A stretch of 64,000 nucleotides of DNA from positions 6,088 through 70,087 of the forward strand of contig CALZJE010000003.1 in NCBI GenBank assembly GCA_945787715.1. Direction: 5' to 3'. Source of the stretch: an uncultured Ectothiorhodospiraceae bacterium. GTDB lineage: Bacteria > Pseudomonadota > Gammaproteobacteria > S012-40. A model generated the notes under the pieces. The model was not told the origin of the DNA, searched no databases, and saw only the letters and a program-made list of their open reading frames with translations. Below are positions 1-64,000 of the stretch, piece after piece (the stretch's first letter is position 1; each line of letters begins with the position of its first letter). The position numbers were made by a program, and so were the translations under genes.

Positions 1-338
1 AAATTAACGTTGATAAAAATCTCATTAAACAATGTTTAATTCGTACATCTATACTTTCCAATGAAAAATACCGCGGTATCAAATTGGAAATTAATAGCGG
101 CTATTTAAGAGCTTCTGCAAACAATCCTGAGCAAGAAGAGGCAGAAGACGAAATCGAAATAGACTTTGATGGCGAAAAAGTAGAGATTGGATTTAACGTT
201 AACTATCTACTAGATGCCATTACAGCTATCGATTCTGAAATTGTCCAGCTAAATGTCACCGACTCAAACGGTAGTACCTTAATTAAAGCCGATGACAGCG
301 ACGATTGCTTGTATGTAGTTATGCCCATGCGCTTATAA
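1..338 (+). CDS. dnaN: DNA polymerase III beta sliding clamp, C-terminal part (5' end lies outside the window)
   Basis: Frame 3 is open from the window edge (..ILSNEKYRGIKLEINSGYLRASANNPEQEEAEDEIEIDF..LYVVMPMRL*). This is a typical clamp domain III tail, and recF and gyrB follow directly. Confidence 0.9.
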   Translation, partial: INVDKNLIKQCLIRTSILSNEKYRGIKLEINSGYLRASANNPEQEEAEDEIEIDFDGEKVEIGFNVNYLLDAITAIDSEIVQLNVTDSNGSTLIKADDSDDCLYVVMPMRL

Positions 339-356
339 CCTAGCGCATCATTGCCT

Positions 357-3852
<3,496 letters not shown>

Positions 3853-3863
3853 TCTTCAAATGT

Positions 3864-3893
3864 GGCGCTTCTAATGAGACTGTTAGAAGCGCC
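3864..3893. terminator. Hairpin between convergent gyrB and the 3901-4374 gene
   Basis: Perfect 11-bp inverted repeat GGCGCTTCTAA-N8-TTAGAAGCGCC, located 12 nt after the gyrB stop. Confidence 0.65.
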
Positions 3894-3900
3894 ATATTAT

Positions 3901-4374
3901 CTATAGTGTAGTCGGTTTAACGCTTTTTAATTTTCCCAGCAATTCTTTTAGCATCTTTTTTTCAATCTCTAAATCTTCCATTCTTTTGGATATCTCAACA
4001 ATACTAAGTTGCTGCTTTTGCTCATAATTTGATGTAGTGTCTTGATACCAATCAAGACTAAAATCATTGATGAGTTTCTCCTGGACAGCAGGATAATTTT
4101 TAATTTCTTGCGACCAAAATTCTACATCAGTGTTAATAATATCTAACACTGAAACTTTCAATAAATCCCAGTTACCAGCAGGATCTGAAAACTCATTGGC
4201 TAAGTTAGAAAATTCCCGTTGCCTTATCACTTGCGGCGTTGTTTTATCTTTTATTACTTCCACATATCTCTTAATTTCGAAAATCGAGTTATTAAGATTA
4301 ATAATTGCCTGATCAACAGCATAGGTATTTAATGATAGGCCAGCTAACAAAACTGTAAAAATTATTTTGTTCAT
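3901..4374 (-). CDS. Hypothetical secreted/periplasmic protein
   Basis: ORF 3901..4464. The internal start MNKIIFTVLLAGLSLNTYA|VDQ gives a clean Sec signal peptide, and the longer start would run through the fbp terminator hairpin. I recognised no family motif. Confidence 0.5.
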   Translation of the reverse strand: MNKIIFTVLLAGLSLNTYAVDQAIINLNNSIFEIKRYVEVIKDKTTPQVIRQREFSNLANEFSDPAGNWDLLKVSVLDIINTDVEFWSQEIKNYPAVQEKLINDFSLDWYQDTTSNYEQKQQLSIVEISKRMEDLEIEKKMLKELLGKLKSVKPTTL

Positions 4375-4390
4375 ATATATTTCCAACATA

Positions 4391-4422
4391 AAAAAACCCG
4401 GATAAAGTATATCCGGGTTTTT
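4391..4422 (-). terminator. Rho-independent terminator after fbp
   Basis: On the minus strand: AAAAACCCGGAT-ATACTTT-ATCCGGGTTTTTTT, starting about 20 nt after the fbp stop. Confidence 0.75.
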
Positions 4423-4441
4423 AGACTTAAGCTGTTTAAGA

Positions 4442-5446
4442 TTACTCTTTATGGTATGAAACAACTCTTTCTACTTCGTTCTTAGACCCAAGTATTACAG
4501 GCACTCGTTGGTGGATAGCATTCGGCTCGATATCCATAATTCTTTCTCTACCTGTAGAACTCACTCCACCAGCTTGCTCTACGATAAAAGACATTGGGTT
4601 AGCTTCATACATCAAACGCAGTTTACCCGCCTTGGCTGGATCTTTTGTATCGAATGGATACATGAATATCCCACCACGAGTTAAAATTCTGTAAACTTCA
4701 CCAACCATAGATGCAACCCAACGCATGTTGAAGTTCTTGTCACGCGCTCCTGTAACACCATCAATACACTCTTGAACATAACGTTGAACTGGCGCTTCCC
4801 AAAAACGTTGGTTAGACATGTTAACCGCAAACTCAGCTGTGTCTTCAGGGATTGTGATATCCTTGTGAGTAAGTTTGAACTCACCCGTTCCTGGATCAAG
4901 CGTGAAACCTTGCACACCGTTTCCAGTCGTCAAAATCATTAATGTAGATGGTCCGTATAGAGTGAAACCAGCACAAACTTGTTTGTTACCATCTAGCAAG
5001 TAGTCATTTAACTTTGGATCTGTAACGCCTTCCGGGCATTTAACAATTGAAAATATAGAGCCAACAGTAATGTTCACATCGATATTTGATGATCCATCTA
5101 GTGGATCAAAATACATTAGGTATGGGCCTCGAGGATACTCAGCAGGAATGCTATAAACATCTTCTTCTTCTTCCGATGCCATTCCAGCTAGGTTTCCACT
5201 TCCTTCTGTACAACGGATAAACATCTCGTTAGACATAATGTCTAATTTCTTTTGAGTTTCACCTTGTACGTTTTCACTTTCCGCTGAACCTAGAACGCCA
5301 TAAAGCGCTCCATGGTTTATTGCATCGTGTATTTCTTTACATGCTGAAGCAACATCATCAAGTAAATCAATAAGATGTGCATCAACTGCCTCACCAGCGC
5401 GTTGCGCGTTTACAAGGTGTCTTTTTAGCGTAATGGCGTTTTCCAT
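4442..5446 (-). CDS. fbp: Fructose-1,6-bisphosphatase, class 1
   Basis: 334 aa. N-terminus TLKRHLV.., motifs [11 protein letters not shown] and [21 protein letters not shown] are typical class I FBPase. Confidence 0.93.
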
Positions 5447-5535
5447 TGTATTTCCTTAATTTTTAACAAAAGTCTTTTTTCTGCGGCGAATGATAGCAAA
5501 CTAATGCTCTAATTTCATTGTGTATGAATTGATAA

Positions 5536-6246
5536 TTAGAGAGTTGTTATTTTAGCCATCTCTTCTTCAATTTGGAATTCAACCAAATCATTTAGCTCGG
5601 TGGTAGTTTTTCCTATTGGATCAATCGCAGGAAGGATGGAAATGGTAATCGTACCAGGCTTCTTTAACATACTATGTTTTGGCCAAAACTCCCCAGCATT
5701 ATGCGCTACTGGTACAACTAATTGTCCAGTACTTACCGCGAGCCTCGCACCACCAGCTTTATACTTACCTCTTTTACCGGGAGTAATACGTGTTCCTTCT
5801 GGAAATAACACAACCCATCTTCCGTTTTTTAATCGGTTATCACCTTGTTCTATAATCTGCTCCATCGCCTTTTTCTTTGCTGATCTATCGATGGCAATAG
5901 GTTCTAACATTGCTAGTCCCCAGCCGAAAAAAGGAACACGTAATAACGCTTTTTTTAATACCCAGATCTGTTGTGGAAAAATAACTTGTAAAGCAAAAGT
6001 TTCCCATGTCGATTGATGTTTGCATAAGATGATGGATGCTTTAGCTGGAATATTTTCTTTTCCCTTTACTTTAAAGTCTAAATTACACACCTTTTTTAAA
6101 CACCAGATATTAAACCGTGCCCATTGTCGAATAAATGCATATCTCTTTTCGTAGGGAAGTGGAAAGGTCAATAACGAAGGAATTGAATACAATATAGCCG
6201 TTGTTACCATTATAAAAAAATATATATACGATTTTAATTTTTGCAT
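5536..6246 (-). CDS. plsC: 1-acyl-sn-glycerol-3-phosphate (lysophospholipid) acyltransferase
   Basis: N-terminal transmembrane segment, acyltransferase block I CKHQSTWETF (an HX4-type motif) and block III FPEGTR. Confidence 0.8.
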   Translation of the reverse strand: MQKLKSYIYFFIMVTTAILYSIPSLLTFPLPYEKRYAFIRQWARFNIWCLKKVCNLDFKVKGKENIPAKASIILCKHQSTWETFALQVIFPQQIWVLKKALLRVPFFGWGLAMLEPIAIDRSAKKKAMEQIIEQGDNRLKNGRWVVLFPEGTRITPGKRGKYKAGGARLAVSTGQLVVPVAHNAGEFWPKHSMLKKPGTITISILPAIDPIGKTTTELNDLVEFQIEEEMAKITTL

Positions 6247-6355
6247 TCTAAGTTCTAAATTGAAATTGAAGGGAGCAGCTATTATGCAAAGATAATAACT
6301 AAATTCAACCTTGTTGATTATTCACGAGAATAGTATTTTCCAATACAAAATGTAT

Positions 6356-6907
6356 TTAGCCGACACTACAGACATATTCTACCGCGTCCAATAGATTATT
6401 CTTGATTGGGATATTATGTGCTTTGAGCTCTGTTGCCTTTTCCGCGAGTGTCTTCTTGCCTTTCCCTGTCAGAACTAATATTGGTTTCACTGAGACTTTA
6501 ATTCCTGCTTCCAAATCTCTGTATGAATCACCAATGGTGTAAACACCACACAGTGATGTTTGATAATATTCTGCCATTTTAGTAAACAGACCAGAATTTG
6601 GTTTTCTACAACTACAATTATCATCTGGTCCATGGGGACAATAAATTATTGCGCTAATTTTCCCGCCTTGTTCGGCGCATAGCTGCCTGAGTTTATTATG
6701 CATTTCATTGAGTGTCTGATGACTATAATAACCGCGAGATATGCCTGATTGATTCGTCGCTACGATGATTTTAAAACCGTGTGATGTTAATCTTGCAATA
6801 GCTTCAATAGAACCTTCTTCAGGCTGCCACTCGTCTACTGTTTTTATGTAGTTATCTGAATCTAAATTTATTACGCCATCCCTATCTAATACGATTAACT
6901 TTTCCAA
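6356..6907 (-). CDS. gmhB: D-glycero-D-manno-heptose 1,7-bisphosphate phosphatase (HAD-IIIA)
   Basis: LDRDGVIN HAD motif I, VATNQSGI motif II, a Cys-rich zinc loop CPHGPDDNCSCRKP, and GDSYRD motif IV. Confidence 0.85.
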   Translation of the reverse strand: MEKLIVLDRDGVINLDSDNYIKTVDEWQPEEGSIEAIARLTSHGFKIIVATNQSGISRGYYSHQTLNEMHNKLRQLCAEQGGKISAIIYCPHGPDDNCSCRKPNSGLFTKMAEYYQTSLCGVYTIGDSYRDLEAGIKVSVKPILVLTGKGKKTLAEKATELKAHNIPIKNNLLDAVEYVCSVG

Positions 6908-8035
6908 CGTTTCTTTTTCCTAGTCTCGTCACTAATAAAATAATAAATAAATACAGGGACCGTTCACCAAATTTCAGCGAACTTTTTTCAGTTACGCTTC
7001 TAATGTCATTTTTCGTTGAATCTTTGAGTGTTGTGAGATACATCCCTGAGAGATTGTTCCAAATATGCTTTATTACATATATTTTTCCAAATTCATCCAG
7101 AGATATAGATGTTGGATGAATGGGAGGAAATCGATTATCAGTGCCGCCTTCATCTGAAAGAAATATTTTACGCAACCCACTACTAGTTTCCTGAGTTGTA
7201 TCTGACGCATTTAATACAGCAATGTAGCCGTTCTCTATCTCTGAAGTGGTTTCTTCATTCACGATATAGCTTAAGCTAACAAGTAATTCATTCTTTTCTT
7301 GGTGATATAAAATATCGCTAGGTGCAGAATCATTTGGAAATTGATGATTTCCAATTTTAACGAGTGCTGCACTTTCTGGAGTTTCATAATTATCCACTTC
7401 TAATAAAACTAACTCAGAGGCAGCCTTGCCCCGATTTACCACAAAGAGTTTGTTTTCATCAGCTAAATAAACACCCGTTGCAGTCTCTTTCCCCAAACCC
7501 AGACTAATGCTTGCGACTTCAATATTTGTTGGAGATTCTAAACTGACGAGTGAAATACCATCAACTCCATTATCATTTGTACCTATGACAAAAAGATATT
7601 GTTCATCTTCGGAGAGTACAAGACTGGTGCCACAAGGACGCTAACACCTCTATCATGAGTAACAAATAATTTGCTTTCATCATTTGTAAAAACCATACCT
7701 CTCGCAAAACTACCTGGAATTTCTGGTGAGCCAATTAGTGAATTATTTGAGGTATCGATGATATTCAGGTAGGATTTTTCATCCCCATCCTCTTCCAGTT
7801 CTGTGGTAACAAAAACGGTATCGCCAGTTTTGTTGATTAACACATCTCTTGGATTACCAAACAATTCAATCGATTCAACATAGACACTATAACTTGCATT
7901 GACTACATGTAACTGACCATGTTTGTTATCATCACCGACATGGTCTGGTACATAGGCAAAAACGTCTGCTTTTGTATAAGGGGTTAAAATGATCAAGCCG
8001 ATAAATAATAAAAAGATTTGTGAGTGTTTTGTCAT
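6882..8035 (-). pseudogene. Frameshifted secreted beta-propeller (YVTN/lactonase-like repeat) protein
   Basis: ORF 7583..8035 has a signal peptide (MTKHSQIFLLFIGLIILTPYTKA) and ends ..LFVTHDRGVSVLVAPVLYSPKMNNIFLS*. The +1 frame is open from 7640 and reads ..GTSLVLSEDEQYLFVIGTNDNGVDGISLV.., continuing into ORF 6882..7496. Blade-like units of the type 'x-D-x-x-LFV-x-N/H' occur on both sides of the break. A single indel near 7620-7645 would join the two ORFs. Confidence 0.55.
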
Positions 8036-8150
8036 AAAATTACACTAATGATTTAATTTGGGAGATATTATTTTTATCTCGGCTTCTGAGACGTAAATAT
8101 TATCTTTTTTAAAAGCGGTATATACGAATTTATAAAATAGAATTCGTCAG

Positions 8151-8594
8151 TTATCGATGAATCACATATTTACCAGAAAAACTTACGGCAATTTGGTTTT
8201 CATTTTTAATTTCGACATCCAATAATATGCGTGATCTCCCTCTTTTTTGAAAAGTTGAGATAAATTTTTCGACCACTTCCTTAGATGGCATTTTGCACTT
8301 ACCGATTATATCTGACTGTATTGCCATACTATAATCTATTTCACTATGCTGAATGACCACATGTGCTTTTATATTCTTTCTTAATAAAATCCCATATACC
8401 ATAGCCCAACCTGTGAGCACGGACACATTGTATAAACTACCACCAAATGCAGTCTTCTTATGATTTATATTGGGAGCTAATGGAGCTTTTACAACTATCT
8501 CATCATCGTTAAAACTCTCGATGCTTATCCCCATCTGGGTACTGAGTGGAATTTCAGTATGAATTATTTCTTCGATTATTTTATGTAATTGCAT
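8151..8594 (-). CDS. Hotdog-fold thioesterase, YiiD C-terminal-domain like
   Basis: 147 aa. IPLSTQMGISIESFNDDEIVVKAPLAPNINHKKTAFGGSLYNVSVLTGW resembles the yiiD_Cterm putative thioesterase family. Assigned from memory of the family pattern only. Confidence 0.55.
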   Translation of the reverse strand: MQLHKIIEEIIHTEIPLSTQMGISIESFNDDEIVVKAPLAPNINHKKTAFGGSLYNVSVLTGWAMVYGILLRKNIKAHVVIQHSEIDYSMAIQSDIIGKCKMPSKEVVEKFISTFQKRGRSRILLDVEIKNENQIAVSFSGKYVIHR

Positions 8595-8608
8595 TTTTAG
8601 GCTTATGT

Positions 8609-8905
8609 TTAACTATTGGATATTTCACGAAGCTCTTCTGTTTGCATTGGCTGTACAAAGTAATAACCTCGATAATAATGACAACTATATTCTTTTAAGA
8701 ATTCATGTTGTTCGAAAGTTTCAAAACCCTCAGCAACCACGCTCAAACCCAAGTGATGAGATATTTAAATGATAGTATCAACAATCACTTAACCTTTTCC
8801 AAAATCATCTGTCACAATTAAGACTTGAGGATATAGCTGAACGATGAACTAATTTTTCTTTAATGCATTTCGTAACTGATTTTGTAAACCCTGTTCAAGA
8901 AACCT
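8609..8905 (-). pseudogene. Degraded EAL-domain (c-di-GMP phosphodiesterase) remnant
   Basis: A single minus-strand frame reads RFLEQGLQNQLRNALKKN*FIVQLYPQVLIVTDDFGKG*VIVDTII*ISHHLGLSVVAEGFETFEQHEFLKEYSCHYYRGYYFVQPMQTEELREISNS*. EAL landmarks are present (LxxxLRxAL..YQP-like, DDFGxG, IVxxII.LAHxLGLxVVAEGVE, QGY-like), but the domain is compressed to about 100 codons and carries 3 in-frame stops. Confidence 0.6.
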
Positions 8906-9092
8906 TTAATGTCACAATATTTTGTGGAGATAAAAAAATTATTATATAAATGGTTAATGTTTTGACAGAATTACTTAAAAAAGATCCATACTCTTTTCAG
9001 TAGTTGCGTGACAATTCAGAAATACTTACAAAATACCGAAACTATTTCTGACCACATTAAATTCAATATTGAATAATAACTAATCAAATATT

Positions 9093-9860
9093 ATGCTAAA
9101 AACTCGAACAATTGTAATGATACTTTCTTTTTTTATGTCTGAAGCTAACGCCATAGTTAATATGGATAACCTCCATTTAAACTCAAATAAGGGAGGAATT
9201 TCAGGGAATTTCAATCTAAATTCATCTGGTGCATATGGGAATAGTGAACAATTTCTTATTGAAAGTGGAGCTGATTTCTATGCCAAACAATCTCAGTCAC
9301 TTCAATATTTAACACTAAACTATAGCTACGGTGAAAGTTTCTCCAAAGAAAATCAAAACAAATCCTATGTTCATCTTCGTCATATCAACAATGTAGACAG
9401 CAGCTCAACTTGGGAAATATTTACCCAAATTGAACAAAACAAATTTGCTCGATTAAACTTTAGAGGTTTAGTTGGTGGAGGCTATCGATGGAGTTTTTTA
9501 AAACATTCTAAACATAGCTCATCAATCATCGGTGTTGGTGCTTACTTTAGTGAGGAATATTTAACCCACTCTAGTGACATTAGTGAAGAAAGAAGCCTGC
9601 AATTGTTTCGAGGTAACTTCTATTGGATTTTTCGCACTAACATCTTAGAGAACATTACATTATTTAACACCACATACTATCAACCTGATCTCGAAAACCC
9701 TGATGATTACCGAGTTTTGGAAATAGCCGGGATCAAAATACCTTTATCAAAAAATTTGAGATTGAATTTATATGGGGAAGGAACTTTCGATAGCAAACCA
9801 CCAGCTAATGTAAAAAAAGGTGATTTGTCATATAAGACTGGAATTGAGTATAAGTTCTAA
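9093..9860 (+). CDS. Outer-membrane beta-barrel protein, DUF481/YdiY-like
   Basis: Signal peptide MLKTRTIVMILSFFMSEANA, alternating beta-strand pattern, C-terminal ..DLSYKTGIEYKF ending in Phe. The overall pattern matches DUF481. Confidence 0.65.
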   Translation: MLKTRTIVMILSFFMSEANAIVNMDNLHLNSNKGGISGNFNLNSSGAYGNSEQFLIESGADFYAKQSQSLQYLTLNYSYGESFSKENQNKSYVHLRHINNVDSSSTWEIFTQIEQNKFARLNFRGLVGGGYRWSFLKHSKHSSSIIGVGAYFSEEYLTHSSDISEERSLQLFRGNFYWIFRTNILENITLFNTTYYQPDLENPDDYRVLEIAGIKIPLSKNLRLNLYGEGTFDSKPPANVKKGDLSYKTGIEYKF

Positions 9861-9909
9861 AACTTAGAGACATATGCTAATACAAATGTCTCATCTACAT
9901 AGTGAAATC

Positions 9910-11973
9910 CTAAGATAACTTGGATATATCAGCAATTCGAGAAAATTGTTGATAGAGTTTTGAAAGCATCGCCAAACGATTATTTCTCACAGCTTTGTTA
10001 TCCGTCATTACCATCACGTGATCAAAAAAATCATCTATTGATTCTTTAAGTTGAGACAACAACTTCAGCGCTTGATCATAATCTTGCTTTTCAACGAGTG
10101 AATTTACATCAGACTCTAGCTCAGTTAATCGAGAATAGAGAATATTTTCTTGTTCTCCTTCAAAAAGATCAACATTAACATCTGAAGGCAACTCTTCTTT
10201 ATTTTTACGCAATATATTACTAATTCTTTTATTCGCTGCGGCTAACGCTTCTGATTCTGGTGATTTTTCAAACAACGCTACCGAATTCATGCGCGCATCA
10301 AAGTTTGCAGGTATTGTTGGCCGTGCTGCTAAAACTGCTTCGAATACTTGTGGTCGATACCCTTGCTCGTGATAGTAACCTTTCAAGCGATCCATCATAA
10401 ACTCATAAACTACGCCAACAACTTCATTATTCTTCAACGAATATTGTTTCGCTACGATTGTTAGAAGCTTATCAAGATCAAGTAGCAATGACTTTTCAAT
10501 CATTATTCGCAATATTCCCAATGTCGCCCGTCTTAATGCAAATGGATCTTTATCACCAGTGGGGATTAGGCCAATAGAAAAAATTCCAACAAGCGTATCT
10601 AATTTATCCGCCAGAGAGACAATTTGCCCAACTTTTGATGGTGGCAAACTATCACCAGCAAAGCGAGGCATGTAGTGCTCTAAAATAGCTTCCGCAACCT
10701 CTGCATCTTCTTTATCGTGAAGTGCGTAATAGCGGCCCATTATTCCCTGTAATTCCGGGAATTCACCAACCATTTCTGTCATCAAATCACACTTTGAAAG
10801 TTCTGCAGCACGCACAACGTGTTTTTTATCGACGCCAAGCTGCTTAGCAATTGCTTCAGCAAGCCCCATCACCCGAGTCGTTTTGTCGTATAGCGTTCCT
10901 AATTTGTTCTGGAAAACAACTGTCTTTAATTTTTGTAATTCAGTATTGAGCGGTGTTTTTCTATCCGTATTCCAGAAAAAATCTGCATCACTTAACCGAG
11001 GATGAATAACTCGTTCATTACCCTGTTTAACGGTATCAGGATTTTTACTGTCAATATTTGAAACAGTGATAAAACACGGCAGCAATTCATCATCTTTAAT
11101 CACATGAAAATATTTTTGATGACTTTTCATCGCTGAAACCAAAGCTTCCGAAGGAATTTCTAAAAATTTCTCATCAAAATTTCCTAAAATTGCTTTTGGC
11201 CATTCCACAAGCCCTGTGACTTCATTGAGTAATGCTTCATCAATAACCGCTAAACCATTTACTTTGAGAGCAGCTTGTTCTACTTGCGCTTTAATGGCTG
11301 CTTTTCGTTTTTCAAAATTGGCTAGCACGTGACCATTAAGTTCCAACAACGATTCATAATCTGATGGATTCGGTAATTCGATCGGTTCAGGATAGTGGAA
11401 TCGATGTCCTTTGGTTGTTCTTCCCGCTTTTAATCCGAGTACTGAACAATCGACCACGTCGCTACCGAGCAACATCACTAACCAATGAACTGGTCTTACG
11501 AATTGAGTCTGGCTGTCTCCCCAACGCATGCGCTTTGGTATAGGCAATTTAGCCAGAGCTTCTTCCACCATTGACGGAAGAAGTTCTCTTGTCTCTTCAC
11601 CTTTCACAGTGCTTCTGAAAACTAGCCAGGCCCCTTTATCGGTATCTGCTTTTTCCAATTCGTCTACTGAAACGCCACATGAGCGAGCAAATCCTACTGC
11701 AGCAGGTGTAGGGCAACCGTCCTCTTTAAACGCAGCACTCACTGCAGGGCCTCTTCGTTCAACTTCTTTGTTTTCTTGTTTTAACAAAATAGAAGATATT
11801 TTCACCGCCAATCGCCTTGGGGATGCAAAATTTTCTACTTCACCAAAAGTAACACCAGCCTTTTCCAGACTTTCAACGAGATTGTCAGAAAATGTTTTTG
11901 ATAACTTCTCTAATGCTTTTGGTGGAAGTTCTTCGGTCCCCAATTCAACAAGAAAATCTGCTGTATTTGACAT
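9910..11973 (-). CDS. glyS: Glycine--tRNA ligase beta subunit
   Basis: 687 aa. N-terminus DFLVELGTEELPPKAL and SPRRLAV. The start overlaps the glyQ stop (TAATG). Confidence 0.95.
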   Translation of the reverse strand: MSNTADFLVELGTEELPPKALEKLSKTFSDNLVESLEKAGVTFGEVENFASPRRLAVKISSILLKQENKEVERRGPAVSAAFKEDGCPTPAAVGFARSCGVSVDELEKADTDKGAWLVFRSTVKGEETRELLPSMVEEALAKLPIPKRMRWGDSQTQFVRPVHWLVMLLGSDVVDCSVLGLKAGRTTKGHRFHYPEPIELPNPSDYESLLELNGHVLANFEKRKAAIKAQVEQAALKVNGLAVIDEALLNEVTGLVEWPKAILGNFDEKFLEIPSEALVSAMKSHQKYFHVIKDDELLPCFITVSNIDSKNPDTVKQGNERVIHPRLSDADFFWNTDRKTPLNTELQKLKTVVFQNKLGTLYDKTTRVMGLAEAIAKQLGVDKKHVVRAAELSKCDLMTEMVGEFPELQGIMGRYYALHDKEDAEVAEAILEHYMPRFAGDSLPPSKVGQIVSLADKLDTLVGIFSIGLIPTGDKDPFALRRATLGILRIMIEKSLLLDLDKLLTIVAKQYSLKNNEVVGVVYEFMMDRLKGYYHEQGYRPQVFEAVLAARPTIPANFDARMNSVALFEKSPESEALAAANKRISNILRKNKEELPSDVNVDLFEGEQENILYSRLTELESDVNSLVEKQDYDQALKLLSQLKESIDDFFDHVMVMTDNKAVRNNRLAMLSKLYQQFSRIADISKLS

Positions 11974-12902
11974 TATTTAGCCTCCCCAATGTTTTTATTG
12001 AGCATAGGGAAACCCAAATTTTCTCGACAATCGTAATAAGAGTGAGCAACTGCTTTAGACAAATTTCTTACACGACCAATAAATCTTGCACGTTCTGTCA
12101 CCGATATCGCGTGACGTGCATCTAGCAAATTAAAGGTGTGTGATGCCTTTAAAACCATTTCGTAGGCAGGTAACGGCAAATTCAATTCAATGAGTCGATT
12201 ACCTTCTTTTTCATAAAAATCAAATAGTGTAAATAACGTATCTACAGGGGCATGTTCAAAATTGTAGGTAGACATCTCAACTTCGTTTTGATGAAAAACA
12301 TCGCCATAAGTGACTTTACCTTGTGGACCATTTGCCCAGGTTAGATCATACACACTAGAGACCCCTTGTATGTACATTGCGAGTCTTTCTAGACCATAGG
12401 TAATTTCACCGGTTACCGGTTTGCAATCTAAGCCGCCCACTTGTTGAAAATAGGTAAATTGCGTGACTTCCATGCCATTCAACCAAACTTCCCAACCTAA
12501 CCCCCAGGCACCAAGAGTTGGAGATTCCCAGTCATCTTCTACAAATCGAATGTCATGTTCTAGGGTGTCAAAACCAAGCATTTTCAATGAATCTAGATAC
12601 AATTCTTGAATATTATCGGGAGATGGCTTCAATATTACCTGAAATTGGTAGTAATGTTGTAAGCGATTTGGGTTTTCCCCATAACGCCCATCAGTTGGTC
12701 TTCGCGACGGCTGAACATATGCTGCATTCCATGGTTCAGGGCCAATTGAACGTAAAAAAGTCGCAGGATGAAACGTACCTGCGCCTACCTCTATGTCAAG
12801 TGGCTGAATAATCACACAGCCTTGATCTGCCCAATAGTGCTGTAGAGCAAGAATTAGCCCCTGAAAGGTTGAAATATCAACATTAGCATCCGAAATTTGC
12901 AT
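11973..12902 (-). CDS. glyQ: Glycine--tRNA ligase alpha subunit
   Basis: 309 aa. [39 protein letters not shown] is highly conserved GlyQ sequence. Confidence 0.96.
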
Positions 12903-13128
12903 ATTGTTAGTGTGTTTCGCGAAAAAAGCGTAAGTATACCGATGCCACCCTGCAAAAACTATCTTTGCTGCCTATATCTCACAGGATATTTCATGAAAGT
13001 TATAACAGAGAACTAAAAAGCAGCATTTGCTTAAATCTCCTTTTAATCAAAATGGATAATCAGATCGTAAAGTATGTGTTTATTTGAGCCGATTAACTAA
13101 ACAGACCATTTAAAGAGAATATATCAAT

Positions 13129-13701
13129 ATGTCTCAAATCATTATCGATTCAAGTAGTACAGAACAATGGCAAAAGTTGGTTCATGAAGCAGAATCTTTA
13201 TGTGAATTTCAATTAGACGAAGAGTTAGAAAGCTATTTGGTATTTTTATTAATGCGCTTTTTAGGTCGTTCGGACTTTACTTCTCGAATAATGGCGATGG
13301 ATTATCTTCATAGCCTAATCCAAACCGGTCAATTACAACAGGAAAGCTTAAGAGATGTGGGGGATCACTGTTTACTGTTTTCTGGTCTATTCCCAAAAAT
13401 AGCAGAGAGACGAAGTGTGAAAATTAGCTACTACGTTGGGATTGGCAAAAGTGCGTATAGCCACTTGGCTGATACCTGCAAAGAAAGTTTAGGAACTTTT
13501 TACCGCCAGTTAGCTGATGCTTTTGTGCAACTAATGGATATTCTTCAAGTAATTGGCAATATGCGAAACAACGCAGAAGTTCTTTCGCCATTAGAAGCAC
13601 TAGAATTATGGGGAGATACTCAAAGTAAACAAGCACTTAGATCCATCCGAAGCTTTTCAAAGGGAACACCAATAATTCATTCGCAATCCACAAAGCATTA
13701 A
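13129..13701 (+). CDS. Hypothetical protein
   Basis: 190-aa ORF with coding-like composition and no overlap with other genes. I recognised no motif. Confidence 0.45.
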   Translation: MSQIIIDSSSTEQWQKLVHEAESLCEFQLDEELESYLVFLLMRFLGRSDFTSRIMAMDYLHSLIQTGQLQQESLRDVGDHCLLFSGLFPKIAERRSVKISYYVGIGKSAYSHLADTCKESLGTFYRQLADAFVQLMDILQVIGNMRNNAEVLSPLEALELWGDTQSKQALRSIRSFSKGTPIIHSQSTKH

Positions 13702-13822
13702 ATAATATTTTCGGCATAAATAATGTATTTATTACAGTAAGCAGCTTTAGCTATCTTTAGTTTCGTGATTTGATAATTAACCCAGCCGAATTAAATTCGA
13801 AGTCTTTCTTTTCTTTTCCCAC

Positions 13823-14082
13823 AGTTATCCACTTCCTCTAATAAATAATATATCTATATATAAAAACTTATTGTTATTATTGGTTCAATCATTTTTGTGG
13901 TTAAGTTTCGATTTAGTTATATTTTTCATCATCTTACTGAGAGTTTTTTGTATTAACAAATTGTATAAATATACTTAACTAAGCTGTGGGTAACTTGTTC
14001 ACAAAAAGCGTTATTTTCCGTTCCGATTTTCTATTAACAAGTTATCAACAGTCTATTCCAATTTTATACACGTGTTTTTAAG
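13823..14082. repeat. DnaA-box module copy A
   Basis: Aligns along its length with 14462-14724. Examples: ATATATCTATATATAAAAAcTT.. against ..aTT.., and TAAGCTGTGGgTAACTTGTTcACAAA against TAAGCTGTGGaTAACTTGTTtACAAA. Both copies end in ..TTATACACG.GT..TTTAAG. Confidence 0.7.
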
Positions 14083-14461
14083 AATAAATGGCGATCTACG
14101 AGTATTTACCGTTACTAGGTTAGTTAAATACCAGTATTTTTTATGGATATGATTATTACTCGATTCAAACGCAGTGCTTTATTGCAGAAATGCTTTTAAA
14201 ATGACTGATAATTATTAACCACTCTTTTCACATTTACTCTCCAAAATAAAACATTTCTATTATTAGGGGAATAAGAGTTGAATTTAGTGATAATATTTCT
14301 TATAAGAATTTTTTGGCTTTTTACAGATCTTCAAAAACTTTCTACCGGCATAAAATTTGAATCTAATTTATTAAACATATTAACCCCTTTATGTTTTTGG
14401 CTGCTGGTTTGAGACTTCCCCTTAAAACTCAGATCAGCAGCTTTCCTTTATTATTTTTCTT

Positions 14462-14724
14462 TAGTTATTAACATCTCTATATATAAATATATATCTATAT
14501 ATAAAAATTTGTTGTTGTTATTGAGTCTAAAATATTTGTGGGTAACTTCTATTATCTTATTATTATTCAATATGTTATTTATCAGTATAAGGCTCAACAA
14601 GTTGTATGGATATACTCATCTAAGCTGTGGATAACTTGTTTACAAATATGGTCTTTTTTACATAGAAAATTTTATCAACAGCTTATACACAAGCTACACA
14701 AGTGTTATACACGCGTTCTTTAAG
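14462..14724. repeat. DnaA-box module copy B
   Basis: Direct repeat of copy A at an offset of about 641 bp. It carries the only perfect DnaA box in the region. Confidence 0.7.
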
Positions 14725-14857
14725 TCAACTTTTGATATTTTTTAACCATTTCCCTCCACTTTTTCAGCTACAATATGCAGTATTTTTTGTAATCCTCCAC
14801 CTGTTGTTATTCTAGGATCGGCTCCTTGGAGTATCTGGAGGTTATGTTTTAATTTTT

Positions 14858-15916
14858 ATGAGAGTTTTTATGAGTAAACAGCGAAAAGCCGTTGCATTAA
14901 TTTCTGGTGGATTGGATTCTTTATTAGCTGCAAAGGTATTGCTTGAGCAGGGTGTTCACGTAGAAGGAATAAATTTTTACACAGGTTTTTGTGTTGAAGG
15001 ACATACCCATGCAATACGTAAAAAAGGCAAAGATAAAGTAAAACGAAATAATGCATTGTGGTCTGCAGAACAATTAGGCATTAAATTGCATATTGTCGAT
15101 GTCATAGAAGAATACAAAGATGTTTTGATTAATCCCAAACATGGTTATGGTGCAAATATGAACCCCTGTCTGGATTGCAAAGGCTTCATGGTTCGTAAAG
15201 CAATGGAGTGGATCAAAGAAAACAATTTTGATTTTATTGTTACCGGTGAGGTTATTGGCCAGCGGCCTATGTCTCAGCGTAAAGATACTATGCCAATCAT
15301 TGCAAGAGAATCCGGAGCAAATGATCTGCTTTTAAGACCACTATGCGCCAAATATTTACCAGAAACCAAGCCGGAAAGAGAAGGTTGGGTGGATCGTGAA
15401 AAGCTCTATGATTTCAGCGGCCGTTCACGTAAACCACAAATGGCTCTAGCGGAAAAATTTGGTTTTTCCGAATATGCCCAACCCGCCGGTGGATGCTGTT
15501 TTCTAACAGATAAATCTTACTCTGATCGACTTGTCGATTTATGGAAAGCGCGTGATGATGATCGTAATTATGAAATGGATGACATCATGTTGTTGAAAGT
15601 GGGGCGGCATATACGTCCTAAACCACACTTCAAAATGATTATTGGTCGTGAAGATGGTGAAAACAAATTTATGTCTGGTTACAAAAAACAGTTTGCTCAT
15701 ATGTATGCGACTAGTTGTGTTGGTCCCCTGGTGTTAATTGATGGTCCAGCAACAGAAGAAGATTTGGCATTGGCTGCACAAATTACGGCCAGATTTAGCA
15801 AAGGAAGAACTGAGCCATCAGTAACTGTAGAAGTGACAGATGCTCATGGAGTTTCTAAACTCTTAAATGTTGCACCTCTCAAAGAACACGAAATACTTGC
15901 AGAGTGGCAAGTGTGA
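14858..15916 (+). CDS. PP-loop ATP pyrophosphatase, ThiI/MnmA-like sulfurtransferase family
   Basis: The N-terminal KAVALISGGLDSLLAA is an SGGxDS PP-loop, and conserved Cys residues (NPCLDCK, GGCCF) are present. It is translationally coupled to a TusA-like gene. The start may be ATG 14870. Confidence 0.65.
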   Translation: MRVFMSKQRKAVALISGGLDSLLAAKVLLEQGVHVEGINFYTGFCVEGHTHAIRKKGKDKVKRNNALWSAEQLGIKLHIVDVIEEYKDVLINPKHGYGANMNPCLDCKGFMVRKAMEWIKENNFDFIVTGEVIGQRPMSQRKDTMPIIARESGANDLLLRPLCAKYLPETKPEREGWVDREKLYDFSGRSRKPQMALAEKFGFSEYAQPAGGCCFLTDKSYSDRLVDLWKARDDDRNYEMDDIMLLKVGRHIRPKPHFKMIIGREDGENKFMSGYKKQFAHMYATSCVGPLVLIDGPATEEDLALAAQITARFSKGRTEPSVTVEVTDAHGVSKLLNVAPLKEHEILAEWQV

Positions 15917-16143
15917 GTGTTTATAAATTGGATGCTAGACGTTTACTCTGTCCGATGCCGGTAATTCGTACTCAGAATAAAATAAAAACACTTAAAGCGG
16001 GAGACACACTGGAAGTAATTTGTACTGATCCAGGCGTACTTCAAGATATCCCTGCTTGGTGTAGAATTAATGGACATAAGTTTCTGAGTCACGAAACAGT
16101 TGATGAAGAAATTATTTTAAAAATAGAGGTGGGCGAAGATTGA
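15904..16143 (+). CDS. TusA/SirA-family sulfur carrier protein
   Basis: 79 aa. LDARRLLCPMPVIRTQNKIKTLKAGDTLEVICTDPG has the CPxP active-site motif. Uses a GTG start and overlaps the upstream gene by 13 nt. Confidence 0.75.
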   Translation: MASVSVYKLDARRLLCPMPVIRTQNKIKTLKAGDTLEVICTDPGVLQDIPAWCRINGHKFLSHETVDEEIILKIEVGED

Positions 16144-17303
16144 GCGATCAATCGGAGCAATCTGAATCCGCAGTCAGATACCAGCAAGTAAAAAAAGTCA
16201 CCTTAATTGGTGCTCTCGTTAATGCATTCCTAGCCGCATCTAAAATTATCCTGGGTTACATTGGTCAATCACAAGCTCTAGTTGCTGATGGAGTTCATTC
16301 CTTAGCGGATCTAGTTAGCGATATTATTGTGGTATATGCAGCGAAACATGGATCCCGCCAAGCAGACGAAGACCATCCGTACGGTCACGGTCGTATAGAA
16401 ACGGTTGTAGAAGTTTTATTAGGTTTTTTGCTTATTGCTGTAGCACTTGGTATTACGATCGATGCAGTATCAAGAATTAATACGCCCGATCTACTTCTTT
16501 CGCCGACTTGGTTTGCATTAGTAGCAGCATTGATTTCGATTTTTGCGAATGAAGTGCTGTTTCAATATACATTTACAGTTGGTAAGAAAGTAAAATCCAA
16601 CTTACTCATTGCCAACGCCTGGCATCATCGAACAGACGCAATCTCTTCAGTAATTGCACTTATTGGGATTGCAGGTGCGATGCTTGGTTTTCCTTTATTG
16701 GATGCGGTAGCGGCGATTGGTGTTAGCCTTCTTATTTCAAAAGTTGGCTGGGATATTTCTTATCGTGCATTTAAAGAGCTTATTGATACTGCACTTGAAG
16801 CAGAAAAAGTTGAAAAAATAAAAGCATTAATTTTATCGGTAGATGGCGTTAAAGCTGTCCATTCTTTACGGACACGAAGCATGGGCACCTATGCTCTTGT
16901 GGATGTCCACATTTTAGTGGTAAATTCACGTATTAGTGTCTCAGAGGGACATCAGATTAGCGAAAGCGTAATGTACAGGTTACTTAAGGGGATTGATGAG
17001 GTATCCGACGTAACCGTCCATATTGATCCGGAAGATGATGAAACTTGTGCACCATGCAGATATTTGCCATTACGTAAAGATTTTCAAATTTATCTGAACT
17101 CTGTATTCGAGAACAATAGTTACTATGATCGAGTGACAAAATCTACACTGCATTATTTGAATGGAAAAATTATTGTTGAGTTGGTTTTACCGGTTTCAAT
17201 ACTAGATGAAAATATCACCGCCAGTGATATTTTTTCTTCGTTCAAAGATTTCGAAGATCCAAAAAGCTACATCGCAGAAATTAATATTCTCTTTGGATTG
17301 TGA
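16140..17303 (+). CDS. Cation diffusion facilitator (CDF) family metal efflux transporter
   Basis: Six transmembrane segments with HSLADLVSD (TM2) and WHHRTDAISS (TM5) metal-site motifs, plus a C-terminal cytoplasmic domain. Overlaps the TusA-like gene by 4 nt. Confidence 0.85.
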   Translation: MSDQSEQSESAVRYQQVKKVTLIGALVNAFLAASKIILGYIGQSQALVADGVHSLADLVSDIIVVYAAKHGSRQADEDHPYGHGRIETVVEVLLGFLLIAVALGITIDAVSRINTPDLLLSPTWFALVAALISIFANEVLFQYTFTVGKKVKSNLLIANAWHHRTDAISSVIALIGIAGAMLGFPLLDAVAAIGVSLLISKVGWDISYRAFKELIDTALEAEKVEKIKALILSVDGVKAVHSLRTRSMGTYALVDVHILVVNSRISVSEGHQISESVMYRLLKGIDEVSDVTVHIDPEDDETCAPCRYLPLRKDFQIYLNSVFENNSYYDRVTKSTLHYLNGKIIVELVLPVSILDENITASDIFSSFKDFEDPKSYIAEINILFGL

Positions 17304-17422
17304 TCTATATTGGTGCTAATTGGTTTCTGCATGTGTTTTTTTAGTGCGCTTATTAATATTTACTATAATTTATAAACGGATTTTGTTAATTAAGCTATTG
17401 TTATAAATAAGTAATTGTGTAT

Positions 17423-17438
17423 TGGCATATGTAATGCT
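17423..17438 (+). promoter_or_regulatory. Sigma-54 (-24/-12) promoter of glnA
   Basis: TGGCAT-ATGTA-ATGCT with GG and GC exactly 12 nt apart, about 59 nt upstream of the glnA ATG. Confidence 0.7.
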
Positions 17439-17496
17439 TAAATAAACAAAATTAAAATTTTAAAGTGTCTCCAATTTTATTTTAAAGGGTGAGAAA

Positions 17497-18903
17497 ATGC
17501 CGTCTAACGTTTTAAAGATGATGAAAGAATTTGAAGTGAAGTTTGTTGATTTTCGCTTCTCAGATACTCGCGGTAAACAAATGCATTTAACAGTTCCAAG
17601 TACAGCTGTTGATGAAGATTCATTAAAAGAAGGGATGATGTTTGATGGTTCTTCAATCAATGGTTGGAAGGGCATCAATGAGTCAGACATGATTTTGATG
17701 CCAGATCCAAGTACTGCGACAATGGATCCTTTCACTGAAGATTCAACGTTAAACATCGTATGTGATGTTGTTGAGCCAGCCACTATGTCTGGTTATGAGC
17801 GTGATCCTCGTTCTGTTGCTAAACGTGCAGAAGAATTTTTGAAATCTACAGGTATTGCAGATACCGCTTTCTTCGGTCCTGAAAATGAGTTTTTTGTGCT
17901 TGATGACGTTCGTTGGGGTGCTGATATGTCAGGCTCTTTTTGTAAAATAGATTCAGAAGAAGCAGAGTGGAACTCAGAAAAAGTTTATGCCGACGGTAAC
18001 ATGGGCCATCGTCCAGGTACTAAAGGCGGTTACTTCCCAGTACCACCAGTCGATTCTTTGTATGACTTGCGCTGTGCTATGACTACTGCGCTTCAGGAAA
18101 TGGGGCAAGAAGTTGAAGTGCATCATCATGAAGTAGCAACAGCTGGTCAATGTGAGATTGGTGTTAAATTCAACACATTAGTTTCAAAAGCTGACGAAGT
18201 TCAAGATCTAAAATATGTAATTCATAATGTATCGCATGTATATGGCAAGACAGCGACTTTTATGCCTAAGCCGATGGTTGGCGATAATGGTAATGGTATG
18301 CATGTTCACATGTCTCTTGCAAAAAATGGCGAGAATCTTTTTTCTGGTGATGAGTACGGTGGTCTATCTGAAACTGCACTTTTCTACATTGGTGGAATTA
18401 TTAAACATGCGCGTGCAATCAATGCTTTCGCAAATGCTTCGACAAATAGCTACAAACGTTTGGTCCCAGGATTTGAAGCACCAGTTATGCTAGCTTACTC
18501 TGCACGTAATCGTTCTGCTTCTATTCGTATTCCTTATGTCACAAACCCTAAAGGGCGTCGTATCGAAGTACGATTTCCCGATTCAACAGCAAACCCCTAT
18601 TTAGCGTTTGCTTGTATGTTGATGGCTGGTCTTGATGGAATTAAGAACAAAATCCATCCTGGTGATGCAATGGATAAAGATCTATACGATCTTCCACCAG
18701 AAGAAGAGAAAGAGATCCCACAAGTATGTTTTTCTTTCGATCAAGCATTAGAAGCACTAGATAAAGATCGTGAATTTTTAACTGCTGGTGGTGTATTTAC
18801 TGACGACATGATCGATGCTTATATTGATTTGAAAATGGAAGAAGTAACACGTTTACGCATGACAACTCACCCAGTTGAGTTTGATATGTACTATAGCTGT
18901 TAA
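17497..18903 (+). CDS. glnA: Glutamine synthetase type I
   Basis: 468 aa. [15 protein letters not shown], the [19 protein letters not shown] motif, the adenylylation-loop region NLYDLPPEE and ASIRIP. Confidence 0.97.
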
Positions 18904-18923
18904 TTTATTCTTTATTTTGTTTG

Positions 18924-18953
18924 AAAAACGCCCCTTTACGGGGCGTTTTTTTT
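18924..18953 (+). terminator. Rho-independent terminator after glnA
   Basis: AAAAACGCCCC-TTTAC-GGGGCGTTTTTTTT. Confidence 0.85.
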
Positions 18954-19043
18954 GCTGCTGAATTCTTTGATATTGCGTAGAATTATTGAGTAATAATTTC
19001 ATCAACTATTGAATCATTTAGTGACTTTATTGAGGTCAGCACA

Positions 19044-19595
19044 TTGCGAATAACTTTTCTAATACTGTTTTTCTTTTCAGCAAAACTCTCTGCTGCGGTC
19101 TACCAATACCAGGACGAAAATGGAAAGATAGTATTCACAGATAAAGAAGTACCTGGTAGCGTAGAGCGCAAAGTTCAATCACCACCTATAATTAAATTTC
19201 GCAAAGAAGAACAGGTTAAAAAAGAAATAGCGCCAACAGATAATAGTTTTACTGATATTACTGTTACAGAAAATAAAAACAAACCTAAGCCGTATACAAA
19301 ATTTAAAATTAGAAAACCGGTTGATGATGACAATTTTCGCGATAACTTAGGAAACGTACATCTGCAATTAGATATTTCACCTGGGATTCAAACTCAACAT
19401 GGTCATAAGCTCAAGGTTGAGTTTGATGGAAAAATGTTAACGGGTAGTTGGACCAGTTCAACTATCTCTTTTTTTAATGTGAATCGGGGTACTCATACAA
19501 TCCGTGCTTTCATTGTAGATAAAGCTGGTAAAAAAATTAAATCAACAAATACCAACACATTTCATCTACAACGGTTTTCGAAACTATTTCGTTAA
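19044..19595 (+). CDS. DUF4124-domain secreted protein
   Basis: Signal peptide MRITFLILFFFSAKLSA followed by VYQYQDENGKIVFTDK, which is DUF4124-like. Uses a TTG start. Confidence 0.6.
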   Translation: MRITFLILFFFSAKLSAAVYQYQDENGKIVFTDKEVPGSVERKVQSPPIIKFRKEEQVKKEIAPTDNSFTDITVTENKNKPKPYTKFKIRKPVDDDNFRDNLGNVHLQLDISPGIQTQHGHKLKVEFDGKMLTGSWTSSTISFFNVNRGTHTIRAFIVDKAGKKIKSTNTNTFHLQRFSKLFR

Positions 19596-19646
19596 TCCAC
19601 TTTCACGCGCTTCATCTGCACAATCTTTTTGTATGATTCTTATTCG

Positions 19647-19663
19647 CGCACTATAATGGTGCG
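19647..19663. promoter_or_regulatory. NtrC-type binding-site candidate upstream of ntrB
   Basis: CGCACTA-TAA-TGGTGCG compared with the enteric NtrC consensus TGCACCA-N3-TGGTGCA. Confidence 0.5.
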
Positions 19664-19758
19664 TTGTTAAAATGCGGAATTCGTATATCCCATCTCTGTG
19701 CTTGATATTTTGAATATTGCGATTGTTAACACACTGTTTTTATTCGTGATTATTTAAA

Positions 19759-20886
19759 ATGGTCGATGCGTCTTTTATTGGTTTAACTATTGCAGAGAAG
19801 TTAAATATGGTGCCGAACGAAAAGTGTAATAATTCAATATCAAAAGATTTGCTATACGCAAATATGTCTACAGCGTTGTTGCTGTTAGATGCAAATATGA
19901 AAGTTGTTGAAGCGAATCAAGCGACTGAAAATTTGCTCAATACCAGTGCAAGGCGAATTAAAGGTCTAGATGTTCATCAATTATTTGCAGGATCAGAAGC
20001 CTTTTTAAGTGCGCTCAAGCAAAGTAAGAATAATAAATTCAATGTCACTAAAAGCGAATTAGATCTACTCGTTCCTCATCTGTTACGTGTCATCAAAGTT
20101 GATTGTATTTTTTCACCAATCATCGAAAACGAACAAATTTTGATTGAGATGACGCAAATAGATGAAAAATTACGCGCGGCCAAAGAAGAGCATATTATTG
20201 AGCAGCAGGATGTTTTAAAAATATTGGTGAGAGGTTTTGCTCATGAGGTAAAAAATCCTCTCGGCGGAATTAGAGGCGCCGCACAATTACTTGAACGTGA
20301 GTTACCCTTCGATGATTTGAAAGAATATACCGACGTTATTATTGGTGAAACTGATCGCTTGCAAAAGTTGGTTGATGACATGCTGGGTCCAAATCGACCG
20401 ATGTCTAAAGAACCTGTCAATATACACAAGGTAATCGAACGAGTTCGTCAACTTGTTTTAGCTGAATCGGATGGAAAGTTGATATTCCGTCGCGATTATG
20501 ACCCAAGCTTACCGGAGATTTTTGCAGATTCAGATCAACTCATTCAATCCGTTTTGAATATAGTTCGTAACGCTAAGCAAGCAATGAATGGTGAAGGCGA
20601 AATTGTTGTTCGAACACGTTCAAGACACCATGTAATGATTGGACAAAGACATCATCGCTTGGTTGTTGGTGTAGAAATTATTGATAACGGGCCAGGGATT
20701 GCGCCTGATCTTTTAGACAAAATATTTTATCCAATGATTACCGGTCGTGCTGAAGGTACTGGGCTAGGTTTATCAATAGCCCAGACATTGATTGGCCAAC
20801 ACGGCGGTATTATTGAATGTAATAGCAAGCCTGGAGAAACAAACTTTACGTTGTTGATTCCAATTAATGCTAAGGAAACGGTGTAA
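19759..20886 (+). CDS. ntrB: Nitrogen regulation sensor histidine kinase NtrB
   Basis: N-terminal PAS domain, H-box FAHEVKNPLGGIRGAAQLL, N/G boxes IVRNAKQA and DNGPGI..GTGLGLSI. Directly precedes ntrC. Confidence 0.9.
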   Translation: MVDASFIGLTIAEKLNMVPNEKCNNSISKDLLYANMSTALLLLDANMKVVEANQATENLLNTSARRIKGLDVHQLFAGSEAFLSALKQSKNNKFNVTKSELDLLVPHLLRVIKVDCIFSPIIENEQILIEMTQIDEKLRAAKEEHIIEQQDVLKILVRGFAHEVKNPLGGIRGAAQLLERELPFDDLKEYTDVIIGETDRLQKLVDDMLGPNRPMSKEPVNIHKVIERVRQLVLAESDGKLIFRRDYDPSLPEIFADSDQLIQSVLNIVRNAKQAMNGEGEIVVRTRSRHHVMIGQRHHRLVVGVEIIDNGPGIAPDLLDKIFYPMITGRAEGTGLGLSIAQTLIGQHGGIIECNSKPGETNFTLLIPINAKETV

Positions 20887-20891
20887 ATATA

Positions 20892-22307
20892 ATGGCAAAA
20901 AAAGAACATATTTGGGTCATTGATGACGACAAATCAATTCGCTGGGTGTTAGAGCGTGCTTTAAGCAAAGCGGATATGGATGTTGATTGCTTTGAAAGCG
21001 CTTCAGGTATTCTCGATAAACTATCAAAAGGATTACCGGATGCGATAGTTTCGGATATTCGCATGCCAGGACAAGATGGTTTGGCGCTTCTTTCAGACAT
21101 TAATAAAGCTTATCCTGATCTCCCAGTAATCATTATGACGGCTCACTCCGATCTGGACAGTGCGGTATCGTCCTATGAAGGCGGTGCATTTGAATATTTG
21201 CCTAAACCCTTTGATGTTGACGATGCAGTTGATCTGGTAAGACGAGCAGTGGATCATAGTAGAAGTGCTACTACTAACGTCAGTGAACAAACTGAAGCTA
21301 CACAAACAGAAATTATTGGCGAAGCAGCAGCGATGCAGGAAGTGTTTCGAGCGATTGGGAGATTATCTCGTTCGAATATCACCGTTATGATAAATGGTGA
21401 ATCTGGGACGGGTAAGGAGCTTGTTGCGAGTGCACTTCATCGCCATAGTCCAAGAGCGTCTAATCCTTTTATCGCACTAAATACCGCTGCTATTCCAAAA
21501 GATTTATTGGAATCAGAACTATTTGGTCACGAAAGAGGTGCTTTTACTGGCGCGCAAACAACACGACGTGGCCGTTTTGAACAGGCTGATGGCGGAACAT
21601 TGTTTCTTGATGAAATTGGTGATATGCCCGCCGATTTACAAACTCGGCTTTTGCGGGTTTTAGCATCTGGAGAATTCTATCGGGTTGGTGGTCATGATCC
21701 CGTTAAAGTCAATGTTAGAATTATTGCAGCCACACACCAAGACCTGGAAGAGCGAGTAGGTAAAGGAAAATTCAGGGAAGACCTATTTCATCGTTTAAAT
21801 GTTATACGTATACATTTACCCGCCTTACGTGAAAGGCAAGAAGATATTCCACTATTGTTAAACTATTTTCTCGTTCGAGCAGCGAAGGAATTAAGTGTTG
21901 ATGTAAAAAGATTAAGGCCTGAAACTGCAAAGTTTTTGAGTCAGTTACAGTGGCCAGGTAATGTAAGACAGTTAGAAAATGTGTGCCGCTGGTTAACTGT
22001 GATGGCCCCAGGTCCTGAAATTCATGTAGAAGATCTTCCGGCGGAATTAAGAGAAGATGTGGTTAAAGCAAGCAGCAATTCTGATTGGGAAGGCGCTTTA
22101 AAGCTTTGGGCAAAAAGCAAGCTCTTGGCAGATGATCAAGGTATTATGGAGAATGCGACTCCCAGGTTCGAAAAAATATTGATAGAAGTTGCTTTAGCGC
22201 ATACCGCTGGGCGAAAACAGGAAGCTGCTAAATTGCTCGGAATTGGTAGAAATACACTGACGAGAAAGTTGAAAGAACTCAAAATAATTAGTGACGATGC
22301 AGCGTAA
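20892..22307 (+). CDS. ntrC: Nitrogen regulation response regulator NtrC (sigma-54 activator)
   Basis: Receiver domain (VIDDD..SDIRMPG..LPKP), AAA+ domain [14 protein letters not shown] loop, C-terminal Fis-type HTH. Confidence 0.93.
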
Positions 22308-22631
22308 CACTAGCTCCTGGCTATCTCCACTAACCGGTGAACTTGTACAGCAATCAAACCAATTCCTTGCACTCCAATCTCATACTCAACGGATCTTTTA
22401 AGATTTATCTTATCGGTTCCATTCCCGTATTAAACTTAGAAAAAAGTAGATTCATGAAATATACTCTGAGGGCTGTAACCCAACCCTTGTTTCGCCTAGC
22501 GATATGAAAAGCAATACTTTGTGTTTTTTTGATAGCCAGCTGCCTTTTCTAGGATAAGCCTAGAAAAATCAGTTGATCCGTGATTTAGCGCACAACCACT
22601 TGATTCACTTGGCAATATGAAAAGTATTTGA

Positions 22632-22648
22632 ATCACCAACCTGGTGAT
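22632..22648. promoter_or_regulatory. Perfect palindrome; enhancer (UAS) candidate
   Basis: ATCACCA-ACC-TGGTGAT, i.e. 7-3-7 with the same architecture as NtrC sites, located about 200 bp upstream of the sigma-54 promoter at 22837. Confidence 0.4.
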
Positions 22649-22736
22649 CATAAATATTTTCATTACGCCAATCAAACCGCACACTTGCATGCTAATTTCG
22701 CATCCAACAGATCTTTCTAGGTTAAACGTTTTTAGC

Positions 22737-22752
22737 GCGAAGTTTCCTTCGC
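22737..22752. promoter_or_regulatory. Second palindrome; enhancer (UAS) candidate
   Basis: GCGAAG-TTTC-CTTCGC, about 90 bp upstream of the -24 element. Related TTCGC motifs are at about 22707 (TTCGCATCC) and about 22790 (CTTCGCTTCGAA). Confidence 0.35.
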
Positions 22753-22836
22753 ATCAATTTACTTCATTATTCAAAAATACGAATCAATCTTCGCTTCGAA
22801 AACATTTAAGTCATTGTTTTATATATGTATTAATCT

Positions 22837-22852
22837 TGGCATTCATTCTGCT
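22837..22852 (+). promoter_or_regulatory. Sigma-54 (-24/-12) promoter of the five-gene cassette
   Basis: TGGCAT-TCATT-CTGCT with GG (22838-39) and GC (22850-51) 12 nt apart. It lies 56 nt upstream of ATG 22908, which has the SD AAAGGAG. Confidence 0.7.
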
Positions 22853-22907
22853 CCTATGCAAGAGATTAGTTTGATGTGATATTCAACCACGAATAAAGGA
22901 GAACAAC

Positions 22908-23627
22908 ATGCATGATTTAGATCAGACCCAACTCGATTATAGCCGTGCAGAGTTTGATGATGACGAGTTTGAGTTAGAAGGGGAGTTCGAAAATGATATG
23001 GCTGTGTCAGGTGCTGATGAATATGAGGATGAGGATGAGTTTGAAAGTGAATATGAGTTCGAATCCAACTTTGATGGAAACAGTCCTTTTAGTGAAGCAG
23101 AGGAAATGGAGCTTGCTGCGGAATTAATGGAAATTGCAGACGATGGGGAATTGGAATATTTTCTAGGTAGGCTGATTAAACGCGGCGCTCGACGGGTTGG
23201 TCGTAGGCTACGTAAACGTGTAGGTACACGGTTGAGAAAGGGGTTAAAAAGACTTGCTAAACGCGGTTTGAGATTCGCAGGTGGAGCTGTTGGTGGTGCG
23301 TTAGGTGGTCCTGTTGGAGCCGTGGTAGGACGAGCTGCGGGTCGTGGATTGGGAAAAGTGTTTGGACTTGAATTAGAAGGTATGAGTCTGGAAGACCAAG
23401 AGTTTGAAGCAGCGCGTCAATTTGTTCGGCTTGCAGGTGATGCTACCTCTACTGCAACAGCAATTCCCTCTTCTGTTAATGAAGAAGTTGTTGCTCACAA
23501 GGCGCTGAAAAGATCAGTGGTAAAATTTGCACCGGGACTCGCAGGTAAAACCAGACGCTCTGTTCGTGGAGAAAAATCTGGACGCTGGGTTCGTAAAGGT
23601 TCTAGCATCATTCTAATGGGTGTTTGA
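22908..23627 (+). CDS. Tripartite acidic / poly-cationic / glycine-zipper protein (candidate pro-toxin or pro-peptide)
   Basis: 239 aa. Residues 1-85 contain 35 D/E and one Arg (DEYEDEDEFESEYEFES). Residues 88-122 contain 18 R/K and no acidic residue (RLIKRGARRVGRRLRKRVGTRLRKGLKRLAKRGLR). Residues 123-153 contain 12 Gly (AGGAVGGALGGPVGAVVGRAAGRGLGKVFG). The tail is basic (..GRWVRKGSSIILMGV). Strong SD; first gene after the sigma-54 promoter. Confidence 0.7.
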   Translation: MHDLDQTQLDYSRAEFDDDEFELEGEFENDMAVSGADEYEDEDEFESEYEFESNFDGNSPFSEAEEMELAAELMEIADDGELEYFLGRLIKRGARRVGRRLRKRVGTRLRKGLKRLAKRGLRFAGGAVGGALGGPVGAVVGRAAGRGLGKVFGLELEGMSLEDQEFEAARQFVRLAGDATSTATAIPSSVNEEVVAHKALKRSVVKFAPGLAGKTRRSVRGEKSGRWVRKGSSIILMGV

Positions 23628-24946
23628 GTCCCATGACTACCCCGCTGGTACGACAAGTTCTGAGCAATGAGACTCAAGCACTGATGGCTCGTCTCAGAGG
23701 AATTAAGCCGTTTTCCTTACATGTGCCGATGGTTGCTGCCGCTGCTTTGCAAACTTCAGCTCAACAATTGATAGAGCAGCATATGCACAGGGTATTGTCG
23801 TCAGTCGCTCAGATGCTCGGAACATATGAAGACTGGTTAAATAGTGAGGCGGGGCGTCGAACCAAAGATGCCACTGCACAGCGACATCTAACACTGGTGA
23901 GATTGCGTTTCCATGCAGCATTGACGCAGTTTGATCTTTTTTCAGATGTACTTACTCAGCGTAGTGAACATGAGTTTGGTGTCTGGCTCGCTGGACTTGA
24001 TGCACTAGCAGTGGATGCATTAAAAATAGAAGGAAAATACTTCGAACTGCCAGGTGTCGCGTGTTATCTAGATCGAGGAATAGGTGCTGCTATTCGACGG
24101 GTACGTACACGCTTACCTGGCGGGCGTGAAAATCCTGTTGCTATAATTCGAGTTCCTCGTGAGCGGATGATTGGCTCAGGCATCGCTTCATCGTTGGTTC
24201 ATGAAGTCGGGCATCAGGGTGCTGCGTTGCTAAACCTTGTGGAATCATTACGAAAGGAATTGCAGAGAAAAATTCATTCTGACGGATCGCCGTGGCGTTT
24301 ATGGCAACAATGGATATCAGAAATCATTGCTGACTTTTGGTCTGTAGCGCAGATCGGTGTGGGTTCTACTTTGGGTTTAATGGGTGTTGTTAGCTTACCG
24401 CGTGCATTTGTATTTAGAATTAGTGAAGAGGATCCTCATCCTTCACCGTGGATACGAGTCATGTTGAGTGCATCGATTGGCCAAGCCCTTTATCCGGATT
24501 CTCAATGGCGTCGTCTTCGTGAAGTTTGGATGCGTCTTTATCCGCGCACAGGTATCGATCCGGAAAAGGAACAACTGTTTCAAGGTTTGGAAGCTACGAT
24601 ACAGGAGTTTGTTGAGTTATTAACTCAACATCGGCCACGAACACTAGAAGGGATATCATTGTTAGAAATTTTCCCTGTTTCAGATAGACAACCAGATCGG
24701 TTAAGAAACTTATATGGTCAATGGTCAGGGAGGTTTAACGCTTGGCGCACCTCGTCCCCGGCGTTAGCGTTTGCCGTTATCGGACAAGCACGCGCTGATG
24801 ATCGACTAAGTGTATCAGATGAATCGAATCTTATTAATAGACTATTAAACCATTGGGCATTCAATCGAAATGATTTAAATAATCAATGCGGATGTAGACC
24901 TAAGGCGAATGCATATTCAACTGCAGTTATATCTACTGCGTTATAA
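23624..24946 (+). CDS. Orphan HExxH (gluzincin-like) putative metallopeptidase
   Basis: 440 aa. SSLVHEVGHQG (H193-H197, nt 24200-24214) with a candidate third ligand E233 in WISEIIADFW. The TTG 23624 / ATG 23633 start overlaps or abuts the upstream stop, which suggests translational coupling. Confidence 0.55.
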   Translation: MSPMTTPLVRQVLSNETQALMARLRGIKPFSLHVPMVAAAALQTSAQQLIEQHMHRVLSSVAQMLGTYEDWLNSEAGRRTKDATAQRHLTLVRLRFHAALTQFDLFSDVLTQRSEHEFGVWLAGLDALAVDALKIEGKYFELPGVACYLDRGIGAAIRRVRTRLPGGRENPVAIIRVPRERMIGSGIASSLVHEVGHQGAALLNLVESLRKELQRKIHSDGSPWRLWQQWISEIIADFWSVAQIGVGSTLGLMGVVSLPRAFVFRISEEDPHPSPWIRVMLSASIGQALYPDSQWRRLREVWMRLYPRTGIDPEKEQLFQGLEATIQEFVELLTQHRPRTLEGISLLEIFPVSDRQPDRLRNLYGQWSGRFNAWRTSSPALAFAVIGQARADDRLSVSDESNLINRLLNHWAFNRNDLNNQCGCRPKANAYSTAVISTAL

Positions 24947-24957
24947 GGAGTCTTGTA

Positions 24958-26826
24958 ATGAAACAAATAGATAATATATCGATTATACAATCTCACCATG
25001 CCGTAGTGCCGGACGGTGCAGTTTCTCTACGCTTATCAGAGAACTATGTAGATGTAACAAAGTACACATATATTTGGCGTACTCCTGAATCGTTGGGTGA
25101 GTTTAATTATATTGATCAACCCAATGTTATATGGACCGCTCCATTAAAAGCAGCAGGTGTGGTAGAAATAAGCGTAGAGATTATGCCTAAAAGCGGACAG
25201 AGTGGAGGTAAGAAACGCAATACACGTGCTTCATCGGAAAATTCCACGGCTGAATCTACACATCTCGAAAATATAGAGACAATAATCATCTCAACTACGG
25301 TGGAAGTTACGCCAAATGCTTTGCCTTTAGATGTAGTTGGTGCGATTGGAGAAGGTGTTAAGGCTATCAAAGAGGGTCTACCCGGTCAGGAAATACGTTT
25401 GGAGCGACAATTTCCTGCGCTTACGCCTCAAAAATCATTGTGGGCTATTATTCGCGACCGTACCAATGCAATTTCATTTAACAATTACAAAGCATTTATC
25501 GACTCGATTATGTGTGGCGGTGATACCTATCACAGCAAACAGATTCCCCATGAAGTTAAAGAATATGTCAATTTTGATCCGAGTAAATTGCACTACCGAG
25601 GTACCGAGTCGTATGAGGTTTTACGAAAAGCGACAGAAGCATTTCTGATGCATGAAATTGGTGCTTTACCCACTCCCGTAAATGAATCTGAAAAATTTCC
25701 CTTAGCAGACCCTGCTGAACAAAAACGGCGTTTACCACAACTCGCGGGTTCAAATGACGAAGAAGTTCAAATGGAAATGGAAAGTAATCGAACTGAATAT
25801 TTAAAAACATTGGAAGACGAAAGTCGGACCTTTCCTTATTTTAAACTTATCCGCGATCGTTTAAGTGAGATACCCCTTAAACCTCCTGGCTCATCAGGAG
25901 AAGGATGTTATGGATTATTGCGTTCGCGAATTTCACCACCAATTTTACTAGAATTAATCTGGTCTTATTGGCACGAAGAAGGAGGTTTGGTGCAAACAAT
26001 GAAAGCCATTAATATGCGCTTTCAGAACCGTTTATATAATCCACGTAAAAATGGGAGCGATCCGTTGGCTAATCTTAACTTGGATCCGTTACGTCCTATG
26101 AGCAATATTATTTGGGGATATATTCAAAATGAGCACGAGCATTTAACGTTATCAAGACGCGCTTATGAATACGATCATCATTATGGATTCAGTATCGCCG
26201 GAAAGGCAGTACCCAAACTCAACTCTGCCGATAGCCGTACTAAATTTTTAGAGGCGTTTCACAGTCTTCTTCATCGTGCCTCGGTGTTTTACAAAGAGCA
26301 ATCTGATACAACTAAAGTACCCGATGGTTATCCGTTGCTAAATGGATTGAAGGAATGTCATTTGTTGCTGGCTGAAGGTGCACATAACCAATTTGGTGAT
26401 TTACCCTGGACAGCGCGTATTGAAATGCTCATCGAGCAATGGATGTTAGCGCGGCCAGAAACACGGAATTTTTTGAACCGACGAGTGATGGTGCCTTACT
26501 CAGAAGAGTGGATGCCAGCGGTTGATCAAATGAAAGACTTGCAAGGTTGGTCAGGTGGTACCGTGCGTCATTTTCGAGATCTAGGAACGTTCGGTGAACA
26601 AATCTTGTTGTCAGTACGTTATGGAGATTGGAGTGAAAATTTTAATGAAGATGAAGCCAAAATCTGGGCTCAGTATTGGCGACAGGAGATTCAAGGTTAT
26701 ATCAATGCGTATCGTTCAGTAACGAGTGTAGACTTGGGATCGGATGCAGATCTGGCAAATGCTACGCTATCTCGTCAACGATCGACTGCACCTGCCGAGT
26801 TATTGAAACAGCAAGGTACTCGTTGA
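24958..26826 (+). CDS. Large hypothetical protein, no recognisable domain
   Basis: 622-aa uninterrupted ORF with SD AAGGAG 7 nt upstream. An N-terminal ~75-aa beta-rich module and a Ser/Gly/Lys linker are followed by a Trp/His-rich helical body (LLELIWSYWHEEGGLVQTMKAINMRFQN). Confidence 0.6.
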   Translation: MKQIDNISIIQSHHAVVPDGAVSLRLSENYVDVTKYTYIWRTPESLGEFNYIDQPNVIWTAPLKAAGVVEISVEIMPKSGQSGGKKRNTRASSENSTAESTHLENIETIIISTTVEVTPNALPLDVVGAIGEGVKAIKEGLPGQEIRLERQFPALTPQKSLWAIIRDRTNAISFNNYKAFIDSIMCGGDTYHSKQIPHEVKEYVNFDPSKLHYRGTESYEVLRKATEAFLMHEIGALPTPVNESEKFPLADPAEQKRRLPQLAGSNDEEVQMEMESNRTEYLKTLEDESRTFPYFKLIRDRLSEIPLKPPGSSGEGCYGLLRSRISPPILLELIWSYWHEEGGLVQTMKAINMRFQNRLYNPRKNGSDPLANLNLDPLRPMSNIIWGYIQNEHEHLTLSRRAYEYDHHYGFSIAGKAVPKLNSADSRTKFLEAFHSLLHRASVFYKEQSDTTKVPDGYPLLNGLKECHLLLAEGAHNQFGDLPWTARIEMLIEQWMLARPETRNFLNRRVMVPYSEEWMPAVDQMKDLQGWSGGTVRHFRDLGTFGEQILLSVRYGDWSENFNEDEAKIWAQYWRQEIQGYINAYRSVTSVDLGSDADLANATLSRQRSTAPAELLKQQGTR

Positions 26827-26863
26827 TGCCCATGTTTCACCTCAACTCTTACTACTAGGAGGG

Positions 26864-27694
26864 ATGATAATGTTTGAAGATGGAGATTACGATGATTTAC
26901 GTGAGGAAAAGTTTCTGAACTGGCCAGAAAGGAACAGACCTCCACGCCTAAAAAGTCGGATTGCTGCCCTACATCGTTCTTATTCGCCTGATCCAGTAGG
27001 TCGGGTTCAGCGTAATAACTCAATACGATCAAAAGATGATATGGTGGAATTTAATTTTTCAGGTTTAGAAGTAGACGGATTTATTTCACGAGAGGTAGAA
27101 GATGAACAGTTTCTAAATTATTTATGGCCATTCTCATCAGATCCCAATATTGTGGATCGCACAGCTTATTCACCTAAGTCTAAGCGAAAGAAAATTCGAG
27201 ATATTGATACAGTTTATGCACTGGTTTTACATCAAGCAGGCTTTAGTCGTGGAAATGATCCTAAAAAATATAATAATGTGACTTCTCATTTTGTCATTAT
27301 GCCAAACGGAACTATTCTTCAACTCCACCCTTTGACTGCCTATTTATATTCTTCCAATGGGTTTAATCGGGGTAGTGTAGCTGTTGAATTTATCGGTAAT
27401 TTTCCTAGCGAGCGTGGCAGATGCTGGAAACCTGAAAAGTATGGTTGTAATCAGGTTTCAAACGATCAAATTGAGGCAGGTCGACAATTAATTAGATATT
27501 TAAGGAAAAAAATAGGGCTGACTCACGTGTTGGCGCACCGTCAATCGAGTGGTTCGAGAGGCAATGATCCGGGGCCAGACCTTTGGCACCAAGTTGGGCA
27601 ATGGGGTGTAAATAAGCTAGGGCTAAATGATGGGGGGCATGGTTTTAAAATTCAGTCGGGTAAGGCAATTCCTGATTCATGGCGTAAAACTTAG
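26864..27694 (+). CDS. N-acetylmuramoyl-L-alanine amidase, amidase_2 (AmpD/PGRP/T7-lysozyme) fold, no signal peptide
   Basis: YALVLHQAGFS (first His ligand), GSVAVEFIGNF, and LAHRQSSGSRGNDPGPDLW (His, then Asp 10 residues later, followed by DPGP). About 110 aa of unassigned N-terminal extension precede the domain. The likely start is ATG 26870, downstream of AGGAGG. Confidence 0.8.
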   Translation: MIMFEDGDYDDLREEKFLNWPERNRPPRLKSRIAALHRSYSPDPVGRVQRNNSIRSKDDMVEFNFSGLEVDGFISREVEDEQFLNYLWPFSSDPNIVDRTAYSPKSKRKKIRDIDTVYALVLHQAGFSRGNDPKKYNNVTSHFVIMPNGTILQLHPLTAYLYSSNGFNRGSVAVEFIGNFPSERGRCWKPEKYGCNQVSNDQIEAGRQLIRYLRKKIGLTHVLAHRQSSGSRGNDPGPDLWHQVGQWGVNKLGLNDGGHGFKIQSGKAIPDSWRKT

Positions 27695-27730
27695 ATCGAA
27701 AAACCATTAAATATAATCATTGAAGGAAAA

Positions 27731-28645
27731 TTGGTGAGAGATATGAGGTCTTATGAAGAACTAAGTAGAGTTTCCCATGAAAATGGCAAAGATAAAGAGT
27801 TTTATTATAAGTCGAAGGTTAGACCGGTTTCTAATTCTATGGGTGATTTTAGTCAACAGGAAATTGTTGACGATTTTGACGATAGAAAAAGACTTGGCAG
27901 TATCAAAGATACACCTTATAGGTGGATATGCATGCTGGATTTGCACACAAAAAGTGGATTATTTGGTGGGACTGGAGTACTCATTTCCCCCAGACACATT
28001 CTTACGGCTGGGCATAACCTAGATGGTTGTAATAAAGTAGTAGTGGTGCCTGGAATTAATGGTCGCTTCAAGCCATTTGGAAGTTACGAATCTACAACGA
28101 TGATTGCCCACGATAAATGGAAAAAACATAGAGACGATAATTTTGATATTGGCATGATAAAACTTTCCAAACCGGTTGGGAATCAAAGGTTTAATTCAAT
28201 AAAGGGAAATGTTCTGGGTCATTGGGGACATTCTGCTTTCGGAATGGGTACGAGAATTATACCATTTGTGCAGAGCAATCAATTAAACAAAAAAGCAAAT
28301 ATTGCTGGTTATCCAAGTGATAAAGGATTTACGCAGCTTTGGTGGGATGCGGGTAAAATTGTCAATACCGCGCCTGCCAAAGCATCAGGAGCAATCTATT
28401 ACACTATGGATACATGTGGTGCTCAAAGTGGAAGTCCAGTTTGGTTAAGAAGTAAAAGTTCAGGAGCAAGATTTTTAATTGCTATACATAGTGGTCCATG
28501 TTTATTAGATGGCTCAGATTGCAAAGAATTATCTGGAAAGCTTTGTCCCGGTAGTAGTTTACGTAAACCACACTCTTCTAATATGGGGGTATTTTTAACA
28601 GCGGGACTAATTAAGACGATTAGAAGTTGGATTCGCTCTATGTAA
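27731..28645 (+). CDS. S1B (V8-like, COG3591-type) trypsin-fold serine endopeptidase, no signal peptide
   Basis: Catalytic triad contexts ILTAGHNL (His), NFDIGMIKL (Asp) and DTCGAQSGSPVW (Ser, GxSGSPV as in V8/SspA). The likely start is ATG 27746. Confidence 0.8.
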   Translation: MVRDMRSYEELSRVSHENGKDKEFYYKSKVRPVSNSMGDFSQQEIVDDFDDRKRLGSIKDTPYRWICMLDLHTKSGLFGGTGVLISPRHILTAGHNLDGCNKVVVVPGINGRFKPFGSYESTTMIAHDKWKKHRDDNFDIGMIKLSKPVGNQRFNSIKGNVLGHWGHSAFGMGTRIIPFVQSNQLNKKANIAGYPSDKGFTQLWWDAGKIVNTAPAKASGAIYYTMDTCGAQSGSPVWLRSKSSGARFLIAIHSGPCLLDGSDCKELSGKLCPGSSLRKPHSSNMGVFLTAGLIKTIRSWIRSM

Positions 28646-28735
28646 TCGCTATTAGAAATAATACCAAACAAATTTGTTCAACGTTATAAGTATTAAAGGT
28701 TTCGATAACTAACAAGTAAGTGTATTAATGACAGT

Positions 28736-30085
28736 TTATGAATGATTTTCTTGTTGCTTGCGCAACTGTAGCGCTCGCGGCGTAATTTTTAATTGCTTTG
28801 CAATCTTCGCGGTAGAGCCATTATGTTCAGCCATAGCAACATCGATAGCAACATCGGCGGCAGCACTACTAATTTCTTTTAAGCCCACGCCCAGTGAGAG
28901 TGCTTTACGAACAGCGGCTTCAAGATCTCCACGGCGCCAGTCACTCGTTTCTCTTGTGATGTTTTGAAATTCATCGTGGGGTATATCACCGATCGTATAT
29001 TGGCCGTCGCAAACATGACGGCCTCGCATGCGTAAGCAAAGCTGTCGAAGATCACGAATATTACCAGGATAAGCACGATTAATGAGATGGTGCTGTACGG
29101 CTGAGTCGAGTTCTGGATTTATATCATTTTGATGACGGAGGAAATGTTTAGCTAACGATAGAATGTCTTCCTTACGTTGTGAAAGTGATGGCAGCGTAAC
29201 GGTCCAATCTGCGAGACGGTAATAAAGATCACGGCGAAAACGCCCTGCTTCAATTTCTTCTAATAAATTTCGATTTGTAGCGCAGACTAGTCTGAAATCG
29301 GTGTCATGCCATGTGTTGCCACCGACTCGTTTGTAACGTTTTTCTTGAAAAACGCGTAGCAGTTGCACTTGAAGATCCAATGGCAACTCGCCGACTTCGT
29401 CTAGAAATAAGACACCACCGTCGGCCCGCGAAAATGCTCCTTCACGTTGACTACCTGCTCCGGTAAAAGCACCGCGCTCGTGACCAAAAAATTCACTGCC
29501 AGATAGGCTTGGGACAATGGTGGCACAATCTACTATGCTAAGTTCCTGCTGACTACGCAGAGGATCTACGGAATGAATAACTTTTGCAGCGAGTTCTTTT
29601 CCTGTTCCCGTTTCACCGTTAATTAAAACTGCATAATCACTAAATCTCGCGGCTTCAACAATTTGCCTTAAGGCCATTAGCCAAGGTATGCTGTGGCCAA
29701 TGACGATATCTTGTATTTCTGGGGAATTAGTGATTTTATTTACTCTCTCCCAACGACGAAGACGTACTGCAATATGGTCAGCTGTTTTACCTTCGTTGTC
29801 CCATAAGACGACGTCACTCGCGCCAGCTTCAATCAAACGATATACATCGTTACTATTTAGGTAGTCTGGGTTTGTGGTTACTGCGATAACGCGCTGTTGG
29901 GTTCTACAAGAGAATTTAGAAATACAGCTATATACATTGTCATCGGCATGATCGAATACGATAATCGCGGCTTTCGCATTATCTTTTGTATCGTCAATAC
30001 AAAAAATCACGCCTCGATTAATGAGGATTTGATGGATCGAATCGCGATTCACTACACCCAAGCAATTTAGGACTGTCCGTGTCAT
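28736..30085 (-). CDS. Sigma-54-dependent transcriptional activator (bEBP) with atypical receiver-like N-domain
   Basis: AAA+ domain with GETGTGKE, an intact GAFTGA loop ([13 protein letters not shown]), Walker B LFLDEVGEL, and a C-terminal HTH (STAKIAKQLKITPRALQLR). The N-terminal ~120 aa are receiver-like, but VLWD replaces the K-P motif. Convergent with the cassette. Confidence 0.9.
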   Translation of the reverse strand: MTRTVLNCLGVVNRDSIHQILINRGVIFCIDDTKDNAKAAIIVFDHADDNVYSCISKFSCRTQQRVIAVTTNPDYLNSNDVYRLIEAGASDVVLWDNEGKTADHIAVRLRRWERVNKITNSPEIQDIVIGHSIPWLMALRQIVEAARFSDYAVLINGETGTGKELAAKVIHSVDPLRSQQELSIVDCATIVPSLSGSEFFGHERGAFTGAGSQREGAFSRADGGVLFLDEVGELPLDLQVQLLRVFQEKRYKRVGGNTWHDTDFRLVCATNRNLLEEIEAGRFRRDLYYRLADWTVTLPSLSQRKEDILSLAKHFLRHQNDINPELDSAVQHHLINRAYPGNIRDLRQLCLRMRGRHVCDGQYTIGDIPHDEFQNITRETSDWRRGDLEAAVRKALSLGVGLKEISSAAADVAIDVAMAEHNGSTAKIAKQLKITPRALQLRKQQENHS

Positions 30086-30631
30086 TTGCCACCTCTGGAT
30101 TCACACTGATTTTTTTGGGTATTACATTACCCATCTTATGTTTATTAGCTACCAGGTAATTACACAGAACCCACAAACCATGTAAATCTAGGGTGGTTAT
30201 TTCATTATGAAATTTGTTGAAGAAAGTCAATCAATCATTGAAATATTATTTATCATGGTAGAAAAAAGGTAAAACTTATAACTGTTTTTTTAAATATTGA
30301 TCAGCAATTCGTTACGATATGAAGTAATGTAGTGAAAATTACCAAAACTTAAAAACTGTGCAGTAGTTAGTACTAAACCATTGTTTTCTTAAAACTTACT
30401 TAAGACTATTTAAAGTGAGTTAATCAGAATGTCAGTAGTCGGATAATCCAATCTTCAAGTGTATTATTTCTCTTGCTGTATCCGGCAATTTAAACAACAA
30501 AATGTAGGCCAACACCGATATACATTGAAAGATATTAGATTCACCGCTTAGTTTCGTTTGATATTGGACAAGGCTATTATTTTTAAATTCTCATAATTAC
30601 GATATGATATTCATTTTTATGAATGTGAATT

Positions 30632-31096
30632 ATGTTTATCGTCGCTCTATACGAACCAGAAATCCCACCCAATACAGGAAATATTATTCGGCTTTGTTCA
30701 AATATCGGAGCTGAACTCCACTTGATAAAACCGCTGGGTTTTGATCTGGATGATAAAAAATTACGTCGAGCTGGATTGGACTATAGTGAGTGGGTGGATG
30801 TTAAAATCCACGAAAACTACGATACTTTTCTTGAGTCATTAGGCTCATCACGGATATTTGCATGTTCAACTCACGGTACTAAACGTTATACTGATATGAG
30901 CTATCGAGATGGGGATGTTTTTTTATTTGGGCCAGAGACTCGAGGTTTACCGAAAGAATTACGGTTGGATTTTCCACCAGATCAAGTGATAAAACTCCCT
31001 ATGGTGCCGAATAATCGAAGCCTGAATTTATCTAATGCAACTTCAATTATTTTATATGAAGCGTGGCGGCAGTTAGACTTTATAGGAGCAGAGTAA
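30632..31096 (+). CDS. trmL: tRNA (cytidine/uridine-2'-O-)-methyltransferase TrmL (SpoU family)
   Basis: 154 aa. ALYEPEIPPNTGNIIRLCSNIGAELHLIKPLGF and LFGPETRGLP. Confidence 0.88.
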   Translation: MFIVALYEPEIPPNTGNIIRLCSNIGAELHLIKPLGFDLDDKKLRRAGLDYSEWVDVKIHENYDTFLESLGSSRIFACSTHGTKRYTDMSYRDGDVFLFGPETRGLPKELRLDFPPDQVIKLPMVPNNRSLNLSNATSIILYEAWRQLDFIGAE

Positions 31097-31101
31097 AATG
31101 G

Positions 31102-32304
31102 CTATTCAGCTTCGATAATTGAAGCGGTTTCGTCACCAGTTTTAAAGTTGAAATTATACTCTGTACTATTTTTGCCTGACTTATCTGTTACAACCAAAGA
31201 GAACTTATGCTCACCTGCGGTTAGAGGAGCTTTCACGCCCTGGCTTTGTAGTGTGGTAAATTCCTTGGTTACCCTTTCGAATAGATTCAAAATTTCTTCA
31301 GTTTGAGGGTTTTGAAAATAAAGACCTTTCCCAGCTTCTGCAATTGCAGTTAAGCTTTGATCATCAATTTTTTCGCCAAGCCCAATAACATGCACAGTAA
31401 GATTATCAATATTACTTATTTTATTGAGGATCGTTGTCAGTGAAGTTTCTATTCGACCTGACATTAGGTATTCCGCTCCACTCGATGTAACAAAAGGATT
31501 GGGGTTTTGATCGGTGAAAGAACTGTTATCAAATTGACTATAATTGTCTGCGCCATCGGAAAAAACAAGCATCACATTTTGATGATTATTTTCTGTATCT
31601 TCTTCACTGGTTTGACTATTAATCAATTCATCCAATGTGTAATCGATAGCTGCATAAAGTTTTGTATACGTTCCATCAACTGGGCTGGGAATAGTTGTGA
31701 TATCCAGCGGTGACCAGTTTCTATTTTCATTATTCACTGCATAATAAATATATGAGTCGAACCAACTGGATTGAAAAGTGAAATCGCCGGTGCGGTTTTT
31801 CCAGAGTTCTTGGCCGGTTTGTACGCTTTTTTGAGCCGCTTGTAACATTAGCTCAAAAGATTGATTAACTTTCATTGAGTAGCTTGTGTCGAGAACCAGA
31901 TTATAATGAACATTGTACGCGAGTTCTCGTGCACTACTGCTCAAATGGTACTCGACATCAAAGTCTTCATCATCGATTTTTAGCTCTACATCGATTTGAT
32001 CAGGTGTGAGTGGGAGATTATTGTCAGTTCTCGGAATGAATTGCAGAACTATATTAGTAGTACCATGATCTCTGTCGTAGCTTATTGTTGGTTTAGTTAC
32101 CAAATCTATTTTAACATTGCCCGAATAGTTACCTTGATTTTCAGTTTCTGAATCTTTGGGTTCCGTTTCTAACTCATTTTGATCTTTATTCTTTTTTTGT
32201 TTATCAATCTCATTGAGATTACCACCACCACAGGAAATAAGTGCGAACGTAAAAAGCATTACTATTACTAAATCATGGCATTTTACTAGCGTTGTTTTTT
32301 GCAT
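31102..32304 (-). CDS. von Willebrand factor A-domain lipoprotein
   Basis: Lipobox FALISC|GGG. MIDAS-like LVLDTSYSM, then MLVFSDGADN and VHVIGLG. Confidence 0.65.
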   Translation of the reverse strand: MQKTTLVKCHDLVIVMLFTFALISCGGGNLNEIDKQKKNKDQNELETEPKDSETENQGNYSGNVKIDLVTKPTISYDRDHGTTNIVLQFIPRTDNNLPLTPDQIDVELKIDDEDFDVEYHLSSSARELAYNVHYNLVLDTSYSMKVNQSFELMLQAAQKSVQTGQELWKNRTGDFTFQSSWFDSYIYYAVNNENRNWSPLDITTIPSPVDGTYTKLYAAIDYTLDELINSQTSEEDTENNHQNVMLVFSDGADNYSQFDNSSFTDQNPNPFVTSSGAEYLMSGRIETSLTTILNKISNIDNLTVHVIGLGEKIDDQSLTAIAEAGKGLYFQNPQTEEILNLFERVTKEFTTLQSQGVKAPLTAGEHKFSLVVTDKSGKNSTEYNFNFKTGDETASIIEAE

Positions 32305-32427
32305 GCTAACCTCAAAGAGTTTCTTTAATAAAAAATAGATTTATTTTGGGCCTATTAAAACAAAGACTATCCATTTAGACAAAAGTTTATCTTTTAAATG
32401 GGAATATATTCGAGGCGAAATGGGTTA

Positions 32428-33447
32428 TTAAATTTCAGCGCGAATTTCACGATTCAATAAATCATGACCAGCCTGTTTTGCAGATTTATTTTGATAAAGG
32501 ACTTCGTATACTTGCTCGACAATGGGCATTTGAATCCCCATTTTATTCGATAGCAGGTATACTTTTTCAGCAGTTTCCACACCCTCTGCTACTTGTCCCA
32601 ACTCATCGAGTATTTGTGATATCGATTTGCCTTGTGCTAAACCTAAGCCTACACGACGATTTCTTGATTGATTGTCTGTACAAGTAAGTACTAAATCACC
32701 CAGCCCAGCAAGACCCATAAACGTTTCTTGATGGGCCCCAAGAGCGACACCTAGGCGAGAGATTTCTGCCAATCCTCGCGTAATAACAGCAGTGCGAGTA
32801 TTTGCGCCGAAGCCTAAGCCGTCTGCTATACCTGCTGCGATTGCAATAACATTTTTTACAGCACCGCCTATTTCAACGCCAATCACATCAGAACTTGTAT
32901 ATGCACGAAAATGATCGTTGGTTAACCATTTCGCATATTTTAATGCAAACGCCTCATCCTCTGAGGCAACAGTTACAGCTGTTGGCAATTCATGTGCAAC
33001 TTCTTTGGCAAAGGTTGGCCCAGATATGATGCAAAGTTTAAGATCATCACCCAGTACTTCATGTACAACTTCGTGTAGAAGCTTTAAGCTTTCTGGCTCC
33101 AATCCTTTGGTCGCAATTGCAATTCCCATGTGGGGCTTATAATAGGGTTTTATTTGTTCAAGACTATTTCTAAAACCTTTTGAAGGTACAGCCATTAGAA
33201 TGGAATTTACGCTTTCTAAGGCTTTTTCAAGATTTGCTTCAGGCTGTAACATTAATGGAAAAACAATATCGGGCAGATAAGTTTCGTTTCTACGATCATC
33301 TGCCATTTTTGAGACTCGGTCAGAGTTTCTTCCCCAAAGGAAAGTTTTGTGACCATTACTAGCAAGAAGCACAGCTAAAGCTGTGCCCCAAGATCCTGCA
33401 CCTAAAACAGCGACTGAATTATTTTGCATATAGCTCGGAGATTTCAT
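32428..33447 (-). CDS. gpsA: NAD(P)H-dependent glycerol-3-phosphate dehydrogenase
   Basis: VAVLGAGSWGTALA Rossmann motif, GAVKNVIAIAAG and SRNRRVG. Confidence 0.95.
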   Translation of the reverse strand: MKSPSYMQNNSVAVLGAGSWGTALAVLLASNGHKTFLWGRNSDRVSKMADDRRNETYLPDIVFPLMLQPEANLEKALESVNSILMAVPSKGFRNSLEQIKPYYKPHMGIAIATKGLEPESLKLLHEVVHEVLGDDLKLCIISGPTFAKEVAHELPTAVTVASEDEAFALKYAKWLTNDHFRAYTSSDVIGVEIGGAVKNVIAIAAGIADGLGFGANTRTAVITRGLAEISRLGVALGAHQETFMGLAGLGDLVLTCTDNQSRNRRVGLGLAQGKSISQILDELGQVAEGVETAEKVYLLSNKMGIQMPIVEQVYEVLYQNKSAKQAGHDLLNREIRAEI

Positions 33448-33464
33448 GAATTATCCGAGTTTTA

Positions 33465-33950
33465 TTAATGTGTGGTTTCAGGTGCTGCTTGTTGCTTTTG
33501 AGCTTGCTGCATATGCTGTTGATATAATGCATCAAAATTAACAGGCGCCAAAAGCATTTGTGGGAATCCACCCTTAACAACCAAGTCAGAAATAGCTTCG
33601 CGTGCGTAAGGGAAAAGAATATTTGGACAGTAGGAACCCGCCATCATACCCATTTCCTGGTCTACGTAACCCTTGATAGTAAAAATACCGGCTTGTTTAA
33701 CTTCACAAAGATAGGCAGTTTCTTCACCTATTTTTGCGGTTACAGTAATGGTTAATACAACTTCATGAACACCTTCGCTGAGGGTAATAGCGTTATTACC
33801 TAACTGTAAGCCAATTTCTGGTTCCCATTTTTTTTGGAAAATTGCAGGAGTGGTTGGTGCTTCGAAAGAAACATCTTTCAGGTAGATCTTTTGGATTGCA
33901 AACTCTCTTTCGTTTGCTGGATTTGCATTTGTAGTGTTCTCGTCACTCAT
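33465..33950 (-). CDS. secB: Protein-export chaperone SecB
   Basis: 161 aa. [16 protein letters not shown].. and [23 protein letters not shown]. Confidence 0.93.
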
Positions 33951-33963
33951 AATATTACCTTTG

Positions 33964-34407
33964 TTATAGTGTATTTAATTTGTTATTAATCCATTGTAAG
34001 AGCTGCGGTAATTGCATTGCACCGGAGATTCGATCAATTTCTTTACCCTGCCGGTATAGGACAAGTGTGGGAATGCTACGAATATTAAATTGTGCACCCA
34101 AAGTTTGTTCTACTTCTGTATTAACTTTACCAATACGTATTCCAGGTTCCATTGATTTAGCTGCTTCTTCCAAAACAGGCCCCATCATTTTACAGGGACC
34201 GCACCAAGGCGCCCAAAAATCCACAAGTATAGGCAGTTCGCTCTTAACAACATGCGCAGAAAAAGATGATTGTGTGAGATTAACAGGTTTTTTTTCAAAA
34301 AGTGTAGATTTGCAACTGCCACACTTGCCGTCATCTGAGAGTTTTGATACTGGCAGGCGATTCAATTTATCACAGTGCGGGCAGGCAATAATTATAGACT
34401 GATTCAT
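33964..34407 (-). CDS. trxC: Thioredoxin 2 (zinc-finger N-terminal extension)
   Basis: CPHC..CGSC zinc finger followed by the WAPWCGPCK active site. Confidence 0.88.
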
Positions 34408-34883
34408 TCTTTTTCGGTTTGTTTTGCAATGAGTTTTTCAGATTTTTTGTTGCGTTTAGTTTCTTTGCTGATAGGTAGGTTGGCATTTATCCAACCATTG
34501 ATTCCACCGTCAATATTGTACATTGATGTGAAGCCGTGTTTTTTAAGAATAGTTCCTGCTTGTTTAGAACGCATCCCTGTTTGACAATAAAGAATAATAT
34601 TTTGACTCTTATAATCTGTCAGTTCTTTTATTCGATTTGCCACTGCCCCCAAAGGTATATGGAGCGAATCCATGATATGCCCTTCTTTAAATTCTTTTTC
34701 GAGGCGAACATCTAGTACGACGGTATTTTCATCATTCATTAAGCGAACAGCTTCTTGCGGTTTGATTGTTTTAACACCAGTAAGAATTGGTTCCAAGAAT
34801 GAGCGACCTAGTAATATTACAATGAATACGAAAGCCGCCGAGAAAATCCACTCTTCAAACAAAAAGTCTATAAATTGTTCCAT
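34404..34883 (-). CDS. Membrane-anchored rhodanese-domain protein (YibN-like)
   Basis: N-terminal transmembrane segment, rhodanese domain with the active-site loop YCQTGMRS. Occupies the upstream position in a yibN-(g/t)rx-secB-gpsA arrangement. Confidence 0.8.
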   Translation of the reverse strand: MEQFIDFLFEEWIFSAAFVFIVILLGRSFLEPILTGVKTIKPQEAVRLMNDENTVVLDVRLEKEFKEGHIMDSLHIPLGAVANRIKELTDYKSQNIILYCQTGMRSKQAGTILKKHGFTSMYNIDGGINGWINANLPISKETKRNKKSEKLIAKQTEKE

Positions 34884-35088
34884 GATAATCCATCAGTTTA
34901 AAATAAGATAAGTATCGATTCAGGATGACTTCCTGGTCGAAATAGGCCCGCTATTCTACCTGTTGTATGTTCTAAATGCGATGGGAGAAAGATTTTGAAT
35001 AGATTTGATTAACCATAGAAACTCGATAGATGACAAATATGTTCTGGTTTATCATTATTCAAAATGATAAAATGCCGCCGTTTGTGAT

Positions 35089-35418
35089 TTATTGGTTGGC
35101 TTTAATGTGGTCACTACAAAAGACGTCGCGCATCATATCGATTAATCGTAATGTTCGAGCGTCTTCAATTTTGTAATAGACACGATTAGCATCTTTACGG
35201 GAAGAGAGAATGGCTTTATCCCGCAAAATTGCGAGATGTTGCGAGATGTTACTTTGAGAAGTACCTACGAGTTCAACAATATCTTGGACACTAACTTCAT
35301 TTGAACCCAACATGCAGAGAATTTTTAATCGAAGAGGGTGAGCCATCGCTTTCATTGATAACGCAGCACGTTCAATATCTTCATCACGAGTGATTAGCAT
35401 ATTTTTGGCAGTTTCCAT
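35089..35418 (-). CDS. ArsR/SmtB-family transcriptional regulator
   Basis: AHPLRLKILCML..VSVQDIVELVGTSQSNISQHLAILRDKAIL..RVYYKI is a winged HTH. Confidence 0.8.
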   Translation of the reverse strand: METAKNMLITRDEDIERAALSMKAMAHPLRLKILCMLGSNEVSVQDIVELVGTSQSNISQHLAILRDKAILSSRKDANRVYYKIEDARTLRLIDMMRDVFCSDHIKANQ

Positions 35419-35675
35419 GATTTTAGTATTCCCGTTTTGTGTTATTAATTGCGATTAATCTCCGGCCACCTTTAGAGAATCGACAGTAGATTTAGCTTCT
35501 CAATTAAATTCGATAAGCAATTTTTGAATGATCTACGACTTTGTTATGGCAAAGATTATACAATAATACGCTTTTGGAAAAGAGTGAATAATTGGGATTT
35601 CCCTTATTAAATGGAGATTTTTTTAATCTTTTTATAAGTCGTACAGTTTTTAAACTAATTTGATGTAGAGAGTAT

Positions 35676-37229
35676 ATGAGTATAAAACATCGCCCGGTTG
35701 CTCTAATTATTTTGGATGGTTGGGGTTATAGTGAAGAACCAGAAAATAACGCAATCTATTCTGCAAAAACACCCAATTGGGATCAGTTATGGGAGCGTTA
35801 TCCACATACATTGATTCGTGCTTCAGAGTCTGCTGTTGGCTTGCCCGCTGATCAAATGGGGAATTCCGAAGTAGGTCATCTCAATCTTGGTGCTGGTCGT
35901 GTTGTTTACCAGGAAATTTCGCGTATTGCGCATGCTATCAAGTCTGGTTCATTTTTCTCCAATGGTGTATTGACCGCCAGTGTGGATCAAGCAATTGAAA
36001 ATGATAAAGCTATACATATTATGGGCCTGTTGTCCGATGGTGGCGTACACAGCCATGACAAACATATCCATTCGATGGTTGAACTTGCCGTTAAACGCGG
36101 TGCAAAGAAAATATATCTCCATATTTTTTTAGACGGTCGTGATACTGCCCCTAAAAGTTCAGAAATCTACATAAAAAGCTTAGAAAACAAGTTAACAGAA
36201 CTTGGTGCTGGCAAACTGGTTTCAATGATAGGCCGTTATTTTGCTATGGATAGAGACCATCGCTGGCCAAGAATTAAAAAAGCTTATGATCTAATTGCTC
36301 ATGGCATGGGTAAACATTCAGCGACAACTGCATTAGAAGGATTGCAAGCTGCCTATGAGCGAGGTGAATCGGATGAGTTTGTTCAAGCAACATCCATTCA
36401 TGCTGAAGGTGAATCCGCCGTCAGCATTGAAGATGGAGATTCAGTTATCTTCATGAATTTCAGATCTGATCGTGCGCGTCAAATTACACGTCCTTTTATC
36501 GAAGCAGATTTTGATAAATTTGATGTTGGTGATGCGCCTAAATTGGGCTCTTACGTGAGCCTAACAGAATACAATTCCGAATTTGACGTGAGAGTCGCGT
36601 TTCCACCTGAACGTTTACGTAAAGTATTTGGTGCCTATATTTCAGATTTGGGTCTACGCCAGTTAAGAATTGCAGAAACTGAAAAATACGCGCATGTAAC
36701 CTTCTTTTTAAATGGTGGAATTGAGACACCGTACCCAGGTGAAGAGCGAATACTTGTTCAATCACCAGATGTTGCGACTTATGATTTGCAGCCTGAAATG
36801 AATGCTCCTCTATTGACAGAAAAGTTAATAGAAGCTGTTAACAGTAAGAAATTTGATACTATTATTTGCAACTATGCAAATCCTGACATGGTCGGCCATA
36901 CGGGTAATTTTGAAGCAACTGTTAAAGCCATTGAAGCACTTGATGTTTGTATTGGTGAAGTTGTAGAAGCCATAAAAGCGGTAGGCGGAGAAGTATTAAT
37001 CACAGCAGATCATGGTAATGCAGAGCAGATGTTGGATAAAACGACGGGCCAAAGACACACGGCCCATACGCTTAATCCTGTACCGTTCTTATACATCGGT
37101 CGTAATGCAAAATTAGCGAATTCCGGCGCTTTGTCAGATGTAACACCAACAATGCTGTATTTGATGGGGCTTGATAAGCCACAGGAAATGGGTGGTCAGT
37201 CATTGGTGGAGTTGATAGATACTCATTAA
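35676..37229 (+). CDS. gpmI: 2,3-bisphosphoglycerate-independent phosphoglycerate mutase
   Basis: PVALIILDGWG, MGNSEVGHLNLGAGR and ITADHGNAE. Confidence 0.95.
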   Translation: MSIKHRPVALIILDGWGYSEEPENNAIYSAKTPNWDQLWERYPHTLIRASESAVGLPADQMGNSEVGHLNLGAGRVVYQEISRIAHAIKSGSFFSNGVLTASVDQAIENDKAIHIMGLLSDGGVHSHDKHIHSMVELAVKRGAKKIYLHIFLDGRDTAPKSSEIYIKSLENKLTELGAGKLVSMIGRYFAMDRDHRWPRIKKAYDLIAHGMGKHSATTALEGLQAAYERGESDEFVQATSIHAEGESAVSIEDGDSVIFMNFRSDRARQITRPFIEADFDKFDVGDAPKLGSYVSLTEYNSEFDVRVAFPPERLRKVFGAYISDLGLRQLRIAETEKYAHVTFFLNGGIETPYPGEERILVQSPDVATYDLQPEMNAPLLTEKLIEAVNSKKFDTIICNYANPDMVGHTGNFEATVKAIEALDVCIGEVVEAIKAVGGEVLITADHGNAEQMLDKTTGQRHTAHTLNPVPFLYIGRNAKLANSGALSDVTPTMLYLMGLDKPQEMGGQSLVELIDTH

Positions 37230-37293
37230 TTTTTTCAGTTTTGCCGGAATGTTTGATTAGCAATCATTCCGGTGTTCTTCTAAAGGAAAACAG

Positions 37294-38475
37294 ATGAATC
37301 ATAGGAAAAGCGTTTTTTATGTTTCATTTTTTCTATTAATAACTTTTCTTCTCTATCTATCTCCCGCACCCGCCGCTAAAGAGACTTCTCCACAGGATAA
37401 AATTAATTTACTTAAGTTAGAAATTAAAAATATTAAAGCTGAACTTGATAAGCAGCAACATACTAAATCCAAAACGAATAAAGAGCTTAACCACTTTGAT
37501 ATCGAAATTGCTGAACTTAGTCGCCAATTACGCTTAATTAGGCAAGAAAGTATAGATATCGATATAGATTTAAAAAAGCTTGTCGAGAAAAAGAACAGTC
37601 TTACAACTAGTATATTTGCTAATAAGGCATCTCTCGCTCAAATTGCGCGCACTTTTTATATGCTTGGTGAGCAAAATTATTTAAAAACATGGGTCAACAA
37701 CGAAGATGTTGGAAGACTTTCACGCACAAAAGTCTACTTTGAATATTTACATAATGCTTATCAGCGAAAATATAGCCAACTTGACTCTGAGTTAAAGCAG
37801 AAAAAAAGTTTGTTATCTCAATTAGAAAAGAAACAAAAACATCAAACGGATTTGTTGGCACAAGTTACCGATCAAAAAGACAAATTGAGCACTAAACAAA
37901 CGCTCAAAAAGGATTATCTAAAAAAGTTAGATAAACAAATTAAAGCAAAACAAAGAAATATTTCACTTCTCAAAAAAGATCAAAAAGGGCTGGAAAAACT
38001 AGCGAAGGCAATTCTTAACCGAAAAAAAGAGGCCAAAAAGCGCGCTACATCCGGCATGGCTTTCGCAAATAATAAAGCAACACTTCGCTGGCCTGTTTTA
38101 GGCAAAGTTACCAACAAATTTGGAAGCTCCCGACTGGGTGGAAAATTGAAATGGCAGGGTGTATTAATAACAACAAAATTTGGTGCCGAGGTCAGAGCTG
38201 TAGAAAAAGGCCAAGTTGTTTTTGCAGATTGGTTAAGTGGTTACGGTTATGTTTTGATACTTGAACACAGTGGTGGTTATATGAGCTTATATGGCCATAA
38301 TCGACAACTTCTTAAAGAGGTTGGAGAGTCCGTCAGTAAGGATGAATTGCTTGCCGAAGCAGGAAGTAGTGGACGAGGCGGTGATCCGGCACTATATTTT
38401 GAAATAAGGCATGAGGGAAAGCCGGTAAACCCAGTGAAATGGATGATTTCCAAAAATGCTCGCCAATCTGGATAA
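37294..38475 (+). CDS. envC: Murein hydrolase activator EnvC-like (coiled coil + LytM/M23 domain)
   Basis: Signal/transmembrane segment, a long K/Q-rich coiled coil, and a C-terminal LytM domain (GYGYVLILEHSGGYMSLYGHN..LYFEIRHEGKPVNP). Follows gpmI, as in the enteric arrangement. Confidence 0.8.
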   Translation: MNHRKSVFYVSFFLLITFLLYLSPAPAAKETSPQDKINLLKLEIKNIKAELDKQQHTKSKTNKELNHFDIEIAELSRQLRLIRQESIDIDIDLKKLVEKKNSLTTSIFANKASLAQIARTFYMLGEQNYLKTWVNNEDVGRLSRTKVYFEYLHNAYQRKYSQLDSELKQKKSLLSQLEKKQKHQTDLLAQVTDQKDKLSTKQTLKKDYLKKLDKQIKAKQRNISLLKKDQKGLEKLAKAILNRKKEAKKRATSGMAFANNKATLRWPVLGKVTNKFGSSRLGGKLKWQGVLITTKFGAEVRAVEKGQVVFADWLSGYGYVLILEHSGGYMSLYGHNRQLLKEVGESVSKDELLAEAGSSGRGGDPALYFEIRHEGKPVNPVKWMISKNARQSG

Positions 38476-38749
38476 AATTCATGAAATATCCGGGTTAAAA
38501 TTGATATAAGATTGAAAGTCATACGATTATTATCTCACCCTAAATTTTATTATGATTTAATAGTGATACTAATTTTGATAGAGTTGGTCGGTTAAGAATT
38601 CTCAGCTGCAAAACTAATAAAGTGTTTTGCGATTGCCGAAATTTATTATGGAACTACCGATTAGTTAATTGAGACATGCCGCATCAGAAGTTTCCTGATA
38701 TACGTGATATTTATTACAGAGAATCCGGCCTTGAGTCGGGGAGCAAAGA

Positions 38750-40048
38750 ATGAAACCAACATTACGAAATTTTTCTATTCTGAGTATCGGCCTAGTACTT
38801 GGTGTGAGCCTGGCCATTACTCAAGGTGTAATCGCTGAGAGTAATTCCAAATCTGAATTAACGCTGCCGGTTGATGAATTAAGAGCATTTACTGAAGTTT
38901 TTGCAAAGATCAAAAATGACTATGTAGAACAGGTTGACGATAAAACACTATTGGAAAATGCTATACGAGGCATGCTATCTGGTTTAGATCCTCACTCCAG
39001 TTATCTGGACCCTGAAGGTTATAAAGAGCTGCAAGTGGGAACCACGGGTCGATTTGGTGGCCTAGGTATTGAGGTAGGAATGGAAGATGGTTTTGTAAAA
39101 GTTATCTCTCCTATTGATGACACGCCGGCTAAACGGGCAGGAATACAAGCAGGTGATCTTATTGTTCGATTGGATGATACGCCGGTAAAAGGTCTCACAT
39201 TAAGCGAAGCAGTTAAAATTATGCGCGGAGAGCCTGATTCAGAAATTGTACTAACCGTTGTTCGCGAAGGTGAAGATAGGCCACTAAAGATTACCATCAA
39301 GCGAGACATTATTCGTGTTAAATCTGTAAAAAGTAGAACACTCGATGAGGGTTATGGTTACATTCGCATTACCAGCTTTCAATCTAAGACAGGTGAAAGT
39401 CTGTTAGAAGAACTTGAAAATCTTAAAGATGAAAATAAAAACGGATTAAAAGGGTTAGTACTTGATTTGAGGAATAATCCTGGTGGTGTACTAAGCGCTG
39501 CTGTGGATGTGTCGGATGCATTTTTAACCAAGGGTTTGATTGTTTATACTGAAGGAAGAGATCAAGATTCTCGTCTGAAATTTAGTGCGACCCCAAATGA
39601 TGCTATCGACAACTCTCCTATCGTAGTATTGGTTAATGGTGGATCAGCTTCAGCATCAGAAATTGTTGCAGGTGCTCTACAAGATCATAAACGAGCAATC
39701 ATCATGGGGGAAAAAACATTTGGCAAAGGCTCTGTGCAAACAATTTTACCCATGAATAGCAATGCCGCATTAAAGCTAACTACCGCTCGTTACTACACGC
39801 CACTGGGTCGATCTATCCAAGCGGAGGGAATTGTTCCTCATATCGAACTTGAACCATTAAGGGTTTCAAAGGTGGATTCTGGCTTTAAGCGAATTAAAGA
39901 GGCTGATTTAACAGGTCATTTAGAAAACGGTAAGGGTGAAGGTGAAAGTAAGGATAAAAAAGAAGACTCATCTGATATAGCGGATAAAGATTATCAACTT
40001 TATGAAGCGTTAAACACGCTGAAAGCGATTAATATATCCCGTCTTTAA
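38750..40048 (+). CDS. ctpA: Carboxy-terminal processing protease (S41A)
   Basis: Signal peptide, PDZ domain (GGLGIEV..AGIQAGDLIV), LDLRNNPGG, and the catalytic GGSASASEI..GKGSVQ. Confidence 0.9.
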   Translation: MKPTLRNFSILSIGLVLGVSLAITQGVIAESNSKSELTLPVDELRAFTEVFAKIKNDYVEQVDDKTLLENAIRGMLSGLDPHSSYLDPEGYKELQVGTTGRFGGLGIEVGMEDGFVKVISPIDDTPAKRAGIQAGDLIVRLDDTPVKGLTLSEAVKIMRGEPDSEIVLTVVREGEDRPLKITIKRDIIRVKSVKSRTLDEGYGYIRITSFQSKTGESLLEELENLKDENKNGLKGLVLDLRNNPGGVLSAAVDVSDAFLTKGLIVYTEGRDQDSRLKFSATPNDAIDNSPIVVLVNGGSASASEIVAGALQDHKRAIIMGEKTFGKGSVQTILPMNSNAALKLTTARYYTPLGRSIQAEGIVPHIELEPLRVSKVDSGFKRIKEADLTGHLENGKGEGESKDKKEDSSDIADKDYQLYEALNTLKAINISRL

Positions 40049-40060
40049 GTTTGAATCATT

Positions 40061-40092
40061 AAAAAAAGCGCCATAAGGGCGCTTTTTTTTTA
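40061..40092. terminator. Bidirectional Rho-independent terminator
   Basis: AAAAAAAGCGCC-ATAAG-GGCGCTTTTTTTTT between convergent ctpA and the 40121-40696 gene. Confidence 0.8.
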
Positions 40093-40120
40093 CCTCAAAA
40101 CTTGGTGTTTAATGTAAGTT

Positions 40121-40696
40121 TTAATCGTTAAGAAATGATATGGAGCCGCCATACATAAAAAAGTCATCTAAACCATCTGAGAGGAAATAATTTCGTACAA
40201 ATACACCCAGACGAACCTTTTTATTAATAGCGAAGTTGGAGCCAAACTCAGGAAAAATACCAACATATCCGTTATCGTCTGAATTATTTGTACAATACAT
40301 ACACTCGATAATCTCGCTGTAAAGCCCACCTACTCCCCAAAAAAAAGACAATCTACCGGGTAGACGTATGCCGCTGGAGATCTCTAGACTTGAACTGAGA
40401 TACCGTGGATTTGAAAGTAAACTTAAACTAATACCAATTTTTCCATACATAGGGACATCATCGAAAGTCGATTCTTTGATAGCGTAAGCGCCAGCATGTG
40501 CATGTTCTGTGCGGCTCAAACTTTTACTATTAACAGCTTTCAGGGTATTGAAAGTTACTGAGCCATCAAGACTGACATATAACCTTTGGGTGTCAGGCTT
40601 GTTAGTATTTTCATCGGTAAGATCTAAAGAAATATCCTCAGCATAAGAAGAGTTAACAAATAGCGACAGGAAAAGTGCGTATGCAATATTTTTCAT
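40121..40696 (-). CDS. Hypothetical secreted protein (possible small beta-barrel OMP)
   Basis: Signal peptide MKNIAYALFLSLFVNSSYA|ED and an alternating-residue pattern. No family recognised. Confidence 0.45.
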   Translation of the reverse strand: MKNIAYALFLSLFVNSSYAEDISLDLTDENTNKPDTQRLYVSLDGSVTFNTLKAVNSKSLSRTEHAHAGAYAIKESTFDDVPMYGKIGISLSLLSNPRYLSSSLEISSGIRLPGRLSFFWGVGGLYSEIIECMYCTNNSDDNGYVGIFPEFGSNFAINKKVRLGVFVRNYFLSDGLDDFFMYGGSISFLND

Positions 40697-40931
40697 ATTT
40701 TAATATGTCGGCTGATGATCGAATTCATATACTAAAAGAATAACTATTCTAAATTTAAAATTCATTTGTTTGTTTCTGTTAAGTATATGCTTTTATGAAT
40801 GTTATGAGCATTGATTTTTAAAGTAACGCTAGATATAGTCCTAACACTGGTTTATGTTACCGCCCATTATACGTGTTTTTATTGACTGATCATCCATTGA
40901 TCACCTGCCGGACGGCTTTCTAAAACGATTT

Positions 40932-41792
40932 ATGCCTATTTTTAGCTTGTTGAAAAGATCAGTAACCCAGGAGTGGATACGGAATATCATGCCCATTCCT
41001 AAACTAATATGGCTTTTATCGCTATTATGTTTTCTGGTTGCTGCTCCATTATCTGCAAATGATGATTTGCCATATGTTGCAATAGTCGTCGATGATATTG
41101 GTGATAATTATCCTCGTGGACTAAGAGCGGTCAAACTTCCGGGTCATGTTACTTATTCCATTCTTCCACATACACCATATGGCAAAAATTTAGCTGATCG
41201 AATAAATCGTTCTGGTCGAGAAGTTATGCTTCATATGCCGATGCAGCCGTTGGGTGACGAGAACATGGGCCCCGGTGGATTGCTCAACACAATGCCAAAA
41301 ACGCTATTTATTAAAACGGTTAGAAATAACATCGCTGCAATTCCCTATATCGCAGGCATCAACAATCATATGGGCAGTTTGTTAACTCAACAATCGATTC
41401 AGATGAATTGGTTAATGCATGAGCTGAATGATAATAACGATTTCTATTTTGTTGATAGTTATACTCACGCTGGCAGTGTCGCTTTCCGAACCGCACAGAG
41501 GTTTAATGTACCAAGTACGACACGCGATATTTTTCTGGATCATGTTATTGACGCTGGTGAAATAGAAAAGCAATTCTTACGCCTCATAAAAAGAGCCCGA
41601 ATTTTTGGAAGTGCTCTCGGTATTGCTCACCCCCATATGGAAACTTTGCTTGCTCTGGAATACTGGATTCCACAATTAGCGGCTGAAGGTATTGAATTAG
41701 TACCGGTCAGCCAATATATAGAGTTGAAAAATCAAAGGAGTCCAACATGGCAAGCGTCCTTATCCCCCTCGCGCAAGGCTGCGAAGAACTAG
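40932..41792 (+). CDS. Divergent polysaccharide deacetylase family protein (YibQ-like)
   Basis: VAIVVDDIGDN, ILPHTPY, MLHMPMQP and NNHMGS. The start may be Met20 (40989). Confidence 0.8.
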   Translation: MPIFSLLKRSVTQEWIRNIMPIPKLIWLLSLLCFLVAAPLSANDDLPYVAIVVDDIGDNYPRGLRAVKLPGHVTYSILPHTPYGKNLADRINRSGREVMLHMPMQPLGDENMGPGGLLNTMPKTLFIKTVRNNIAAIPYIAGINNHMGSLLTQQSIQMNWLMHELNDNNDFYFVDSYTHAGSVAFRTAQRFNVPSTTRDIFLDHVIDAGEIEKQFLRLIKRARIFGSALGIAHPHMETLLALEYWIPQLAAEGIELVPVSQYIELKNQRSPTWQASLSPSRKAAKN

Positions 41793-42301
41793 AAGCCATC
41801 ACAATTGTTGATTTATTGCGTAGAGCGGGTATCGAAGTTGTTGCAGCTGGATTAACTCATGAGCCGATTAAGGCGAGTCGCGGTACCACCCTAATTGCAG
41901 ATTCTCTATTAAGTGATGTAATCGATCGTGACTATGATATGGTCGTGCTACCCGGTGGTTTGCCAGGTGCAGATCATTTAAACGGCAATAGGCAATTGCA
42001 TCAGTTGTTACAAAAAATGAATTCAAACGGAAAATGGTTAGCGGCAATTTGTGCAGCACCAAAAGTTTTTGCGAAAGCTGGTTTGCTTAAAGGTAAAAAA
42101 GCGACAAGTTTTCCCGGTTCATTGGATGGATACGATCTTTCAGAGATAGATTATCGGGAAGAAGCTATTGTGATTGATGGGAATTTGGTCACATCGCGTG
42201 GCCCTGGTACAGCAATGGATTTTGCTTTAACGTTAATTGAACTGCTGGAAGGCAAAGAAACAAGAGATGCAGTAGAAAAGCCATTACAACGCCCAACTTA
42301 G
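41747..42301 (+). CDS. DJ-1/PfpI family protein (YajL-like)
   Basis: VLIPLAQGCEELEAITIVDLLRRAG, VLPGGLPGA, and the nucleophile elbow AAICAAP. Confidence 0.85.
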   Translation: MASVLIPLAQGCEELEAITIVDLLRRAGIEVVAAGLTHEPIKASRGTTLIADSLLSDVIDRDYDMVVLPGGLPGADHLNGNRQLHQLLQKMNSNGKWLAAICAAPKVFAKAGLLKGKKATSFPGSLDGYDLSEIDYREEAIVIDGNLVTSRGPGTAMDFALTLIELLEGKETRDAVEKPLQRPT

Positions 42302-42309
42302 AATCGCTA

Positions 42310-42353
42310 GGAGCTTGTCCGAGTATGCGTTCTATTCTCGGACAAGCTCCTTT
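42310..42353 (+). terminator. Strong hairpin terminator
   Basis: Perfect 14-bp stem GGAGCTTGTCCGAG-N13-CTCGGACAAGCTCC followed by TTTGG. Confidence 0.75.
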
Positions 42354-42436
42354 GGAACTGTGCTGATATTAATCAGTCTACGTAGTCATTCTACGACATT
42401 ATCTATTAAACACTATATTTTGGAAGATACATCTAC

Positions 42437-43408
42437 ATGAGTTCTGCATTTGAAAGCATCAAATCTTATTTAAACTATCTTGATCAGCAAATTATTGGTC
42501 AAACTACTTTAACTAAACGCCTATTTATTGCACTACTTGCTGATGGTCATTTGTTAGTGGAAGGTGCACCAGGATTGGCTAAAACCACAGCAATCAAAGC
42601 ACTTTCAGATGGTTTGGAAGGAGACTTTCATCGAGTTCAGTTCACACCAGATTTATTACCAGGCGATTTAACCGGCACAGAAATCTACCGCCCACAAGAT
42701 GGATCGTTCGTTTTCCAACAAGGTCCGTTGTTTCATAATCTCTTATTAGCAGATGAGATCAATCGCGCTCCTGCAAAAGTGCAATCAGCTTTATTAGAGG
42801 CAATGGGTGAACATCAAATTACAGTGGGCAGAACAACTTATAAACTGCCTGAACTATTTTTGGTAATGGCAACGCAAAATCCCATCGAACAGGAAGGTAC
42901 ATATCCATTACCTGAAGCACAATTAGATCGCTTTTTACTTCACGTCAATATTACTTATCCTAGTATAGAATCTGAAAAGAAAATTCTACAATTGGTGAGA
43001 AACCAGGCTTTATCAAAACCAGTAACAGCAGTAGAAAAGCCTGAAGAAGTAACCCAAGCTATGCTGTTTGAAGCCCGCGAAGCGACTTTGAATTTACATA
43101 TGTCAGATGCGATCGAAGAATATATTGTGCAACTTATCGCAGCTACACGTAATCCATCGGTATACGGCGATGATTTGGCGAACTGGGTGATGTATGGTGC
43201 CAGTCCTCGTGGGACTATTGCATTGGATCGCTGTTCCCGTGCAGTTGCATGGTTAGCGGGTCGTGATTATGTTTCACCGGAAGATGTGCAGGAAATTATC
43301 GGTGATGTATTGCGTCATCGTATCTTGATGTCATTCGAGGCAGAAGCTGAAGGAATCACTTCAGATAAGTTTATTGAAGAGTTGGTTAATCGCGTTCCTG
43401 TTCCATAA
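42437..43408 (+). CDS. moxR: MoxR-family AAA+ ATPase
   Basis: GHLLVEGAPGLAKT, LLADEINRAPAKVQSALLEAM, and ATQNPIEQEGTYPLPEAQLDRF. Confidence 0.92.
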   Translation: MSSAFESIKSYLNYLDQQIIGQTTLTKRLFIALLADGHLLVEGAPGLAKTTAIKALSDGLEGDFHRVQFTPDLLPGDLTGTEIYRPQDGSFVFQQGPLFHNLLLADEINRAPAKVQSALLEAMGEHQITVGRTTYKLPELFLVMATQNPIEQEGTYPLPEAQLDRFLLHVNITYPSIESEKKILQLVRNQALSKPVTAVEKPEEVTQAMLFEAREATLNLHMSDAIEEYIVQLIAATRNPSVYGDDLANWVMYGASPRGTIALDRCSRAVAWLAGRDYVSPEDVQEIIGDVLRHRILMSFEAEAEGITSDKFIEELVNRVPVP

Positions 43409-44359
43409 ATGGAAAATATCAATCTAAACGAAGTTCCCGATAACGTACTAGTATCTTTAAATAGTTTACTGGCGTTACGATATAGCAGTGGAAAAACTTT
43501 TCACAAAACCTATAAAAAGTCAGGCGCACTAATGTCTGGTAATTTTTCGTCGCCATTCAGAGGTCGTGGTATCGATTTTTCTGAAGTCCGTTTATATCAA
43601 CCGGGCGATGATATTCGCAATATGGATTGGCGCGTCACTGCACGCACCGGCAAACCTCATACAAAATTATTTACTGAAGAACGTGAACGCCCGGTTTTGT
43701 TTGTCTTCGACAGTGGTTCGAGCATGCAGTTTGGAACCAAAGTCGCATTTAAAACCGTGACTGCGGCAAATACCATTGCAATACTGGCTTGGTCGGCAAT
43801 ATCACATGGTGATCGTGTCGGAGGATTGCTATTTGACGGTGAAAATCATGAAGAAGTAAAACCAGCAGGTGGTAAACGCGGCATCTTGAAATTTTTAAAA
43901 AAACTGGTGGATTGGAACAAACAAAGTTTTATTAATCGATCAGAAACCCAGGCGACAAATTTTCATGACGTCGTCGCGCGTTTAAGAAGAACAGCAAAAC
44001 CCGGTAGTCTGGTTTATATCGTGAGTGACTTTATAAACCTTGATAGAAACTCACAGCTCCACTTAGGGCAGATAGCTCAACATTGTGATATTGTTTTAAT
44101 ACAAATTTTCGATGTTATTGAAAAAAATCCACCACCACCGGGAAGTTACATGATCACCGATGGTAAAACATTTGAAAATTTGGCGATGGATAGTGGTGAT
44201 ATGCAAAAGGCATTTCAAAATGAATTTACACATCGGCAAGAAAATATCCAAAAATTTTGTACTAGACACGGCATCCACTATCTATCCTTAAGCAATGCGG
44301 ACAATGTACAACAAGTTGTCCGTGATGAACTGACACACAAAATTCTCAAGACGTTATAA
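43409..44359 (+). CDS. DUF58-domain protein (MoxR partner)
   Basis: FRGRGIDFSEVRLYQPGDDIRNMDWRVTART. Its start abuts the moxR stop. Confidence 0.85.
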   Translation: MENINLNEVPDNVLVSLNSLLALRYSSGKTFHKTYKKSGALMSGNFSSPFRGRGIDFSEVRLYQPGDDIRNMDWRVTARTGKPHTKLFTEERERPVLFVFDSGSSMQFGTKVAFKTVTAANTIAILAWSAISHGDRVGGLLFDGENHEEVKPAGGKRGILKFLKKLVDWNKQSFINRSETQATNFHDVVARLRRTAKPGSLVYIVSDFINLDRNSQLHLGQIAQHCDIVLIQIFDVIEKNPPPPGSYMITDGKTFENLAMDSGDMQKAFQNEFTHRQENIQKFCTRHGIHYLSLSNADNVQQVVRDELTHKILKTL

Positions 44360-44361
44360 AC

Positions 44362-44835
44362 ATGGATCAACTTCAAGAAGCACTAAAAGACTTGAGAGAT
44401 ATACATCAACCAGATCCGGTTTCAATCTGGCCACTGGCTCCCGGTTGGTGGATATTAATCGTTCTAGTGCCGGTGTTGATTTTCTTAATTCGTTATTTAA
44501 TGAAACGAAAAAGTACACCTAATTACAAAAAACTCGCATTAGAAGAACTGCAAAATATTATCGCCGATTTCGAAATTCAGCGAAACAGTCACAAAACAAT
44601 TGGTGAGATTTCGCTTTTTATACGCAAAGCACTAGTTGCAAAAAAGGGTAATGAACAAATAGCAGGCTTAATTGGTGATGACTGGCTGGATTATCTCGAT
44701 AAGATCAGTGGCACAGAACTATTTTCAAAAGGTGGTGCATCAATTATTGCAACATCGCCTTATCGTAAACAGCATGAAGATCACGATTTGCAAGATCTTT
44801 TTTCGGCAACAAAAAGTTTGGTTAAAAAACTATAA
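44362..44835 (+). CDS. DUF4381-like single-pass membrane protein
   Basis: LRDIHQPDPVSIWPLAPGWWILIV.. followed by a transmembrane segment. Its position in the bat operon fits the family. Confidence 0.6.
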   Translation: MDQLQEALKDLRDIHQPDPVSIWPLAPGWWILIVLVPVLIFLIRYLMKRKSTPNYKKLALEELQNIIADFEIQRNSHKTIGEISLFIRKALVAKKGNEQIAGLIGDDWLDYLDKISGTELFSKGGASIIATSPYRKQHEDHDLQDLFSATKSLVKKL

Positions 44836-45839
44836 TGTTTCAATTTGAATGGATCGAAATGTTTCTTTTTTTACCATTACCGTGGCTTGTTACACTGTTA
44901 TTGCCTGGTGATGAGTCAAAAACATCTGCATTGAAAGTGCCTTACTTTAAACAGTGGCATAAAATTCAACAGAGTGTACGTTCAGTTTATCACGGCAAAC
45001 GCAAATCAAGTGTGCTGTTATATTTAGCGTGGGCATTGTTTATCACCGCTGCAGCAAAACCCATGTGGATTGGTGATCCAGTCAGTTTACCTTTGACTGG
45101 GCGTGATCTAATGATGGCTATTGATCTTTCTGGCAGCATGGAAAACCCCGATTTTCTACTCAATGGAGAAAAGGTTGATCGATTAACAGTTGTAAAAAAC
45201 GTCGCAGGCGATTTTATTGCCCGTCGTCAAGGTGATCGCATTGGGTTGATTTTGTTTGGTCGTCGTGCCTATGTGCAAACTCCGCTGACCTTTGATTTAA
45301 AAACTGTTGAATACATGCTGAAAGAAGCTGAGATCGGTTTGGCTGGAAAAGAGACAGCGATTGGGGATGGAATAGGCTTGGCGGTTAAACGACTGCGTGA
45401 CAAACCGGAACAGAGTCGAGTTTTAATTCTCCTCACAGATGGGGCTAATACTGCAGGTGAGATAGAACCACTAAAAGCGGCAGAATTGGCAAAAGAATTA
45501 GGATTAAAGATTTATACGATTGGTGTCGGTGCAGACTCCATGGAAGTCCAAACTTTTTTCGGTCGAAGTCGAGTAAATCCATCTGCTGATCTGGATGAAG
45601 GAACATTAACGAAAATTGCCGCCGAAACCGGTGGTGCCTATTTTCGCGCCAAAGATACAAAGGGGCTGGAAGACATCTACAAAAAGTTGGATGAACTGGA
45701 ACCAGCAATACAAGAAGCTGAAACATTACGACCTCAAAAATCGTTATTCTTTTGGCCTTTGTTAGCAGGTTTGTTAATCGCTTTCATTTACAGCGTTATA
45801 AACACAAAAATTATTTCGTTAAAGGGTGGTAGAGCGTGA
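44835..45839 (+). CDS. batA: VWA-domain membrane protein BatA
   Basis: MMAIDLSGSM (MIDAS), LLTDGANT, and flanking transmembrane segments. Confidence 0.85.
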   Translation: MFQFEWIEMFLFLPLPWLVTLLLPGDESKTSALKVPYFKQWHKIQQSVRSVYHGKRKSSVLLYLAWALFITAAAKPMWIGDPVSLPLTGRDLMMAIDLSGSMENPDFLLNGEKVDRLTVVKNVAGDFIARRQGDRIGLILFGRRAYVQTPLTFDLKTVEYMLKEAEIGLAGKETAIGDGIGLAVKRLRDKPEQSRVLILLTDGANTAGEIEPLKAAELAKELGLKIYTIGVGADSMEVQTFFGRSRVNPSADLDEGTLTKIAAETGGAYFRAKDTKGLEDIYKKLDELEPAIQEAETLRPQKSLFFWPLLAGLLIAFIYSVINTKIISLKGGRA

Positions 45840-47659
45840 TGGAACAAATTCACTTTATGCGTCCCTATTTTTTCCTTTTATTTGTGGTGCTGGTTTTTCT
45901 TTTGTGGCGTTTATACAAGGCGTCGAAGAAAAACAGCGCCTGGTCAGATGTATGTGATCAGCAGTTGATTTCTTATCTATTAGTACAAACGGGGAAGAAA
46001 CGCAGCTACATTCCACTATTTTTACTTGCCGTTGTTGGTGTCTTAACTGTGATTGCTATGGCAGGTCCTGCCTGGGAAAAATTACCACAAGCCGTTTATA
46101 AAGATGAATCTGCACGTGTTTTTGTGTTGGATATGTCGCGCTCCATGGATTCCACGGATATTATCCCTAGCCGCGCTGACCGGGCAAAACTAAAATTGAT
46201 CGATCTACTCAAAGCTAATAAAGAAGGACAGTCAGCACTGGTTGTTTTTGCAGGCCAAGCACATATTGTTTCACCTCTAACAGATGATAGTAAAACTATC
46301 TCAAACATGGTGCCGAGTTTATCGACGGATATTTTACCAGTGCAAGGTAGTCGAGCTGATTTGGCCATCAAAAAAGCGGCATTACTCCTACAACAATCCA
46401 ACAGTGCTACCGGCGATATCATTATGATTACAGATGGTGTCAATCTTGGAAAATCATTAACTCTTGCTGAAAAAGCAGCAGCACGTGGTTATCGATTATC
46501 AATCATCGGTATTGGTACTGAGCAAGGTGCACCTGTTCCCGTTGCATCTGGTGGCTTTTTGAAAGATAACAATGGTGCCATTGTTTTACCTAAACTTGAT
46601 CGAAGTGAATTAAAAGAGTTGGCACTCGCCGGATCAGGGCGTTATCTCGATTTTGCTGTGGATGATAAAGATGTCAGACAGTTGATCACTTCAGCAAATG
46701 ATCGTGAATTAAATAACGAGAATCCTTTCACCCGTGATGTGGATCTCTGGCAAGACGAAGGACATTGGTTTCTGCTCGCTGCACTCCCATTTGCTGCATT
46801 AGGATTTCGTAGGGGATGGTTGGGTTCGGTTATCCTGGTATCGTTTATGTTACCTTCGAATGAAGTTTATGCCTTTGAATGGAAGGATCTTTGGCAAAAC
46901 AAAAATCAACAAGCAGCAGAACAACTACAACAGGGCAATGCTGATAAAGCGGCAACGTTATTTAAAGAAGAGAACTGGAAAGGTACGGCGTACTATCGTA
47001 ATGGTGATTTTGAAAAAGCGGCTGAGTATTTTTCTGAAACGGATTCGCCAGATGGAAAATACAACTACGCTAATGCATTAGCCAGGCAAGGCAAGCTACA
47101 AGAAGCGATGGATCTCTATGATGAAGTGTTGAAAGATAATCCCGAACATGAAGATGCAAAATTTAATAAAGAACTGGTCAGCAAGTTAAAACAAGAGCAG
47201 CAATCTGATCAAAAATCGGAGAGCGATGAGAATCAGGATGGTGAAAAGCAGGACGGTGAAAAAAACGACCAGCAAGATCAGTCACAATCTGATGAGTCAC
47301 AAGAGTCCGATCAACAGCAACAAAATCAATCTTCCGAATCTCAAGATGGAAAGGAAGGTGAGCAAGACCAGCAACAAATGAACGAACAAAAAGAATCTGA
47401 ACAACAACAATCAGAAGAGCAAAAAGCAGCTCAACAGCAACAAGACGAACAAGAGCAAGACAGCCAGCAAGAAGAACAAGTGCAAAAGCAGGAAAGTGAA
47501 GATAAGAGTGCCGAAGATGCTGAACGCAAGGAGATTCGACAAGCTACAGAACAGTGGTTAAGGCGAATACCCGATGATCCTGGTGGCTTGCTACGTGAGA
47601 AATTTCGCCGGGAAAATTTGCGTCAACGAGGTAGAGAAAATACGGAGGACGAGTGGTGA
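45836..47659 (+). CDS. batB: VWA + TPR protein BatB (BatB/BatC-like fusion) with acidic low-complexity tail
   Basis: VFVLDMSRSM, MITDGVN, TPR repeats (YYRNGDFEKAAEYF, ALARQGKLQEAMDLYDEVL), then a Q/E/D/S-rich tail. Confidence 0.8.
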   Translation: MMEQIHFMRPYFFLLFVVLVFLLWRLYKASKKNSAWSDVCDQQLISYLLVQTGKKRSYIPLFLLAVVGVLTVIAMAGPAWEKLPQAVYKDESARVFVLDMSRSMDSTDIIPSRADRAKLKLIDLLKANKEGQSALVVFAGQAHIVSPLTDDSKTISNMVPSLSTDILPVQGSRADLAIKKAALLLQQSNSATGDIIMITDGVNLGKSLTLAEKAAARGYRLSIIGIGTEQGAPVPVASGGFLKDNNGAIVLPKLDRSELKELALAGSGRYLDFAVDDKDVRQLITSANDRELNNENPFTRDVDLWQDEGHWFLLAALPFAALGFRRGWLGSVILVSFMLPSNEVYAFEWKDLWQNKNQQAAEQLQQGNADKAATLFKEENWKGTAYYRNGDFEKAAEYFSETDSPDGKYNYANALARQGKLQEAMDLYDEVLKDNPEHEDAKFNKELVSKLKQEQQSDQKSESDENQDGEKQDGEKNDQQDQSQSDESQESDQQQQNQSSESQDGKEGEQDQQQMNEQKESEQQQSEEQKAAQQQQDEQEQDSQQEEQVQKQESEDKSAEDAERKEIRQATEQWLRRIPDDPGGLLREKFRRENLRQRGRENTEDEW

Positions 47660-49443
47660 GTAAGCGAGATAGAACAGTTGAACCATGGAAAGTGACACAA
47701 CCCAATGTTTCCCAGTTTAATCGCCTGGTCATCCTATTTTTATGTTTATTTTTTGCGTTTGATGTTAGCGCGAAAGTAAAAACGATGGTTGATCGAACCA
47801 CCATAGAATTTGGCGAAACCTTTCAATTAACCGTCGAAACCGACGGTGATGAACCTGAGTTGGATGTGCTTGAAAACCAATTCAACGTATTGGGAACTTC
47901 CGTGAATACTAGTGTGAGCATTATTAATGGTTCCTTGGAAAGTGTTAAAAAATGGATCGTGACACTGTCACCAATCCAAATAGGAAGCTTTGTCATTCCC
48001 GGCATTCGAGCAGGTAATAGCAAATCGGCACCTATACAAGTGGAAGTGATCCAACCAGTGATTCAAAAATCGGGAGAAGGACGGGATATTTTTCTCGAAG
48101 CTAAGGTAGACACCCCTAAAGCCTATGTGCAATCACAAGTTGTTTACACTGTGCGTTTATATCGAGCCGTTGAAATTCGTGAAGCATCACTGACTGAACC
48201 GGATTTGAATGACGTGGTACTGGAGCGTTTTGGTGAAGACATAACGTTTCAAACGCGTCGTAATGGTCGGCTTTATCATGTCACGGAGCGCAAGTTTGCT
48301 ATCTTTCCACAAAAGAGTGGAACATTGAATATACCGCCTGTGATATTCCAAGGTCAGATTCCCGATACCCGTTCGGGCCAACAACGTCAAACTAACGATC
48401 CATTCAATCGGTTTTTTCAAACCCAGCGCATGAAACGAATTCGAATTCAAAGTGAAGCTGTGGATTTAGACGTTAAACCGGAACCAGCAGCAACCAGTGC
48501 CAAGCATTGGTTGCCTGCTAAAGCATTTGAAATAACAGAAGCCTGGTCACCAGACCCACCAGTATTTAAAGTGGGTGAACCGATCACGCGAACACTGCGT
48601 ATGGAAGCGACAGGCCTGACTGGCGCTCAGTTGCCTGAACTAAAACTGTTTAACTCAAACGGCATAAAACAGTACAACGATCAGCCCGTGGTTGAAACAA
48701 AGTGGATTAATGCTTCATTGCATGGAATTCGTGTTGAAAAGTTTGCCATTGTACCAACGGAGAGTGGCAAATTAGTGCTTCCTGAAATTCGTCTCTACTG
48801 GTGGGATACAGAATTTGAGCGTGAAAAATCAATCTCAATTCCACCAAAAGTGATTAATGTTGCGGTAGCAGATAATGTAGCTCCTGCACCCCAAATACAA
48901 CAGTCAGCAGCTACCATTTCGGAAGAATCAGTTAGCAACATGGCTGATACAGCGAAAGACGTGGTTAAAATAGTTGTTGATGCAGGTAGGTGGCCACTCA
49001 TTGCATTGGTGTTAGGCCTGGGTTGGTTGGCCACGATTATCGCAATAGTGATTTTATGGCGACGGCAGAAAACCTTGGAGCCAGGCGTAGCTAGCACTAA
49101 CTCTTCTGTTGTTGATCAAGCTTCCATTGCACAAGCTAAAAGCCAATTAAAAACTGCGTGTAACGCAAACGATGCGGCGGCAGCTAATCAAGCGCTACTT
49201 ACCTGGGCCTCTGCAATGTGGCCAGAAGACCCACCGAGAAGTTTGTCCGTCATTGCTAAAAAAATGCACGATTCGACGTTAAGCCAACAGTTTAGGGAGT
49301 TAAACCATCGACTTTATTCAAAAGAAGAGAGAGCATGGGATGGTAATGCGTTTTGGAATGACATCTCTGTAAGGTTAAAAAAAACTCGGGAAACGAAAAA
49401 TAAAAAGGTAGAATCGTTACCAGATCTGTATCCACAATATTAA
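47653..49443 (+). CDS. batD: BatD (oxygen-tolerance) family protein
   Basis: N-terminal signal, repeated beta-sandwich-like modules, one C-terminal transmembrane segment (WPLIALVLGLGWLATIIAIVILW). Last large gene of the bat operon. Confidence 0.8.
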   Translation: MVSKRDRTVEPWKVTQPNVSQFNRLVILFLCLFFAFDVSAKVKTMVDRTTIEFGETFQLTVETDGDEPELDVLENQFNVLGTSVNTSVSIINGSLESVKKWIVTLSPIQIGSFVIPGIRAGNSKSAPIQVEVIQPVIQKSGEGRDIFLEAKVDTPKAYVQSQVVYTVRLYRAVEIREASLTEPDLNDVVLERFGEDITFQTRRNGRLYHVTERKFAIFPQKSGTLNIPPVIFQGQIPDTRSGQQRQTNDPFNRFFQTQRMKRIRIQSEAVDLDVKPEPAATSAKHWLPAKAFEITEAWSPDPPVFKVGEPITRTLRMEATGLTGAQLPELKLFNSNGIKQYNDQPVVETKWINASLHGIRVEKFAIVPTESGKLVLPEIRLYWWDTEFEREKSISIPPKVINVAVADNVAPAPQIQQSAATISEESVSNMADTAKDVVKIVVDAGRWPLIALVLGLGWLATIIAIVILWRRQKTLEPGVASTNSSVVDQASIAQAKSQLKTACNANDAAAANQALLTWASAMWPEDPPRSLSVIAKKMHDSTLSQQFRELNHRLYSKEERAWDGNAFWNDISVRLKKTRETKNKKVESLPDLYPQY

Positions 49444-49452
49444 AGGTTTCCA

Positions 49453-50043
49453 ATGGCTGGCAAACAAAAATCTAAAAGAAATTTAAAAAAAGAGGTTGTT
49501 CGTCTTTTTGAGCGATCATTTGATCTACAAAAACTGGATTACAAAAAACGCAGTATGTCATTAAAGCCAAAATCCATGTTGGTGGGTTTAGGTGTGGCAG
49601 CTGGTCTATATATCATTGGATTTGCATTGGCAAATTACGCAATGAGTAACAATGTTATTCCCTTGGAAGCCTTTGCAAAGCTGGTCTGGATAATGATGAT
49701 TCCAACAACTATCGTGGGAGCTCTAGCTTGGCAGATTGCAAAAAACCGAATGGAGTATCCTATTCGTCAGGATGTGCGTGAATATATGCACGGCCTGGAA
49801 CAGACAGGTGGATTATTGTGGAAATTCTCTCCGCTGATGGATATTATTGGTATAGACGATATGACCACCAAACGCGCACTAGCCCAATCCAAAGAGGACA
49901 AGTGGGAAGAAATAGAAATTGAAGACTACACCGATGCCGTATTTGCCCTGAACAAAGCGTTAGAGGGAACGGAAAACAAACAGTTTTCAACAGTCGTTGC
50001 AGAAGCCGTGTTAGAAAATTTCGGTAAGCTAGAAGCCAATTAG
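49453..50043 (+). CDS. Hypothetical two-TM membrane protein
   Basis: 196 aa with two hydrophobic helices (LVGLGVAAGLYIIGFALANYA and LVWIMMIPTTIVGALAW). Begins 10 nt after batD. Confidence 0.45.
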   Translation: MAGKQKSKRNLKKEVVRLFERSFDLQKLDYKKRSMSLKPKSMLVGLGVAAGLYIIGFALANYAMSNNVIPLEAFAKLVWIMMIPTTIVGALAWQIAKNRMEYPIRQDVREYMHGLEQTGGLLWKFSPLMDIIGIDDMTTKRALAQSKEDKWEEIEIEDYTDAVFALNKALEGTENKQFSTVVAEAVLENFGKLEAN

Positions 50044-50053
50044 GCATCTTCAG

Positions 50054-50761
50054 TTGAAAAAAGGAACAGACTATCAGGTGAGAGTAAGTGCGCGCGCTAA
50101 ACGCATGCGTATTAAAATCTCACCTGTTGGTAGTATAGAGGTTGTTATTCCAAAGCGAATATCATCCTTAGAAGTTGATCACTTTGTGCAAAGTAATATT
50201 GACTGGATCAACAACACCCAACAAAAACTCTCCGCACTTCGAGAAACAACACCTGAACTTGATTATTCCCCTCCCGATACCATTAACTTTGTGGCTGTCG
50301 ACAAAATATTCACCGTTCACTATAAATCCAATACCGACGAAAAATCTATCGTCGAAGATGGCCGACGACTAGCTATCAATGCATCTAATGATGATGAACG
50401 TCGAGATATTCTGAAATTTTGGCTTCGACAAAAAGCCAAACAAATACTCACACCCTGGATAAGCGAAGTCGCTCAACAACACGGATTTCAATTCAACCGA
50501 GTTACCATCAAAGCACAAAAAACTCGTTGGGGTAGTTGTTCCGCGATAAAGAATATTAATCTGAATAGAAATCTTCTTTTTGTTCCACCTGAGCTCGTTC
50601 ATTATTTGTTTGTTCATGAGTTAAGTCATTTGATTCATCTAAATCATTCGGCGGAGTTTTGGGATTTGGTTTCAACGTTTGAGCCTGGTTATAAACAACT
50701 AGATATGGCGCTAAATCGGGCGACACGGGATGTACCGTTGTGGGCTATGGATTTAAATTAA
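50054..50761 (+). CDS. YgjP-like (DUF45, M48-superfamily) metal-dependent hydrolase
   Basis: RWGSCS and VHELSHLIHLNHSAEFW (HExxH). Uses a TTG start. Confidence 0.8.
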   Translation: MKKGTDYQVRVSARAKRMRIKISPVGSIEVVIPKRISSLEVDHFVQSNIDWINNTQQKLSALRETTPELDYSPPDTINFVAVDKIFTVHYKSNTDEKSIVEDGRRLAINASNDDERRDILKFWLRQKAKQILTPWISEVAQQHGFQFNRVTIKAQKTRWGSCSAIKNINLNRNLLFVPPELVHYLFVHELSHLIHLNHSAEFWDLVSTFEPGYKQLDMALNRATRDVPLWAMDLN

Positions 50762-50830
50762 CAAGCTTAGTCAAAAGATATTTCTTTTAAGGGTACTGAT
50801 CCCTTTTATACATATTAAAGAAAATAATCA

Positions 50831-51280
50831 ATGCAAAAATTAATACGTAGAAAGATATTTCTAATACTACTATTTGCATGCCTGCCTATAAATTCTGCGG
50901 ATTTCGTTCTCCCTATTGAGTTAACTTGTAAAATATTCTTTTCAAATTATGCTGGTGTGAAACAGGCGGAAATTACAAGAATAGTTGTTTTGAAACATCT
51001 AAAGCATAATGCGAATGGCAGGGAAATGATTTCTCAAACCGATGATTTTGAGTTTTGGGTTATGTTGCACAGTGCTCAAACGCTTGATGGAAAACGATTT
51101 GTGAATAATTTTCAAGTTGCTATAAAAGAAAAAAAGACCGGTTTATTCGCACACGCGATGAGTGATTCCAGTCATTCATTTGACGTTAAACCAAAATCTG
51201 CAAGAATTAGTTTCGTGGAATATCATCCGGAATCTTTTATTGAAAGCGGTGAGTTATTTTTTAAGTGTGACTCTTTTTGA
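50831..51280 (+). CDS. Hypothetical secreted protein
   Basis: 149 aa with signal-like MQKLIRRKIFLILLFACLPINSA. No family recognised. Confidence 0.4.
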   Translation: MQKLIRRKIFLILLFACLPINSADFVLPIELTCKIFFSNYAGVKQAEITRIVVLKHLKHNANGREMISQTDDFEFWVMLHSAQTLDGKRFVNNFQVAIKEKKTGLFAHAMSDSSHSFDVKPKSARISFVEYHPESFIESGELFFKCDSF

Positions 51281-51443
51281 AGCTATTTCGCGGCTGAAGG
51301 GGCAATCATTAGGATGAAAGAAACAGGTATATAGCACAACCCTATTTTCACTCCTCCTCATTCTTAGTTCAGATGGTAAAAATTCGTTGGAGGTCTGTGT
51401 GCATTAGCTATCGAAGTCAAAAAGCTAGCAAATTATCTTGAAT

Positions 51444-51587
51444 AAAGGGGTCGGTACCGAATGGCACTAACTTAAGCCCTTTCATCATTTATCAGTTTTT
51501 CAGAAATGCTATGTATAAAGGGTTTAAGTCACTGAACAAACTATGACAAATGCCCTTAAGGGAGTGGCATTCGGTACTGACCCCTTT
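51444..51587. repeat. 144-bp inverted-repeat element (MITE-like or structured RNA)
   Basis: The arms AAAGGGGTCGGTACCGAATGGCACT (51444-68) and AGTGGCATTCGGTACTGACCCCTTT (51563-87) pair at 23 of 25 positions, one of the two exceptions being G.U-compatible on the + strand. A nested hairpin pairs ACTTAAGCCCTTT (51470-82) with AAAGGGTTTAAGT (51517-29). The palindrome CCCTTAAGGG lies at 51553-62. Confidence 0.5.
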
Positions 51588-51714
51588 CCCGCTACTTGTT
51601 AGATGAAATAAATAAGCGGATATATTAATTTTTCTATTTATACTGTGCTTATAAAAGCGATTAAATTTATAGGTTGGCGCATATCAAAAGCAGTATGCGC
51701 CAGATATTGATTGT

Positions 51715-53040
51715 TTACAGTGTGGCACACAGTTGTGGGTCAAACGGTGGTTCACAATCTGTGCAGCTTAGACTGTTCCATCTCTTTTTCTTGCCATTAC
51801 GGGTTAGGTTGTCGACCCAGTTTGTAAATCGTACGCCCTCTGCACTGTTCTCAGTGTAATAAAAGTTCTTAGTGAATGCATCGGTCAACACCGTATGGTC
51901 CATACCTTTACCGATGTAGTATCGATAATTTGATGCAGATGCTGTGAGCGAGAAGGATTTTTCCATACGCGCGTTCCATTCACAAAATGTCTTGTTCGAA
52001 ATATTCTTCCAAAAACTGGGATTGTCTGGATTGTTCATAATGTTAAGAAACTGCACCTGGACCGAATCCCATGCAGTGGAATATTGCGCAATACGAACTT
52101 TGTAGTTATTAGCAATGCTGGTCATTATTGTTCTGTTAAATGTTAGCGCGTTAAAATTACCGAATTGCTCAAAGCCTGTTACCCAAATTGGAAATGTATT
52201 TTCTGTCCCCCAATTGCTACCCGTCGAAAATATAGAATCAATAAAATCCTGAGTCAATACCCAGGCAGAACCATCAGAAATCAACGCGTGTTTTGCTTTA
52301 GGAAAAGCTCTTTCCAGATAGGGGAAGTTTAGAGTAGCACCGTAGCTGCCAGCGCTGGTGCCAGCGACAAGTAAGTGTTTTAGAGATGACTTTTTCCTAC
52401 GTGATGAGAATTTTTTCTTTGCCCAATCACGAACCGCTAAAAAATTATCAAATCCTCGATGTTGAACCATTACAGGTGCCCCTGGAATGCCCGATATTAG
52501 ACCAAGCTGATCTTGATAAATTGTATTTTTACTTCCAATGTGAATATCGCCTGTACAGTTAGGGATGAAAATCATACTCCAATTGCGGTAGGGATTTTCA
52601 CGGCGAGTTGAATCCAATATGCCGCCAGCATTTGGTGAATTGTCAGTTAATAGGTTTGGATTATAAATTGGATTATCCACATTACTCAGAGAAGTTAAGC
52701 AAGTGTGATCATTCCAACAGGCGCCGCCGCCATTAAAAAAGACTAGCAATTTATCCTTTTTACCTTGTTTGAAAAAAAAGTGGTAAGCATGCTCTTCATT
52801 CAGTGGTTGAGAGGGATCTGCTGAGTCATATCCAAATGCACAACCGGGAGAAATATCTTTTTTGTTGCCATCATCATCGATTATTTGCATATGAGCAGGC
52901 ACGTCAATTTGTTGCCAATTAGTGTTTTTTTGTGGCTTATGTTTATATTTATTTTCCTTTGATGCTATTGCAGGAGTACTCAGTAGTATTGATGCGCATA
53001 TCACTGCACTTAATAGGGTGAATCGCCGATAAAAATTCAT
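51715..53040 (-). CDS. Secreted esterase, pectin-acetylesterase/Notum-like family
   Basis: Signal peptide (..LLSTPAIA|SK), LLVFFNGGGACWNDHTC and LLVAGTSAGSYGA (GxSxG), which resemble PAE-family blocks. Assigned from memory. Confidence 0.55.
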   Translation of the reverse strand: MNFYRRFTLLSAVICASILLSTPAIASKENKYKHKPQKNTNWQQIDVPAHMQIIDDDGNKKDISPGCAFGYDSADPSQPLNEEHAYHFFFKQGKKDKLLVFFNGGGACWNDHTCLTSLSNVDNPIYNPNLLTDNSPNAGGILDSTRRENPYRNWSMIFIPNCTGDIHIGSKNTIYQDQLGLISGIPGAPVMVQHRGFDNFLAVRDWAKKKFSSRRKKSSLKHLLVAGTSAGSYGATLNFPYLERAFPKAKHALISDGSAWVLTQDFIDSIFSTGSNWGTENTFPIWVTGFEQFGNFNALTFNRTIMTSIANNYKVRIAQYSTAWDSVQVQFLNIMNNPDNPSFWKNISNKTFCEWNARMEKSFSLTASASNYRYYIGKGMDHTVLTDAFTKNFYYTENSAEGVRFTNWVDNLTRNGKKKRWNSLSCTDCEPPFDPQLCATL

Positions 53041-53632
53041 TTTAAGTCCTTTTTAGTTTTGCAACTTCCGTATATAACATAATTGTTGATCGCAGCTTTC
53101 TTGCGGATTGTTATATTTTGTTAAAACTTGAAAGCATAGATCTGCACAGTGAATATACCAGATTAAACTAATATTGAACGCCCATTATAATTAAAAGAAA
53201 TTGTTGATAACTATTCAGGCGCCGTTTTTTGTACGTTTTGATTCCAGTTGAGAAAAATGAATATATTTGTGACGGATGATTATATTGGTATTGTTTAAAA
53301 CTGAGTTGCTTTTTTCTACAACTTTCCACAGCATCTACGGAGCTTAATCTAGAGTTGGTGCTTGGCATAAATTGATGATTACATGATGCCGGCTACATTA
53401 GAGGTAATAAAACTGTATCTAAAGGAATTGGACTCAAAGTGAACAGAGCATTAGATATAGTTATTGTTACTAAGTTGAGCATGTTCTAATTGGAAATAAT
53501 GTTTATAGGGAGAAATACAATCAAATATGTGCTAGATATTTTGTTGATTATTAGTTTATCAACTATAGTTATATGCGGGGTTACACTCAACATATGTAAG
53601 CCGCAAACATAGAAGTACCGAAGCTTTTTTAT

Positions 53633-54799
53633 GTGATTAAAAATAGGTATTGGAAAAATTTGTTAAGCTTGAGAAACATGACTATGTTGACTGAAAAATT
53701 ACAAACAAATATAAATTTAACACTAGCCGTATTAATAATCTTGTTTTATGGCGGTGTTGTCGCCGCGCAGCCCTTTAAATTAAATACCATAGCCGAAGGT
53801 TTAGAGCATCCATGGGGAATGGCATTTTTACCTAATGGTGATATGTTGGTGACTGAACGACCTGGCCGTTTACGTTTAATTCGCGATGGTAAGTTGATAA
53901 GGCAAGCGATTGTTGGGTTGCCAAGAATTGAGGCGAATGGCCAAGGTGGTTTGCTTGATGTCGTGTTACATCCAGACTATTTGAAAAATGGTTGGATTTA
54001 TTTTTCCTATGCTGAACCTGGTTCGGGGGGGGTTGGTACTGCGGTGAGCCGTGCACGTTTGAAAGGCCTGCAATTATTGGATGTGGAAAAAATATTTAGC
54101 ATGAATATTAAAAGTGGTGGAGGTCGGCATTTTGGTTCTCGTCTATTGTTCGATCAAAAGAGATATCTTTATATAACTGTCGGTGAACGAGGTGATAAAG
54201 AAAGAGCCCAATTGTTGAATGATCATGCAGGTTCAGTGATACGTCTATACGATGATGGTCGAATTCCAAAGGACAATCCATTTGTTAAACGAGCGGATGT
54301 TAAAGCTGAAATTTATTCCTATGGTCATCGTAATCCACAGGGCATGAGTCTGCATCCACAAACTGGCGATGTGTGGATACATGAACATGGTCCTCAAGGT
54401 GGGGATGAACTAAATCGTATACAATCGGGAAATAATTATGGCTGGCCAGTGATTACTTATGGTGTGAATTATTTTTTTGGTACAAAAATAGGCGAGGGAA
54501 CACATAAAGCTGGCATGGAGCAGCCACTCTATTATTGGGTGCCATCTATCGCACCTTCTGGTATGGCTTTTTATACCGGTGATAAATTTCCCAGATGGAA
54601 AAATAACTTGTTCATCGGTTCATTGAAGTTTCAGTTATTGGTGCGACTAGAGCTACTAGGTGAAAAAGTAGTGAAAGAAGAGCGTCTATTGGAAGGTAAG
54701 CTGGGGCGTATTCGAGATGTACGAACAGGTCCTGATGGTCATCTCTATTTGCTCACCGACGAAAAAAATGGCATGGTCGTTCGCTTGGAGCCATTGTAA
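53633..54799 (+). CDS. PQQ-dependent soluble sugar (aldose) dehydrogenase, YliI-like
   Basis: LEHPWGMAFLPNGDMLVTERPGRLRLI, GLLDVVLHPDY, YSYGHRNPQG and NYGWP. The start is probably an internal Met near 53678-53684. Confidence 0.88.
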   Translation: MIKNRYWKNLLSLRNMTMLTEKLQTNINLTLAVLIILFYGGVVAAQPFKLNTIAEGLEHPWGMAFLPNGDMLVTERPGRLRLIRDGKLIRQAIVGLPRIEANGQGGLLDVVLHPDYLKNGWIYFSYAEPGSGGVGTAVSRARLKGLQLLDVEKIFSMNIKSGGGRHFGSRLLFDQKRYLYITVGERGDKERAQLLNDHAGSVIRLYDDGRIPKDNPFVKRADVKAEIYSYGHRNPQGMSLHPQTGDVWIHEHGPQGGDELNRIQSGNNYGWPVITYGVNYFFGTKIGEGTHKAGMEQPLYYWVPSIAPSGMAFYTGDKFPRWKNNLFIGSLKFQLLVRLELLGEKVVKEERLLEGKLGRIRDVRTGPDGHLYLLTDEKNGMVVRLEPL

Positions 54800-55048
54800 G
54801 ATATTTTTTTTCCATTCTCATAATTTTTCTTTCGCTTATTATATTTTTAATTGAAGAAAACCCAAATTTGGTTTGAATTTGGGGGATAAGATTTTCTAAT
54901 TTTTTTTGACTTCATGCAGAAAGACAAAAGACTTTGTAAGTATCAGGTTCGCATTGAGCGAATTATTTAATGTATTGAAGATAACTTTAACAAAAGAACT
55001 TCGCTTAAGGAAGTTGCTGAAGCCTTAATTTTTGGAGGGTGAAATCGT

Positions 55049-55729
55049 GTGATGAAAAAACTGTTAATTATAATTAATTTGTTGATACTCTCAGCCTGTT
55101 CATCGGAACCCTATGTTATTAAACCTATTGAAAGGGATAGTTCACCTAAGCACTCGGCAATATTCGTCGTTAGCCATGACTGGCATACTGGATTTGTCAT
55201 TCCCGCTGAGGATATCCAATTATATATTCCTGAGTTGCGAGAAAGGTATGGAGATACACCCTATATTGAGTTTGGTTGGGGAGATAAAGGTTTTTATCAA
55301 GCAAAAGAAATAACCGCGGGATTGGTACTAAGAGCAGTATTTTGGCCAACAGAATCAGTTATTCATTCAGTAGCTGTGCCTGAAAAAGTTGAAAGATATT
55401 TTAAAAATAGTCTAGTCGAGAAAATATGCCTTAATAGTAGTAGCTTCACTTCACTATTGCATTTTATTTCTAATAGCTTTTATAAAAAAGAAAAAAATAG
55501 AGTGTTGGAGCTTGAAACTGGGATATATGGGAATAGCCAATTTTATAAGGGAACTGGTGATTATTATCTAATGAATACCTGCAATAAATGGACAGCCAAA
55601 GGCTTAAGTAGTGCGGGGTTTGACATATCACCGACACTCAATCTAACAGCTAGCAGTGTTATGAATTTTATCGTGTTGCATAATCAAAAACAAAAAAATA
55701 CATTGAGTAATGGGATTGTGTCTTGCTAA
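55049..55729 (+). CDS. Lipoprotein, DUF2459/TIGR02117-like
   Basis: Lipobox LILSAC|SS. VVSHDWHTGFVIP and YIEFGWGDKGFY resemble the TIGR02117 family. Assigned from memory. Confidence 0.5.
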   Translation: MMKKLLIIINLLILSACSSEPYVIKPIERDSSPKHSAIFVVSHDWHTGFVIPAEDIQLYIPELRERYGDTPYIEFGWGDKGFYQAKEITAGLVLRAVFWPTESVIHSVAVPEKVERYFKNSLVEKICLNSSSFTSLLHFISNSFYKKEKNRVLELETGIYGNSQFYKGTGDYYLMNTCNKWTAKGLSSAGFDISPTLNLTASSVMNFIVLHNQKQKNTLSNGIVSC

Positions 55730-55774
55730 TCAAATGCTTATTCTAGGGTTATCGTGTAGTATTTTTTGGAATAA

Positions 55775-57217
55775 TTAGTGAGAAAAAACCAACGGTAGAA
55801 ATTTAAGAATGAAAAACGTTATTAGTACACTTCCAACTATATTCAATAAAAATCCTGTTTTTGCCATCTGCTGTATAGTTACATAACGACTACTGTATAC
55901 AATTGCATTTGGGGGTGTTGCTACAGGTAACATAAATGCAAATGATGCGGAGATCGCAACAGTAGCCATGAGGTACATAGGTGGCAATTGCATGACTTCT
56001 GATAATGCAATCATTACCGGTATTAGTATGCTTGCAGTTGCGGTGTTGGATGTAATTTCAGTGAGAAAGATAATTAAGAGCGACAAAGCGAATATAATAA
56101 TTAAAATATTCACACCTTCAAGGAAATTTAGCTGACTTCCAATCCAGATTGTTAAACCTGATTCGCTAAAACCTGAAGCGAGTGCAAATCCACCACCAAA
56201 TAGAATCAAAATATCCCACGGCAGTTTTTTTGTTGTTTCCCAATCCATTAGCCGTGTTGAGCCATTCTTGGCGGGAATCATAAATAAAAGTATTGCACCA
56301 ATGATGGCGATTGTGGAGTCTTTAATCTGCCTAAAAATTTCAATGTCGATTAAACCACGGGCGATCCACCCAACAGCAACCAGAAAAAATACGATAAGTA
56401 CTTTTTTCTCTTCAGTGGTTAATTGCCCTAGCTTAGCAAGTTCATCTTTGATCAGAGTTTTATCAAAGGTATTTAATGATGAGTGTTCTTTCTTTTGTTG
56501 ATAGCTTAGGTAGATCCAAACAATAGCGAGAAAGATACATGAAAGAGGAAGTGCAAAGGTTAGCCAATCAAAAAAGCTGATGCTTGTATCGAGTTGTTGC
56601 TCCAGAATGCCTGCTAAGATAGCATTTGGTGGAGTACCAATTAATGTCGCAACGCCACCAATTGATGCTGAATAAGCAACGCCTAACATTAGTGTCATGC
56701 CAAAAATAGATTCTCTTGAGTCGTCAATTTTTTTGATAACAGCAATTGCAATGGGTATCATCATAAGTGTTGTGGCCGTGTTTGATATCCACATTGACAA
56801 ACACGCAGTGGCTAACATAAACCCCAGAAGTATTTTTTTATGACTACTACCCACAATAAGAATAGTTTGAAGCGCAATACGTTTGTGTAGATTCCAACGC
56901 TCGATACAGAGCGCGATAATAAATCCGCCGAGAAAAAGAAAGATAATGTGATTTGAATACGCACTAGTGACATTATTAACATTCATCACATCAAGCGTTG
57001 GAAATAAGGCAATGGGTAGTAAAGCAGTGATGGGGATAGGTATAGCTTCAGTAATCCACCAAGTAGCCATAAGTGCAGCAATTGCGCTAACACTTAAAGC
57101 TGCAGGATTCATTGAATGCTGAAGTGGAAGGAATAGAATTAGCAGAAATAGCAAGAGTCCGCCAAAAAAACCCAGGTTTTGTCGCGATAGGATAATCTGT
57201 GGAAAGTGTTTGCCCAT
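55775..57217 (-). CDS. SLC13/DASS-family sodium-coupled anion (sulfate/dicarboxylate) symporter
   Basis: 480 aa, polytopic, with the repeated hairpin motifs SNTATTLMMIPI and SNTATASILIPV. Confidence 0.85.
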   Translation of the reverse strand: MGKHFPQIILSRQNLGFFGGLLLFLLILFLPLQHSMNPAALSVSAIAALMATWWITEAIPIPITALLPIALFPTLDVMNVNNVTSAYSNHIIFLFLGGFIIALCIERWNLHKRIALQTILIVGSSHKKILLGFMLATACLSMWISNTATTLMMIPIAIAVIKKIDDSRESIFGMTLMLGVAYSASIGGVATLIGTPPNAILAGILEQQLDTSISFFDWLTFALPLSCIFLAIVWIYLSYQQKKEHSSLNTFDKTLIKDELAKLGQLTTEEKKVLIVFFLVAVGWIARGLIDIEIFRQIKDSTIAIIGAILLFMIPAKNGSTRLMDWETTKKLPWDILILFGGGFALASGFSESGLTIWIGSQLNFLEGVNILIIIFALSLLIIFLTEITSNTATASILIPVMIALSEVMQLPPMYLMATVAISASFAFMLPVATPPNAIVYSSRYVTIQQMAKTGFLLNIVGSVLITFFILKFLPLVFSH

Positions 57218-57280
57218 CGCTATCTCTTTTCAATTGCTAACTCAAAACTCGCGTCGTTATTGAGTGTCATAATGTAAATA

Positions 57281-57631
57281 TTATTCAAATGCTAAGTAAA
57301 CTTTATCTTCTTCAATGCTGACACCATAAGTTTTTAGATCTTTTTGACTTCTGATGAAGTTTAGTGCCTGTATGCCTGGTGGAAAGTTTGCCCACAACTC
57401 GGCTTTACCAGTTTTAATATCAAATTCAGCGCGATGGAATTTACATTGAATACGGCAATTATCAATTATTTGTCCTTTTTCAAGAGGTGCGGATAAATGA
57501 GGGCATTTTGATTGTGTTGCAAAAAAACCATCGTCTAAATGAAATAGAATAATTTTTTCATTGTTGACGATAAAAGACTTCATTTCACCAGCTGCTAACG
57601 CTGTGGTATCGCACACATACTCTTTACTCAT
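57281..57631 (-). CDS. Rieske [2Fe-2S] domain protein
   Basis: CPHLSAPL..(18 aa)..CKFHRAEF is a CxH...CxxH motif. Confidence 0.8.
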   Translation of the reverse strand: MSKEYVCDTTALAAGEMKSFIVNNEKIILFHLDDGFFATQSKCPHLSAPLEKGQIIDNCRIQCKFHRAEFDIKTGKAELWANFPPGIQALNFIRSQKDLKTYGVSIEEDKVYLAFE

Positions 57632-57663
57632 TTCCGCTTCCTCTTAATTTTTCTAGGTTTAGG

Positions 57664-60591
57664 CTATATATAGTCATTCAACTCGGTCGGATAGTCATGT
57701 TTTAGTGCTGCAATCGCTTTTTCTCGACGCTCTTTTAAAACGGACAGACGTTCATTTGATACTGGTCCGGTACAAAGCCAATTTGCTTCTGTTTCCAGAA
57801 ATTCTTCCCAGGTGCCCTTCTCTTCATGATTTTGAAGTTTTTTTGATAAACGCTGTGCTTGAATCTTTAAACGATCTTCGGCGCTATCCTGTGGTGTTTC
57901 AATATCAGCCAATACTTCTAACTGGGTTGTGGTCATTTTTAAGTTTTCGTAATTTTGTTCAAGAATATCTGTACTATTATTTAACAACAGTTGGTTCAAC
58001 TGATTTATTCGATGTTCGAGCTTCTTCTGCCAGTCGGATTCGCTTATTTGCTCCGCTTGACTTAATTTAGCAATAATTGCGTCCACTTCTTCTTTCGCTT
58101 TATTTTGTTCAATAGCCAGTTCAGCAGTTTCACATAACATAGCAGATTCTTTAAGTGCTTTTAGTATTGAAAGTTTTTCTAACTTGCCGACGGATTCCAG
58201 CTTTCGTTCAAAAATATCTATGGCATCATTGACGCGTTTTTTGAGCTCTTTTTCCTTGTCCTTCACATTAGTAGATATGGATTGAAATTCTGCTTTAAGT
58301 TTTTGGAAAGAGGATTTTACTTCATCAATTTCTTCAACTGATTTTTGTGCCAACTGTTCAATCTGCTGACAAAGCATCTCTTTGTTGTTTATTGTTTCTG
58401 CTGCTTGTTGTTCTTTTTTCTCTTGCTCTTCATGACGCCGCGTAAAAACTTTATCACAAGCCTGTTTGAAAATTGTCCAAAGTTCGCGTTCTTTTTTAGG
58501 TTCGATTCGACCAGCATTTTTCCACGAAGTTTGTAATTCCTTCGCTTTTGAAATTGCCGTTCTTAAGTCTTCTATAGAAGTGAGTTCATTTGCGGCGTTA
58601 ATTAAGTCTTGCTTGGCATCGAAGTTTCGAGCCCACTCTTCTTTGAGTTTATCTCGCAAAGTGTTGTACGCAGTGTAAAATCGCTTGTTGAGCTCTTTTC
58701 TTTTTTCGTGATCGGTTTGTCCGAGTGATTGCCACTCACCTTTTGCTTGCCGGTGAAGTTGTTCAACTTTTTTCCAATCAATAGTTTCCCAATTAGTAAT
58801 CTTGATGAATTGTTCAAAATTTTCAAGAAACTCAACACGGCTCTGATAATTTTTCTCTCGAATTTCGGACTCTTTTTCAAAATATGCTTTGCAGGGTTCA
58901 TAGGCCTTATCACAGACTTCTTGAAATTTTTCCCACAATTCTTGAGATGTCTCCTTTTCCGAGGCACCGAGATTTTTCCACTCTTTTCTAGATTGGCTAA
59001 CAATAAATGCGATCTCTTTTGGATCATCATTGCTGTCGATCAGTGTTTCAACTTTAGCGATTAATGCTTCCTTCTGAGGGGTATTTGCCCAACTTTTCCA
59101 GTTGTTTAACTCATCAATTTTTGCCGATGCAATCGATAGATGGTTTTTATATTTTTGAAGACCTTTGACATTTAGCTTTTCGAGCTTTTTTAAAACTCCT
59201 TGCACATTTCTCTTGATACTAATGGCATCTTTAAGAATGCCCTGTTCCAAGGCTTCATTCAGTTTAGGAAGTTTATCTTTAACTTCGTCAATGAGCTTAC
59301 TGATGCTTTGCTCTTTTTCTTCAAGTTTGTTGATGGCTTTATTGATTTTATTACTGATTCTATTTTTTGCATTAAGCGCATCGGTGGATAAGTGACCGAT
59401 GCTCAGTGTCGTGAGTTGTTTTTGAGAATTTTGAATGTTGCTTTCAGTGATTCTTGCGATACTACTTAATGCACGATCGACATTTTTTTCGAGTGTAATT
59501 AGTTCGCTTAGCTGTGATTTTTCACTTTCAGCAGTTTTGATGATTGTTTTGATGGATCTAGAAATATCATTGAACTGCGTAGTAAGTTCAGTCTCCAGCT
59601 CAGAGGGGAGTTGTTGAATTGAGTGCCAGAGTCTTTCTTTCTCGCGGATAATTTCTTTGTGAGAATTTATCTCTTCATCGTTAAAATTGGGATTTTCTCC
59701 AAATGAGGCAAGTAAACTACTTAACTCAGAAATGATATTTTGTTTTTCTTTTTTTATTGGTAAAAGTGCTGCTTCTTGCTTGAGCTGCTCCTCATATCGT
59801 TTAAGGTAATTTTGATAATTTTTGTTAAATTGATTTTTGGCATCTTCAAAACGGTTGAGCAATTCAAGTGTTTGGCCTTCTGAAAGCTCTTGCCACTGAC
59901 TAGATAGATTATCAAATTGAATTTTATCTCTTTCCCAAAGCCCTTTTGTTCCCAATGCTTCCATTTTTGAACAAAGCGTTTTTTGGTCATTTAAGCGTTT
60001 TATCGGCAGCTCTTCTTGCCTAGTAATCTCATCAAGCTTCTCTTTTGCGATACGGCTAACAACTTTATCTTTGGTTTTTGTGGCTTTAAAAATCCTTTCT
60101 AATGTTGATTTTTGTGTTATTTGGCTAATCGCCGTTTTGCGTATTTCCGCATCGTTATCATTTATGGCAAGATTGCCCAGCAATGACTCCCGATTCACTT
60201 TTTTAATAGCGGTTAAACGCAATGCTGGTGTGACGCCTTTTTGAGCGATATATTCCACAACTTTAAGATTATCCAGCTGGGAGACTTTTTCCTGCCGTTG
60301 TTCATTGTTGAGGCTGCCCTCAGCTTCCCCCGATAACATTTGGCATAATATCTTATTGCCCAATTCATTAATCTTATTGTCGCTATCAGCTAGTGCGATT
60401 TTGTTGACAGCTGCCAAGTCGATTAAGCGCTTTAATGCGAGTAATCGTAATTCAGGAGAAGGATCATGAGTTGCAATCTGCATGAATACGTCTTGATGTG
60501 ATTCTTTATCCAGGTGTATCAACGCTTGTTTGCGGATTTCAGGATCACTATTTTTCCATTTTGGCTTGAATAGGTTTTGAAATAATTTCAT
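57664..60591 (-). CDS. DUF349-repeat protein (large, helical)
   Basis: 975 aa. N-terminal HEAT-like repeats, then repeated W(K/Q)xxG...ELWxxFxxxCDxxF units (ELWEKFQEVCDKAY, ELWTIFKQACDKVF). Confidence 0.75.
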   Translation of the reverse strand: MKLFQNLFKPKWKNSDPEIRKQALIHLDKESHQDVFMQIATHDPSPELRLLALKRLIDLAAVNKIALADSDNKINELGNKILCQMLSGEAEGSLNNEQRQEKVSQLDNLKVVEYIAQKGVTPALRLTAIKKVNRESLLGNLAINDNDAEIRKTAISQITQKSTLERIFKATKTKDKVVSRIAKEKLDEITRQEELPIKRLNDQKTLCSKMEALGTKGLWERDKIQFDNLSSQWQELSEGQTLELLNRFEDAKNQFNKNYQNYLKRYEEQLKQEAALLPIKKEKQNIISELSSLLASFGENPNFNDEEINSHKEIIREKERLWHSIQQLPSELETELTTQFNDISRSIKTIIKTAESEKSQLSELITLEKNVDRALSSIARITESNIQNSQKQLTTLSIGHLSTDALNAKNRISNKINKAINKLEEKEQSISKLIDEVKDKLPKLNEALEQGILKDAISIKRNVQGVLKKLEKLNVKGLQKYKNHLSIASAKIDELNNWKSWANTPQKEALIAKVETLIDSNDDPKEIAFIVSQSRKEWKNLGASEKETSQELWEKFQEVCDKAYEPCKAYFEKESEIREKNYQSRVEFLENFEQFIKITNWETIDWKKVEQLHRQAKGEWQSLGQTDHEKRKELNKRFYTAYNTLRDKLKEEWARNFDAKQDLINAANELTSIEDLRTAISKAKELQTSWKNAGRIEPKKERELWTIFKQACDKVFTRRHEEQEKKEQQAAETINNKEMLCQQIEQLAQKSVEEIDEVKSSFQKLKAEFQSISTNVKDKEKELKKRVNDAIDIFERKLESVGKLEKLSILKALKESAMLCETAELAIEQNKAKEEVDAIIAKLSQAEQISESDWQKKLEHRINQLNQLLLNNSTDILEQNYENLKMTTTQLEVLADIETPQDSAEDRLKIQAQRLSKKLQNHEEKGTWEEFLETEANWLCTGPVSNERLSVLKERREKAIAALKHDYPTELNDYI

Positions 60592-60957
60592 TATGATGTC
60601 GCTTAGGTTTGAGGTTGATTATATAGTAAGCAGAACTTTACTCTGATTTACTAAGCCGATACTAAGAAGCCACATAACAGTGGTAGAGTTTTGATGGTGG
60701 TCTTCTGCATCTGATGCGTGCTAAATGTGAGTTGTAGATAATCCATAGATTCATTCCATTGACTCAAGGCTTATGACACACAGTGTTAGTTTGCATGCAC
60801 AAATCCCCATCATCAACTTAATATTATCGGATGACTAATATATAAGTCATAACTCTTGTTTAACCTATTAATCTTTTACAATATTTCCATAACTAAAACA
60901 ATCGCCTGATGCCGTTGTGGACAAAATACATGCATATTGTAAAGTTTATGAAATAAA

Positions 60958-60975
60958 TGTCATAGATTTGTAACA
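60958..60975 (+). promoter_or_regulatory. Pho box upstream of phoB
   Basis: TGTCATA-GATT-TGTAACA: two 7-bp half sites 11 bp apart, about 50 bp upstream of phoB. Confidence 0.55.
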
Positions 60976-61025
60976 ATAGATCGTTTTAATAACAGCAAAT
61001 TTCCATAATGATTTATGAGTGTGTC

Positions 61026-61715
61026 ATGTCTCTAAAAATATTACTTGTTGAAGATGAAGCGGCAATACGTCAAATGCTGGTTTTCGCGCTACAACAACAG
61101 GGTTTCGAAGTTTTGGAAGCGGGAAATACTCAAATCGCTTTTGAGCTATTAGCCAGTAATGATATTGATTTGTTAATTCTTGACTGGATGTTACCGGGTA
61201 TTAGCGGTGTTGAACTCTGTCGTCGATTGAAAAAAGATACTAGTTCGAAACATATTCCTATCATTATGTTGACTGCGCGTGCTGAAGAAGATGATAAAAT
61301 TCAGGGATTAAATGCCGGCGCTGATGACTATTTAACCAAGCCATTTTCGCCAAGAGAACTTATTGCGCGTATCAATGCGGTTCTACGTCGAGTAAGCTCT
61401 AAGAAGACTGAGGATAGTATTATGGAATTCGGTGGTTTGCAGTTAAATGAAAAAAGTTACCGAGTAACAAGTAATCGCGAACCTCTTCAAATTGGGCCGA
61501 CTGAGTTTAAATTGTTGCATTTTTTTATGTCTAACCCAGATAGAGTCTTTACCCGGGCGCAGCTTTTGGATAATGTGTGGGGCAATGAAGTGTATGTCGA
61601 AGAGAGAACCGTTGATGTGCATATTCGTCGGCTCCGAAAAGCGTTAGAGCAGGGGCATCATGATCATATGATTCAAACCGTACGTGGTGCAGGTTACCGC
61701 TTTTCATTGAACTAA
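61026..61715 (+). CDS. phoB: Phosphate regulon response regulator PhoB
   Basis: KILLVEDEAAIRQML, LDWMLPGISG, LTKPFSPREL, and an OmpR-type winged helix (VDVHIRRLRKAL..TVRGAGYRF). The start is taken at ATG 61026. Confidence 0.93.
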   Translation: MSLKILLVEDEAAIRQMLVFALQQQGFEVLEAGNTQIAFELLASNDIDLLILDWMLPGISGVELCRRLKKDTSSKHIPIIMLTARAEEDDKIQGLNAGADDYLTKPFSPRELIARINAVLRRVSSKKTEDSIMEFGGLQLNEKSYRVTSNREPLQIGPTEFKLLHFFMSNPDRVFTRAQLLDNVWGNEVYVEERTVDVHIRRLRKALEQGHHDHMIQTVRGAGYRFSLN

Positions 61716-61751
61716 CATTCGGCAAAGTCCAGGCCACTAAATAAATCTATT

Positions 61752-63080
61752 ATGTATTTTTCAGAATATTGGCGATTATTTTTATTAGTATTCTCTGCCG
61801 GGATTGTCGGTTTGGTAATTGATCAATTGCTATTTGGGATACTTATAGGCGTCTCGATCTATTTAGTGCGCCATCTCAAGTATATCCGAAAACTCCATAA
61901 GTGGCTGAGCAATACCAAAAGTAGTCAAGAGCCACCTGAAGGTTCTGGAATCTGGTTCGGTATTTTCAGTAAGATCTACGCGTTACAAAAACGAAATAAA
62001 AGCCAAAAAATAAAACTAGCATCTGCATTAACCCGATTTCAGGAAGCAGCATCTGCAATGCCCGATGCTATGGTCATCTTGACTCAAGAAGGAAAAATCG
62101 AGTGGTTTAACCAGGCCGCAAAATTCTTGCTGGGGCTCAAATCACCGCAAGATATTGATCAACATATCATCAATTTGATCCGATTCCCGGCATTTAAAAA
62201 ATATTTAGATGATCAGCAAAGGGATGAAGAAGGACTGGAGATTATTTCACCTTACAATGAGAGATTAATTCTTCAGCTTCGTATGGTGCCTTATGGTCGC
62301 GGAAAGGCACTTTTGGTGGCAAGAGATGTGACGAGAGTTAGCCAACTTGAGCAGGTTCGTCGTCATTTTGTGGCAAATATTTCACATGAGTTACGCACGC
62401 CATTAACTGTATTAACGGGTTATATGGAAACACTGCTTGCCAATGATGAAAGTAATCAGAATGATTGGCATCAACCTGTTCAACAGATGTATTCTCAAAC
62501 AAATCGCATGCAAGGAATCGTTAAAGATCTACTCTTGTTAACGCGTCTTGAAAACTATAATCAAGAAGTTGAAGGAACGACAGTTAATGTCACTGAATTA
62601 ATTGAAATGTTGTTGGAAGAGGCCAGAATGCTTGGTCATAACAAGAAGCAAGCGCTAACTGCAGATTATGACACCAGCTTAAAGTTAAAAGGTAAACGGG
62701 AAGATCTGCAGAGTGCATTTTCAAATTTGGTGAGTAATGCGGTCAGATACACGCCTGAAAACGGCAAAATTCACATAAAATGGTTTCAGGATGAAGCAGG
62801 TGCTCACTTTGTGGTTGAGGATTCAGGAATGGGTGTGTCTAAGATGGATATTCCTCGACTGACTGAACGCTTTTTCCGTGTAGATGAAGCTCGATCGCGT
62901 GAGACAGGTGGCACTGGGCTCGGCCTAGCAATCGTTAAGCATGTGTTAAATAGCCATAATGGCAATCTCTCGATTAAAAGTTCTTTAGGTAAAGGTAGTG
63001 CTTTCTCCTGTAACTTTCCATTAGATAGAATCGTGTCTGAAAATGCAGTCGTTCCGCTAGAAAGTAATAAATCGGCTTAG
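61752..63080 (+). CDS. phoR: Phosphate regulon sensor histidine kinase PhoR
   Basis: N-terminal transmembrane hairpin, PAS domain, H-box FVANISHELRTPLTVL, and GTGLGLAIVKHV. Confidence 0.9.
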   Translation: MYFSEYWRLFLLVFSAGIVGLVIDQLLFGILIGVSIYLVRHLKYIRKLHKWLSNTKSSQEPPEGSGIWFGIFSKIYALQKRNKSQKIKLASALTRFQEAASAMPDAMVILTQEGKIEWFNQAAKFLLGLKSPQDIDQHIINLIRFPAFKKYLDDQQRDEEGLEIISPYNERLILQLRMVPYGRGKALLVARDVTRVSQLEQVRRHFVANISHELRTPLTVLTGYMETLLANDESNQNDWHQPVQQMYSQTNRMQGIVKDLLLLTRLENYNQEVEGTTVNVTELIEMLLEEARMLGHNKKQALTADYDTSLKLKGKREDLQSAFSNLVSNAVRYTPENGKIHIKWFQDEAGAHFVVEDSGMGVSKMDIPRLTERFFRVDEARSRETGGTGLGLAIVKHVLNSHNGNLSIKSSLGKGSAFSCNFPLDRIVSENAVVPLESNKSA

Positions 63081-63185
63081 GAGTCCTGTCACACTCCTAG
63101 CCCGTCGCTTTAAAATTACTGCTTTGTTGCACTTTTTCTCATTATTTCACCATTTAATTTACTGATTTCATTGGCTGTAATAATA

Positions 63186-63226
63186 CTGTCATATTTATGT
63201 AATAAAACTGTCAGCAAATGGATTCA
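63186..63226 (+). promoter_or_regulatory. Tandem Pho boxes upstream of pstS
   Basis: CTGTCATATTT-ATGTAATAAAA-CTGTCAGCAAA-TGGATTC, with TGTnA half sites in 11-bp phase at 63187, 63198 and 63209. Confidence 0.6.
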
Positions 63227-63297
63227 TACTTCCCCAAAATTTAAACAGTCGTTTTCTAATTAATGACTGAGACGGTTTCACATTTAGGAGTGTTTTA

Positions 63298-64000
63298 ATG
63301 AAAACGAGAATTACATCTATACTATCGGCGATGGTGATTGGGCTATCTGCCAGTAATGTTATGGCAAGTAAAGTTGATCCAGACTTACACGTTTATGAAA
63401 AAGTGAGTGGTGTTTCTGGTAACCTTTCAAGTGTAGGTTCAGATACGTTGGCAAATTTAATGACTTTATGGGCTGAAGCGTTTAAAACTGCTTACCCCAA
63501 TGTAAATATCCAAATCCAGGCAGCTGGTTCTTCTACTGCTCCTCCTGCGTTAACGGAGGGTACTGCGAACTTCGGCCCCATGAGCCGCCAAATGAAGAGT
63601 AAAGAGATCGAAGCATTTGAGAAGAAATATGGTTACAAACCTACAAAAATTCCAGTCGCGATTGATGCGTTGGCGGTATACGTTCATAAAGATAATCCGA
63701 TTAAAGAGCTAACTATTCCACAAGTTGATGCGATATTTTCTTCAACAAGAAAATGTAACTACGACGAAGACTTGACCACTTGGGGTGATCTTGGACAAAC
63801 AGGTGCGTGGAAAACTCGCAGCATCCAACTATTTGGTCGTAACTCGGTTTCTGGTACTTACGGTTATTTCAAGAAGAAAGGGCTGTGTAAAGGCGATTTC
63901 AAAAACAATGTAAATGAGCAGCCTGGTTCTGCTTCTGTTGTTCAATCTGTTTCGACGTCACTAAATGGTATTGGGTATTCAGGCATCGGCTATAAAACAT
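63298..64000 (+). CDS. pstS: Phosphate ABC transporter substrate-binding protein PstS (3' end outside the window)
   Basis: My own translation: [23 protein letters not shown]|[54 protein letters not shown].. SD AGGAG is present. The frame stays open to the window end. Confidence 0.88.

Follow-up and report, generated by a model that had tools for sequence, protein, structure and literature searches.

A charge-balanced glycine-zipper protein at the head of a conserved sigma-54 cassette: a possible self-masked precursor for attack on the bacterial envelope

What might a bacterium do with a protein whose first 85 residues carry a net charge of −34, whose middle carries +18 (+21 when the glycine part is included), and whose overall net charge is −9? 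Such a protein is encoded by gene A, which lies in the 64,000-nucleotide stretch of DNA from an uncultured Ectothiorhodospiraceae bacterium that we analysed (the window; table 1). A preliminary description had read it as an anionic propiece balancing a cationic, membrane-active peptide, after the manner of eukaryotic defensin and cathelicidin precursors. The residue counts behind that reading were reproduced exactly in all three segments. The conserved N-terminus, MHDLD(R/Q)T, is followed by an aromatic–acidic run of varying length. The amphipathic spacing proposed for residues 88–122 was also borne out: the maximum helical hydrophobic moment is 0.86, above 97.7% of composition-preserving shuffles (2.3% reach it), and the basic helical face is conserved. 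The N-terminus of the protein, MHDLDQTQLDYS, is hydrophilic and holds no signal peptide (maximum KD10 of −0.45 in the first 35 residues), and there is no cysteine among the 239 residues.

Table 1. Positions within the window of gene A, its control elements and the neighbouring genes of the cassette.
Feature	Position (nt)	Strand	Remarks
Imperfect palindrome	22609..22671	.	30-nt arms, 70% complementary; 170–230 bp upstream of promoter; candidate enhancer
Sigma-54 type −24/−12 promoter	22837..22852	+	TGGCATtcattcTGCT (GG-N10-GC); 3′ end 55 nt upstream of gene A ATG
Ribosome-binding site of gene A	22896..22901	+	AAGGAG; strong; 6 nt 5′ of ATG
Gene A	22908..23627	+	239 aa and TGA stop; translation identical to that in the preliminary description
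A, residues 1–85, acidic region	22908..23162	+	13 D, 22 E, 1 R; net −34
A, residues 59–80, conserved acidic helix	23082..23147	+	SPFSEAEEMELAAELME
A, residues 81–87, junction	23148..23168	+	ELEYFLG; E81, F85 and G87 family-invariant; candidate hinge or processing site
A, residues 88–122, polycationic amphipathic helix	23169..23273	+	13 R and 5 K (18 of 35 residues), no D/E; net +18
A, residues 123–153, glycine zipper	23274..23366	+	12 G of 31 residues; Gly every fourth residue from 125 to 153; central GGP
A, residues 154–167, second acidic motif	23367..23408	+	LELEGMSLEDQEFE; nearly invariant; closes the 87-aa module
A, residues 168–239, conserved C-terminal region	23409..23624	+	ARQFVRLAG, FAPGL, then family tail GRWVRKGSSIILMGV
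Gene B	23624..24946	+	440 aa from TTG (first ATG 23633); overlaps gene A stop codon by 4 nt
B, Arg-rich loop	24086..24124	+	AAIRRVRTRLPGG; invariant
B, HEVGH	24200..24214	+	Invariant
B, WISEIIADFW	24311..24340	+	Holds the invariant Glu
Gene C	24958..26826	+	622 aa; variable Ig/PKD-like N-terminal beta-sandwich and highly conserved helical core matching no known fold
Gene D, N-acetylmuramoyl-L-alanine amidase (Amidase_2)	26864..27694	+	Acidic then basic N-terminus; no signal peptide
Gene E, trypsin-like serine protease	27731..28645	+	No signal peptide; triad intact (TAGH, DIGMI, SGSP)
Gene F, sigma-54 enhancer-binding protein	28736..30085	-	AAA+ and HTH_8; convergent with operon

Does gene A resemble anything already catalogued? 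Neither A nor its neighbours B and C gave anything above threshold in Pfam, NCBIfam, PADLOC (its defence models included) or PHROGs, and no relative of A was found in the PDB, where sequence-profile searches with A, B and C returned for A just designed helical repeats at E > 0.03. Weak similarity of A to two Pfam families recurs below their thresholds: to C19orf12-like at 14 bits against a cut-off of 30 (best E 1.4e-4 among 20 family members), and to Gly-zipper_Omp in two of the 20 members at E 0.007. Type-A lantibiotic matches in four of the 20 (E ≥ 0.15) are far below threshold, and Bacteriocin_IIc was matched at E 6.3. Library scans detected no DNA- or RNA-binding domain in A. The earlier statement that no established bacterial family is built in this way holds in so far as no curated family covers gene A, but the suggestion that bacteria lack such logic was too strong. 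Anionic leaders on the cationic cores of lantibiotics and bacteriocins embody the same principle.

Homologues of gene A fall into at least 577 clusters at E ≤ 1e-3, in many phyla, and matches in species-representative genomes occupy 387 stretches. Common to the family are ELxxFLG, the basic amphipathic helix, an i,i+4 glycine ladder, EDQEFE and a C-terminal GRWxRRGxxIILxGV. Across 85 modules, 63 of which are 87 aa long, E81 is conserved at 0.99 and F85 and G87 at 1.0; the junction that had earlier been suspected of conservation is the best conserved one in the family. Lys or Arg is kept at positions 91, 92, 95, 99, 102, 107, 114, 118 and 119, and Gly at 125, 129, 133, 137, 141, 149 and 153 (with G, A or S at 145), at conservations of 0.79–0.99, while Asp and Glu are essentially absent at every position from 88 to 153. 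The second acidic patch is nearly invariant, and the tail is family-conserved and restricted to module-bearing ORFs (93/130). Of 84 loci, 37 have paralogues in tandem, two-module forms reach about 400 aa, and in places the module is fused C-terminally to PG_binding proteins.

These results modify the picture of a propiece and a peptide. Its charge balance stands, but some 85 conserved residues extend beyond the supposed peptide, so that gene A is a multi-segment protein and not a propiece plus peptide. Likewise, the notion of a membrane-active core draws support from the conserved GxxxG ladder, but the glycine segment falls short of transmembrane hydropathy throughout the family: by KD hydropathy in a 19-residue window (KD19), our transmembrane criterion, it reaches at most 1.36, which is below threshold, with a family median of 1.13 and no member at 1.6.

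If the acidic part balances the basic part, as had been proposed, do the two change together? The net charge of the middle segment varies in the family from +6 to +26 (median +14), the Lys/Arg density of the present protein (18/35) being at the high end. The charge of the N-terminal part follows it inversely, with a Spearman coefficient of −0.84 over 116 sequences (−0.79 over 73 sequences). In sister-pair contrasts (n = 57) the correlation is −0.61 (p 5e-7), and the two charges shift in opposite directions in 34 of 40 sister pairs (p 8e-6). We conclude from these sequences that the balance of acidic and basic charge in gene A is an evolutionary constraint.

How is the gene controlled? The consensus TGGCAYN5YTGCW occurs once in the window, both strands taken together, where 0.31 matches are expected, and that one match is the promoter site of table 1. 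An equivalent −24/−12 motif stands ahead of the leading A-like gene in 54 of 82 loci (66%), as against 2.9% of random segments. The palindrome farther upstream may serve the sigma-54 activator as an enhancer (UAS); bEBP sites typically sit at such a distance upstream of sigma-54 promoters. The activator itself is probably gene F, which matches Sigma54_activat (Pfam, E 3e-56) and HTH_8 and whose N-terminal domain of about 125 aa has no family assignment; in PADLOC its AAA+/HTH part matches RtcR/PspF-type models, and protease E gives a weak match. In 48 of 84 loci a homologue of F sits no more than 10 kb away, and some cassettes carry rpoN itself. As judged by these conserved signals, the A-B-C operon answers to a sigma-54 promoter and has an activator of its own close by.

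What might be the roles of the two proteins that accompany A? Gene A stands at the head of the operon in all loci, together with the highly conserved, family-less B and C. Gene B was found in 83 of 84 loci; a profile search with it gathered 1142 clusters, and long ‘fusion’ matches were rejected as frameshifted high-GC ORFs without Pfam domains. Every one of 30 sequences of B has the H-E-x-x-H motif and, 36 residues further on, a Glu; the predicted structure (pTM 0.84) places both on helices that follow two strands. Foldseek found nothing at E < 0.001 among known structures, zincins included, and the sequence of B has no match in the PDB, Pfam or NCBIfam. Since B thus has no structural likeness to zincins or to solved proteins, ‘protease’ is here a motif-based label. 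Gene C is found in 77 of 84 loci, and its absences are mostly where a contig end cuts the locus.

Around this invariant core the enzymes differ from locus to locus. The accessory genes include Amidase_2, Muramidase, Peptidase_M74 (endopeptidase), PLD and Trypsin, most of them with PG_binding_1; the Amidase_2 of gene D matches endolysin PHROGs. The six cassette proteins of the window have neither a signal peptide nor a transmembrane segment. An acidic-then-polycationic layout was found in 23 of 198 ORFs of the payload zone and in 0 of 335 controls, and the payload leaders combine an N-terminal F-E-x-x-P-F-like motif with an Arg/Pro-rich stretch. The trypsin-like protein was considered as a maturase of gene A and rejected; at other loci it bears PG_binding_1 and a leader of its own, and so resembles another payload. 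Neighbourhood ORF clusters 4–14 were likewise rejected, as antisense shadow ORFs. Of 83 loci, 55 have an aminotransferase-like gene and 39 an Amidohydro_2 gene; both genes are missing from the cassette of the window, and they fit ill with a pure lysis model. At 42.7% GC, with flanks at about 38%, the cassette of the window forms a GC-rich island.

Carriers of the cassette are found among nitrifiers, methanotrophs, Acidobacteria, Chloroflexi, myxobacteria and rhizobial megaplasmids, and the plasmid records that contain it bear no annotation. Among cultured bacteria it is carried by Paraburkholderia phymatum STM815, Ensifer adhaerens, Variovorax and Nocardiopsis. A phage origin finds no support in 50,697 phage records and the IMG/VR contigs, from which gene B is missing. 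Full-text searches of the literature found no description of the cassette, and the text of a paper on nitrogen starvation in P. phymatum does not mention its genes.

What, then, would such a cassette do? An acidic mask over a basic middle, together with the lead place in a cassette of wall-degrading enzymes, makes a self-inhibited, membrane-attacking protein the most likely interpretation, and the cassette as a whole is most likely a tightly gated device for envelope attack or lysis. Specifically, we suggest, as a tentative reading that we rate somewhat short of probable, that gene A encodes the auto-neutralised precursor of a membrane-acting, polycationic glycine-zipper effector at the head of a sigma-54-gated envelope-attack cassette. 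On the evidence of the conserved control signals, the operon of A, B, C, amidase and protease would remain silent until the neighbouring enhancer-binding protein activates the −24/−12 promoter. Protein A would then be made in the cytoplasm, soluble and net-negative, with its acidic N-terminal region and EDQEFE masking the basic amphipathic helix; the charge compensation speaks for such masking, and physical contact between the parts may be supposed. Removal or displacement of the mask would take place at ELxxFLG, invariant in the family, and protein B is the likeliest agent: it carries HExxH, it is translationally coupled to A, and its invariant Arg-rich loop would be well fitted to a polyanionic substrate. 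If glycine-zipper toxins are a guide, the bared cationic helix would bind anionic lipids, and the GxxxG ladder would drive oligomerisation and permeabilise the membrane. The signal-less wall hydrolases could thereby reach the peptidoglycan, and their Arg/Pro-rich leaders would aid passage across the outer membrane. In the end either the producer would lyse and free the arsenal, or cells nearby would come under attack. This effector model leaves unaccounted for the motifs that are strictly conserved at the N- and C-termini of gene A.

Might gene A be no toxin at all? Together with B and C it could serve as conduit, adaptor or plug of a non-lytic export route, independent of signal peptides, whose substrates are the hydrolases and the A paralogues. 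The invariance of A, B and C beside variable enzymes would suit such a route, as would payloads that lack signal peptides and share a leader motif and an Arg/Pro-rich stretch, and the occasional C-terminal fusion of the module to PG_binding proteins. There are reported precedents: holin-dependent non-lytic protein release, a domesticated secretion derivative of lysis cassettes (PMC9527704), and the effector Tde1, which bears a glycine zipper that mediates its translocation (PMC10240207). Against export, B and C both lack transmembrane segments, gene A has no classical transmembrane helix, no transporter, ATPase or membrane channel recurs among the neighbours, and self-masking better explains the charge compensation within A; we consider it unlikely. 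A broader scheme, to which we would give slightly more credence while still doubting it, would make the A-B-C core a previously unrecognised, sigma-54-gated machine for the release or delivery of signal-less proteins. Its clients (wall hydrolases, phospholipase D, proteases and A-type glycine-zipper proteins) would be recognised by the acidic–aromatic leader that they share, charge masking within each molecule would hold them inactive until B and C act, and the machine would have carried its own sigma-54 gene into the Actinobacteria, a phylum that to our knowledge is otherwise reported without sigma-54.

The order of the genes, with a precursor-like one followed by conserved family-less enzymes, also invites comparison with a large RiPP-like or polyprotein-like precursor, modified or cut by B, C and the aminotransferase-like and amidohydrolase enzymes and recognised through its acidic leader. 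The tandem and two-module forms, the ELxxFLG junction, the recurrent aminotransferase-like and Amidohydro_2 genes and the faint lantibiotic matches all lean this way. But RiPP precursors have a hypervariable core and that of gene A is conserved and of fixed length; the searches brought up no known RiPP enzyme, recognition element or transporter; B and C belong to no catalogued family; the window's cassette lacks both accessory enzymes; and the lantibiotic scores are too low to count as matches. We find this improbable, and we think no better of a role away from the membrane, in which A would bind a cytoplasmic polyanion such as nucleic acid or polyphosphate, or form condensates, with the acidic region as an autoinhibitory mimic. 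An Arg/Lys-rich helix beside an acidic low-complexity tail is often met in autoinhibited nucleic-acid binders, and the glycine segment of A is too little hydrophobic for a transmembrane helix. On the other hand, the conserved i,i+4 ladder is a signature of membrane association or of oligomerisation, and the identifiable partners, namely peptidoglycan hydrolases, phospholipase D and signal-less proteases, all aim at the envelope, a context that favours this target over nucleic acid. The absence of a nucleic-acid-binding domain from the library scans points in the same direction. That the strongly biased composition reflects a chance low-complexity frame is ruled out, to a virtual certainty, by hundreds of homologues across phyla with conserved, non-repetitive motifs and by a fixed place at the head of a conserved operon; gene A has, besides, its own ribosome-binding site and a conserved promoter.

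How does the favoured reading, that of a self-masked effector, compare with known systems? As in the precursors of alpha-defensins and cathelicidins and the multi-peptide precursors of amphibians and insects, which two-module forms of A resemble, an acidic segment offsets a cationic effector, and in A the offset co-evolves. This is an analogy of design and not homology: gene A lacks the signal peptide, the cysteines and, having no Pfam match, the cathelin or defensin fold, its cationic part is followed by about 85 further conserved residues, and its processing is hypothetical. Artilysins, which are engineered, and natural lysins use polycationic segments to cross Gram-negative outer membranes. 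The payloads of the cassette share with Artilysins the combination of an Arg/Pro-rich polycation, PG_binding_1 and a hydrolase; they differ in the acidic patch that comes before the polycation, in being chromosomally encoded and, apparently, in their sigma-54 control. Class II double-glycine bacteriocins have a short leader ending in GG and a C39-peptidase ABC exporter; gene A has FLG after an 87-aa acidic region, and no transporter among its recurrent neighbours.

Glycine zippers are borne by antibacterial toxins that depolarise membranes, among them the T7SS effector TelE (PMC10434224) and the ionophoric CdiA-CT toxins of CDI (PMC11630599). Gene A has in common with them a (GxxxG)n ladder beside an amphipathic region and antibacterial-type enzymes nearby. 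It differs in that its hydropathy is below transmembrane level, that the cassette has no T6SS, T7SS or CDI delivery domains and no immunity genes, and that the acidic mask would stand in for an immunity protein. Like a holin–endolysin cassette, the present one joins a small, presumptively membrane-directed protein to signal-less peptidoglycan hydrolases under tightly gated expression. However, holins are defined by at least one transmembrane domain, of which gene A has none by KD19, and phage lysis cassettes have neither the two extra invariant, family-less proteins nor sigma-54 control, and the present cassette is missing from phage records and viral contigs. In Neisseria gonorrhoeae a bacteriocin-like peptide island is reported to mediate autolysis (PMC11798529); programmed autolysis by peptides of a horizontally acquired island is the point of likeness, the present cassette being a GC-rich island. 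Size, regulation and gene content are different, and kinship in sequence is not to be expected.

What follows for the bacteria that carry it? The cassette is widespread in environmental phyla and undescribed, and it brings with it three large protein families without known relatives. If our reading is true, bacteria would have arrived independently at the masking of a cationic effector by an anionic propiece that is known from animal host-defence peptides, and would use it both for a glycine-zipper protein and for an entire suite of enzymes that degrade the wall. The cassette would then add a new case of cell lysis or protein release under tight control, would offer an explanation for the rare sigma-54 genes of Actinobacteria, and might provide new antibacterial protein scaffolds in the form of lysins that penetrate the outer membrane naturally. 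Its cultured carriers make it directly testable.

The open reading frame of A, the first gene of the cassette, translates into the 239-aa protein of the preliminary description, whose residue counts are exact. Residues 1–85 hold 13 Asp, 22 Glu and one Arg (net −34); residues 88–122 hold 13 Arg, 5 Lys and neither Asp nor Glu (net +18); residues 123–153 hold 12 Gly. The amphipathic-like character ascribed to the basic stretch is borne out by a helical hydrophobic moment of 0.86, which only 2.3% of shuffles reach. A database search turned up 577 homologue clusters with E ≤ 1e-3, spread over Acidobacteria, Chloroflexi, Nitrospirota, Proteobacteria, Bacteroidota, Gemmatimonadota and Actinobacteria, among others; in species-representative genomes 387 stretches match A. 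Both the gene and its family are real. As had been supposed, no established family covers them: A belongs to a large uncharacterised family with no match in Pfam, NCBIfam, PADLOC, PHROG or PDB.

In the family alignment the N-terminal MHD(L/I)D(R/Q)T is conserved. Next comes an acidic aromatic run whose length varies, then a conserved acidic helix (PFSEAEEMELAAELLEV) and the ELxxFLG junction between acidic and basic parts. Beyond the junction lie the basic helix and the glycine ladder, followed by LELEGLSxEDQEFE, by a conserved stretch containing HAPGL and by the C-terminal tail SGRWVRRGxxIILxGV. The junction, the second acidic patch and the tail, picked out earlier in the single protein, are all conserved. 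In P. phymatum, (GEYQ)n repeats replace the acidic run. The central module, which the second acidic motif closes, is repeated in forms of about 400 aa. Across 85 modules its length is fixed (87 aa in 63), Lys/Arg are conserved with helical spacing and no acidic residue falls between the two acidic motifs. Between 125 and 153, Gly recurs with a period of four residues: the suspected glycine-zipper repeats are a conserved ladder.

Does the acidic part balance the basic part, as the propiece idea held? In 73 single-module homologues the median net charge is −29 for the N-terminal and +14 for the middle part; the two are inversely related (rho −0.79) while the total stays near −8. Extending the set to 116 sequences gives a rho of −0.84. 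For 57 sister pairs, picked on the C-terminal part only, the charge contrasts gave r −0.61 (p 5e-7), and where both parts had changed they did so in opposite directions in 34 of 40 pairs (p 8e-6). We conclude that charge compensation within A is under selection, which is the strongest support for the balancing propiece.

Downstream lie the conserved partners of A, the HExxH protein B and protein C, present in 83 and 77 of 84 related loci, respectively, with absences mostly at contig ends. Of these loci, 47 have a single A module, 28 have two and 9 have three; in occasional cases the module is fused to the end of PG_binding proteins. In the window the cassette forms a GC-richer island (42.7% versus about 38% in the flanks), inserted between the two neighbours given in the table. 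No tRNA or Rfam element was found in the window, and the cassette occurs neither in phage records nor in viral contigs. Rhizobial and Paraburkholderia megaplasmids carry it, among them those of cultured, genetically tractable strains: pBPHY01 of Paraburkholderia phymatum STM815 (locus L086, 7884–14920) and a plasmid of Ensifer adhaerens (L085).

Table. Features of the window discussed in the text.
Feature	Position	Strand	Remark
glnA-ntrB-ntrC	17497–22307		left neighbour of island
Island	22308–30631		
ATATGAAAAG	~22503, ~22615		
Imperfect palindrome	22609–22671		30-nt arms
−24/−12 motif TGGCATtcattcTGCT	22837–22852		ends 55 nt before ATG of A
Ribosome-binding site AAGGAG	6 nt upstream of A start	+	
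A	22908–23627	+	first gene
B	23624–24946	+	overlaps A by 4 nt
Arg-rich loop of B, AAIRRVRTRLPGG	24086–24124		just before HExxH helix; low-confidence region of model
C	24958–26826	+	
Amidase_2 protein	26864–27694	+	
Trypsin-like protease	27731–28645	+	
Sigma-54 activator	28736–30085	−	convergent with operon
SpoU/TrmL-type methyltransferase gene	30632–31096		right neighbour of island
Predicted lipoprotein, 400 aa	31102–32304	−	signal sequence ends LISCGGG; just beyond island
Lys/Glu-rich protein, 975 aa	57664–60591	−	predicted coiled-coil; unrelated to A; accounts for strong AT-skew dip at 58–60 kb

The promoter signals of the operon are of the sigma-54 type and are conserved. Neither strand of the window has a −24/−12 match other than TGGCATtcattcTGCT, and 66% of loci have an equivalent motif ahead of their first A-like gene, versus 2.9% of random segments. 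In 48 of 84 loci an activator is encoded no more than 10 kb away. The palindrome is 170–230 bp upstream of the promoter, the usual enhancer distance; it and the ATATGAAAAG copies are candidate activator binding sites. Eight loci carry rpoN beside A, B and C (L004, 8532–9845; L047, L017, L022, L024, L037, L072 and L048), including Nocardiopsis (Actinobacteria) and several Chloroflexi. Actinomycetota are reported to be effectively without RpoN (PMC12316311). The cassette seems to bring its sigma factor with it, and sigma-54 control therefore appears integral to it.

B and C each have thousands of homologues, all named 'hypothetical'. Between phyla, B sequences share about 55% identity. Invariant in B are HExxH, a Glu 36 residues further on and an Arg-rich loop, AAIRRVRTRLPGG, to which the polyanionic part of A might bind. 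The model of B is confident (pTM 0.84), with no structural neighbours beyond generic helical bundles. The motif, the adjacency to A and the charge of B suggest a maturation protease. The model of C is poor and finds matches only for its Ig/PKD-like N-terminus.

The enzymes of the cassette target the envelope. Accessory genes fuse PG_binding_1 to Trypsin, Amidase_2, Peptidase_M74, Muramidase or phospholipase D; the window's Amidase_2 protein matches endolysin PHROGs and its protease keeps an intact catalytic triad. Its six cassette proteins contain no signal peptide or transmembrane segment, and no transporter recurs in the neighbourhood. In 23 of 198 payload-zone ORFs, versus 0 of 335 controls (Fisher p 5.5e-11), the N-terminus is an acidic patch with an Arg/Pro-rich polycation behind it. 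The patch frequently holds an F-E-x-x-P-F-like motif. Payload enzymes have this acidic-aromatic motif in common; their polycation is reminiscent of proline-rich antimicrobial peptides, and PG_binding_1 and the hydrolase come after it (e.g. L020, 8383–9774; L038, 10343–11416; L022, 14850–16430; L005, 16107–17315). The arrangement may serve as a shared leader for recognition or for penetration.

What, then, is A? The defensin/cathelicidin logic once proposed survives as a design principle, common to A and animal antimicrobial-peptide precursors, but the features defining those families were not found when tested. Bacteriocin leaders and holin–endolysin cassettes share the principle loosely, and tests for the features that define them were likewise negative. 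Our literature search found no paper describing the cassette. The best-supported reading, which we hold tentatively, is that A is an auto-neutralised polycationic glycine-zipper effector heading a cassette for envelope attack or lysis whose expression is tightly gated. Against it, the Gly segment lies below transmembrane hydropathy in every family member, and the conserved termini of A, and C, are left unexplained. Many cassettes, moreover, include an aminotransferase class I/II-like gene (55 of 83 loci; e.g. L016, 13819–14886) or an Amidohydro_2 gene (39 of 83; e.g. L044, 16220–17044), both absent from the window. A part for A in a novel non-lytic export route we consider unlikely. Less probable still, and to about the same degree, are a RiPP-like precursor and a cytoplasmic polyanion binder.

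If A is such an effector, its acidic part would physically mask the basic helix until B cleaved at ELxxFLG, and A would then permeabilise a membrane, that of either the producer or neighbouring cells. There is a small but real chance that the A–B–C core represents a categorically new release system.

Follow-up and report, generated by a model that had tools for sequence, protein, structure and literature searches.

An M48-like HExxH protein family encoded beside pro-peptide-like genes in a predicted sigma-54-controlled cassette

The 64,000-nucleotide stretch of DNA analysed here (the window), from an uncultured Ectothiorhodospiraceae bacterium, encodes an HExxH protein (p2) directly behind a pro-peptide-like gene (p1, or gene 1), raising the questions of whether p2 is a metallopeptidase and whether it acts on p1. 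The p2 reading frame is present on the forward strand and extends from a TTG at 23624 or an ATG at 23633 to 24946. The stop codon of p1 (TGA, 23625-23627) shares nucleotides with the TTG and is separated from the ATG by 5 nt, in agreement with an earlier note on this DNA that described the start of p2 as overlapping or abutting the stop of gene 1, and spacing is also close in other loci (a gap of 1-7 nt or a 4-nt overlap). The note took this arrangement to imply stoichiometric co-production of the two proteins, which tight spacing does not show. The ATG at 23633 is the likelier start, because the N-termini of p2 homologues align with it and the database copy of p2 has 437 aa. Residues are numbered from this codon (H190, E191, H194, E230), which places HEVGH at residues 190-194 (193-197 if counted from the TTG). 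The two genes and the motifs of p2 are as follows:

22908..23627, + strand: p1 (gene 1), 239 aa
23633..24946, + strand: p2, 437-aa M48-like HExxH protein, delimited by its open reading frame, homologue alignment and motif conservation
24200..24214, + strand: HEVGH, residues 190-194, with two putative zinc ligands and the putative catalytic Glu; invariant in the alignment
24320..24334, + strand: E230-I-I-A-D234, ExxAD 'glutamate helix' motif with the putative third zinc ligand; E230 and D234 invariant
24437..24457, + strand: H269-P-S-P-W-I-R275, HPx4R, the M48 'active-site plug' motif; H269, P270 and R275 invariant

The motifs of p2 carry most of the information on its activity. The HEVGH at nt 24200-24214 and the Glu of WISEIIADFW, 36 residues downstream of the second His (nt 24320-24322), had been read as a gluzincin-like pair, and this reading holds up on comparison: both elements are invariant, the Glu is part of an ExxxD/ExxAD helix, and HPx4R, also invariant, lies farther along. 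Positions invariant in a 30-sequence alignment of the family include H190, E191, H194, S229, E230, D234, H269, P270 and R275. Conservation of HExxH among homologues, the lack of which the note had named as a refutation, was found in 157/161 full-length family members as HE[VAI]GHQ, and 156 of the 161 keep HE[VAI]GHQ, E..AD and HP....R together. The same three elements are common to the aligned Escherichia coli M48 peptidases BepA, HtpX, LoiP and YcaL. The zinc ligands of BepA are H136, H140, E201 and H246 (Bryant et al., PMC7950410); HPx4R is conserved throughout Pfam PF01435, and the pattern H-E-x-x-H-x(30,140)-H-P-x(4)-R retrieves M48 proteins specifically (PMC7950410). The window protein matches this pattern (H190...H269PSPWIR275), with H269PSPWIR275 starting 74 residues after H194, inside the 30-140 range, and E230IIAD234 in between. 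The pattern was found in 4/4 E. coli M48 proteins, in each of 72 p2 homologues (72/72) versus 0/1236 other ORFs of the same loci, and in only 1/20,000 shuffles of p2. The motif is far beyond chance, given its conservation across the family and the single match among the shuffles.

Together, these features make it likely that p2 is a peptidase. Zinc would be held by H190 and H194 of HExxH and by E230 of the ExxAD helix, judging from the aligned residues, and E191 would serve as catalytic base. The M48 'plug' would be represented by H269 of the HPx4R loop, which could take the fourth zinc position, so that the enzyme stays closed in the absence of a substrate or partner (compare BepA). The thermolysin/neprilysin-type gluzincins (M4, M13) differ from p2 in spacing and overall fold, and the HPx4R motif indicates M48 and not M4 or M13. 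We propose that p2 belongs to a previously unnamed, M48 gluzincin-like family and acts in the cytoplasm as a soluble zinc metallopeptidase.

The setting of p2 suggests what such an enzyme might act on. The earlier note, which dealt with p2 and gene 1, missed a larger unit, consisting of p1-p2-p3 with cell-wall hydrolases, a sigma-54 type promoter and an activator. Its further features in the window are:

22837..22852, + strand: sigma-54 type -24/-12 promoter-like element TGGCATTCATTCTGCT, scoring 9/12 versus TGGCACGNNNNTTGCW
24958..26826, + strand: p3, 622 aa, directly 3' of p2; N-terminal part variable, C-terminal domain (~420 aa) conserved
26864..27694, + strand: p4, N-acetylmuramoyl-L-alanine amidase (Amidase_2, endolysin-like), no signal peptide; Pfam E 4.4e-12, PHROG endolysin family E 6.9e-12
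27731..28645, + strand: p5, trypsin-like serine protease, no signal peptide; Pfam Trypsin E 2.2e-9, Trypsin_2 E 3.4e-7
28736..30085, - strand: sigma-54-dependent activator (AAA+ and HTH_8); Pfam Sigma54_activat E 3.1e-56

The element TGGCATTCATTCTGCT has its GG at 22838-22839 and its GC at 22850-22851, and lies about 55 nt 5' of the p1 ATG. An element with a score of 10/12 or more lies ahead of the first p1 gene in 37/73 related loci, versus 0/73 control stretches. The cassette is predicted to be controlled by this promoter-like element and a dedicated activator, the N-terminal ~125 aa of which match no family. In such an arrangement the default state would be tightly off, with the cassette's own activator turning it on. 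Searches of PADLOC 2.0, which models known anti-phage defence systems, left p1, p2 and p3 unmatched; generic models were matched by the trypsin domain and by the AAA+ portion of the activator, and by nothing else.

The composition of the cassette was compared by tblastn over 80 species-level loci and through the gene tables of six places. The functional link between p2 and gene 1 that the earlier note had suspected gains strong support from synteny, as a p1-family gene lies immediately upstream of p2 in all 74 loci with enough flank (74/74). A p3 gene, encoding 500-750 aa across loci, is directly downstream of p2 in 67/67, and a sigma-54 activator is found within 10 kb of p2 in 38/44. Most cassettes also contain a pyridoxal phosphate (PLP) enzyme of the alpha-oxoamine-synthase type (50/55) and an Amidohydro_2 protein (51/55), and 26/55 contain additional p1 modules downstream. 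Cell-wall domains predominate among the downstream genes: in 105 downstream proteins, Pfam identified PG_binding_1 (28), Amidohydro_2 (21), PG_binding_3 (13), Amidase_2 (6), OmpA (6) and Trypsin (5), as well as M20, M23, CHAP, muramidase, VanY, M15, gamma-PGA hydrolase, Extensin-like_C and DUF2272. The window holds a short version of the cassette, with p1, p2, p3, the Amidase_2 endolysin-like protein, the trypsin-like protease and the opposite-strand activator; it is without the PLP enzyme and amidohydrolase, as is the Pelagibius locus.

The organization of p1 resembles that of a charge-balanced precursor. Its acidic N-terminus (residues 1-85) has a net charge of -34 and is followed by a cationic amphipathic stretch (residues 86-123) with a net charge of +18 and a helical hydrophobic moment of 0.99, versus 0.56 +/- 0.14 in shuffles. 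Residues 124-160 are Gly/Ala-rich (19/37 Gly or Ala) and include the most hydrophobic 19-mer of the protein, which has a Kyte-Doolittle (KD) value of 1.36 against the usual transmembrane threshold of 1.6; by hydropathy, none of the window proteins p1-p5 has a signal-peptide-like or transmembrane stretch. Scans of Pfam, NCBIfam, PADLOC and PHROGs returned nothing useful for p1. It has 577 homologues with E <= 1e-3, which share an N-terminal part made up of MHD, a variable acidic stretch and F.E.EEMELAAELLEV..E.ELDQFLG, then a Lys/Arg- and Gly-rich segment, the conserved helix LELEG.S.ED.EFE.A..FVR.A, APGL and the C-terminal GRW.R.G..I.L.G. Some p1 proteins contain two or more modules (P0275 and P0296 have two), and the module also occurs inside large proteins that have PG_binding_1, GIY-YIG-like and Amidase_2 parts (e.g. 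locus L011, 14651-17032). The ELDxFLG-type motif marks p1 modules specifically (96/103 p1 matches) and is rare elsewhere. It was considered as a possible recognition site that p1 might share with the window amidase (p4) and trypsin-like protease (p5), and was discarded as it is absent from both.

A maturation protease acting on a pro-peptide-like p1 fits these observations, because of the -34/+18 charge split of p1, its multi-module precursors and the embedding of its module in hydrolases. The p1 module would be a charge-neutralised precursor, comprising an acidic propiece, a cationic amphipathic segment and a Gly-zipper-like segment. Cleavage by p2 would remove or separate the acidic part and free a cationic, amphipathic, Gly-rich, membrane-active peptide. 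This peptide, alone or attached to a hydrolase, could then open the membrane and allow the signal-less hydrolases to reach peptidoglycan. The outcome would be either self-lysis of the producer or killing of neighbours; the window shows neither immunity-gene candidates nor export signals, which tends to favour action from inside the cell or release through lysis. Overall, the reading of p2 as a divergent, M48-like zinc peptidase for the p1 module, encoded in an inducible cassette that attacks the envelope, is given a probability of roughly 0.5. The identity of p1 as the substrate, taken by itself, is plausible at slightly less than even odds. We infer metal binding and proteolysis by p2, and membrane activity of p1, from residue patterns and gene context.

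Two other roles for an active p2 deserve consideration, both of them unlikely. The first is that of a guard or immunity protease, which would degrade or trim p1, or the p1 modules on hydrolases, within the producer in an antitoxin-like manner. The synteny and coupling of p1 and p2 fit this role equally well, and the window cassette has no separate immunity gene and no signal-peptide protein. Among M48 enzymes, HtpX acts in quality control. BepA does likewise (PMC7950410). Nevertheless, the acidic propiece of p1 already provides a built-in neutraliser, a degrader that shares the promoter of its target would be wasteful, and the multi-module p1 precursors look like maturation substrates. The second role, of similarly low probability, is that of a metallopeptidase with a substrate other than p1, such as p3, pro-forms of the hydrolases, p2 itself, peptidoglycan-derived or other small peptides, or a component of signalling in the activator pathway, as for M56 enzymes of the BlaR1 type. 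The linkage of p3 to p2 is as strict as that of p1, the downstream enzymes all target peptidoglycan peptides, and the window hydrolases carry N-terminal extensions. Against this, p1 is constant while the set of hydrolases differs between loci, p2 has no membrane segment or sensor domain, and a distant paralogue in Paraburkholderia is again found behind precursor-like ORFs.

An AlphaFold2 (AF2) model of the whole p2 protein has a pLDDT of 80.5 and a pTM of 0.83. It begins with a three-helix bundle, followed by strands 142-147 and 170-175, the HExxH helix (183-199), a short helix, a helix at 220-241 that carries E230 and D234, the H269 loop and a helical C-terminal domain. HEVGH is placed in the middle of helix 183-199; the strands ahead of this catalytic helix are modelled with low confidence. 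As modelled, the order strand, strand, catalytic helix and glutamate helix is that required of a zincin core. Profile and fold comparisons gave little beyond this. No family was matched by p2 in scans of Pfam, NCBIfam, PADLOC and PHROGs, and a Pfam scan of 30 members at a threshold of E 10 returned no family match and no PF01435. The PDB sequences gave no match by phmmer or profile search, and a Foldseek search of the model against the PDB gave no significant match to any peptidase (best E-value 0.33). Alignment by hhalign with an E. coli M48 profile reached a probability of 8-13%, with the HExxH helix alone aligned. Weak matches to TY-Chap1 (E 0.05) and DUF533 in domain scans were dismissed as noise. 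The earlier statement that the rest of p2 resembles no M-family peptidase is therefore accurate for profiles and folds, but overlooked the three-part M48 signature. At the level of motifs p2 appears M48 gluzincin-like, with membership by profile or fold not demonstrated.

Several properties set p2 apart from the established M48 peptidases (BepA, HtpX, LoiP, YcaL and Ste24; PF01435), in addition to the missing PF01435 match. Its HExxH-to-Glu spacing of 36 residues is shorter than the 59-83 of the E. coli M48 proteins, as counted from the start of HExxH. Unlike them, p2 is predicted to be soluble and cytoplasmic, without signal peptide or membrane helices, and carries in addition an N-terminal three-helix bundle and a helical domain at the C-terminus. 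It goes with a sigma-54 cassette and not with the envelope quality control in which BepA and HtpX act. The large N-terminal bundle and the helical C-terminal domain, the fold search without a significant peptidase match and a very weak match to a type III secretion system (T3SS) chaperone family (E 0.05) would suit a non-catalytic p2, in which the conserved His, Glu and Asp residues have a structural role in metal or partner binding and the protein serves as a chaperone or scaffold that joins p1 and p3. This is very unlikely, as the catalytic Glu of HExxH, the ligand positions and the plug motif are invariant down to 25% identity and a scaffold would need none of them.

The p2 family is large, contrary to the earlier designation of p2 as an orphan. 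A word-indexed search, capped at 8,000 candidates, found at least 5,354 clusters of homologues with E <= 1e-3, all annotated as 'hypothetical protein' and none with a Pfam domain. Beyond the closest relative, the best matches are 53-59% identical over 93-100% of the length. A scan with one genome per species confirmed at least 558 genomic stretches with p2 in about ten phyla. Carriers include Beta-, Gamma- and Alphaproteobacteria, Acidobacteriota, Chloroflexota, Planctomycetota and Verrucomicrobiota, and further Nitrospirota, Deinococcota, Calditrichia, Myxococcota and Desulfobulbales. When 1.84 billion representatives at 50% identity were searched exhaustively with an HMM, 867 reached E <= 1e-3, of which 227 had E <= 1e-30; this is a compact family with unusually strong conservation. 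Plasmid-borne copies were found only on megaplasmids or chromids. Two distant paralogues retain the three catalytic motifs in other gene contexts: one, 28% identical, is carried on a plasmid of Bradyrhizobium quebecense near CHAT, PLD-like and patatin-like genes, and the other, 25% identical, lies in Paraburkholderia behind acidic/cationic precursor-like ORFs. Family size, motif invariance and pattern statistics all contradict the idea of a chance HExxH in a lineage-specific orphan ORF, which is refuted by the conservation data and has nothing left in its favour. Long representatives of 550-820 aa, which looked like fusions of p2, proved to be frameshifted translations of high-GC metagenomes that span p1-p2-p3, and were dropped as Rosetta-stone evidence.

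Two kinds of known system resemble the cassette in which p2 is proposed to mature p1. Phage holin-endolysin cassettes likewise combine signal-less cytoplasmic enzymes of the endolysin type with a small, membrane-active-looking protein under tight control; the enzymes here are Amidase_2, muramidase, CHAP, M15/VanY and M23 proteins with PG_binding_1/3. The p2 cassette differs in that p1 has no clear transmembrane helix, that none of 50,697 phage records contains a p2 homologue, and that it adds a protease and the large p3, joined in most loci by an amidohydrolase and a PLP enzyme. Bacterial gasdermin modules place an inactive pore-forming precursor beside a dedicated protease that removes its inhibitory segment, and in eukaryotic antimicrobial-peptide precursors an anionic propiece balances the cationic peptide. 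The logic of p1 and p2, as read from sequence, is alike, with an acidic propiece that balances a cationic part and a protease gene adjacent. In contrast to gasdermin modules, p1 has no sequence similarity to gasdermins, and the protease is a putative metallopeptidase. Neither the holin-endolysin cassettes nor the precursor-plus-protease pore systems match in components. Full-text literature searches turned up no paper that describes the cassette or any of p1, p2 and p3, and p2 may belong to a system that is new as a whole.

The families of p1, p2 and p3 each have hundreds to thousands of members without a name or domain model; for p3, scans of Pfam, NCBIfam, PADLOC and PHROGs and phmmer/profile searches of PDB sequences found no known family. 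Their carriers include environmentally important lineages, among them Nitrosomonas, Nitrospira, Accumulibacter, Competibacter, Methylococcales, Janthinobacterium, Variovorax, Bradyrhizobium, Acidobacteriota and Chloroflexi, and the M48-like reading of p2 provides a first mechanistic handle on the cassette. If the cassette is an inducible lysis or killing device, it bears on cell death in wastewater and soil consortia. It would also point to new routes for the export or activation of wall hydrolases and to natural peptide-enzyme fusions of antibacterial interest, and would mean that the M48-type active site also exists in a family of soluble cytoplasmic proteins missed by current models. A broader and rather doubtful possibility is that p1-p2-p3 form the core of a widespread, undescribed, sigma-54-gated 'pro-toxin plus convertase' module for lysis or killing, in which an M48-like protease activates a membrane-active peptide masked by charge, either free or as a fusion with peptidoglycan hydrolases. 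Such a module would be a prokaryotic counterpart of antimicrobial-peptide maturation, used for programmed self-lysis (e.g. in abortive infection or the release of goods) or as an Artilysin-like weapon against neighbours, and might have moved between phyla as a self-contained unit.

In the window, the cassette is flanked by glnA-ntrB-ntrC on one side and by genes for a SpoU methylase, gpsA and secB on the other, and has a GC content of 41-48% versus 35-39% in the flanks. A cassette in Nocardiopsis (Actinobacteria) includes its own rpoN and encodes an amidase that is 57% identical to that of the window.

The cassette at window positions 22800-30100 is a discrete insertion of ~7.5 kb, bordered by ntrC on one side and a gene for a SpoU-type methylase on the other. 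GC content is 41-48% within the cassette versus 35-39% in its flanks; no tRNA genes were found within the 64-kb window. The components considered here are as follows:

22609-22671 and 22722-22809, imperfect inverted repeats (arms of 30 and 33 nt, 70-73% complementary)
24958-26826 (+), p3, the 622-aa protein encoded downstream of the M48-like HExxH protein p2
28736-30085 (-), sigma-54 activator of the cassette

The gene for the acidic/cationic/Gly-rich protein, p1, is preceded by a -24/-12 promoter-like element; both inverted repeats are located before this element, at distances of 30-230 nt, and are possible binding sites for the activator. In Pfam comparisons, the N-terminal ~125 residues of this activator matched no family and the protein gave no Response_reg match, unlike the neighbouring NtrC (20892-22307), which has a standard receiver domain.

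Related features were located in homologous loci of other genomes (own coordinates):

L090 (Nocardiopsis sp. YSL2), 8532-9845, sigma-54 gene within the cassette (Sigma54_CBD and Sigma54_DBD)
L011, 14651-17032; L029, 14238-16172; L054, 6263-9310, p1 module within large multidomain proteins or tandem copies
L001, 13461-14573 and 16151-16957, alpha-oxoamine-synthase-like PLP enzyme and Amidohydro_2 protein, with equivalents in most loci
L097 (Bradyrhizobium quebecense plasmid pBq66S1MBa), 5491-6912, remote paralogue of p2 in its catalytic region

Because the actinobacterial Nocardiopsis copy has its own sigma-54 gene, placed between p2 and a two-module p1, and encodes an amidase 57% identical to that of the window, the cassette is suggested to move as a self-sufficient regulatory unit.

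Judged by sequence search, the spread of p3 is on par with that of p2, with homologues in at least 4,663 clusters, every one annotated as hypothetical. Its C-terminal domain (~420 aa) is conserved, with many invariant His, Glu, Tyr and Trp residues and the motifs LLELIWSYWHEEG, YEYDHHYG and AHNQFGDLP, and matched neither a known family nor any PDB sequence. Part of the membership carries transthyretin/CarboxypepD_reg-like N-terminal domains. The p1 module occurs in tandem and, in large proteins, is joined to PG_binding_1, GIY-YIG-like and Amidase_2 domains.

The PLP enzyme (BioF/Kbl/CqsA-type) is present in 50 of 55 loci and the Amidohydro_2 protein in 51 of 55; the window cassette contains neither. 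The former matches the bioF model at E 1.8e-22, yet falls far under its cut-off. The two enzymes may serve to make a small molecule or to carry out a modification.

The L097 paralogue shares 28% identity with the p2 catalytic region and contains the motifs HEVGHE, SEIFPD and HPNHYLR. A PLD-like gene borders it on one side and a pair of genes with CHAT domains on the other, with patatin-like and S8 peptidase genes nearby, a neighbourhood that resembles those of conflict systems.

Follow-up and report, generated by a model that had tools for sequence, protein, structure and literature searches.

What is the 622-residue protein encoded at the centre of this cassette, and is it the enzyme, the scaffold or the partner of the proteins encoded beside it? 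The gene, p3, lies in a window of 64,000 nucleotides (the whole stretch of DNA analysed) from an uncultured Ectothiorhodospiraceae bacterium. An initial annotation made from the sequence alone saw no recognisable domain in the product and suggested that it is the functional core or scaffold of a system, or else a modifying enzyme that acts on the first protein (p1). The family, predicted structure, gene neighbourhood and control of p3 are considered here in turn.

A large bacterial family

The features of p3 are as follows.
p3: 24958..26826, plus strand, ATG start, 622 aa, a soluble protein without known family.
Shine-Dalgarno sequence AAGGAG of p3: 24945-24950, plus strand, 7 nt before the ATG and overlapping the p2 stop, as read from the sequence.
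N-terminal domain of p3, residues 1-118: 24958..25311, plus strand, predicted Ig-like β-sandwich with an internal disordered Ser/Gly/Lys loop (residues ~78-108).
Body of p3, residues 145-622: 25390..26823, plus strand, conserved and predicted to be all-α, with 23 helices.

The clean ribosome-binding site and uninterrupted coding first noted for p3 are borne out: the open reading frame is in the program-made list, its translation is unbroken and AAGGAG is in place. The peptides quoted from it are all found in the translation, IWTAPLKAAGVVEISVEIMPK at residues 58-78, LLELIWSYWHEEGGLVQTMKAINMRFQN at 330-357, EYDHHYGFSIAGK at 404-416 and HNQFGDLPWTARIEMLIEQWM at 476-496. p3 is a real gene and not a chance reading frame: its homologues number more than 4,451, and NCBI contains an identical protein. 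The homologues fall into at least 1,378 clusters at 50% identity, and a scan of one genome per species gave at least 578 confirmed matches. Identity stays at about 45-50% across at least nine phyla. Both p3 and p2 are found in Actinomycetota, Acidobacteriota, Bacteroidota, Pseudomonadota, Planctomycetota, Verrucomicrobiota, Chloroflexota, Clostridia and Myxococcota.

Queries with the single sequence and with a 43-sequence profile gave no match in Pfam (E<=1), NCBIfam, PADLOC, PHROGs or PDB sequences, in keeping with the absence of a recognisable domain. Scans of the family (43 and 62 members; E<=5 and E<=0.01) returned only CarboxypepD_reg and PKD matches to the N-terminal domain, with scattered noise, and the helical body has no curated family match in Pfam-A, NCBIfam, PADLOC or PHROGs. 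p3 also lacks a transmembrane segment, as had been claimed, and a signal peptide (maximum Kyte-Doolittle 19-residue mean, 1.27); it is mildly acidic overall, with a pI of 5.9. A paralogous relationship between p2 and p3 was considered and rejected (hhalign probability 0.3%). The p3 family is large, very conserved and bacterial, and has no known domain or fold.

Predicted structure and invariant residues

The order first described for p3, a β module followed by a helical body, recurs in the predicted structure; the Ser/Gly/Lys stretch read as a linker between them does not keep that role. It is predicted to be a loop inside the β-sandwich (residues ~78-108, with pLDDT<50 for 82-104), because strand 109-117 packs back onto the N-terminal domain, which would therefore comprise residues 1-118. 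The actual connector in the model is a helix at residues 124-139. In the model the domain is a sandwich of seven strands and can be superposed on PKD, intimin or MSP domains, and likeness to Ig-like, PKD or MSP-type domains is confined to this variable part of p3. N-terminal extensions differ across the family, from none to one or more β-sandwich domains (CarboxypepD_reg, PKD or Ig-type), and many members, of 472-512 aa, have no such domain. An MSP-like role of the N-terminal domain as binder of tags with two Phe in an acidic tract, by analogy with FFAT-VAP, was considered and set aside.

The conserved body (478 residues) is confidently predicted and found no neighbour in structure comparison. 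It has no sequence or structural likeness to a solved structure, and p3 shows none to HK97/encapsulin, BMC or other cage folds in the same comparison. Invariant motifs of the body include ELIWSYWxEE, RFQN, DPLRP, RRxxEYxHxYG, GAHNQxGD and MVxYxExWM. Its description as rich in Trp, His and Tyr is only moderately true of the overall composition (W 2.3%, Y 4.4%, H 2.9%) and becomes striking among the invariant positions: 45 positions are conserved in at least 98% of sequences, 6 Trp and 6 Tyr among them. Glu, Arg, Tyr, Asn, Gln or His occupies 23 of the 45, and Trp 6 more (7 Glu, 6 Arg, 6 Tyr, 6 Trp, 2 Asn and 2 Gln). Two pairs, E404-x-x-H407 and E432-x-x-H435, lie on predicted neighbouring helices; H435 is conserved at 98% or above and H407 at about 95%. 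In ferritin-like di-iron carboxylate enzymes, two E-x-x-H motifs go with two further carboxylates on a four-helix bundle. To judge from sequence conservation, these Glu, Arg, Tyr, Trp, Asn, Gln and His positions suggest a binding or catalytic site in preference to a passive scaffold.

The p1-p2-p3 core

The two genes upstream of p3 are as follows.
p1: 22908..23627, plus strand, 239 aa, with an acidic N-terminal region, a cationic Gly-rich amphipathic middle and a conserved C-terminal module.
p2: 23624..24946, plus strand, 440 aa, a candidate gluzincin-type metallopeptidase whose start overlaps the p1 stop.

A neighbourhood survey covered 87 related loci carrying p3. p2 lies upstream of p3 in 84 of them and p1 in 81, the exceptions being truncated contigs. 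The standing of p3 as a core gene is upheld by this linkage, and its homologues, which might have proved to lie mostly outside this context, are kept with p2. The reciprocal check, starting from p2 homologues, found the same gene order, the next gene encoding a Pfam-less protein of 542-776 aa where p3 would stand. Junctions are tight or overlapping. The stop of p1 and the start of p2 overlap in the window, and 11 nt separate p2 from p3; in two related loci (L002 and L003) there are overlaps of 4-8 nt.

p1 is markedly polarized in charge: residues 1-80 carry a net charge of -32, and residues 81-150 a net +19 with 24% Gly. It exceeds 200 aa and is conserved along its whole length, from an N-terminus MHDIDRT... 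to a C-terminal module that closes with GRWxRRGxxIxLxG. Of the 81 loci with p1, 57 have it more than once, as two or more paralogues or as tandem fusions, and a p1-like module is fused behind PG_binding_1 in loci L074 and L086. p1 itself has no significant Pfam match; some homologues match PF23135 TRI4_N over the motif ELAAELLEV..ELDQFLG. No classical transmembrane segment is present in p1, where the maximum 19-residue hydropathy (1.36) falls in the Gly-rich segment. In p2, H193-E194-x-x-H197, E233 and D237 are invariant across 44 sequences, in agreement with the gluzincin pattern of HExxH plus a downstream Glu ligand. Its 5,431 homologues are all annotated 'hypothetical', none with a Pfam domain, and identity is about 50-55% across the phyla that it shares with p3. 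Profile searches of the PDB with p1 and with p2 gave nothing useful, p2 having no profile match there.

The genes flanking the cassette in the window are housekeeping genes (glnA-ntrBC, trmL-like, gpsA, secB). The following origins or identities were rejected: a known defence system, PADLOC matches being limited to generic enhancer-binding protein (EBP) and trypsin domains; a phage, with no relatives found in 2.9 million viral contigs of IMG/VR; and a plasmid, the cassette being carried on only 4 megaplasmids or chromids.

Control by σ54

The control elements and the regulator are as follows.
Candidate enhancer (EBP-binding) region: 22486..22671, no strand assigned, found by repeat search, its function proposed from repeats and distance.
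Candidate σ54-type -24/-12 promoter TGGCATTCATTCTGCT (TGGCAT-N5-CTGCT): 22837..22852, plus strand, ~55 nt upstream of the p1 ATG.
σ54-dependent EBP: 28736..30085, minus strand, Sigma54_activat 3.1e-56, convergent with the operon.

The promoter candidate in the window agrees with TGGCAC-N5-TTGCA at 8 of 11 positions and keeps both the GG and the GC core. In 63 of 78 related loci, an element scoring at least 9/11 precedes the first p1 gene. Elements of at least 10/11 stand at the p1 promoter position in 45 loci, and all 2.48 Mb scanned held only 63 such sites; σ70 promoters and intrinsic terminators, also scanned for, were not enriched relative to shuffled sequences. In the candidate enhancer, a direct repeat of 26 nt (22486-22511 and 22599-22624; spacing 113 bp) is accompanied by a 30-nt imperfect palindrome (22609-22638 and 22642-22671). 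The region lies ~170-350 bp upstream of the -24/-12 element, which is the usual distance of a σ54 enhancer.

The EBP consists of an N-terminal domain of ~125 aa, in which a Pfam scan recognised no sensor domain, followed by an AAA+ domain and an HTH, and scores best against RtcR/PspF-like models. In 62 of 87 loci an orthologue is found no more than 8 kb away, usually on the opposite strand and downstream (phmmer E of 1e-96 to 1e-134 for full-length copies, weaker where a contig end cuts the gene); in the other 25 none was found within that distance, partly because contigs end. By both marks, the -24/-12 element and the cognate AAA+ EBP, the cassette has the features of a σ54-dependent operon. 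Fourteen distinct loci, 13 from Actinomycetota and 1 from Chloroflexia, carry rpoN inside or beside the cassette. Actinomycetota are otherwise almost wholly without σ54 (PMC12316311, PMC3162934). Literature searches on σ54 in relation to peptidoglycan or lysis, on enhancer-binding proteins in defence, on actinobacterial rpoN and on TRI4 yielded no account of this cassette.

Accessory genes downstream of p3

Two genes follow p3 in the window.
p4: 26864..27694, plus strand, 276 aa, leaderless N-acetylmuramoyl-L-alanine amidase (Amidase_2 PF01510 4.4e-12; PHROG endolysin 6.9e-12).
p5: 27731..28645, plus strand, 304 aa, leaderless trypsin-like serine protease (PF00089 2.2e-9, PF13365 3.4e-7).

The place of p3 between an HExxH gene and an amidase, on which its proposed role had leaned, does not define the system: both downstream types are variable accessories, the amidase being present in 7 of 87 related loci and the trypsin-like gene in 15. 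Among 59 clustered downstream proteins, 34 contain PG_binding_1, and others contain Trypsin, OmpA, Amidase_2, VanY, M74, CHAP, Patatin or PLD domains; M23 turns up in another, small cluster of downstream proteins. Apart from a single '3D' domain, the 59 show no catalytic domain recognised as that of a lysozyme or lytic transglycosylase. Eighteen of them carry a tag, E-x-[EDQ]-P-F (for example MNNPFAFEAEPFEVY), which in all but one sits at residue 8, counted from the closest Met upstream (17 of 18); p4 and p5 of the window do not have it. The variable downstream genes encode leaderless peptidoglycan-binding hydrolases, lipases and proteases, many of them N-terminally tagged. No signal peptide or transmembrane segment is found in any of p1 to p5. 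p3 is an obligate core component of a tightly switched cassette with cell-wall-degrading enzymes.

Genes of another kind are also observed. A BioF-like PLP enzyme, Amidohydro_2 and sometimes an M20 peptidase lie directly after p3 in ~40% of loci (38, 33 and 13 of 84, respectively).

Proposed role of p3

The best explanation, offered tentatively, is that p3 is a soluble partner of the p2 metallopeptidase, and that both recognise or mature p1 and the tagged enzymes of a σ54-gated lysis or toxin cassette. The only candidate substrate common to all loci is p1. We infer a p2-p3 complex, processing and membrane activity of p1, and a lytic outcome; p1, p2 and p3 would form the invariant three-gene core of a horizontally mobile, σ54-locked cassette whose output attacks the cell envelope. 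The proposed sequence of events is the following. (i) In response to some signal, the dedicated EBP would open an otherwise silent σ54 promoter. (ii) One translationally coupled operon would yield p1, p2, p3 and leaderless accessories, here the amidase and the trypsin-like protease. (iii) Cytoplasmic p2 and p3 would have p1 as their substrate, as well as any accessory enzymes that bear the N-terminal tag. In this step p3 may supply a substrate-binding or second catalytic site through its invariant Glu/Arg/Tyr/Trp/Asn/Gln/His cluster, and p2 the proteolysis that removes the acidic N-terminal region. (iv) The freed cationic, Gly-rich segment of p1 would permeabilise the membrane. Peptidoglycan hydrolases could then reach the wall, and the producer would lyse, release bacteriolytic proteins, or both. 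The pI of p3 speaks against this model, since electrostatic binding of acidic tags is not obvious for such a protein. So do the absence of the tag from p4 and p5 in the window and that of a classical transmembrane segment from p1. The BioF-like, Amidohydro_2 and M20 genes are unexplained by a pure lysis model and hint at small-molecule or peptide chemistry.

More broadly, p2 and p3 may quite plausibly, if still at less than an even chance, constitute an unrecognised protein-handling machine. It would read an N-terminal tag and activate or release a leaderless envelope-degrading arsenal, together with a membrane-active protein made as a pro-form, all under a private σ54 switch, with p3 founding a new fold with a new activity. 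Such a machine would operate in monoderm and diderm bacteria, and its switch would carry its own sigma factor into phyla without σ54.

Alternative explanations

The same invariant residues could belong to an enzyme of a different kind. Glu, Arg, Tyr, Trp, Asn and Gln are the typical invariant residues of sugar-binding clefts, as in CAZyme active sites, and the set in p3 resembles them. p3 might then be a new-fold enzyme acting on an envelope polymer, for example a peptidoglycan hydrolase or lyase that cleaves glycan strands; it would provide the constant lytic activity, and the accessories would add peptidase and amidase. Its N-terminal β-sandwich would be a carbohydrate-binding-type accessory module; the CarboxypepD_reg, PKD and Ig-type extensions of the family are common on glycan-active enzymes. 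The 59 accessories would fit this division of labour, since they offer amidases, endopeptidases, carboxypeptidases and lipases and, the single '3D' aside, nothing recognised as lysozyme or lytic transglycosylase. We consider this explanation unlikely, while placing it first among the alternatives.

A RiPP-like maturation of peptides is rather improbable. In it, the paralogues of p1 would serve as precursors from which p2 cleaves the leader, and p3 would be a modifying enzyme of a new type, which might be metal-dependent through its two E-x-x-H pairs; the BioF-like, Amidohydro_2 and M20 proteins would be tailoring enzymes. The multiple copies of p1, its acidic N-terminal 'leader' and strongly conserved termini, the enzyme genes directly after p3, and the helix-borne H435 and H407 would all suit such a pathway. 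Unlike the short precursor with a variable core found in RiPP clusters, p1 is long and conserved from end to end, and neither the searches of the window nor the Pfam scans of related loci revealed an RRE, YcaO, rSAM or Lan domain.

It is doubtful in a higher degree that p3 is a self-assembling scaffold or particle subunit, which would collect tagged hydrolases and p1 in the cytoplasm into a bacteriolytic particle released by lysis, its variable Ig-like domain facing outward as a target-binding module. A constant p3 body with diversifying N-terminal domains, a tag in fixed position on otherwise unrelated, cargo-like enzymes, and a core without export machinery or membrane proteins are consistent with a particle. 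Against it stand the lack of likeness to any cage fold, the high share of invariant polar residues, which argues for a site and not a lattice, and the family members from which the N-terminal domain is missing altogether.

Least probable of all is a role of p3 as sensor or regulator of the EBP in trans, feeding back on the σ54 switch rather than serving the effector step: PspA controls PspF and NifL controls NifA in this manner, and the EBP is conserved with the cassette and has no recognised sensor domain, but p3 is encoded in the activated operon and coupled translationally to p2, not with the EBP, contains no PAS, GAF or other sensor fold, and occurs in the 25 loci without a nearby EBP, partly an effect of contig ends.

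Significance

The p3 family, with at least 1,378 clusters and members in nine or more phyla, is absent from all the curated libraries searched, and its main domain, predicted with confidence, has no structural neighbour. The cassette is a self-contained module that joins σ54 control to cell-envelope destruction. Should it prove to be a device for programmed lysis, or one directed against bacteria or phage, that device would be new and made from new protein folds. The cassette would also account for the rare rpoN genes of Actinomycetota, recently described as effectively lacking functional σ54. Of interest for application are its transcriptional switch, which is portable and very tight, and the short N-terminal sequence as a candidate tag for protein targeting.

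Comparison with known systems

Effector cassettes of the T6SS and eCIS likewise combine a conserved core with variable peptidoglycan amidases, peptidases and phospholipases, and a short conserved N-terminal motif common to unrelated proteins is a further likeness. The core of the present cassette differs in consisting of two soluble proteins. Membership of these systems was rejected, as eleven distinct loci searched with Pfam contain no sheath, tube, baseplate, VgrG, PAAR or ATPase genes.

Psp-type envelope operons (PspF/PspA) share the arrangement of a dedicated σ54 activator adjoining an envelope-related operon. Unlike them, the cassette has no PspA/IM30 domain, its products degrade the envelope instead of protecting it, and in Actinomycetota it brings its own rpoN. 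Bacterial gasdermin operons with a protease are similar in their logic, in which a candidate pore-former would be held inactive by a terminal segment, with an adjoining protease and an association with mobile islands. They differ in that the cassette gives no corresponding Pfam or PADLOC match, p1 has its inhibitory-looking region, an acidic one to judge from the sequence, at the N-terminus, the place of a caspase-like or subtilisin-type protease is taken by an HExxH protein, and p3 has no counterpart.

From phage-type holin-endolysin cassettes and lysis-dependent 'type 10' release the cassette is set apart by the lack of a holin-like transmembrane protein among p1 to p5, by its obligatory large, conserved p2 and p3 of no known sequence family, and by control through σ54 and an EBP, not with phage late genes, outside any phage or prophage context. 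The resemblance lies in the design as a whole: leaderless peptidoglycan hydrolases are co-transcribed with p1, a small membrane-active candidate, and the cassette has no dedicated secretion apparatus. One hallmark of these lysis cassettes is present in the window itself in p4, a leaderless Amidase_2 protein that matches a PHROG endolysin.

Gene context of p3

The gene for p3, the 622-residue protein considered here, lies in a co-directional block (p1–p5), which together with a gene for a σ54-dependent enhancer-binding protein (EBP) forms the cassette.

22908-23627, + strand: p1, 239 aa
23624-24946, + strand: p2, 440 aa, HEVGH motif
24958-26826, + strand: p3, 622 residues, uninterrupted ORF, third gene of the block
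26864-27694, + strand: p4, Amidase_2 (4.4e-12)
27731-28645, + strand: p5, Trypsin (2.2e-9)
28736-30085, − strand: σ54 EBP, convergent with the block, Sigma54_activat (3.1e-56)

The initial annotation described p3 as an uninterrupted frame behind a clean Shine–Dalgarno sequence, and both points hold. The motif AAGGAG (24945-24950) lies 7 nt from the ATG and overlaps the p2 stop codon; the frame translates without a break and contains every peptide quoted earlier. Housekeeping genes flank the cassette, with glnA-ntrB-ntrC upstream and a SpoU methylase gene, gpsA and secB downstream. G+C content is 0.41-0.43 over the cassette (22001-30000) versus 0.36-0.39 on either side, a slight rise compatible with an acquired island. 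Integrases, transposases and toxin–antitoxin genes adjoin related loci. The G+C contrast and these mobile-element neighbours are together consistent with horizontal mobility.

The conserved p1-p2-p3 core

Relatives yielded 89 loci, the first 87 of which, three duplicate records among them, were analysed for gene content by phmmer with the window proteins as queries. p3 is present in 87/87, p2 in 84/87 and p1 in 81/87, the few loci that lack p1 or p2 being truncated contigs. The EBP gene follows with 62/87, the trypsin-like gene with 15/87 and the amidase gene with 7/87. Two or more p1 copies occur in 57 of 81 loci, in some cases with two or three modules fused in tandem. Loci approached from p2 homologues show the same overall order as the p3-based ones: one or two p1 genes, then p2, a protein of 542-776 aa without a Pfam domain, the accessory genes and Amidohydro_2, with the EBP gene last and on the opposite strand. 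The proposal that p3 is the core of the system is thereby supported. Since p3- and p2-based loci keep the same gene set and order, p3 homologues clearly do not occur mostly outside this context. Apart from p2, p1 is the sole universal partner of p3.

Neither p3 as a single sequence nor a 43-sequence profile matched Pfam (E≤1), NCBIfam, PADLOC, PHROGs or PDB sequences, in keeping with the earlier view that it has no recognisable domain, and no structural neighbour of its body was found. Single scans of 43 and 62 family members gave only noise and β-sandwich domains on N-terminal extensions (CarboxypepD_reg in 10/62; also PKD and Ig). The absence of a transmembrane motif was likewise upheld: neither signal peptide nor transmembrane segment was detected in p3, and the 11 such calls among 265 relatives fall mostly on internal amphipathic stretches. 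Taken together, these results establish that p3 is soluble, cytoplasmic and an obligate part of the core, and that its translation is coupled to that of a candidate metallopeptidase, p2.

The p3 family is large. More than 4,451 homologues, every one annotated 'hypothetical', came up in a word-indexed search; an exhaustive search of representatives gave 1,378 clusters at 50% identity (E≤1e-3), or 682 at E≤1e-30, and scanning a single genome for each species yielded at least 578 confirmed matches. The family occurs in Actinomycetota, Acidobacteriota, Bacteroidota (Hymenobacter), Pseudomonadota (Massilia, Nitrosomonas, Cupriavidus), Planctomycetota, Verrucomicrobiota, Chloroflexota, Clostridia and Myxococcota, among others. 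Identity across hosts is 41-57% over residues ~145-620, and the N-terminus is variable (0-260 extra residues). An alignment of 265 sequences shows 45 positions with ≥98% conservation, among them E332, Y337, E340, Q346, R354, N357, R400, R401, E404, Y405, Y409, R427, H435, N477, Q478, R487, E489, E516, E547, R554, Y581, Y585 and six Trp. Because a large share of these invariant residues is polar or aromatic, the alignment argues for a putative binding or catalytic site in p3.

Judged by its homologues, p2 resembles p3 in family behaviour: there are 5,431, of about 440 aa, all hypothetical and Pfam-less. p2 shows the gluzincin pattern through its invariant H193, E194, H197, E233 and D237. Comparison with the PDB found no relative of p2, and no sequence relative of known function was detected for either protein.

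In p1 the first 80 residues carry a net charge of −32 and the next 70 a net charge of +19 with 24% Gly; the composition suggests a pro-like acidic segment followed by a cationic, Gly-rich one. Both termini are strongly conserved. Tandem-duplicated homologues of ~400-450 aa are common, and Pfam PF23135 ('TRI4_N') matches some homologues over the motif EMELAAELLEV..ELDQFLG. A fusion of the p1-like module behind PG_binding_1 is also seen (e.g. L074:10810-12753), on which basis p1 is grouped functionally with the envelope-directed proteins and not with small peptide precursors.

Probable σ54-dependent regulation

Candidate control elements precede p1 in the window.

22486-22511 and 22599-22624: 26-nt direct repeat, upstream of the σ54 promoter candidate
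22609-22671: 30-nt imperfect palindrome, upstream of the same candidate
about 55 nt upstream of p1: −24/−12 element, TGGCAT-N5-CTGCT

The repeat and palindrome lie 170-350 bp upstream of the promoter candidate, an enhancer-like distance, and this region (22486-22671) may provide enhancer sites for the adjacent activator. Related loci were scored, out of 11, by how well the best site preceding their first p1 gene matches TGGCAC-N5-TTGCA: 63/78 reach ≥9/11 and 45/78 reach ≥10/11, while the whole 2.48 Mb scanned, both strands included, contains only 63 sites of ≥10/11. A second σ54-type element in the window, TGGCATATGTAATGC (17423-17437), sits some 60 nt ahead of glnA (17497-18903), which ntrB and ntrC (19759-22307) adjoin; it is an ordinary NtrC-dependent glnA promoter with no relation to the cassette.

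An rpoN gene lies inside or beside the cassette in 14 distinct loci, 13 from Actinomycetota and one from Chloroflexia; examples are L042:4987-6309, L034:3481-4929, L040:3821-5008, L003:3157-4518 and L048:2962-4509. Among the hosts are Nocardiopsis, Rhodococcus rhodnii, Kibdelosporangium and Rhizocola, as well as MAGs of Solirubrobacterales and Gaiellaceae. Five of the rpoN genes were confirmed to encode Sigma54_CBD and Sigma54_DBD domains. These loci also hold an EBP gene and a good −24/−12 promoter, so the cassette appears to come with a sigma factor, an activator and a promoter of its own. Such a private arrangement would be expected for a product kept fully off until triggered. According to published surveys, σ54 is almost completely absent from Actinomycetota (PMC12316311; PMC3162934); the cassette may explain the rare actinobacterial rpoN genes.

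Variable genes downstream of p3

Genes after p3 form two groups: (a) tagless enzymes and (b) a heterogeneous set. Group (a) comprises BioF-like Aminotran_1_2 proteins immediately 3' of p3 (38 loci), Amidohydro_2 (33 loci) and M20 peptidases (13 loci); the window cassette has none of the three. The PLP enzyme (Aminotran_1_2), with its BioF-like N-terminal motif LDFTSALYLGLRHPS, directly follows p3 in about 40% of loci; Amidohydro_2 comes later, and some loci add an M20 peptidase (e.g. L009:9729-10838, L002:11268-12056, L019:7257-8708). Their presence suggests that larger cassettes include an extra chemical step or a means of self-protection.

Group (b) contains 59 proteins from 40 loci, with PG_binding_1 on 34, PG_binding_3 on 24, Trypsin (12), OmpA (9), Amidase_2 (6), VanY (5) and M74 (3), as well as CHAP, 3D, Patatin, PLD and DUF2272. 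M23 was found in a separate small downstream cluster outside this group. An E-x-[EDQ]-P-F motif occurs on 18 of the 59, starting in 17 at residue 8 from the nearest upstream Met (M-x6-E-x-[EDQ]-P-F, e.g. MNNPFAFEAEPFEVY). Its bearers are otherwise unrelated and leaderless, comprising PG_binding_1 fusions, trypsin-like proteins and amidases (L045:10533-11753, L051:10644-12899, L057:12206-13336, L015:10515-11360). None of the 84 group (a) enzymes carries the motif. Across 2,420 ORFs it occurs 25 times, in 22 cases downstream of p3 on the same strand. It has the appearance of a signal for targeting, recognition or cleavage. The window proteins p4 and p5 are leaderless with acidic or aromatic N-termini; neither carries the exact tag.

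Possible roles of p3

A lysis model is tentatively favoured. p2 and p3 would act jointly on p1 and the tagged accessory enzymes, recognising and maturing them; the cationic, Gly-rich segment freed from p1 would breach the membrane, and the leaderless hydrolases would then gain access to the wall. That p3 is itself a glycan-cleaving wall enzyme with a new fold is unlikely, even though the 59 accessory proteins include no recognised muramidase and its residue pattern is similar to that of a CAZyme site. The initial annotation also offered p3 as an enzyme modifying p1. In RiPP-type form this is a rather slim prospect; p1 in multiple copies, two E-x-x-H motifs in p3 and the occurrence, in roughly 40% of loci, of enzymes of tailoring type speak for it. 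A scaffold or particle subunit is improbable, and a regulator acting on the EBP in trans more improbable still.

Comparison with known systems

No description of a p1-p2-p3 cassette was found in the literature searched, and as far as these resources show, p3 and the cassette are categorically new. Lacking a transmembrane segment, p1 does not fit a holin. Membership of known groups was rejected on content: phage context (holin–endolysin) is absent, and no RiPP maturase (RiPP clusters) and no gasdermin, PspA, T6SS or eCIS domains occur in the window or in the related loci whose genes were scanned. In its proposed working, the cassette most resembles a holin–endolysin lysis cassette or a gasdermin–protease death operon, with a Psp-like σ54 switch in control, and its constant core with variable effectors is reminiscent of T6SS and eCIS effector cassettes.

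Follow-up and report, generated by a model that had tools for sequence, protein, structure and literature searches.

A widespread, apparently undescribed and probably sigma-54-dependent cassette carries a leaderless amidase and a V8-like protease as its payload

Why should a bacterium encode, side by side, a peptidoglycan amidase and a V8-like serine protease and provide neither of them with a leader? The observation of the two leaderless enzymes, made in an earlier note on this DNA, is confirmed here, and the interpretation which accompanied it is partly supported. In the window, that is, the whole 64-kb stretch of DNA which was analysed, the pair is not free-standing. It is the payload of an operon, predicted to be sigma-54-dependent, with the order P1, P2, P3, payload and convergent activator, and it occupies a variable slot between P3 and the activator gene. 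The earlier note had rightly spoken of a cassette but missed its nature, namely that it is probably gated by sigma-54, spans phyla and has a payload slot whose contents are swapped. The cassette is widespread and apparently undescribed; it carries a predicted sigma-54 switch of its own, and no relatives are known for its three core proteins. Its features in the window are as follows.

22537–22575, + strand: candidate upstream activator site, palindrome CAGCTGCCTTTTCTAGG-N5-CCTAGAAAAATCAGTTG (inverted repeats I5 and I4; putative role)
22837–22851, + strand: sigma-54 type -24/-12 promoter TGGCATTCATTCTGC, 57 nt ahead of the start of P1
22908–23627, + strand: P1, core protein, 239 aa
23624–24946, + strand: P2, core protein, 440 aa (437 aa, from 23633, in the public gene call)
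24958–26826, + strand: P3, core protein, 622 aa
26864–27694, + strand: payload 1, zinc N-acetylmuramoyl-L-alanine amidase of the Amidase_2/PGRP superfamily (probable start 26870)
27731–28645, + strand: payload 2, S1B V8-like serine protease (propeptide ~43 aa; triad H95/D139/S233)
28736–30085, - strand: sigma-54 enhancer-binding protein, 449 aa, convergent to the operon

The cassette adjoins glnA-ntrBC. An Rfam search of the window matched no RNA element, no internal sigma-70 promoters or terminators rose above shuffled expectation, and none of the six cassette proteins of the window has a segment at transmembrane hydrophobicity (19-residue averages) or a Sec/Tat signal.

Judged by its sequence, the first payload gene specifies an intact zinc amidase of the Amidase_2/PGRP superfamily. 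Translation most likely starts at ATG 26870 (AGGAGG at 26857–62; public gene call, 274 aa). Residues 119–238 possess the Pfam Amidase_2 motif [46.9 bits, cut-off 26; E 4.4e-12], and the endolysin and amidase families of PHROGs are matched as well. The landmarks LVLHQAG (120), VAVEFIGNF (172) and AHRQSSGSRGNDPGPD (224) lie where they had been placed before, and the second His and the Asp (H225 and D235) are indeed 10 residues apart. Among 40 homologues the zinc-site and catalytic Glu residues H123, E175 and H225 are invariant, and D235, which opens a D-P-G-P motif, is at least 90% conserved. Of the N-terminal extension of ~110 aa described previously, residues ~82–118 prove to be a conserved part of the subfamily and not an unrelated extension. 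A loop insertion of ~12 residues, absent from the nearest solved amidase, carries two conserved cysteines (C187 and C195), and relatives of the enzyme include fusions to PG_binding_1, VanY or PG_binding_3.

The zinc site had been compared to that of AmpD. This holds for the ligands (His/His/Asp), the +10 spacing and the DPGP motif, but it does not imply an AmpD-like enzyme. Asp as the third zinc ligand is found also in periplasmic AmiD, and hence is not exclusive to AmpD. NCBIfam, its AmpD models included, gave no match to the protein at E up to 0.1; the family profile, run against the PDB, retrieved amidase 7f5i, phage endolysin LysT and PGRP-SD (all ~1e-3), with AmpD absent at E up to 1e-3. 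Since neither AmpD models nor AmpD structures are matched, membership of the AmpD family is rejected at the sequence level. The gene is also not found in a recycling context (ampE, ampG); in the window and in loci L001, L085 and L087 it is part of the P1-P2-P3 cassette. The motif ELxxFLG recurs in the closest amidases; as a general motif common to P1 and payload it was rejected (2/183).

The second payload gene is predicted to encode an S1B protease of the V8 type, intact and with a short propeptide. Its product contains Trypsin [2.2e-9] and Trypsin_2 [3.4e-7] motifs in Pfam, while PHROGs yielded one family of unknown function and PADLOC generic protease domains only [LmuA, 3e-6]. The S1B triad reported earlier was recovered in TAGHNL 92 (H95), DIGMIKL 139 (D139) and GAQSGSPVW 230 (S233), and all three residues are conserved across 13 cassette proteases. 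Its V8-like character is likewise upheld, the best solved relatives being glutamyl endopeptidases (Esp, V8 and 1p3c; E 2e-6 to 5e-4); the nine best of ten PDB matches are glutamyl endopeptidases or V8, at weak similarity. The Glu pocket has equivalents in T228 (DTCGAQSGSP, compare GNSGSP) and H253 (AIHSG, compare GIH[YW]G), which we take to correspond to Thr/Ser190 and His213 of the S1 pocket. The unassigned N-terminus, formerly put at ~70 aa, is reduced to ~43 aa by a conserved mature-type N-terminus which begins at I45, after E44. In all cassette proteases a conserved Glu immediately precedes the mature-type N-terminus; lying at -1 of the site where maturation is predicted, it hints that the protease itself may cleave after Glu.

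The lack of a signal peptide on both enzymes is a property of the whole system and of the families, and not an annotation artefact. Kyte-Doolittle maxima (19-residue) are 0.97 for the amidase and 0.88 for the protease, compared to 2.0 for a lipoprotein control, and neither protein has a hydrophobic N-terminal stretch. Alternative starts, the check proposed in the earlier note, allow no upstream in-frame extension of either ORF; because both are already maximal, no start codon being left between either ORF and the stop before it, a Sec/Tat leader is impossible for both. Signal-like N-termini were found in one of 52 peptidoglycan-directed payload ORFs and in two of 120 amidase homologues, and jackhmmer identified no N-terminal targeting domain common to the amidase and protease of the window. 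The two enzymes do appear to be functionally coupled, being fused at one locus and neighbours at another. At the former a single polypeptide (L032:10099–11820) comprises Amidase_2 (61–220) and Trypsin (351–517); at the latter (L074) the best homologues of both are adjacent, and each of these, including the closest homologue of the protease, bears a PG_binding_1 domain.

What, then, do the core proteins contribute? P1 is composed of an anionic N-terminal region (residues 1–80, net charge -32, 22 Glu), a cationic helix region (residues 81–120, net +15) and a glycine zipper with eight Gly at i, i+4 (G124–G151). The 22 Glu counted previously are all present, within the first 84 residues. Conservation spans the whole length of P1 and is highest in the C-terminal peptide ...SGRWVRKGSSIILMGV. 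An acidic N-terminus with 15–39 Asp+Glu is universal among the related cassettes, and glycine-zipper runs of at least four occur in 68/99 members of the family versus 6/99 shuffled sequences. Hydrophobicity peaks at the zipper at 1.36 (19-residue average); P1 has no true hydrophobic transmembrane segment, and is therefore not a conventional holin. In the region of the zipper the protein weakly matches C19orf12 glycine-zipper and tape-measure segments. Based upon the succession of charges, the zipper and these matches we suggest that P1 may be a masked membrane-active protein. Its family comprises 1,877 representatives at 50% identity, many of which are polyproteins with 2–4 modules, and no Pfam or NCBIfam family is matched.

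P2 has an invariant H193-E-x-x-H197 together with E233, as in gluzincins, and an invariant Arg-rich loop (R151, R158, R159, R161, R163, R179 and R181) adjoins the HExxH motif. Fold searches returned zincin-type matches, all of them weak, and on that account a fold assignment was rejected. Based upon its invariant HExxH...E, its Arg loop, these matches and its presence in 79/82 loci, we might suggest P2 as the universal candidate processor of P1. P3 begins with an Ig-like beta sandwich (residues ~1–117), and most homologues align only from residue ~145; residues 124–621 form a large all-alpha domain with ~38 invariant residues. It has no structural or fold match in BFVD. At least 5,431 homologues of P2 and at least 4,451 of P3 exist, all "hypothetical" and with ~50% identity across phyla. 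No Pfam, NCBIfam, PADLOC or PDB family matches either protein. P1, P2, P3 and the amidase are all unmatched in PADLOC-DB v2, and the cassette as a known anti-phage defence system was rejected because its core proteins match no PADLOC model. All three core families are absent from the family, defence and structure libraries as well as from the literature searched.

Transcription of the operon is predicted to depend upon sigma-54, given a GAFTGA-bearing activator, a promoter which the window shares with 40 of 77 related loci, and an adjacent rpoN elsewhere. The consensus TGGCAYN5YTGC has a single match on both strands of the 64 kb, TGGCATTCATTCTGC; with 0.44 expected this match alone is not significant. 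A -24/-12 element is, as said, located just upstream of P1 in about half of the related loci, the background being 0.05 per kb per strand. A half-site related to the palindrome of the candidate activator site is found at 22705–22721, and three of the five matches to TTTCTAGG in the window fall within 176 nt around that site. The activator consists of an AAA+ domain with the GAFTGA loop [Sigma54_activat, 3.1e-56], a C-terminal HTH and an N-terminal domain of ~125 aa of unrecognised type. The last has no Pfam match and only weak PDB matches, to designed alpha/beta proteins, and on these grounds was rejected as a receiver. PADLOC and NCBIfam place the AAA+ core nearest the RtcR/PspF type, the PADLOC match being to the shared AAA+ core only. 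The activators of the window and of L001 are 45% identical, and GAFTGA is present in 38/61 related activators, the remainder having GSFTGA, GAYTGA or GAFT[SNH]A. Copies of the cassette in Actinomycetota and Chloroflexia carry rpoN beside them; in the window itself none was noticed. Actinomycetota is a phylum held to lack functional sigma-54 (PMC12316311), and the cassette may explain the isolated rpoN genes found there.

At least 566 species-representative genomes, drawn from most of the bacterial phyla, carry this architecture. Cultured carriers include Massilia, Hymenobacter, Nitrosomonas, Cupriavidus, Nocardiopsis, Microbulbifer and Paraburkholderia phymatum. Among 82 related loci P3 is present in 82, P2 in 79, P1 in 76 and the activator in 63, the last nearly always in convergent orientation. 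The distribution is patchy across phyla, with identity between distant phyla of up to 77%. In L001 the core proteins are 42–52% identical to those of the window and the payload is different. What occupies the slot that separates P3 from the activator varies, and consists for the most part of peptidoglycan-directed domains. Among 124 payload ORFs we counted PG_binding_1 (27), M20 (13), PG_binding_3 (11), trypsin (8–9), OmpA (7), Amidase_2 (7) and VanY (5), besides M74, M23, CHAP, muramidase and 3D. The commonest payloads are cytoplasmic-type metabolic enzymes: Amidohydro_2-like proteins (39 loci), aminotransferase-like proteins (26) and M20 (13). Trypsin-like payloads occur in ~12 of 80 related cassettes (~15%); there are also cassettes whose only payload is an amidase (L085 and L038) or an amidohydrolase (L011).

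No relative of P3 was found among the 2.9 million viral contigs of IMG/VR, and the plasmid occurrence of the cassette is confined to four megaplasmids or chromids. For both reasons we regard it neither as a phage-derived lysis cassette nor as clearly associated with mobile elements. A phage origin was rejected, with PHROGs matching only the amidase and protease, no P3 relative in viral contigs and no match in BFVD. The literature searched contained no description of the cassette; the papers on Lipocone, on an NTP-dependent conflict system, on RpoN3/AprX and, from 2011, on sigma-54 describe other systems or do not mention it.

We tentatively favour, as one possible account, a tightly gated module for wall attack or autolysis which follows the logic of holin and endolysin. 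The amidase and protease would act jointly on the cell wall of the producer, the former cutting the MurNAc-L-Ala bond and the latter, probably self-activated by a cut after Glu44, targeting a wall-bound protein or peptide. Access to the wall would be supplied by the core proteins and not by Sec. P1 would be a pro-protein whose anionic N-terminal piece masks the cationic helix and the glycine zipper, and P2, a putative zincin with its invariant Arg-rich loop, would take off the acidic piece. Matured P1 could then breach the cytoplasmic membrane and let the wall enzymes reach the peptidoglycan, as a holin does for an endolysin. Sigma-54 control, presumably silent without the activator, would hold this dangerous set off until the N-terminal domain of the activator senses a signal. 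The producing cell would autolyse or undergo a drastic remodelling of its wall, and this might serve abortive infection, the release of its contents or lysis during development. Against simple lysis it must be said that P3, the most conserved protein, has no part in it, and that the amidohydrolase-only cassettes and metabolic-type payloads are left unexplained. A broader version of this account is somewhat more doubtful. It makes P1-P2-P3 a new, self-contained activation or delivery machinery, with a sigma-54 activator of its own as the gate, joined in some phyla by a sigma-54 of its own, which brings Sec-independent wall enzymes, many with an acidic-aromatic leader, from the cytoplasm to the peptidoglycan by means of a protease-matured glycine-zipper protein, with neither holin nor classical secretion.

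The leaderless enzymes might instead simply stay inside, where they would scavenge soluble muropeptides, UDP-MurNAc-peptides or lipid II for recycling or nitrogen catabolism, or deplete precursors and so stop wall synthesis. In favour are the system-wide absence of export signals, the His/His/Asp zinc site with DPGP as in AmpD and the frequent payloads of cytoplasmic type (aminotransferase-like, Amidohydro_2, M20 and VanY); sigma-54 is, moreover, classically linked to nitrogen limitation, and the cassette of the window lies beside glnA-ntrBC. Such a role nevertheless seems unlikely to us. Among the payload domains are several (PG_binding_1, 27; OmpA, 7; muramidase, M23, M74, CHAP and 3D) which bind or cut polymeric peptidoglycan, no permease of the kind of AmpG or Opp is encoded in any cassette examined, and the amidase resembles AmpD in its zinc ligands only. 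The patchy spread, the identity of up to 77% between distant phyla and the swapping of payloads fit an accessory or conflict module better than housekeeping recycling, a catabolic operon hardly needs to take its own sigma factor into Actinomycetota, and P1, P2 and P3 would be left without explanation.

Alternatively, P1-P2-P3 might form or serve a new Sec-independent route which reads an acidic-aromatic leader, and by which wall-degrading enzymes are sent outside or into neighbouring cells so as to kill competitors or prey. The leader, M-x3-F-x-F-E-x-E-P-F-E-F followed by an acidic run, is common to proteases, amidases, M74 and PG_binding proteins; it occurs in 0/77 metabolic-type payloads, 0/223 core proteins and 5/2,078 other ORFs. 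Its presence on many peptidoglycan-directed payloads elsewhere may point to export or packaging rather than passive leakage. However, 17 of the 19 payload ORFs matched by the leader model had served as seeds for it, so that the motif needs independent confirmation, and the amidase and protease of the window do not match it. The effector swapping is reminiscent of polymorphic toxin systems, and many of the hosts are soil bacteria with complex lifestyles, but the cassette proteins lack transmembrane segments, there is no ATPase or outer-membrane component, and no cognate periplasmic immunity genes were seen (a signal-like N-terminus in 1/52 peptidoglycan-directed payload ORFs). An exported weapon appears improbable to us. 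It is very unlikely that the protease is there chiefly to activate P1 by cutting its pro-region, which the earlier note had considered an obvious substrate provided that the protease is Glu-specific. The equivalents of Thr190 and His213, the glutamyl endopeptidases among its best PDB relatives, the 22 Glu within P1 residues 1–84 and the common operon do speak for such a link. The claim is weak all the same, as the acidic region of P1 is universal and the protease is present in only ~15% of cassettes, some having an amidase or an amidohydrolase alone, while P2 with its HExxH accompanies P1 almost everywhere. Because the closest homologue of the protease bears PG_binding_1 and another is fused to an amidase, its site of action is presumably the wall rather than P1.

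In themselves the two enzymes are ordinary additions to known families, and it is the cassette that matters. If it is a gated device for wall attack or delivery, bacteria would have in it a new way of getting muralytic enzymes to their wall, and it would also offer a novel type of inducible lysis switch, tightly off until induced.

Cassettes of holin and leaderless endolysin are typical of phages and have chromosomal derivatives, among them P. aeruginosa AlpBCDE, the pyocin lysis genes and type 10 secretion. The present cassette resembles phage lysis cassettes in having leaderless muralytic enzymes beside a small protein, P1, possibly able to breach the cytoplasmic membrane, and in both the products are dangerous, and for that reason expression is tightly controlled. 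It differs in that there is no transmembrane holin, P1 being a soluble-looking pro-protein of 239 aa with a glycine zipper; two large conserved proteins, P2 and P3, are obligatory; control is predicted to be exerted by sigma-54 together with a dedicated activator; proteases, carboxypeptidases and metabolic-type enzymes are among the payloads; and the cassette is not found in viral contigs.

The amidase shares with AmpD and AmiD the Amidase_2 fold, the His/His/Asp site with its +10 spacing, D-P-G-P, the conserved glutamate and the lack of a signal peptide. Unlike them it belongs to a sigma-54 cassette and is not beside ampE, and on the cassette side there are the Cys-bearing loop insertion and the fusions to PG_binding_1, VanY and PG_binding_3. 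With V8/SspA of S. aureus, Esp of S. epidermidis and 1p3c of Bacillus the protease has in common the triad and the Thr190/His213 equivalents, and, as in S1B glutamyl endopeptidases generally, an N-terminal propeptide followed by a conserved I/V-rich mature N-terminus. Its identity to these enzymes is roughly 25%, over partial alignments. They are secreted with a signal peptide, which the protease of the window lacks; the conserved Glu at -1 in the cassette proteases suggests self-maturation, and cassette relatives are fused to PG_binding_1 or an amidase.

The acidic region of P1, which may mask the cationic part, has a parallel in precursors with an anionic propiece and a cationic peptide, for example those of defensins. 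An HExxH protein, P2, encoded beside a precursor-like P1 also recalls the "peptide-processing systems", composed of a zincin and a precursor, among prokaryotic conflict systems (Kaur et al. 2020, PMC7159879). There is, however, no sequence relation to these families, P1 is conserved from end to end and frequently takes the form of a polyprotein of several modules, and its processing by P2 is putative. The regulation is most like that of PspF/psp and RtcR/rtcBA, where a single activator serves only the neighbouring operon, which has a -24/-12 promoter. Here, in contrast, the N-terminal sensor domain of the activator is neither CARF nor a recognisable receiver, the genes regulated are unrelated to psp or rtc, and the cassette brings its own rpoN into phyla without sigma-54.

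The window encodes a sigma-54-gated operon, conserved across phyla, with three core proteins of unknown kind (P1, P2 and P3) at its centre, and two wall-type hydrolases, both intact and both lacking export signals, occupy its payload slot, the interval between P3 and the activator gene. Five ORFs share one direction and the sixth is convergent:

22537-22575, palindrome, candidate activator site (half-site 22705-22721)
22908-23627, + strand, P1
23624-24946, + strand, P2
24958-26826, + strand, P3
26864-27694, + strand, amidase (Pfam Amidase_2 4.4e-12, residues 119-238)
27731-28645, + strand, protease (Pfam Trypsin 2.2e-9, Trypsin_2 3.4e-7)
28736-30085, convergent (-) strand, sigma-54 enhancer-binding protein (Pfam 3.1e-56)

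To the left of this cassette lies a probable glnA-ntrB-ntrC cluster (14858-22307), in which the ORF at 20892-22307 reads as NtrC-like and glnA and ntrB are named by ORF size only; trmL/gpsA-like ORFs (30632-33447) lie to the right. The G+C content of the cassette (0.41-0.43) is slightly higher than that of its flanks (0.36-0.39), which would fit an inserted accessory module.

The amidase homologue most completely aligned (P0005, 62% identical across 97% of the query) lies on a contig, locus L001, with matching neighbours: a 238-aa P1 (52%), a 416-aa P2 (52%), a 569-aa P3 (42%) and a convergent activator 45% identical to that of the window. Its payload slot differs, holding aminotransferase-like, PG_binding+VldE, amidase, M15_3, M20 and Amidohydro_2 proteins. 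Across 82 related loci P3 was present in 82, P2 in 79, P1 in 76 (often as two copies) and the activator in 63. The genes are arranged almost without exception as P1-P2-P3-[0.8-9 kb]-activator, the last of them convergent. Scanning one genome per species with a profile gave at least 566 carriers, among them Actinomycetota, Acidobacteriota, Hymenobacter, Massilia, Nitrosomonas, Cupriavidus, Myxococcota, Planctomycetota, Verrucomicrobiota, Chloroflexota and Clostridia. At least 4,451 homologues of P3 and 5,431 of P2 were found, every one annotated as "hypothetical"; they carry no Pfam domain except an unrelated fused one in a single P3 homologue. P2 and P3 had no match in NCBIfam, PADLOC or PHROGs, and for P1 NCBIfam and PHROGs gave only weak matches, none better than E 0.007.

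The sequence TGGCATTCATTCTGC (22837-22851), 57 nt ahead of P1, is the sole match of the -24/-12 type in the 64-kb window. In 40 of 77 loci such an element immediately precedes the leading P1 gene, the background being 0.05 per kb per strand. Sigma-70-like promoters and terminators are not in excess within the operon. Sigma-54 does not transcribe without its activator, and the activators of these cassettes retain GAFTGA or near variants. In Hymenobacter, Verrucomicrobiota and some proteobacterial cassettes (L027, L045, L073, L056, L032, L047, L025, L064 and L068) the loop reads GAFT[S/N/H]A, the final Gly being systematically swapped. The activator N-terminal domain (about 125 aa) is conserved among activators, belongs to no Pfam family and matches only designed alpha/beta proteins in the PDB. 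A complete rpoN gene adjoins the cassette in loci from Actinomycetota and Chloroflexia, and the alphaproteobacterial locus L087 likewise carries one (L005:4207-5601, L006:4695-6056, L031:3650-5437, L044:4962-6509 and, on the minus strand, L033:15183-16571 and L087:12609-13817); all five rpoN ORFs tested from Actinomycetota and Chloroflexia had the Sigma54 CBD and DBD, and three had the AID. Since rpoN adjoins it even in Actinomycetota, from which functional sigma-54 has been reported missing (PMC12316311), the cassette seems to combine sigma factor, activator and promoter in one portable unit.

When 124 ORFs from the payload slot were compared with Pfam, the tally was PG_binding_1 (27), M20 (13), PG_binding_3 (11), Trypsin (8-9), OmpA (7), Amidase_2 (7), VanY (5), GNAT (3), M74 (2) and single instances of muramidase, M23, CHAP, M15_3, 3D and PLD. 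Thirty-nine loci encode an Amidohydro_2-like protein, usually as the final gene ahead of the activator, and 26 an aminotransferase-like protein, usually directly downstream of P3 (examples of these two types are L001:13953-14780, L011:4553-5305 and L004:11729-12838); both are near-core in the family, yet absent from the window cassette. Minimal cassettes have a single payload: an amidase in Microbulbifer (L085) and Nocardiopsis (L038), an amidohydrolase in L011, and a lone divergent protease in the locus most closely related to the window, L083 (P3 78% identical). Given so many payload sets, amidase plus protease is one combination among many. Even so, the pairing is not arbitrary. The best homologues of both window enzymes adjoin in L074, each with a PG_binding_1 domain, and a Chthoniobacterales locus (L032:10099-11820) encodes one 573-aa protein with Amidase_2 (61-220) and Trypsin (351-517) domains, fusing two enzyme types that the window encodes by separate genes.

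The amidase and protease motifs quoted in the earlier note were all found where it had placed them, as was the spacing of 10 residues between the second His and the Asp of the amidase (H225 to D235). Among 40 amidase homologues H123, E175 and H225 are invariant and D235 is at least 90% conserved. That the enzyme belongs to Amidase_2/PGRP holds; membership of AmpD was not demonstrated. Its start is probably ATG 26870, well spaced from AGGAGG; the publicly called gene encodes 274 aa. The catalytic domain is 50-77% identical to proteins of very distant phyla (among them Planctomycetes, Nocardiopsis, Myxococcota and Microbulbifer), and relatives are frequently fused to PG_binding_1, VanY or PG_binding_3. 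Members of the subfamily carry about 12 inserted residues in a loop (GxCWxPxxFGC, residues 185-195), an insertion that the nearest solved amidase, 7f5i, lacks; its two conserved Cys could make a metal site or a disulfide, of which the second would suggest an oxidising compartment. This subfamily is not exclusive to the cassette, since in the cyanobacterium Okeania (L086:4415-13865) it occurs (E 7e-87) in another kind of gene cluster, whose members include Transglut_core, a PG_binding paralogue and several proteins of unknown kind, and none of P1, P2, P3 or the activator.

The protease was rightly called V8-like: its best solved relatives are the glutamyl endopeptidases Esp, V8 and 1p3c (E 2e-6 to 5e-4). 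It is a divergent S1B enzyme that keeps the Glu-pocket hallmarks. The additional N-terminal part is about 43 aa rather than 70, and a conserved mature-type N-terminus, I45-V-D-D...D-R, follows directly after E44. The secretion signal is missing.

The possibility allowed for in the earlier note, of signal peptides revealed by upstream starts, falls away for both enzymes: each listed ORF is already maximal, opening with the first start codon that follows a stop, so an upstream signal peptide is impossible. Neither has a hydrophobic N-terminal stretch, and a lipoprotein control from the window clearly scores. By a crude hydrophobicity test a signal-like N-terminus was seen in 1 of 52 PG-directed payload ORFs and in 2 of 120 amidase homologues (sources' own gene calls), P1 and P3 showed no transmembrane segment, and the cut-off was passed by a few ORFs of P2 and of the activator. 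The lack of a signal peptide is a property of the whole cassette system, beyond the window's pair. Many PG-directed payloads of other loci (proteases, amidases, M74 and PG_binding proteins) share an acidic-aromatic N-terminal leader, M-x3-F-x-F-E-x-E-P-F-E-F, which leads into an acidic stretch (for example L041:12533, L047:12644, L053:14206, L064:11584, L068:10167, L070:12810, L074:2376 and 4662, L032:8973 and 10099). A small HMM of it matched 19 of the 52 PG-directed ORFs (17 of these being its seeds), 0 of 77 metabolic-type payloads, 0 of 223 core proteins and 5 of 2,078 other ORFs. The window enzymes do not match this HMM, their N-termini being merely acid-rich. The leader may serve as a pro-peptide or as a signal for targeting.

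P1 has a net charge of -32 over residues 1-80 (22 Glu) and +15 over residues 81-120, then eight Gly at i, i+4 spacing (G124 to G151); the remainder comprises an acidic helix and a C-terminus, ...GRW-R-GxxIxLxGV, both conserved. Gly-zipper runs of at least four occur in 68 of 99 family members versus 6 of 99 shuffled sequences. The family has 1,877 representatives at 50% identity, many of them polyproteins of 2-4 modules, which reach 1,036 aa (P0362-P0378 and other long homologues); in one protein alone, L070:12810-14753, a module is fused to PG_binding_1. Many loci have a tandem pair of P1 genes, and Massilia loci a third P1-like gene within the payload slot. P2, with a confident AF2 model (pLDDT 89), has invariant H193-E-x-x-H197, E233 and an Arg-rich loop; the invariant Arg (R151, R158, R159, R161, R163, R179, R181) lie just N-terminal of the HExxH helix, residues 155-162 being modelled at low confidence (pLDDT <50). 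This stretch seems well suited to binding acidic pro-regions. P3 also models well (pLDDT 86.6); only its N-terminal Ig-like domain has PDB or viral structural neighbours, and its 500-aa alpha domain has none. That beta sandwich (residues 1-117; 24958-25310) is extra to the window protein and missing from most homologues, which align from near residue 145.

Our best reading, tentatively held, is a holin-endolysin logic built from new parts. P2 would trim off P1's anionic part, the remaining cationic portion with the glycine zipper would breach the cytoplasmic membrane, and the amidase and a self-activating protease would then get to the wall, sigma-54 keeping the set silent until a signal comes. 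Against this, P1 has no true transmembrane segment, P3 is left without a role, metabolic-type payloads are common, and no link of the cassette to phages or mobile elements was found. It is unlikely, on our estimate, that the enzymes act purely in the cytoplasm, on muropeptides or precursors, and a leader-dependent export route for antibacterial enzymes we consider just as improbable.

The proposal of the earlier note that the protease cuts the Glu-rich region of P1 is the one we doubt most: the protease is present in about 15% of cassettes and the acidic region of P1 in all, and elsewhere the protease is fused to a PG-binding domain or an amidase.

The amidase and protease belong to known enzyme kinds; we rate the cassette system itself as new, because no description of it was found in the limited literature accessible to us or in Pfam, NCBIfam, PADLOC or PHROGs, and because it has none of the defining components of lysis cassettes or of Psp- or Rtc-type sigma-54 modules. 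Its likeness to both is one of logic only.
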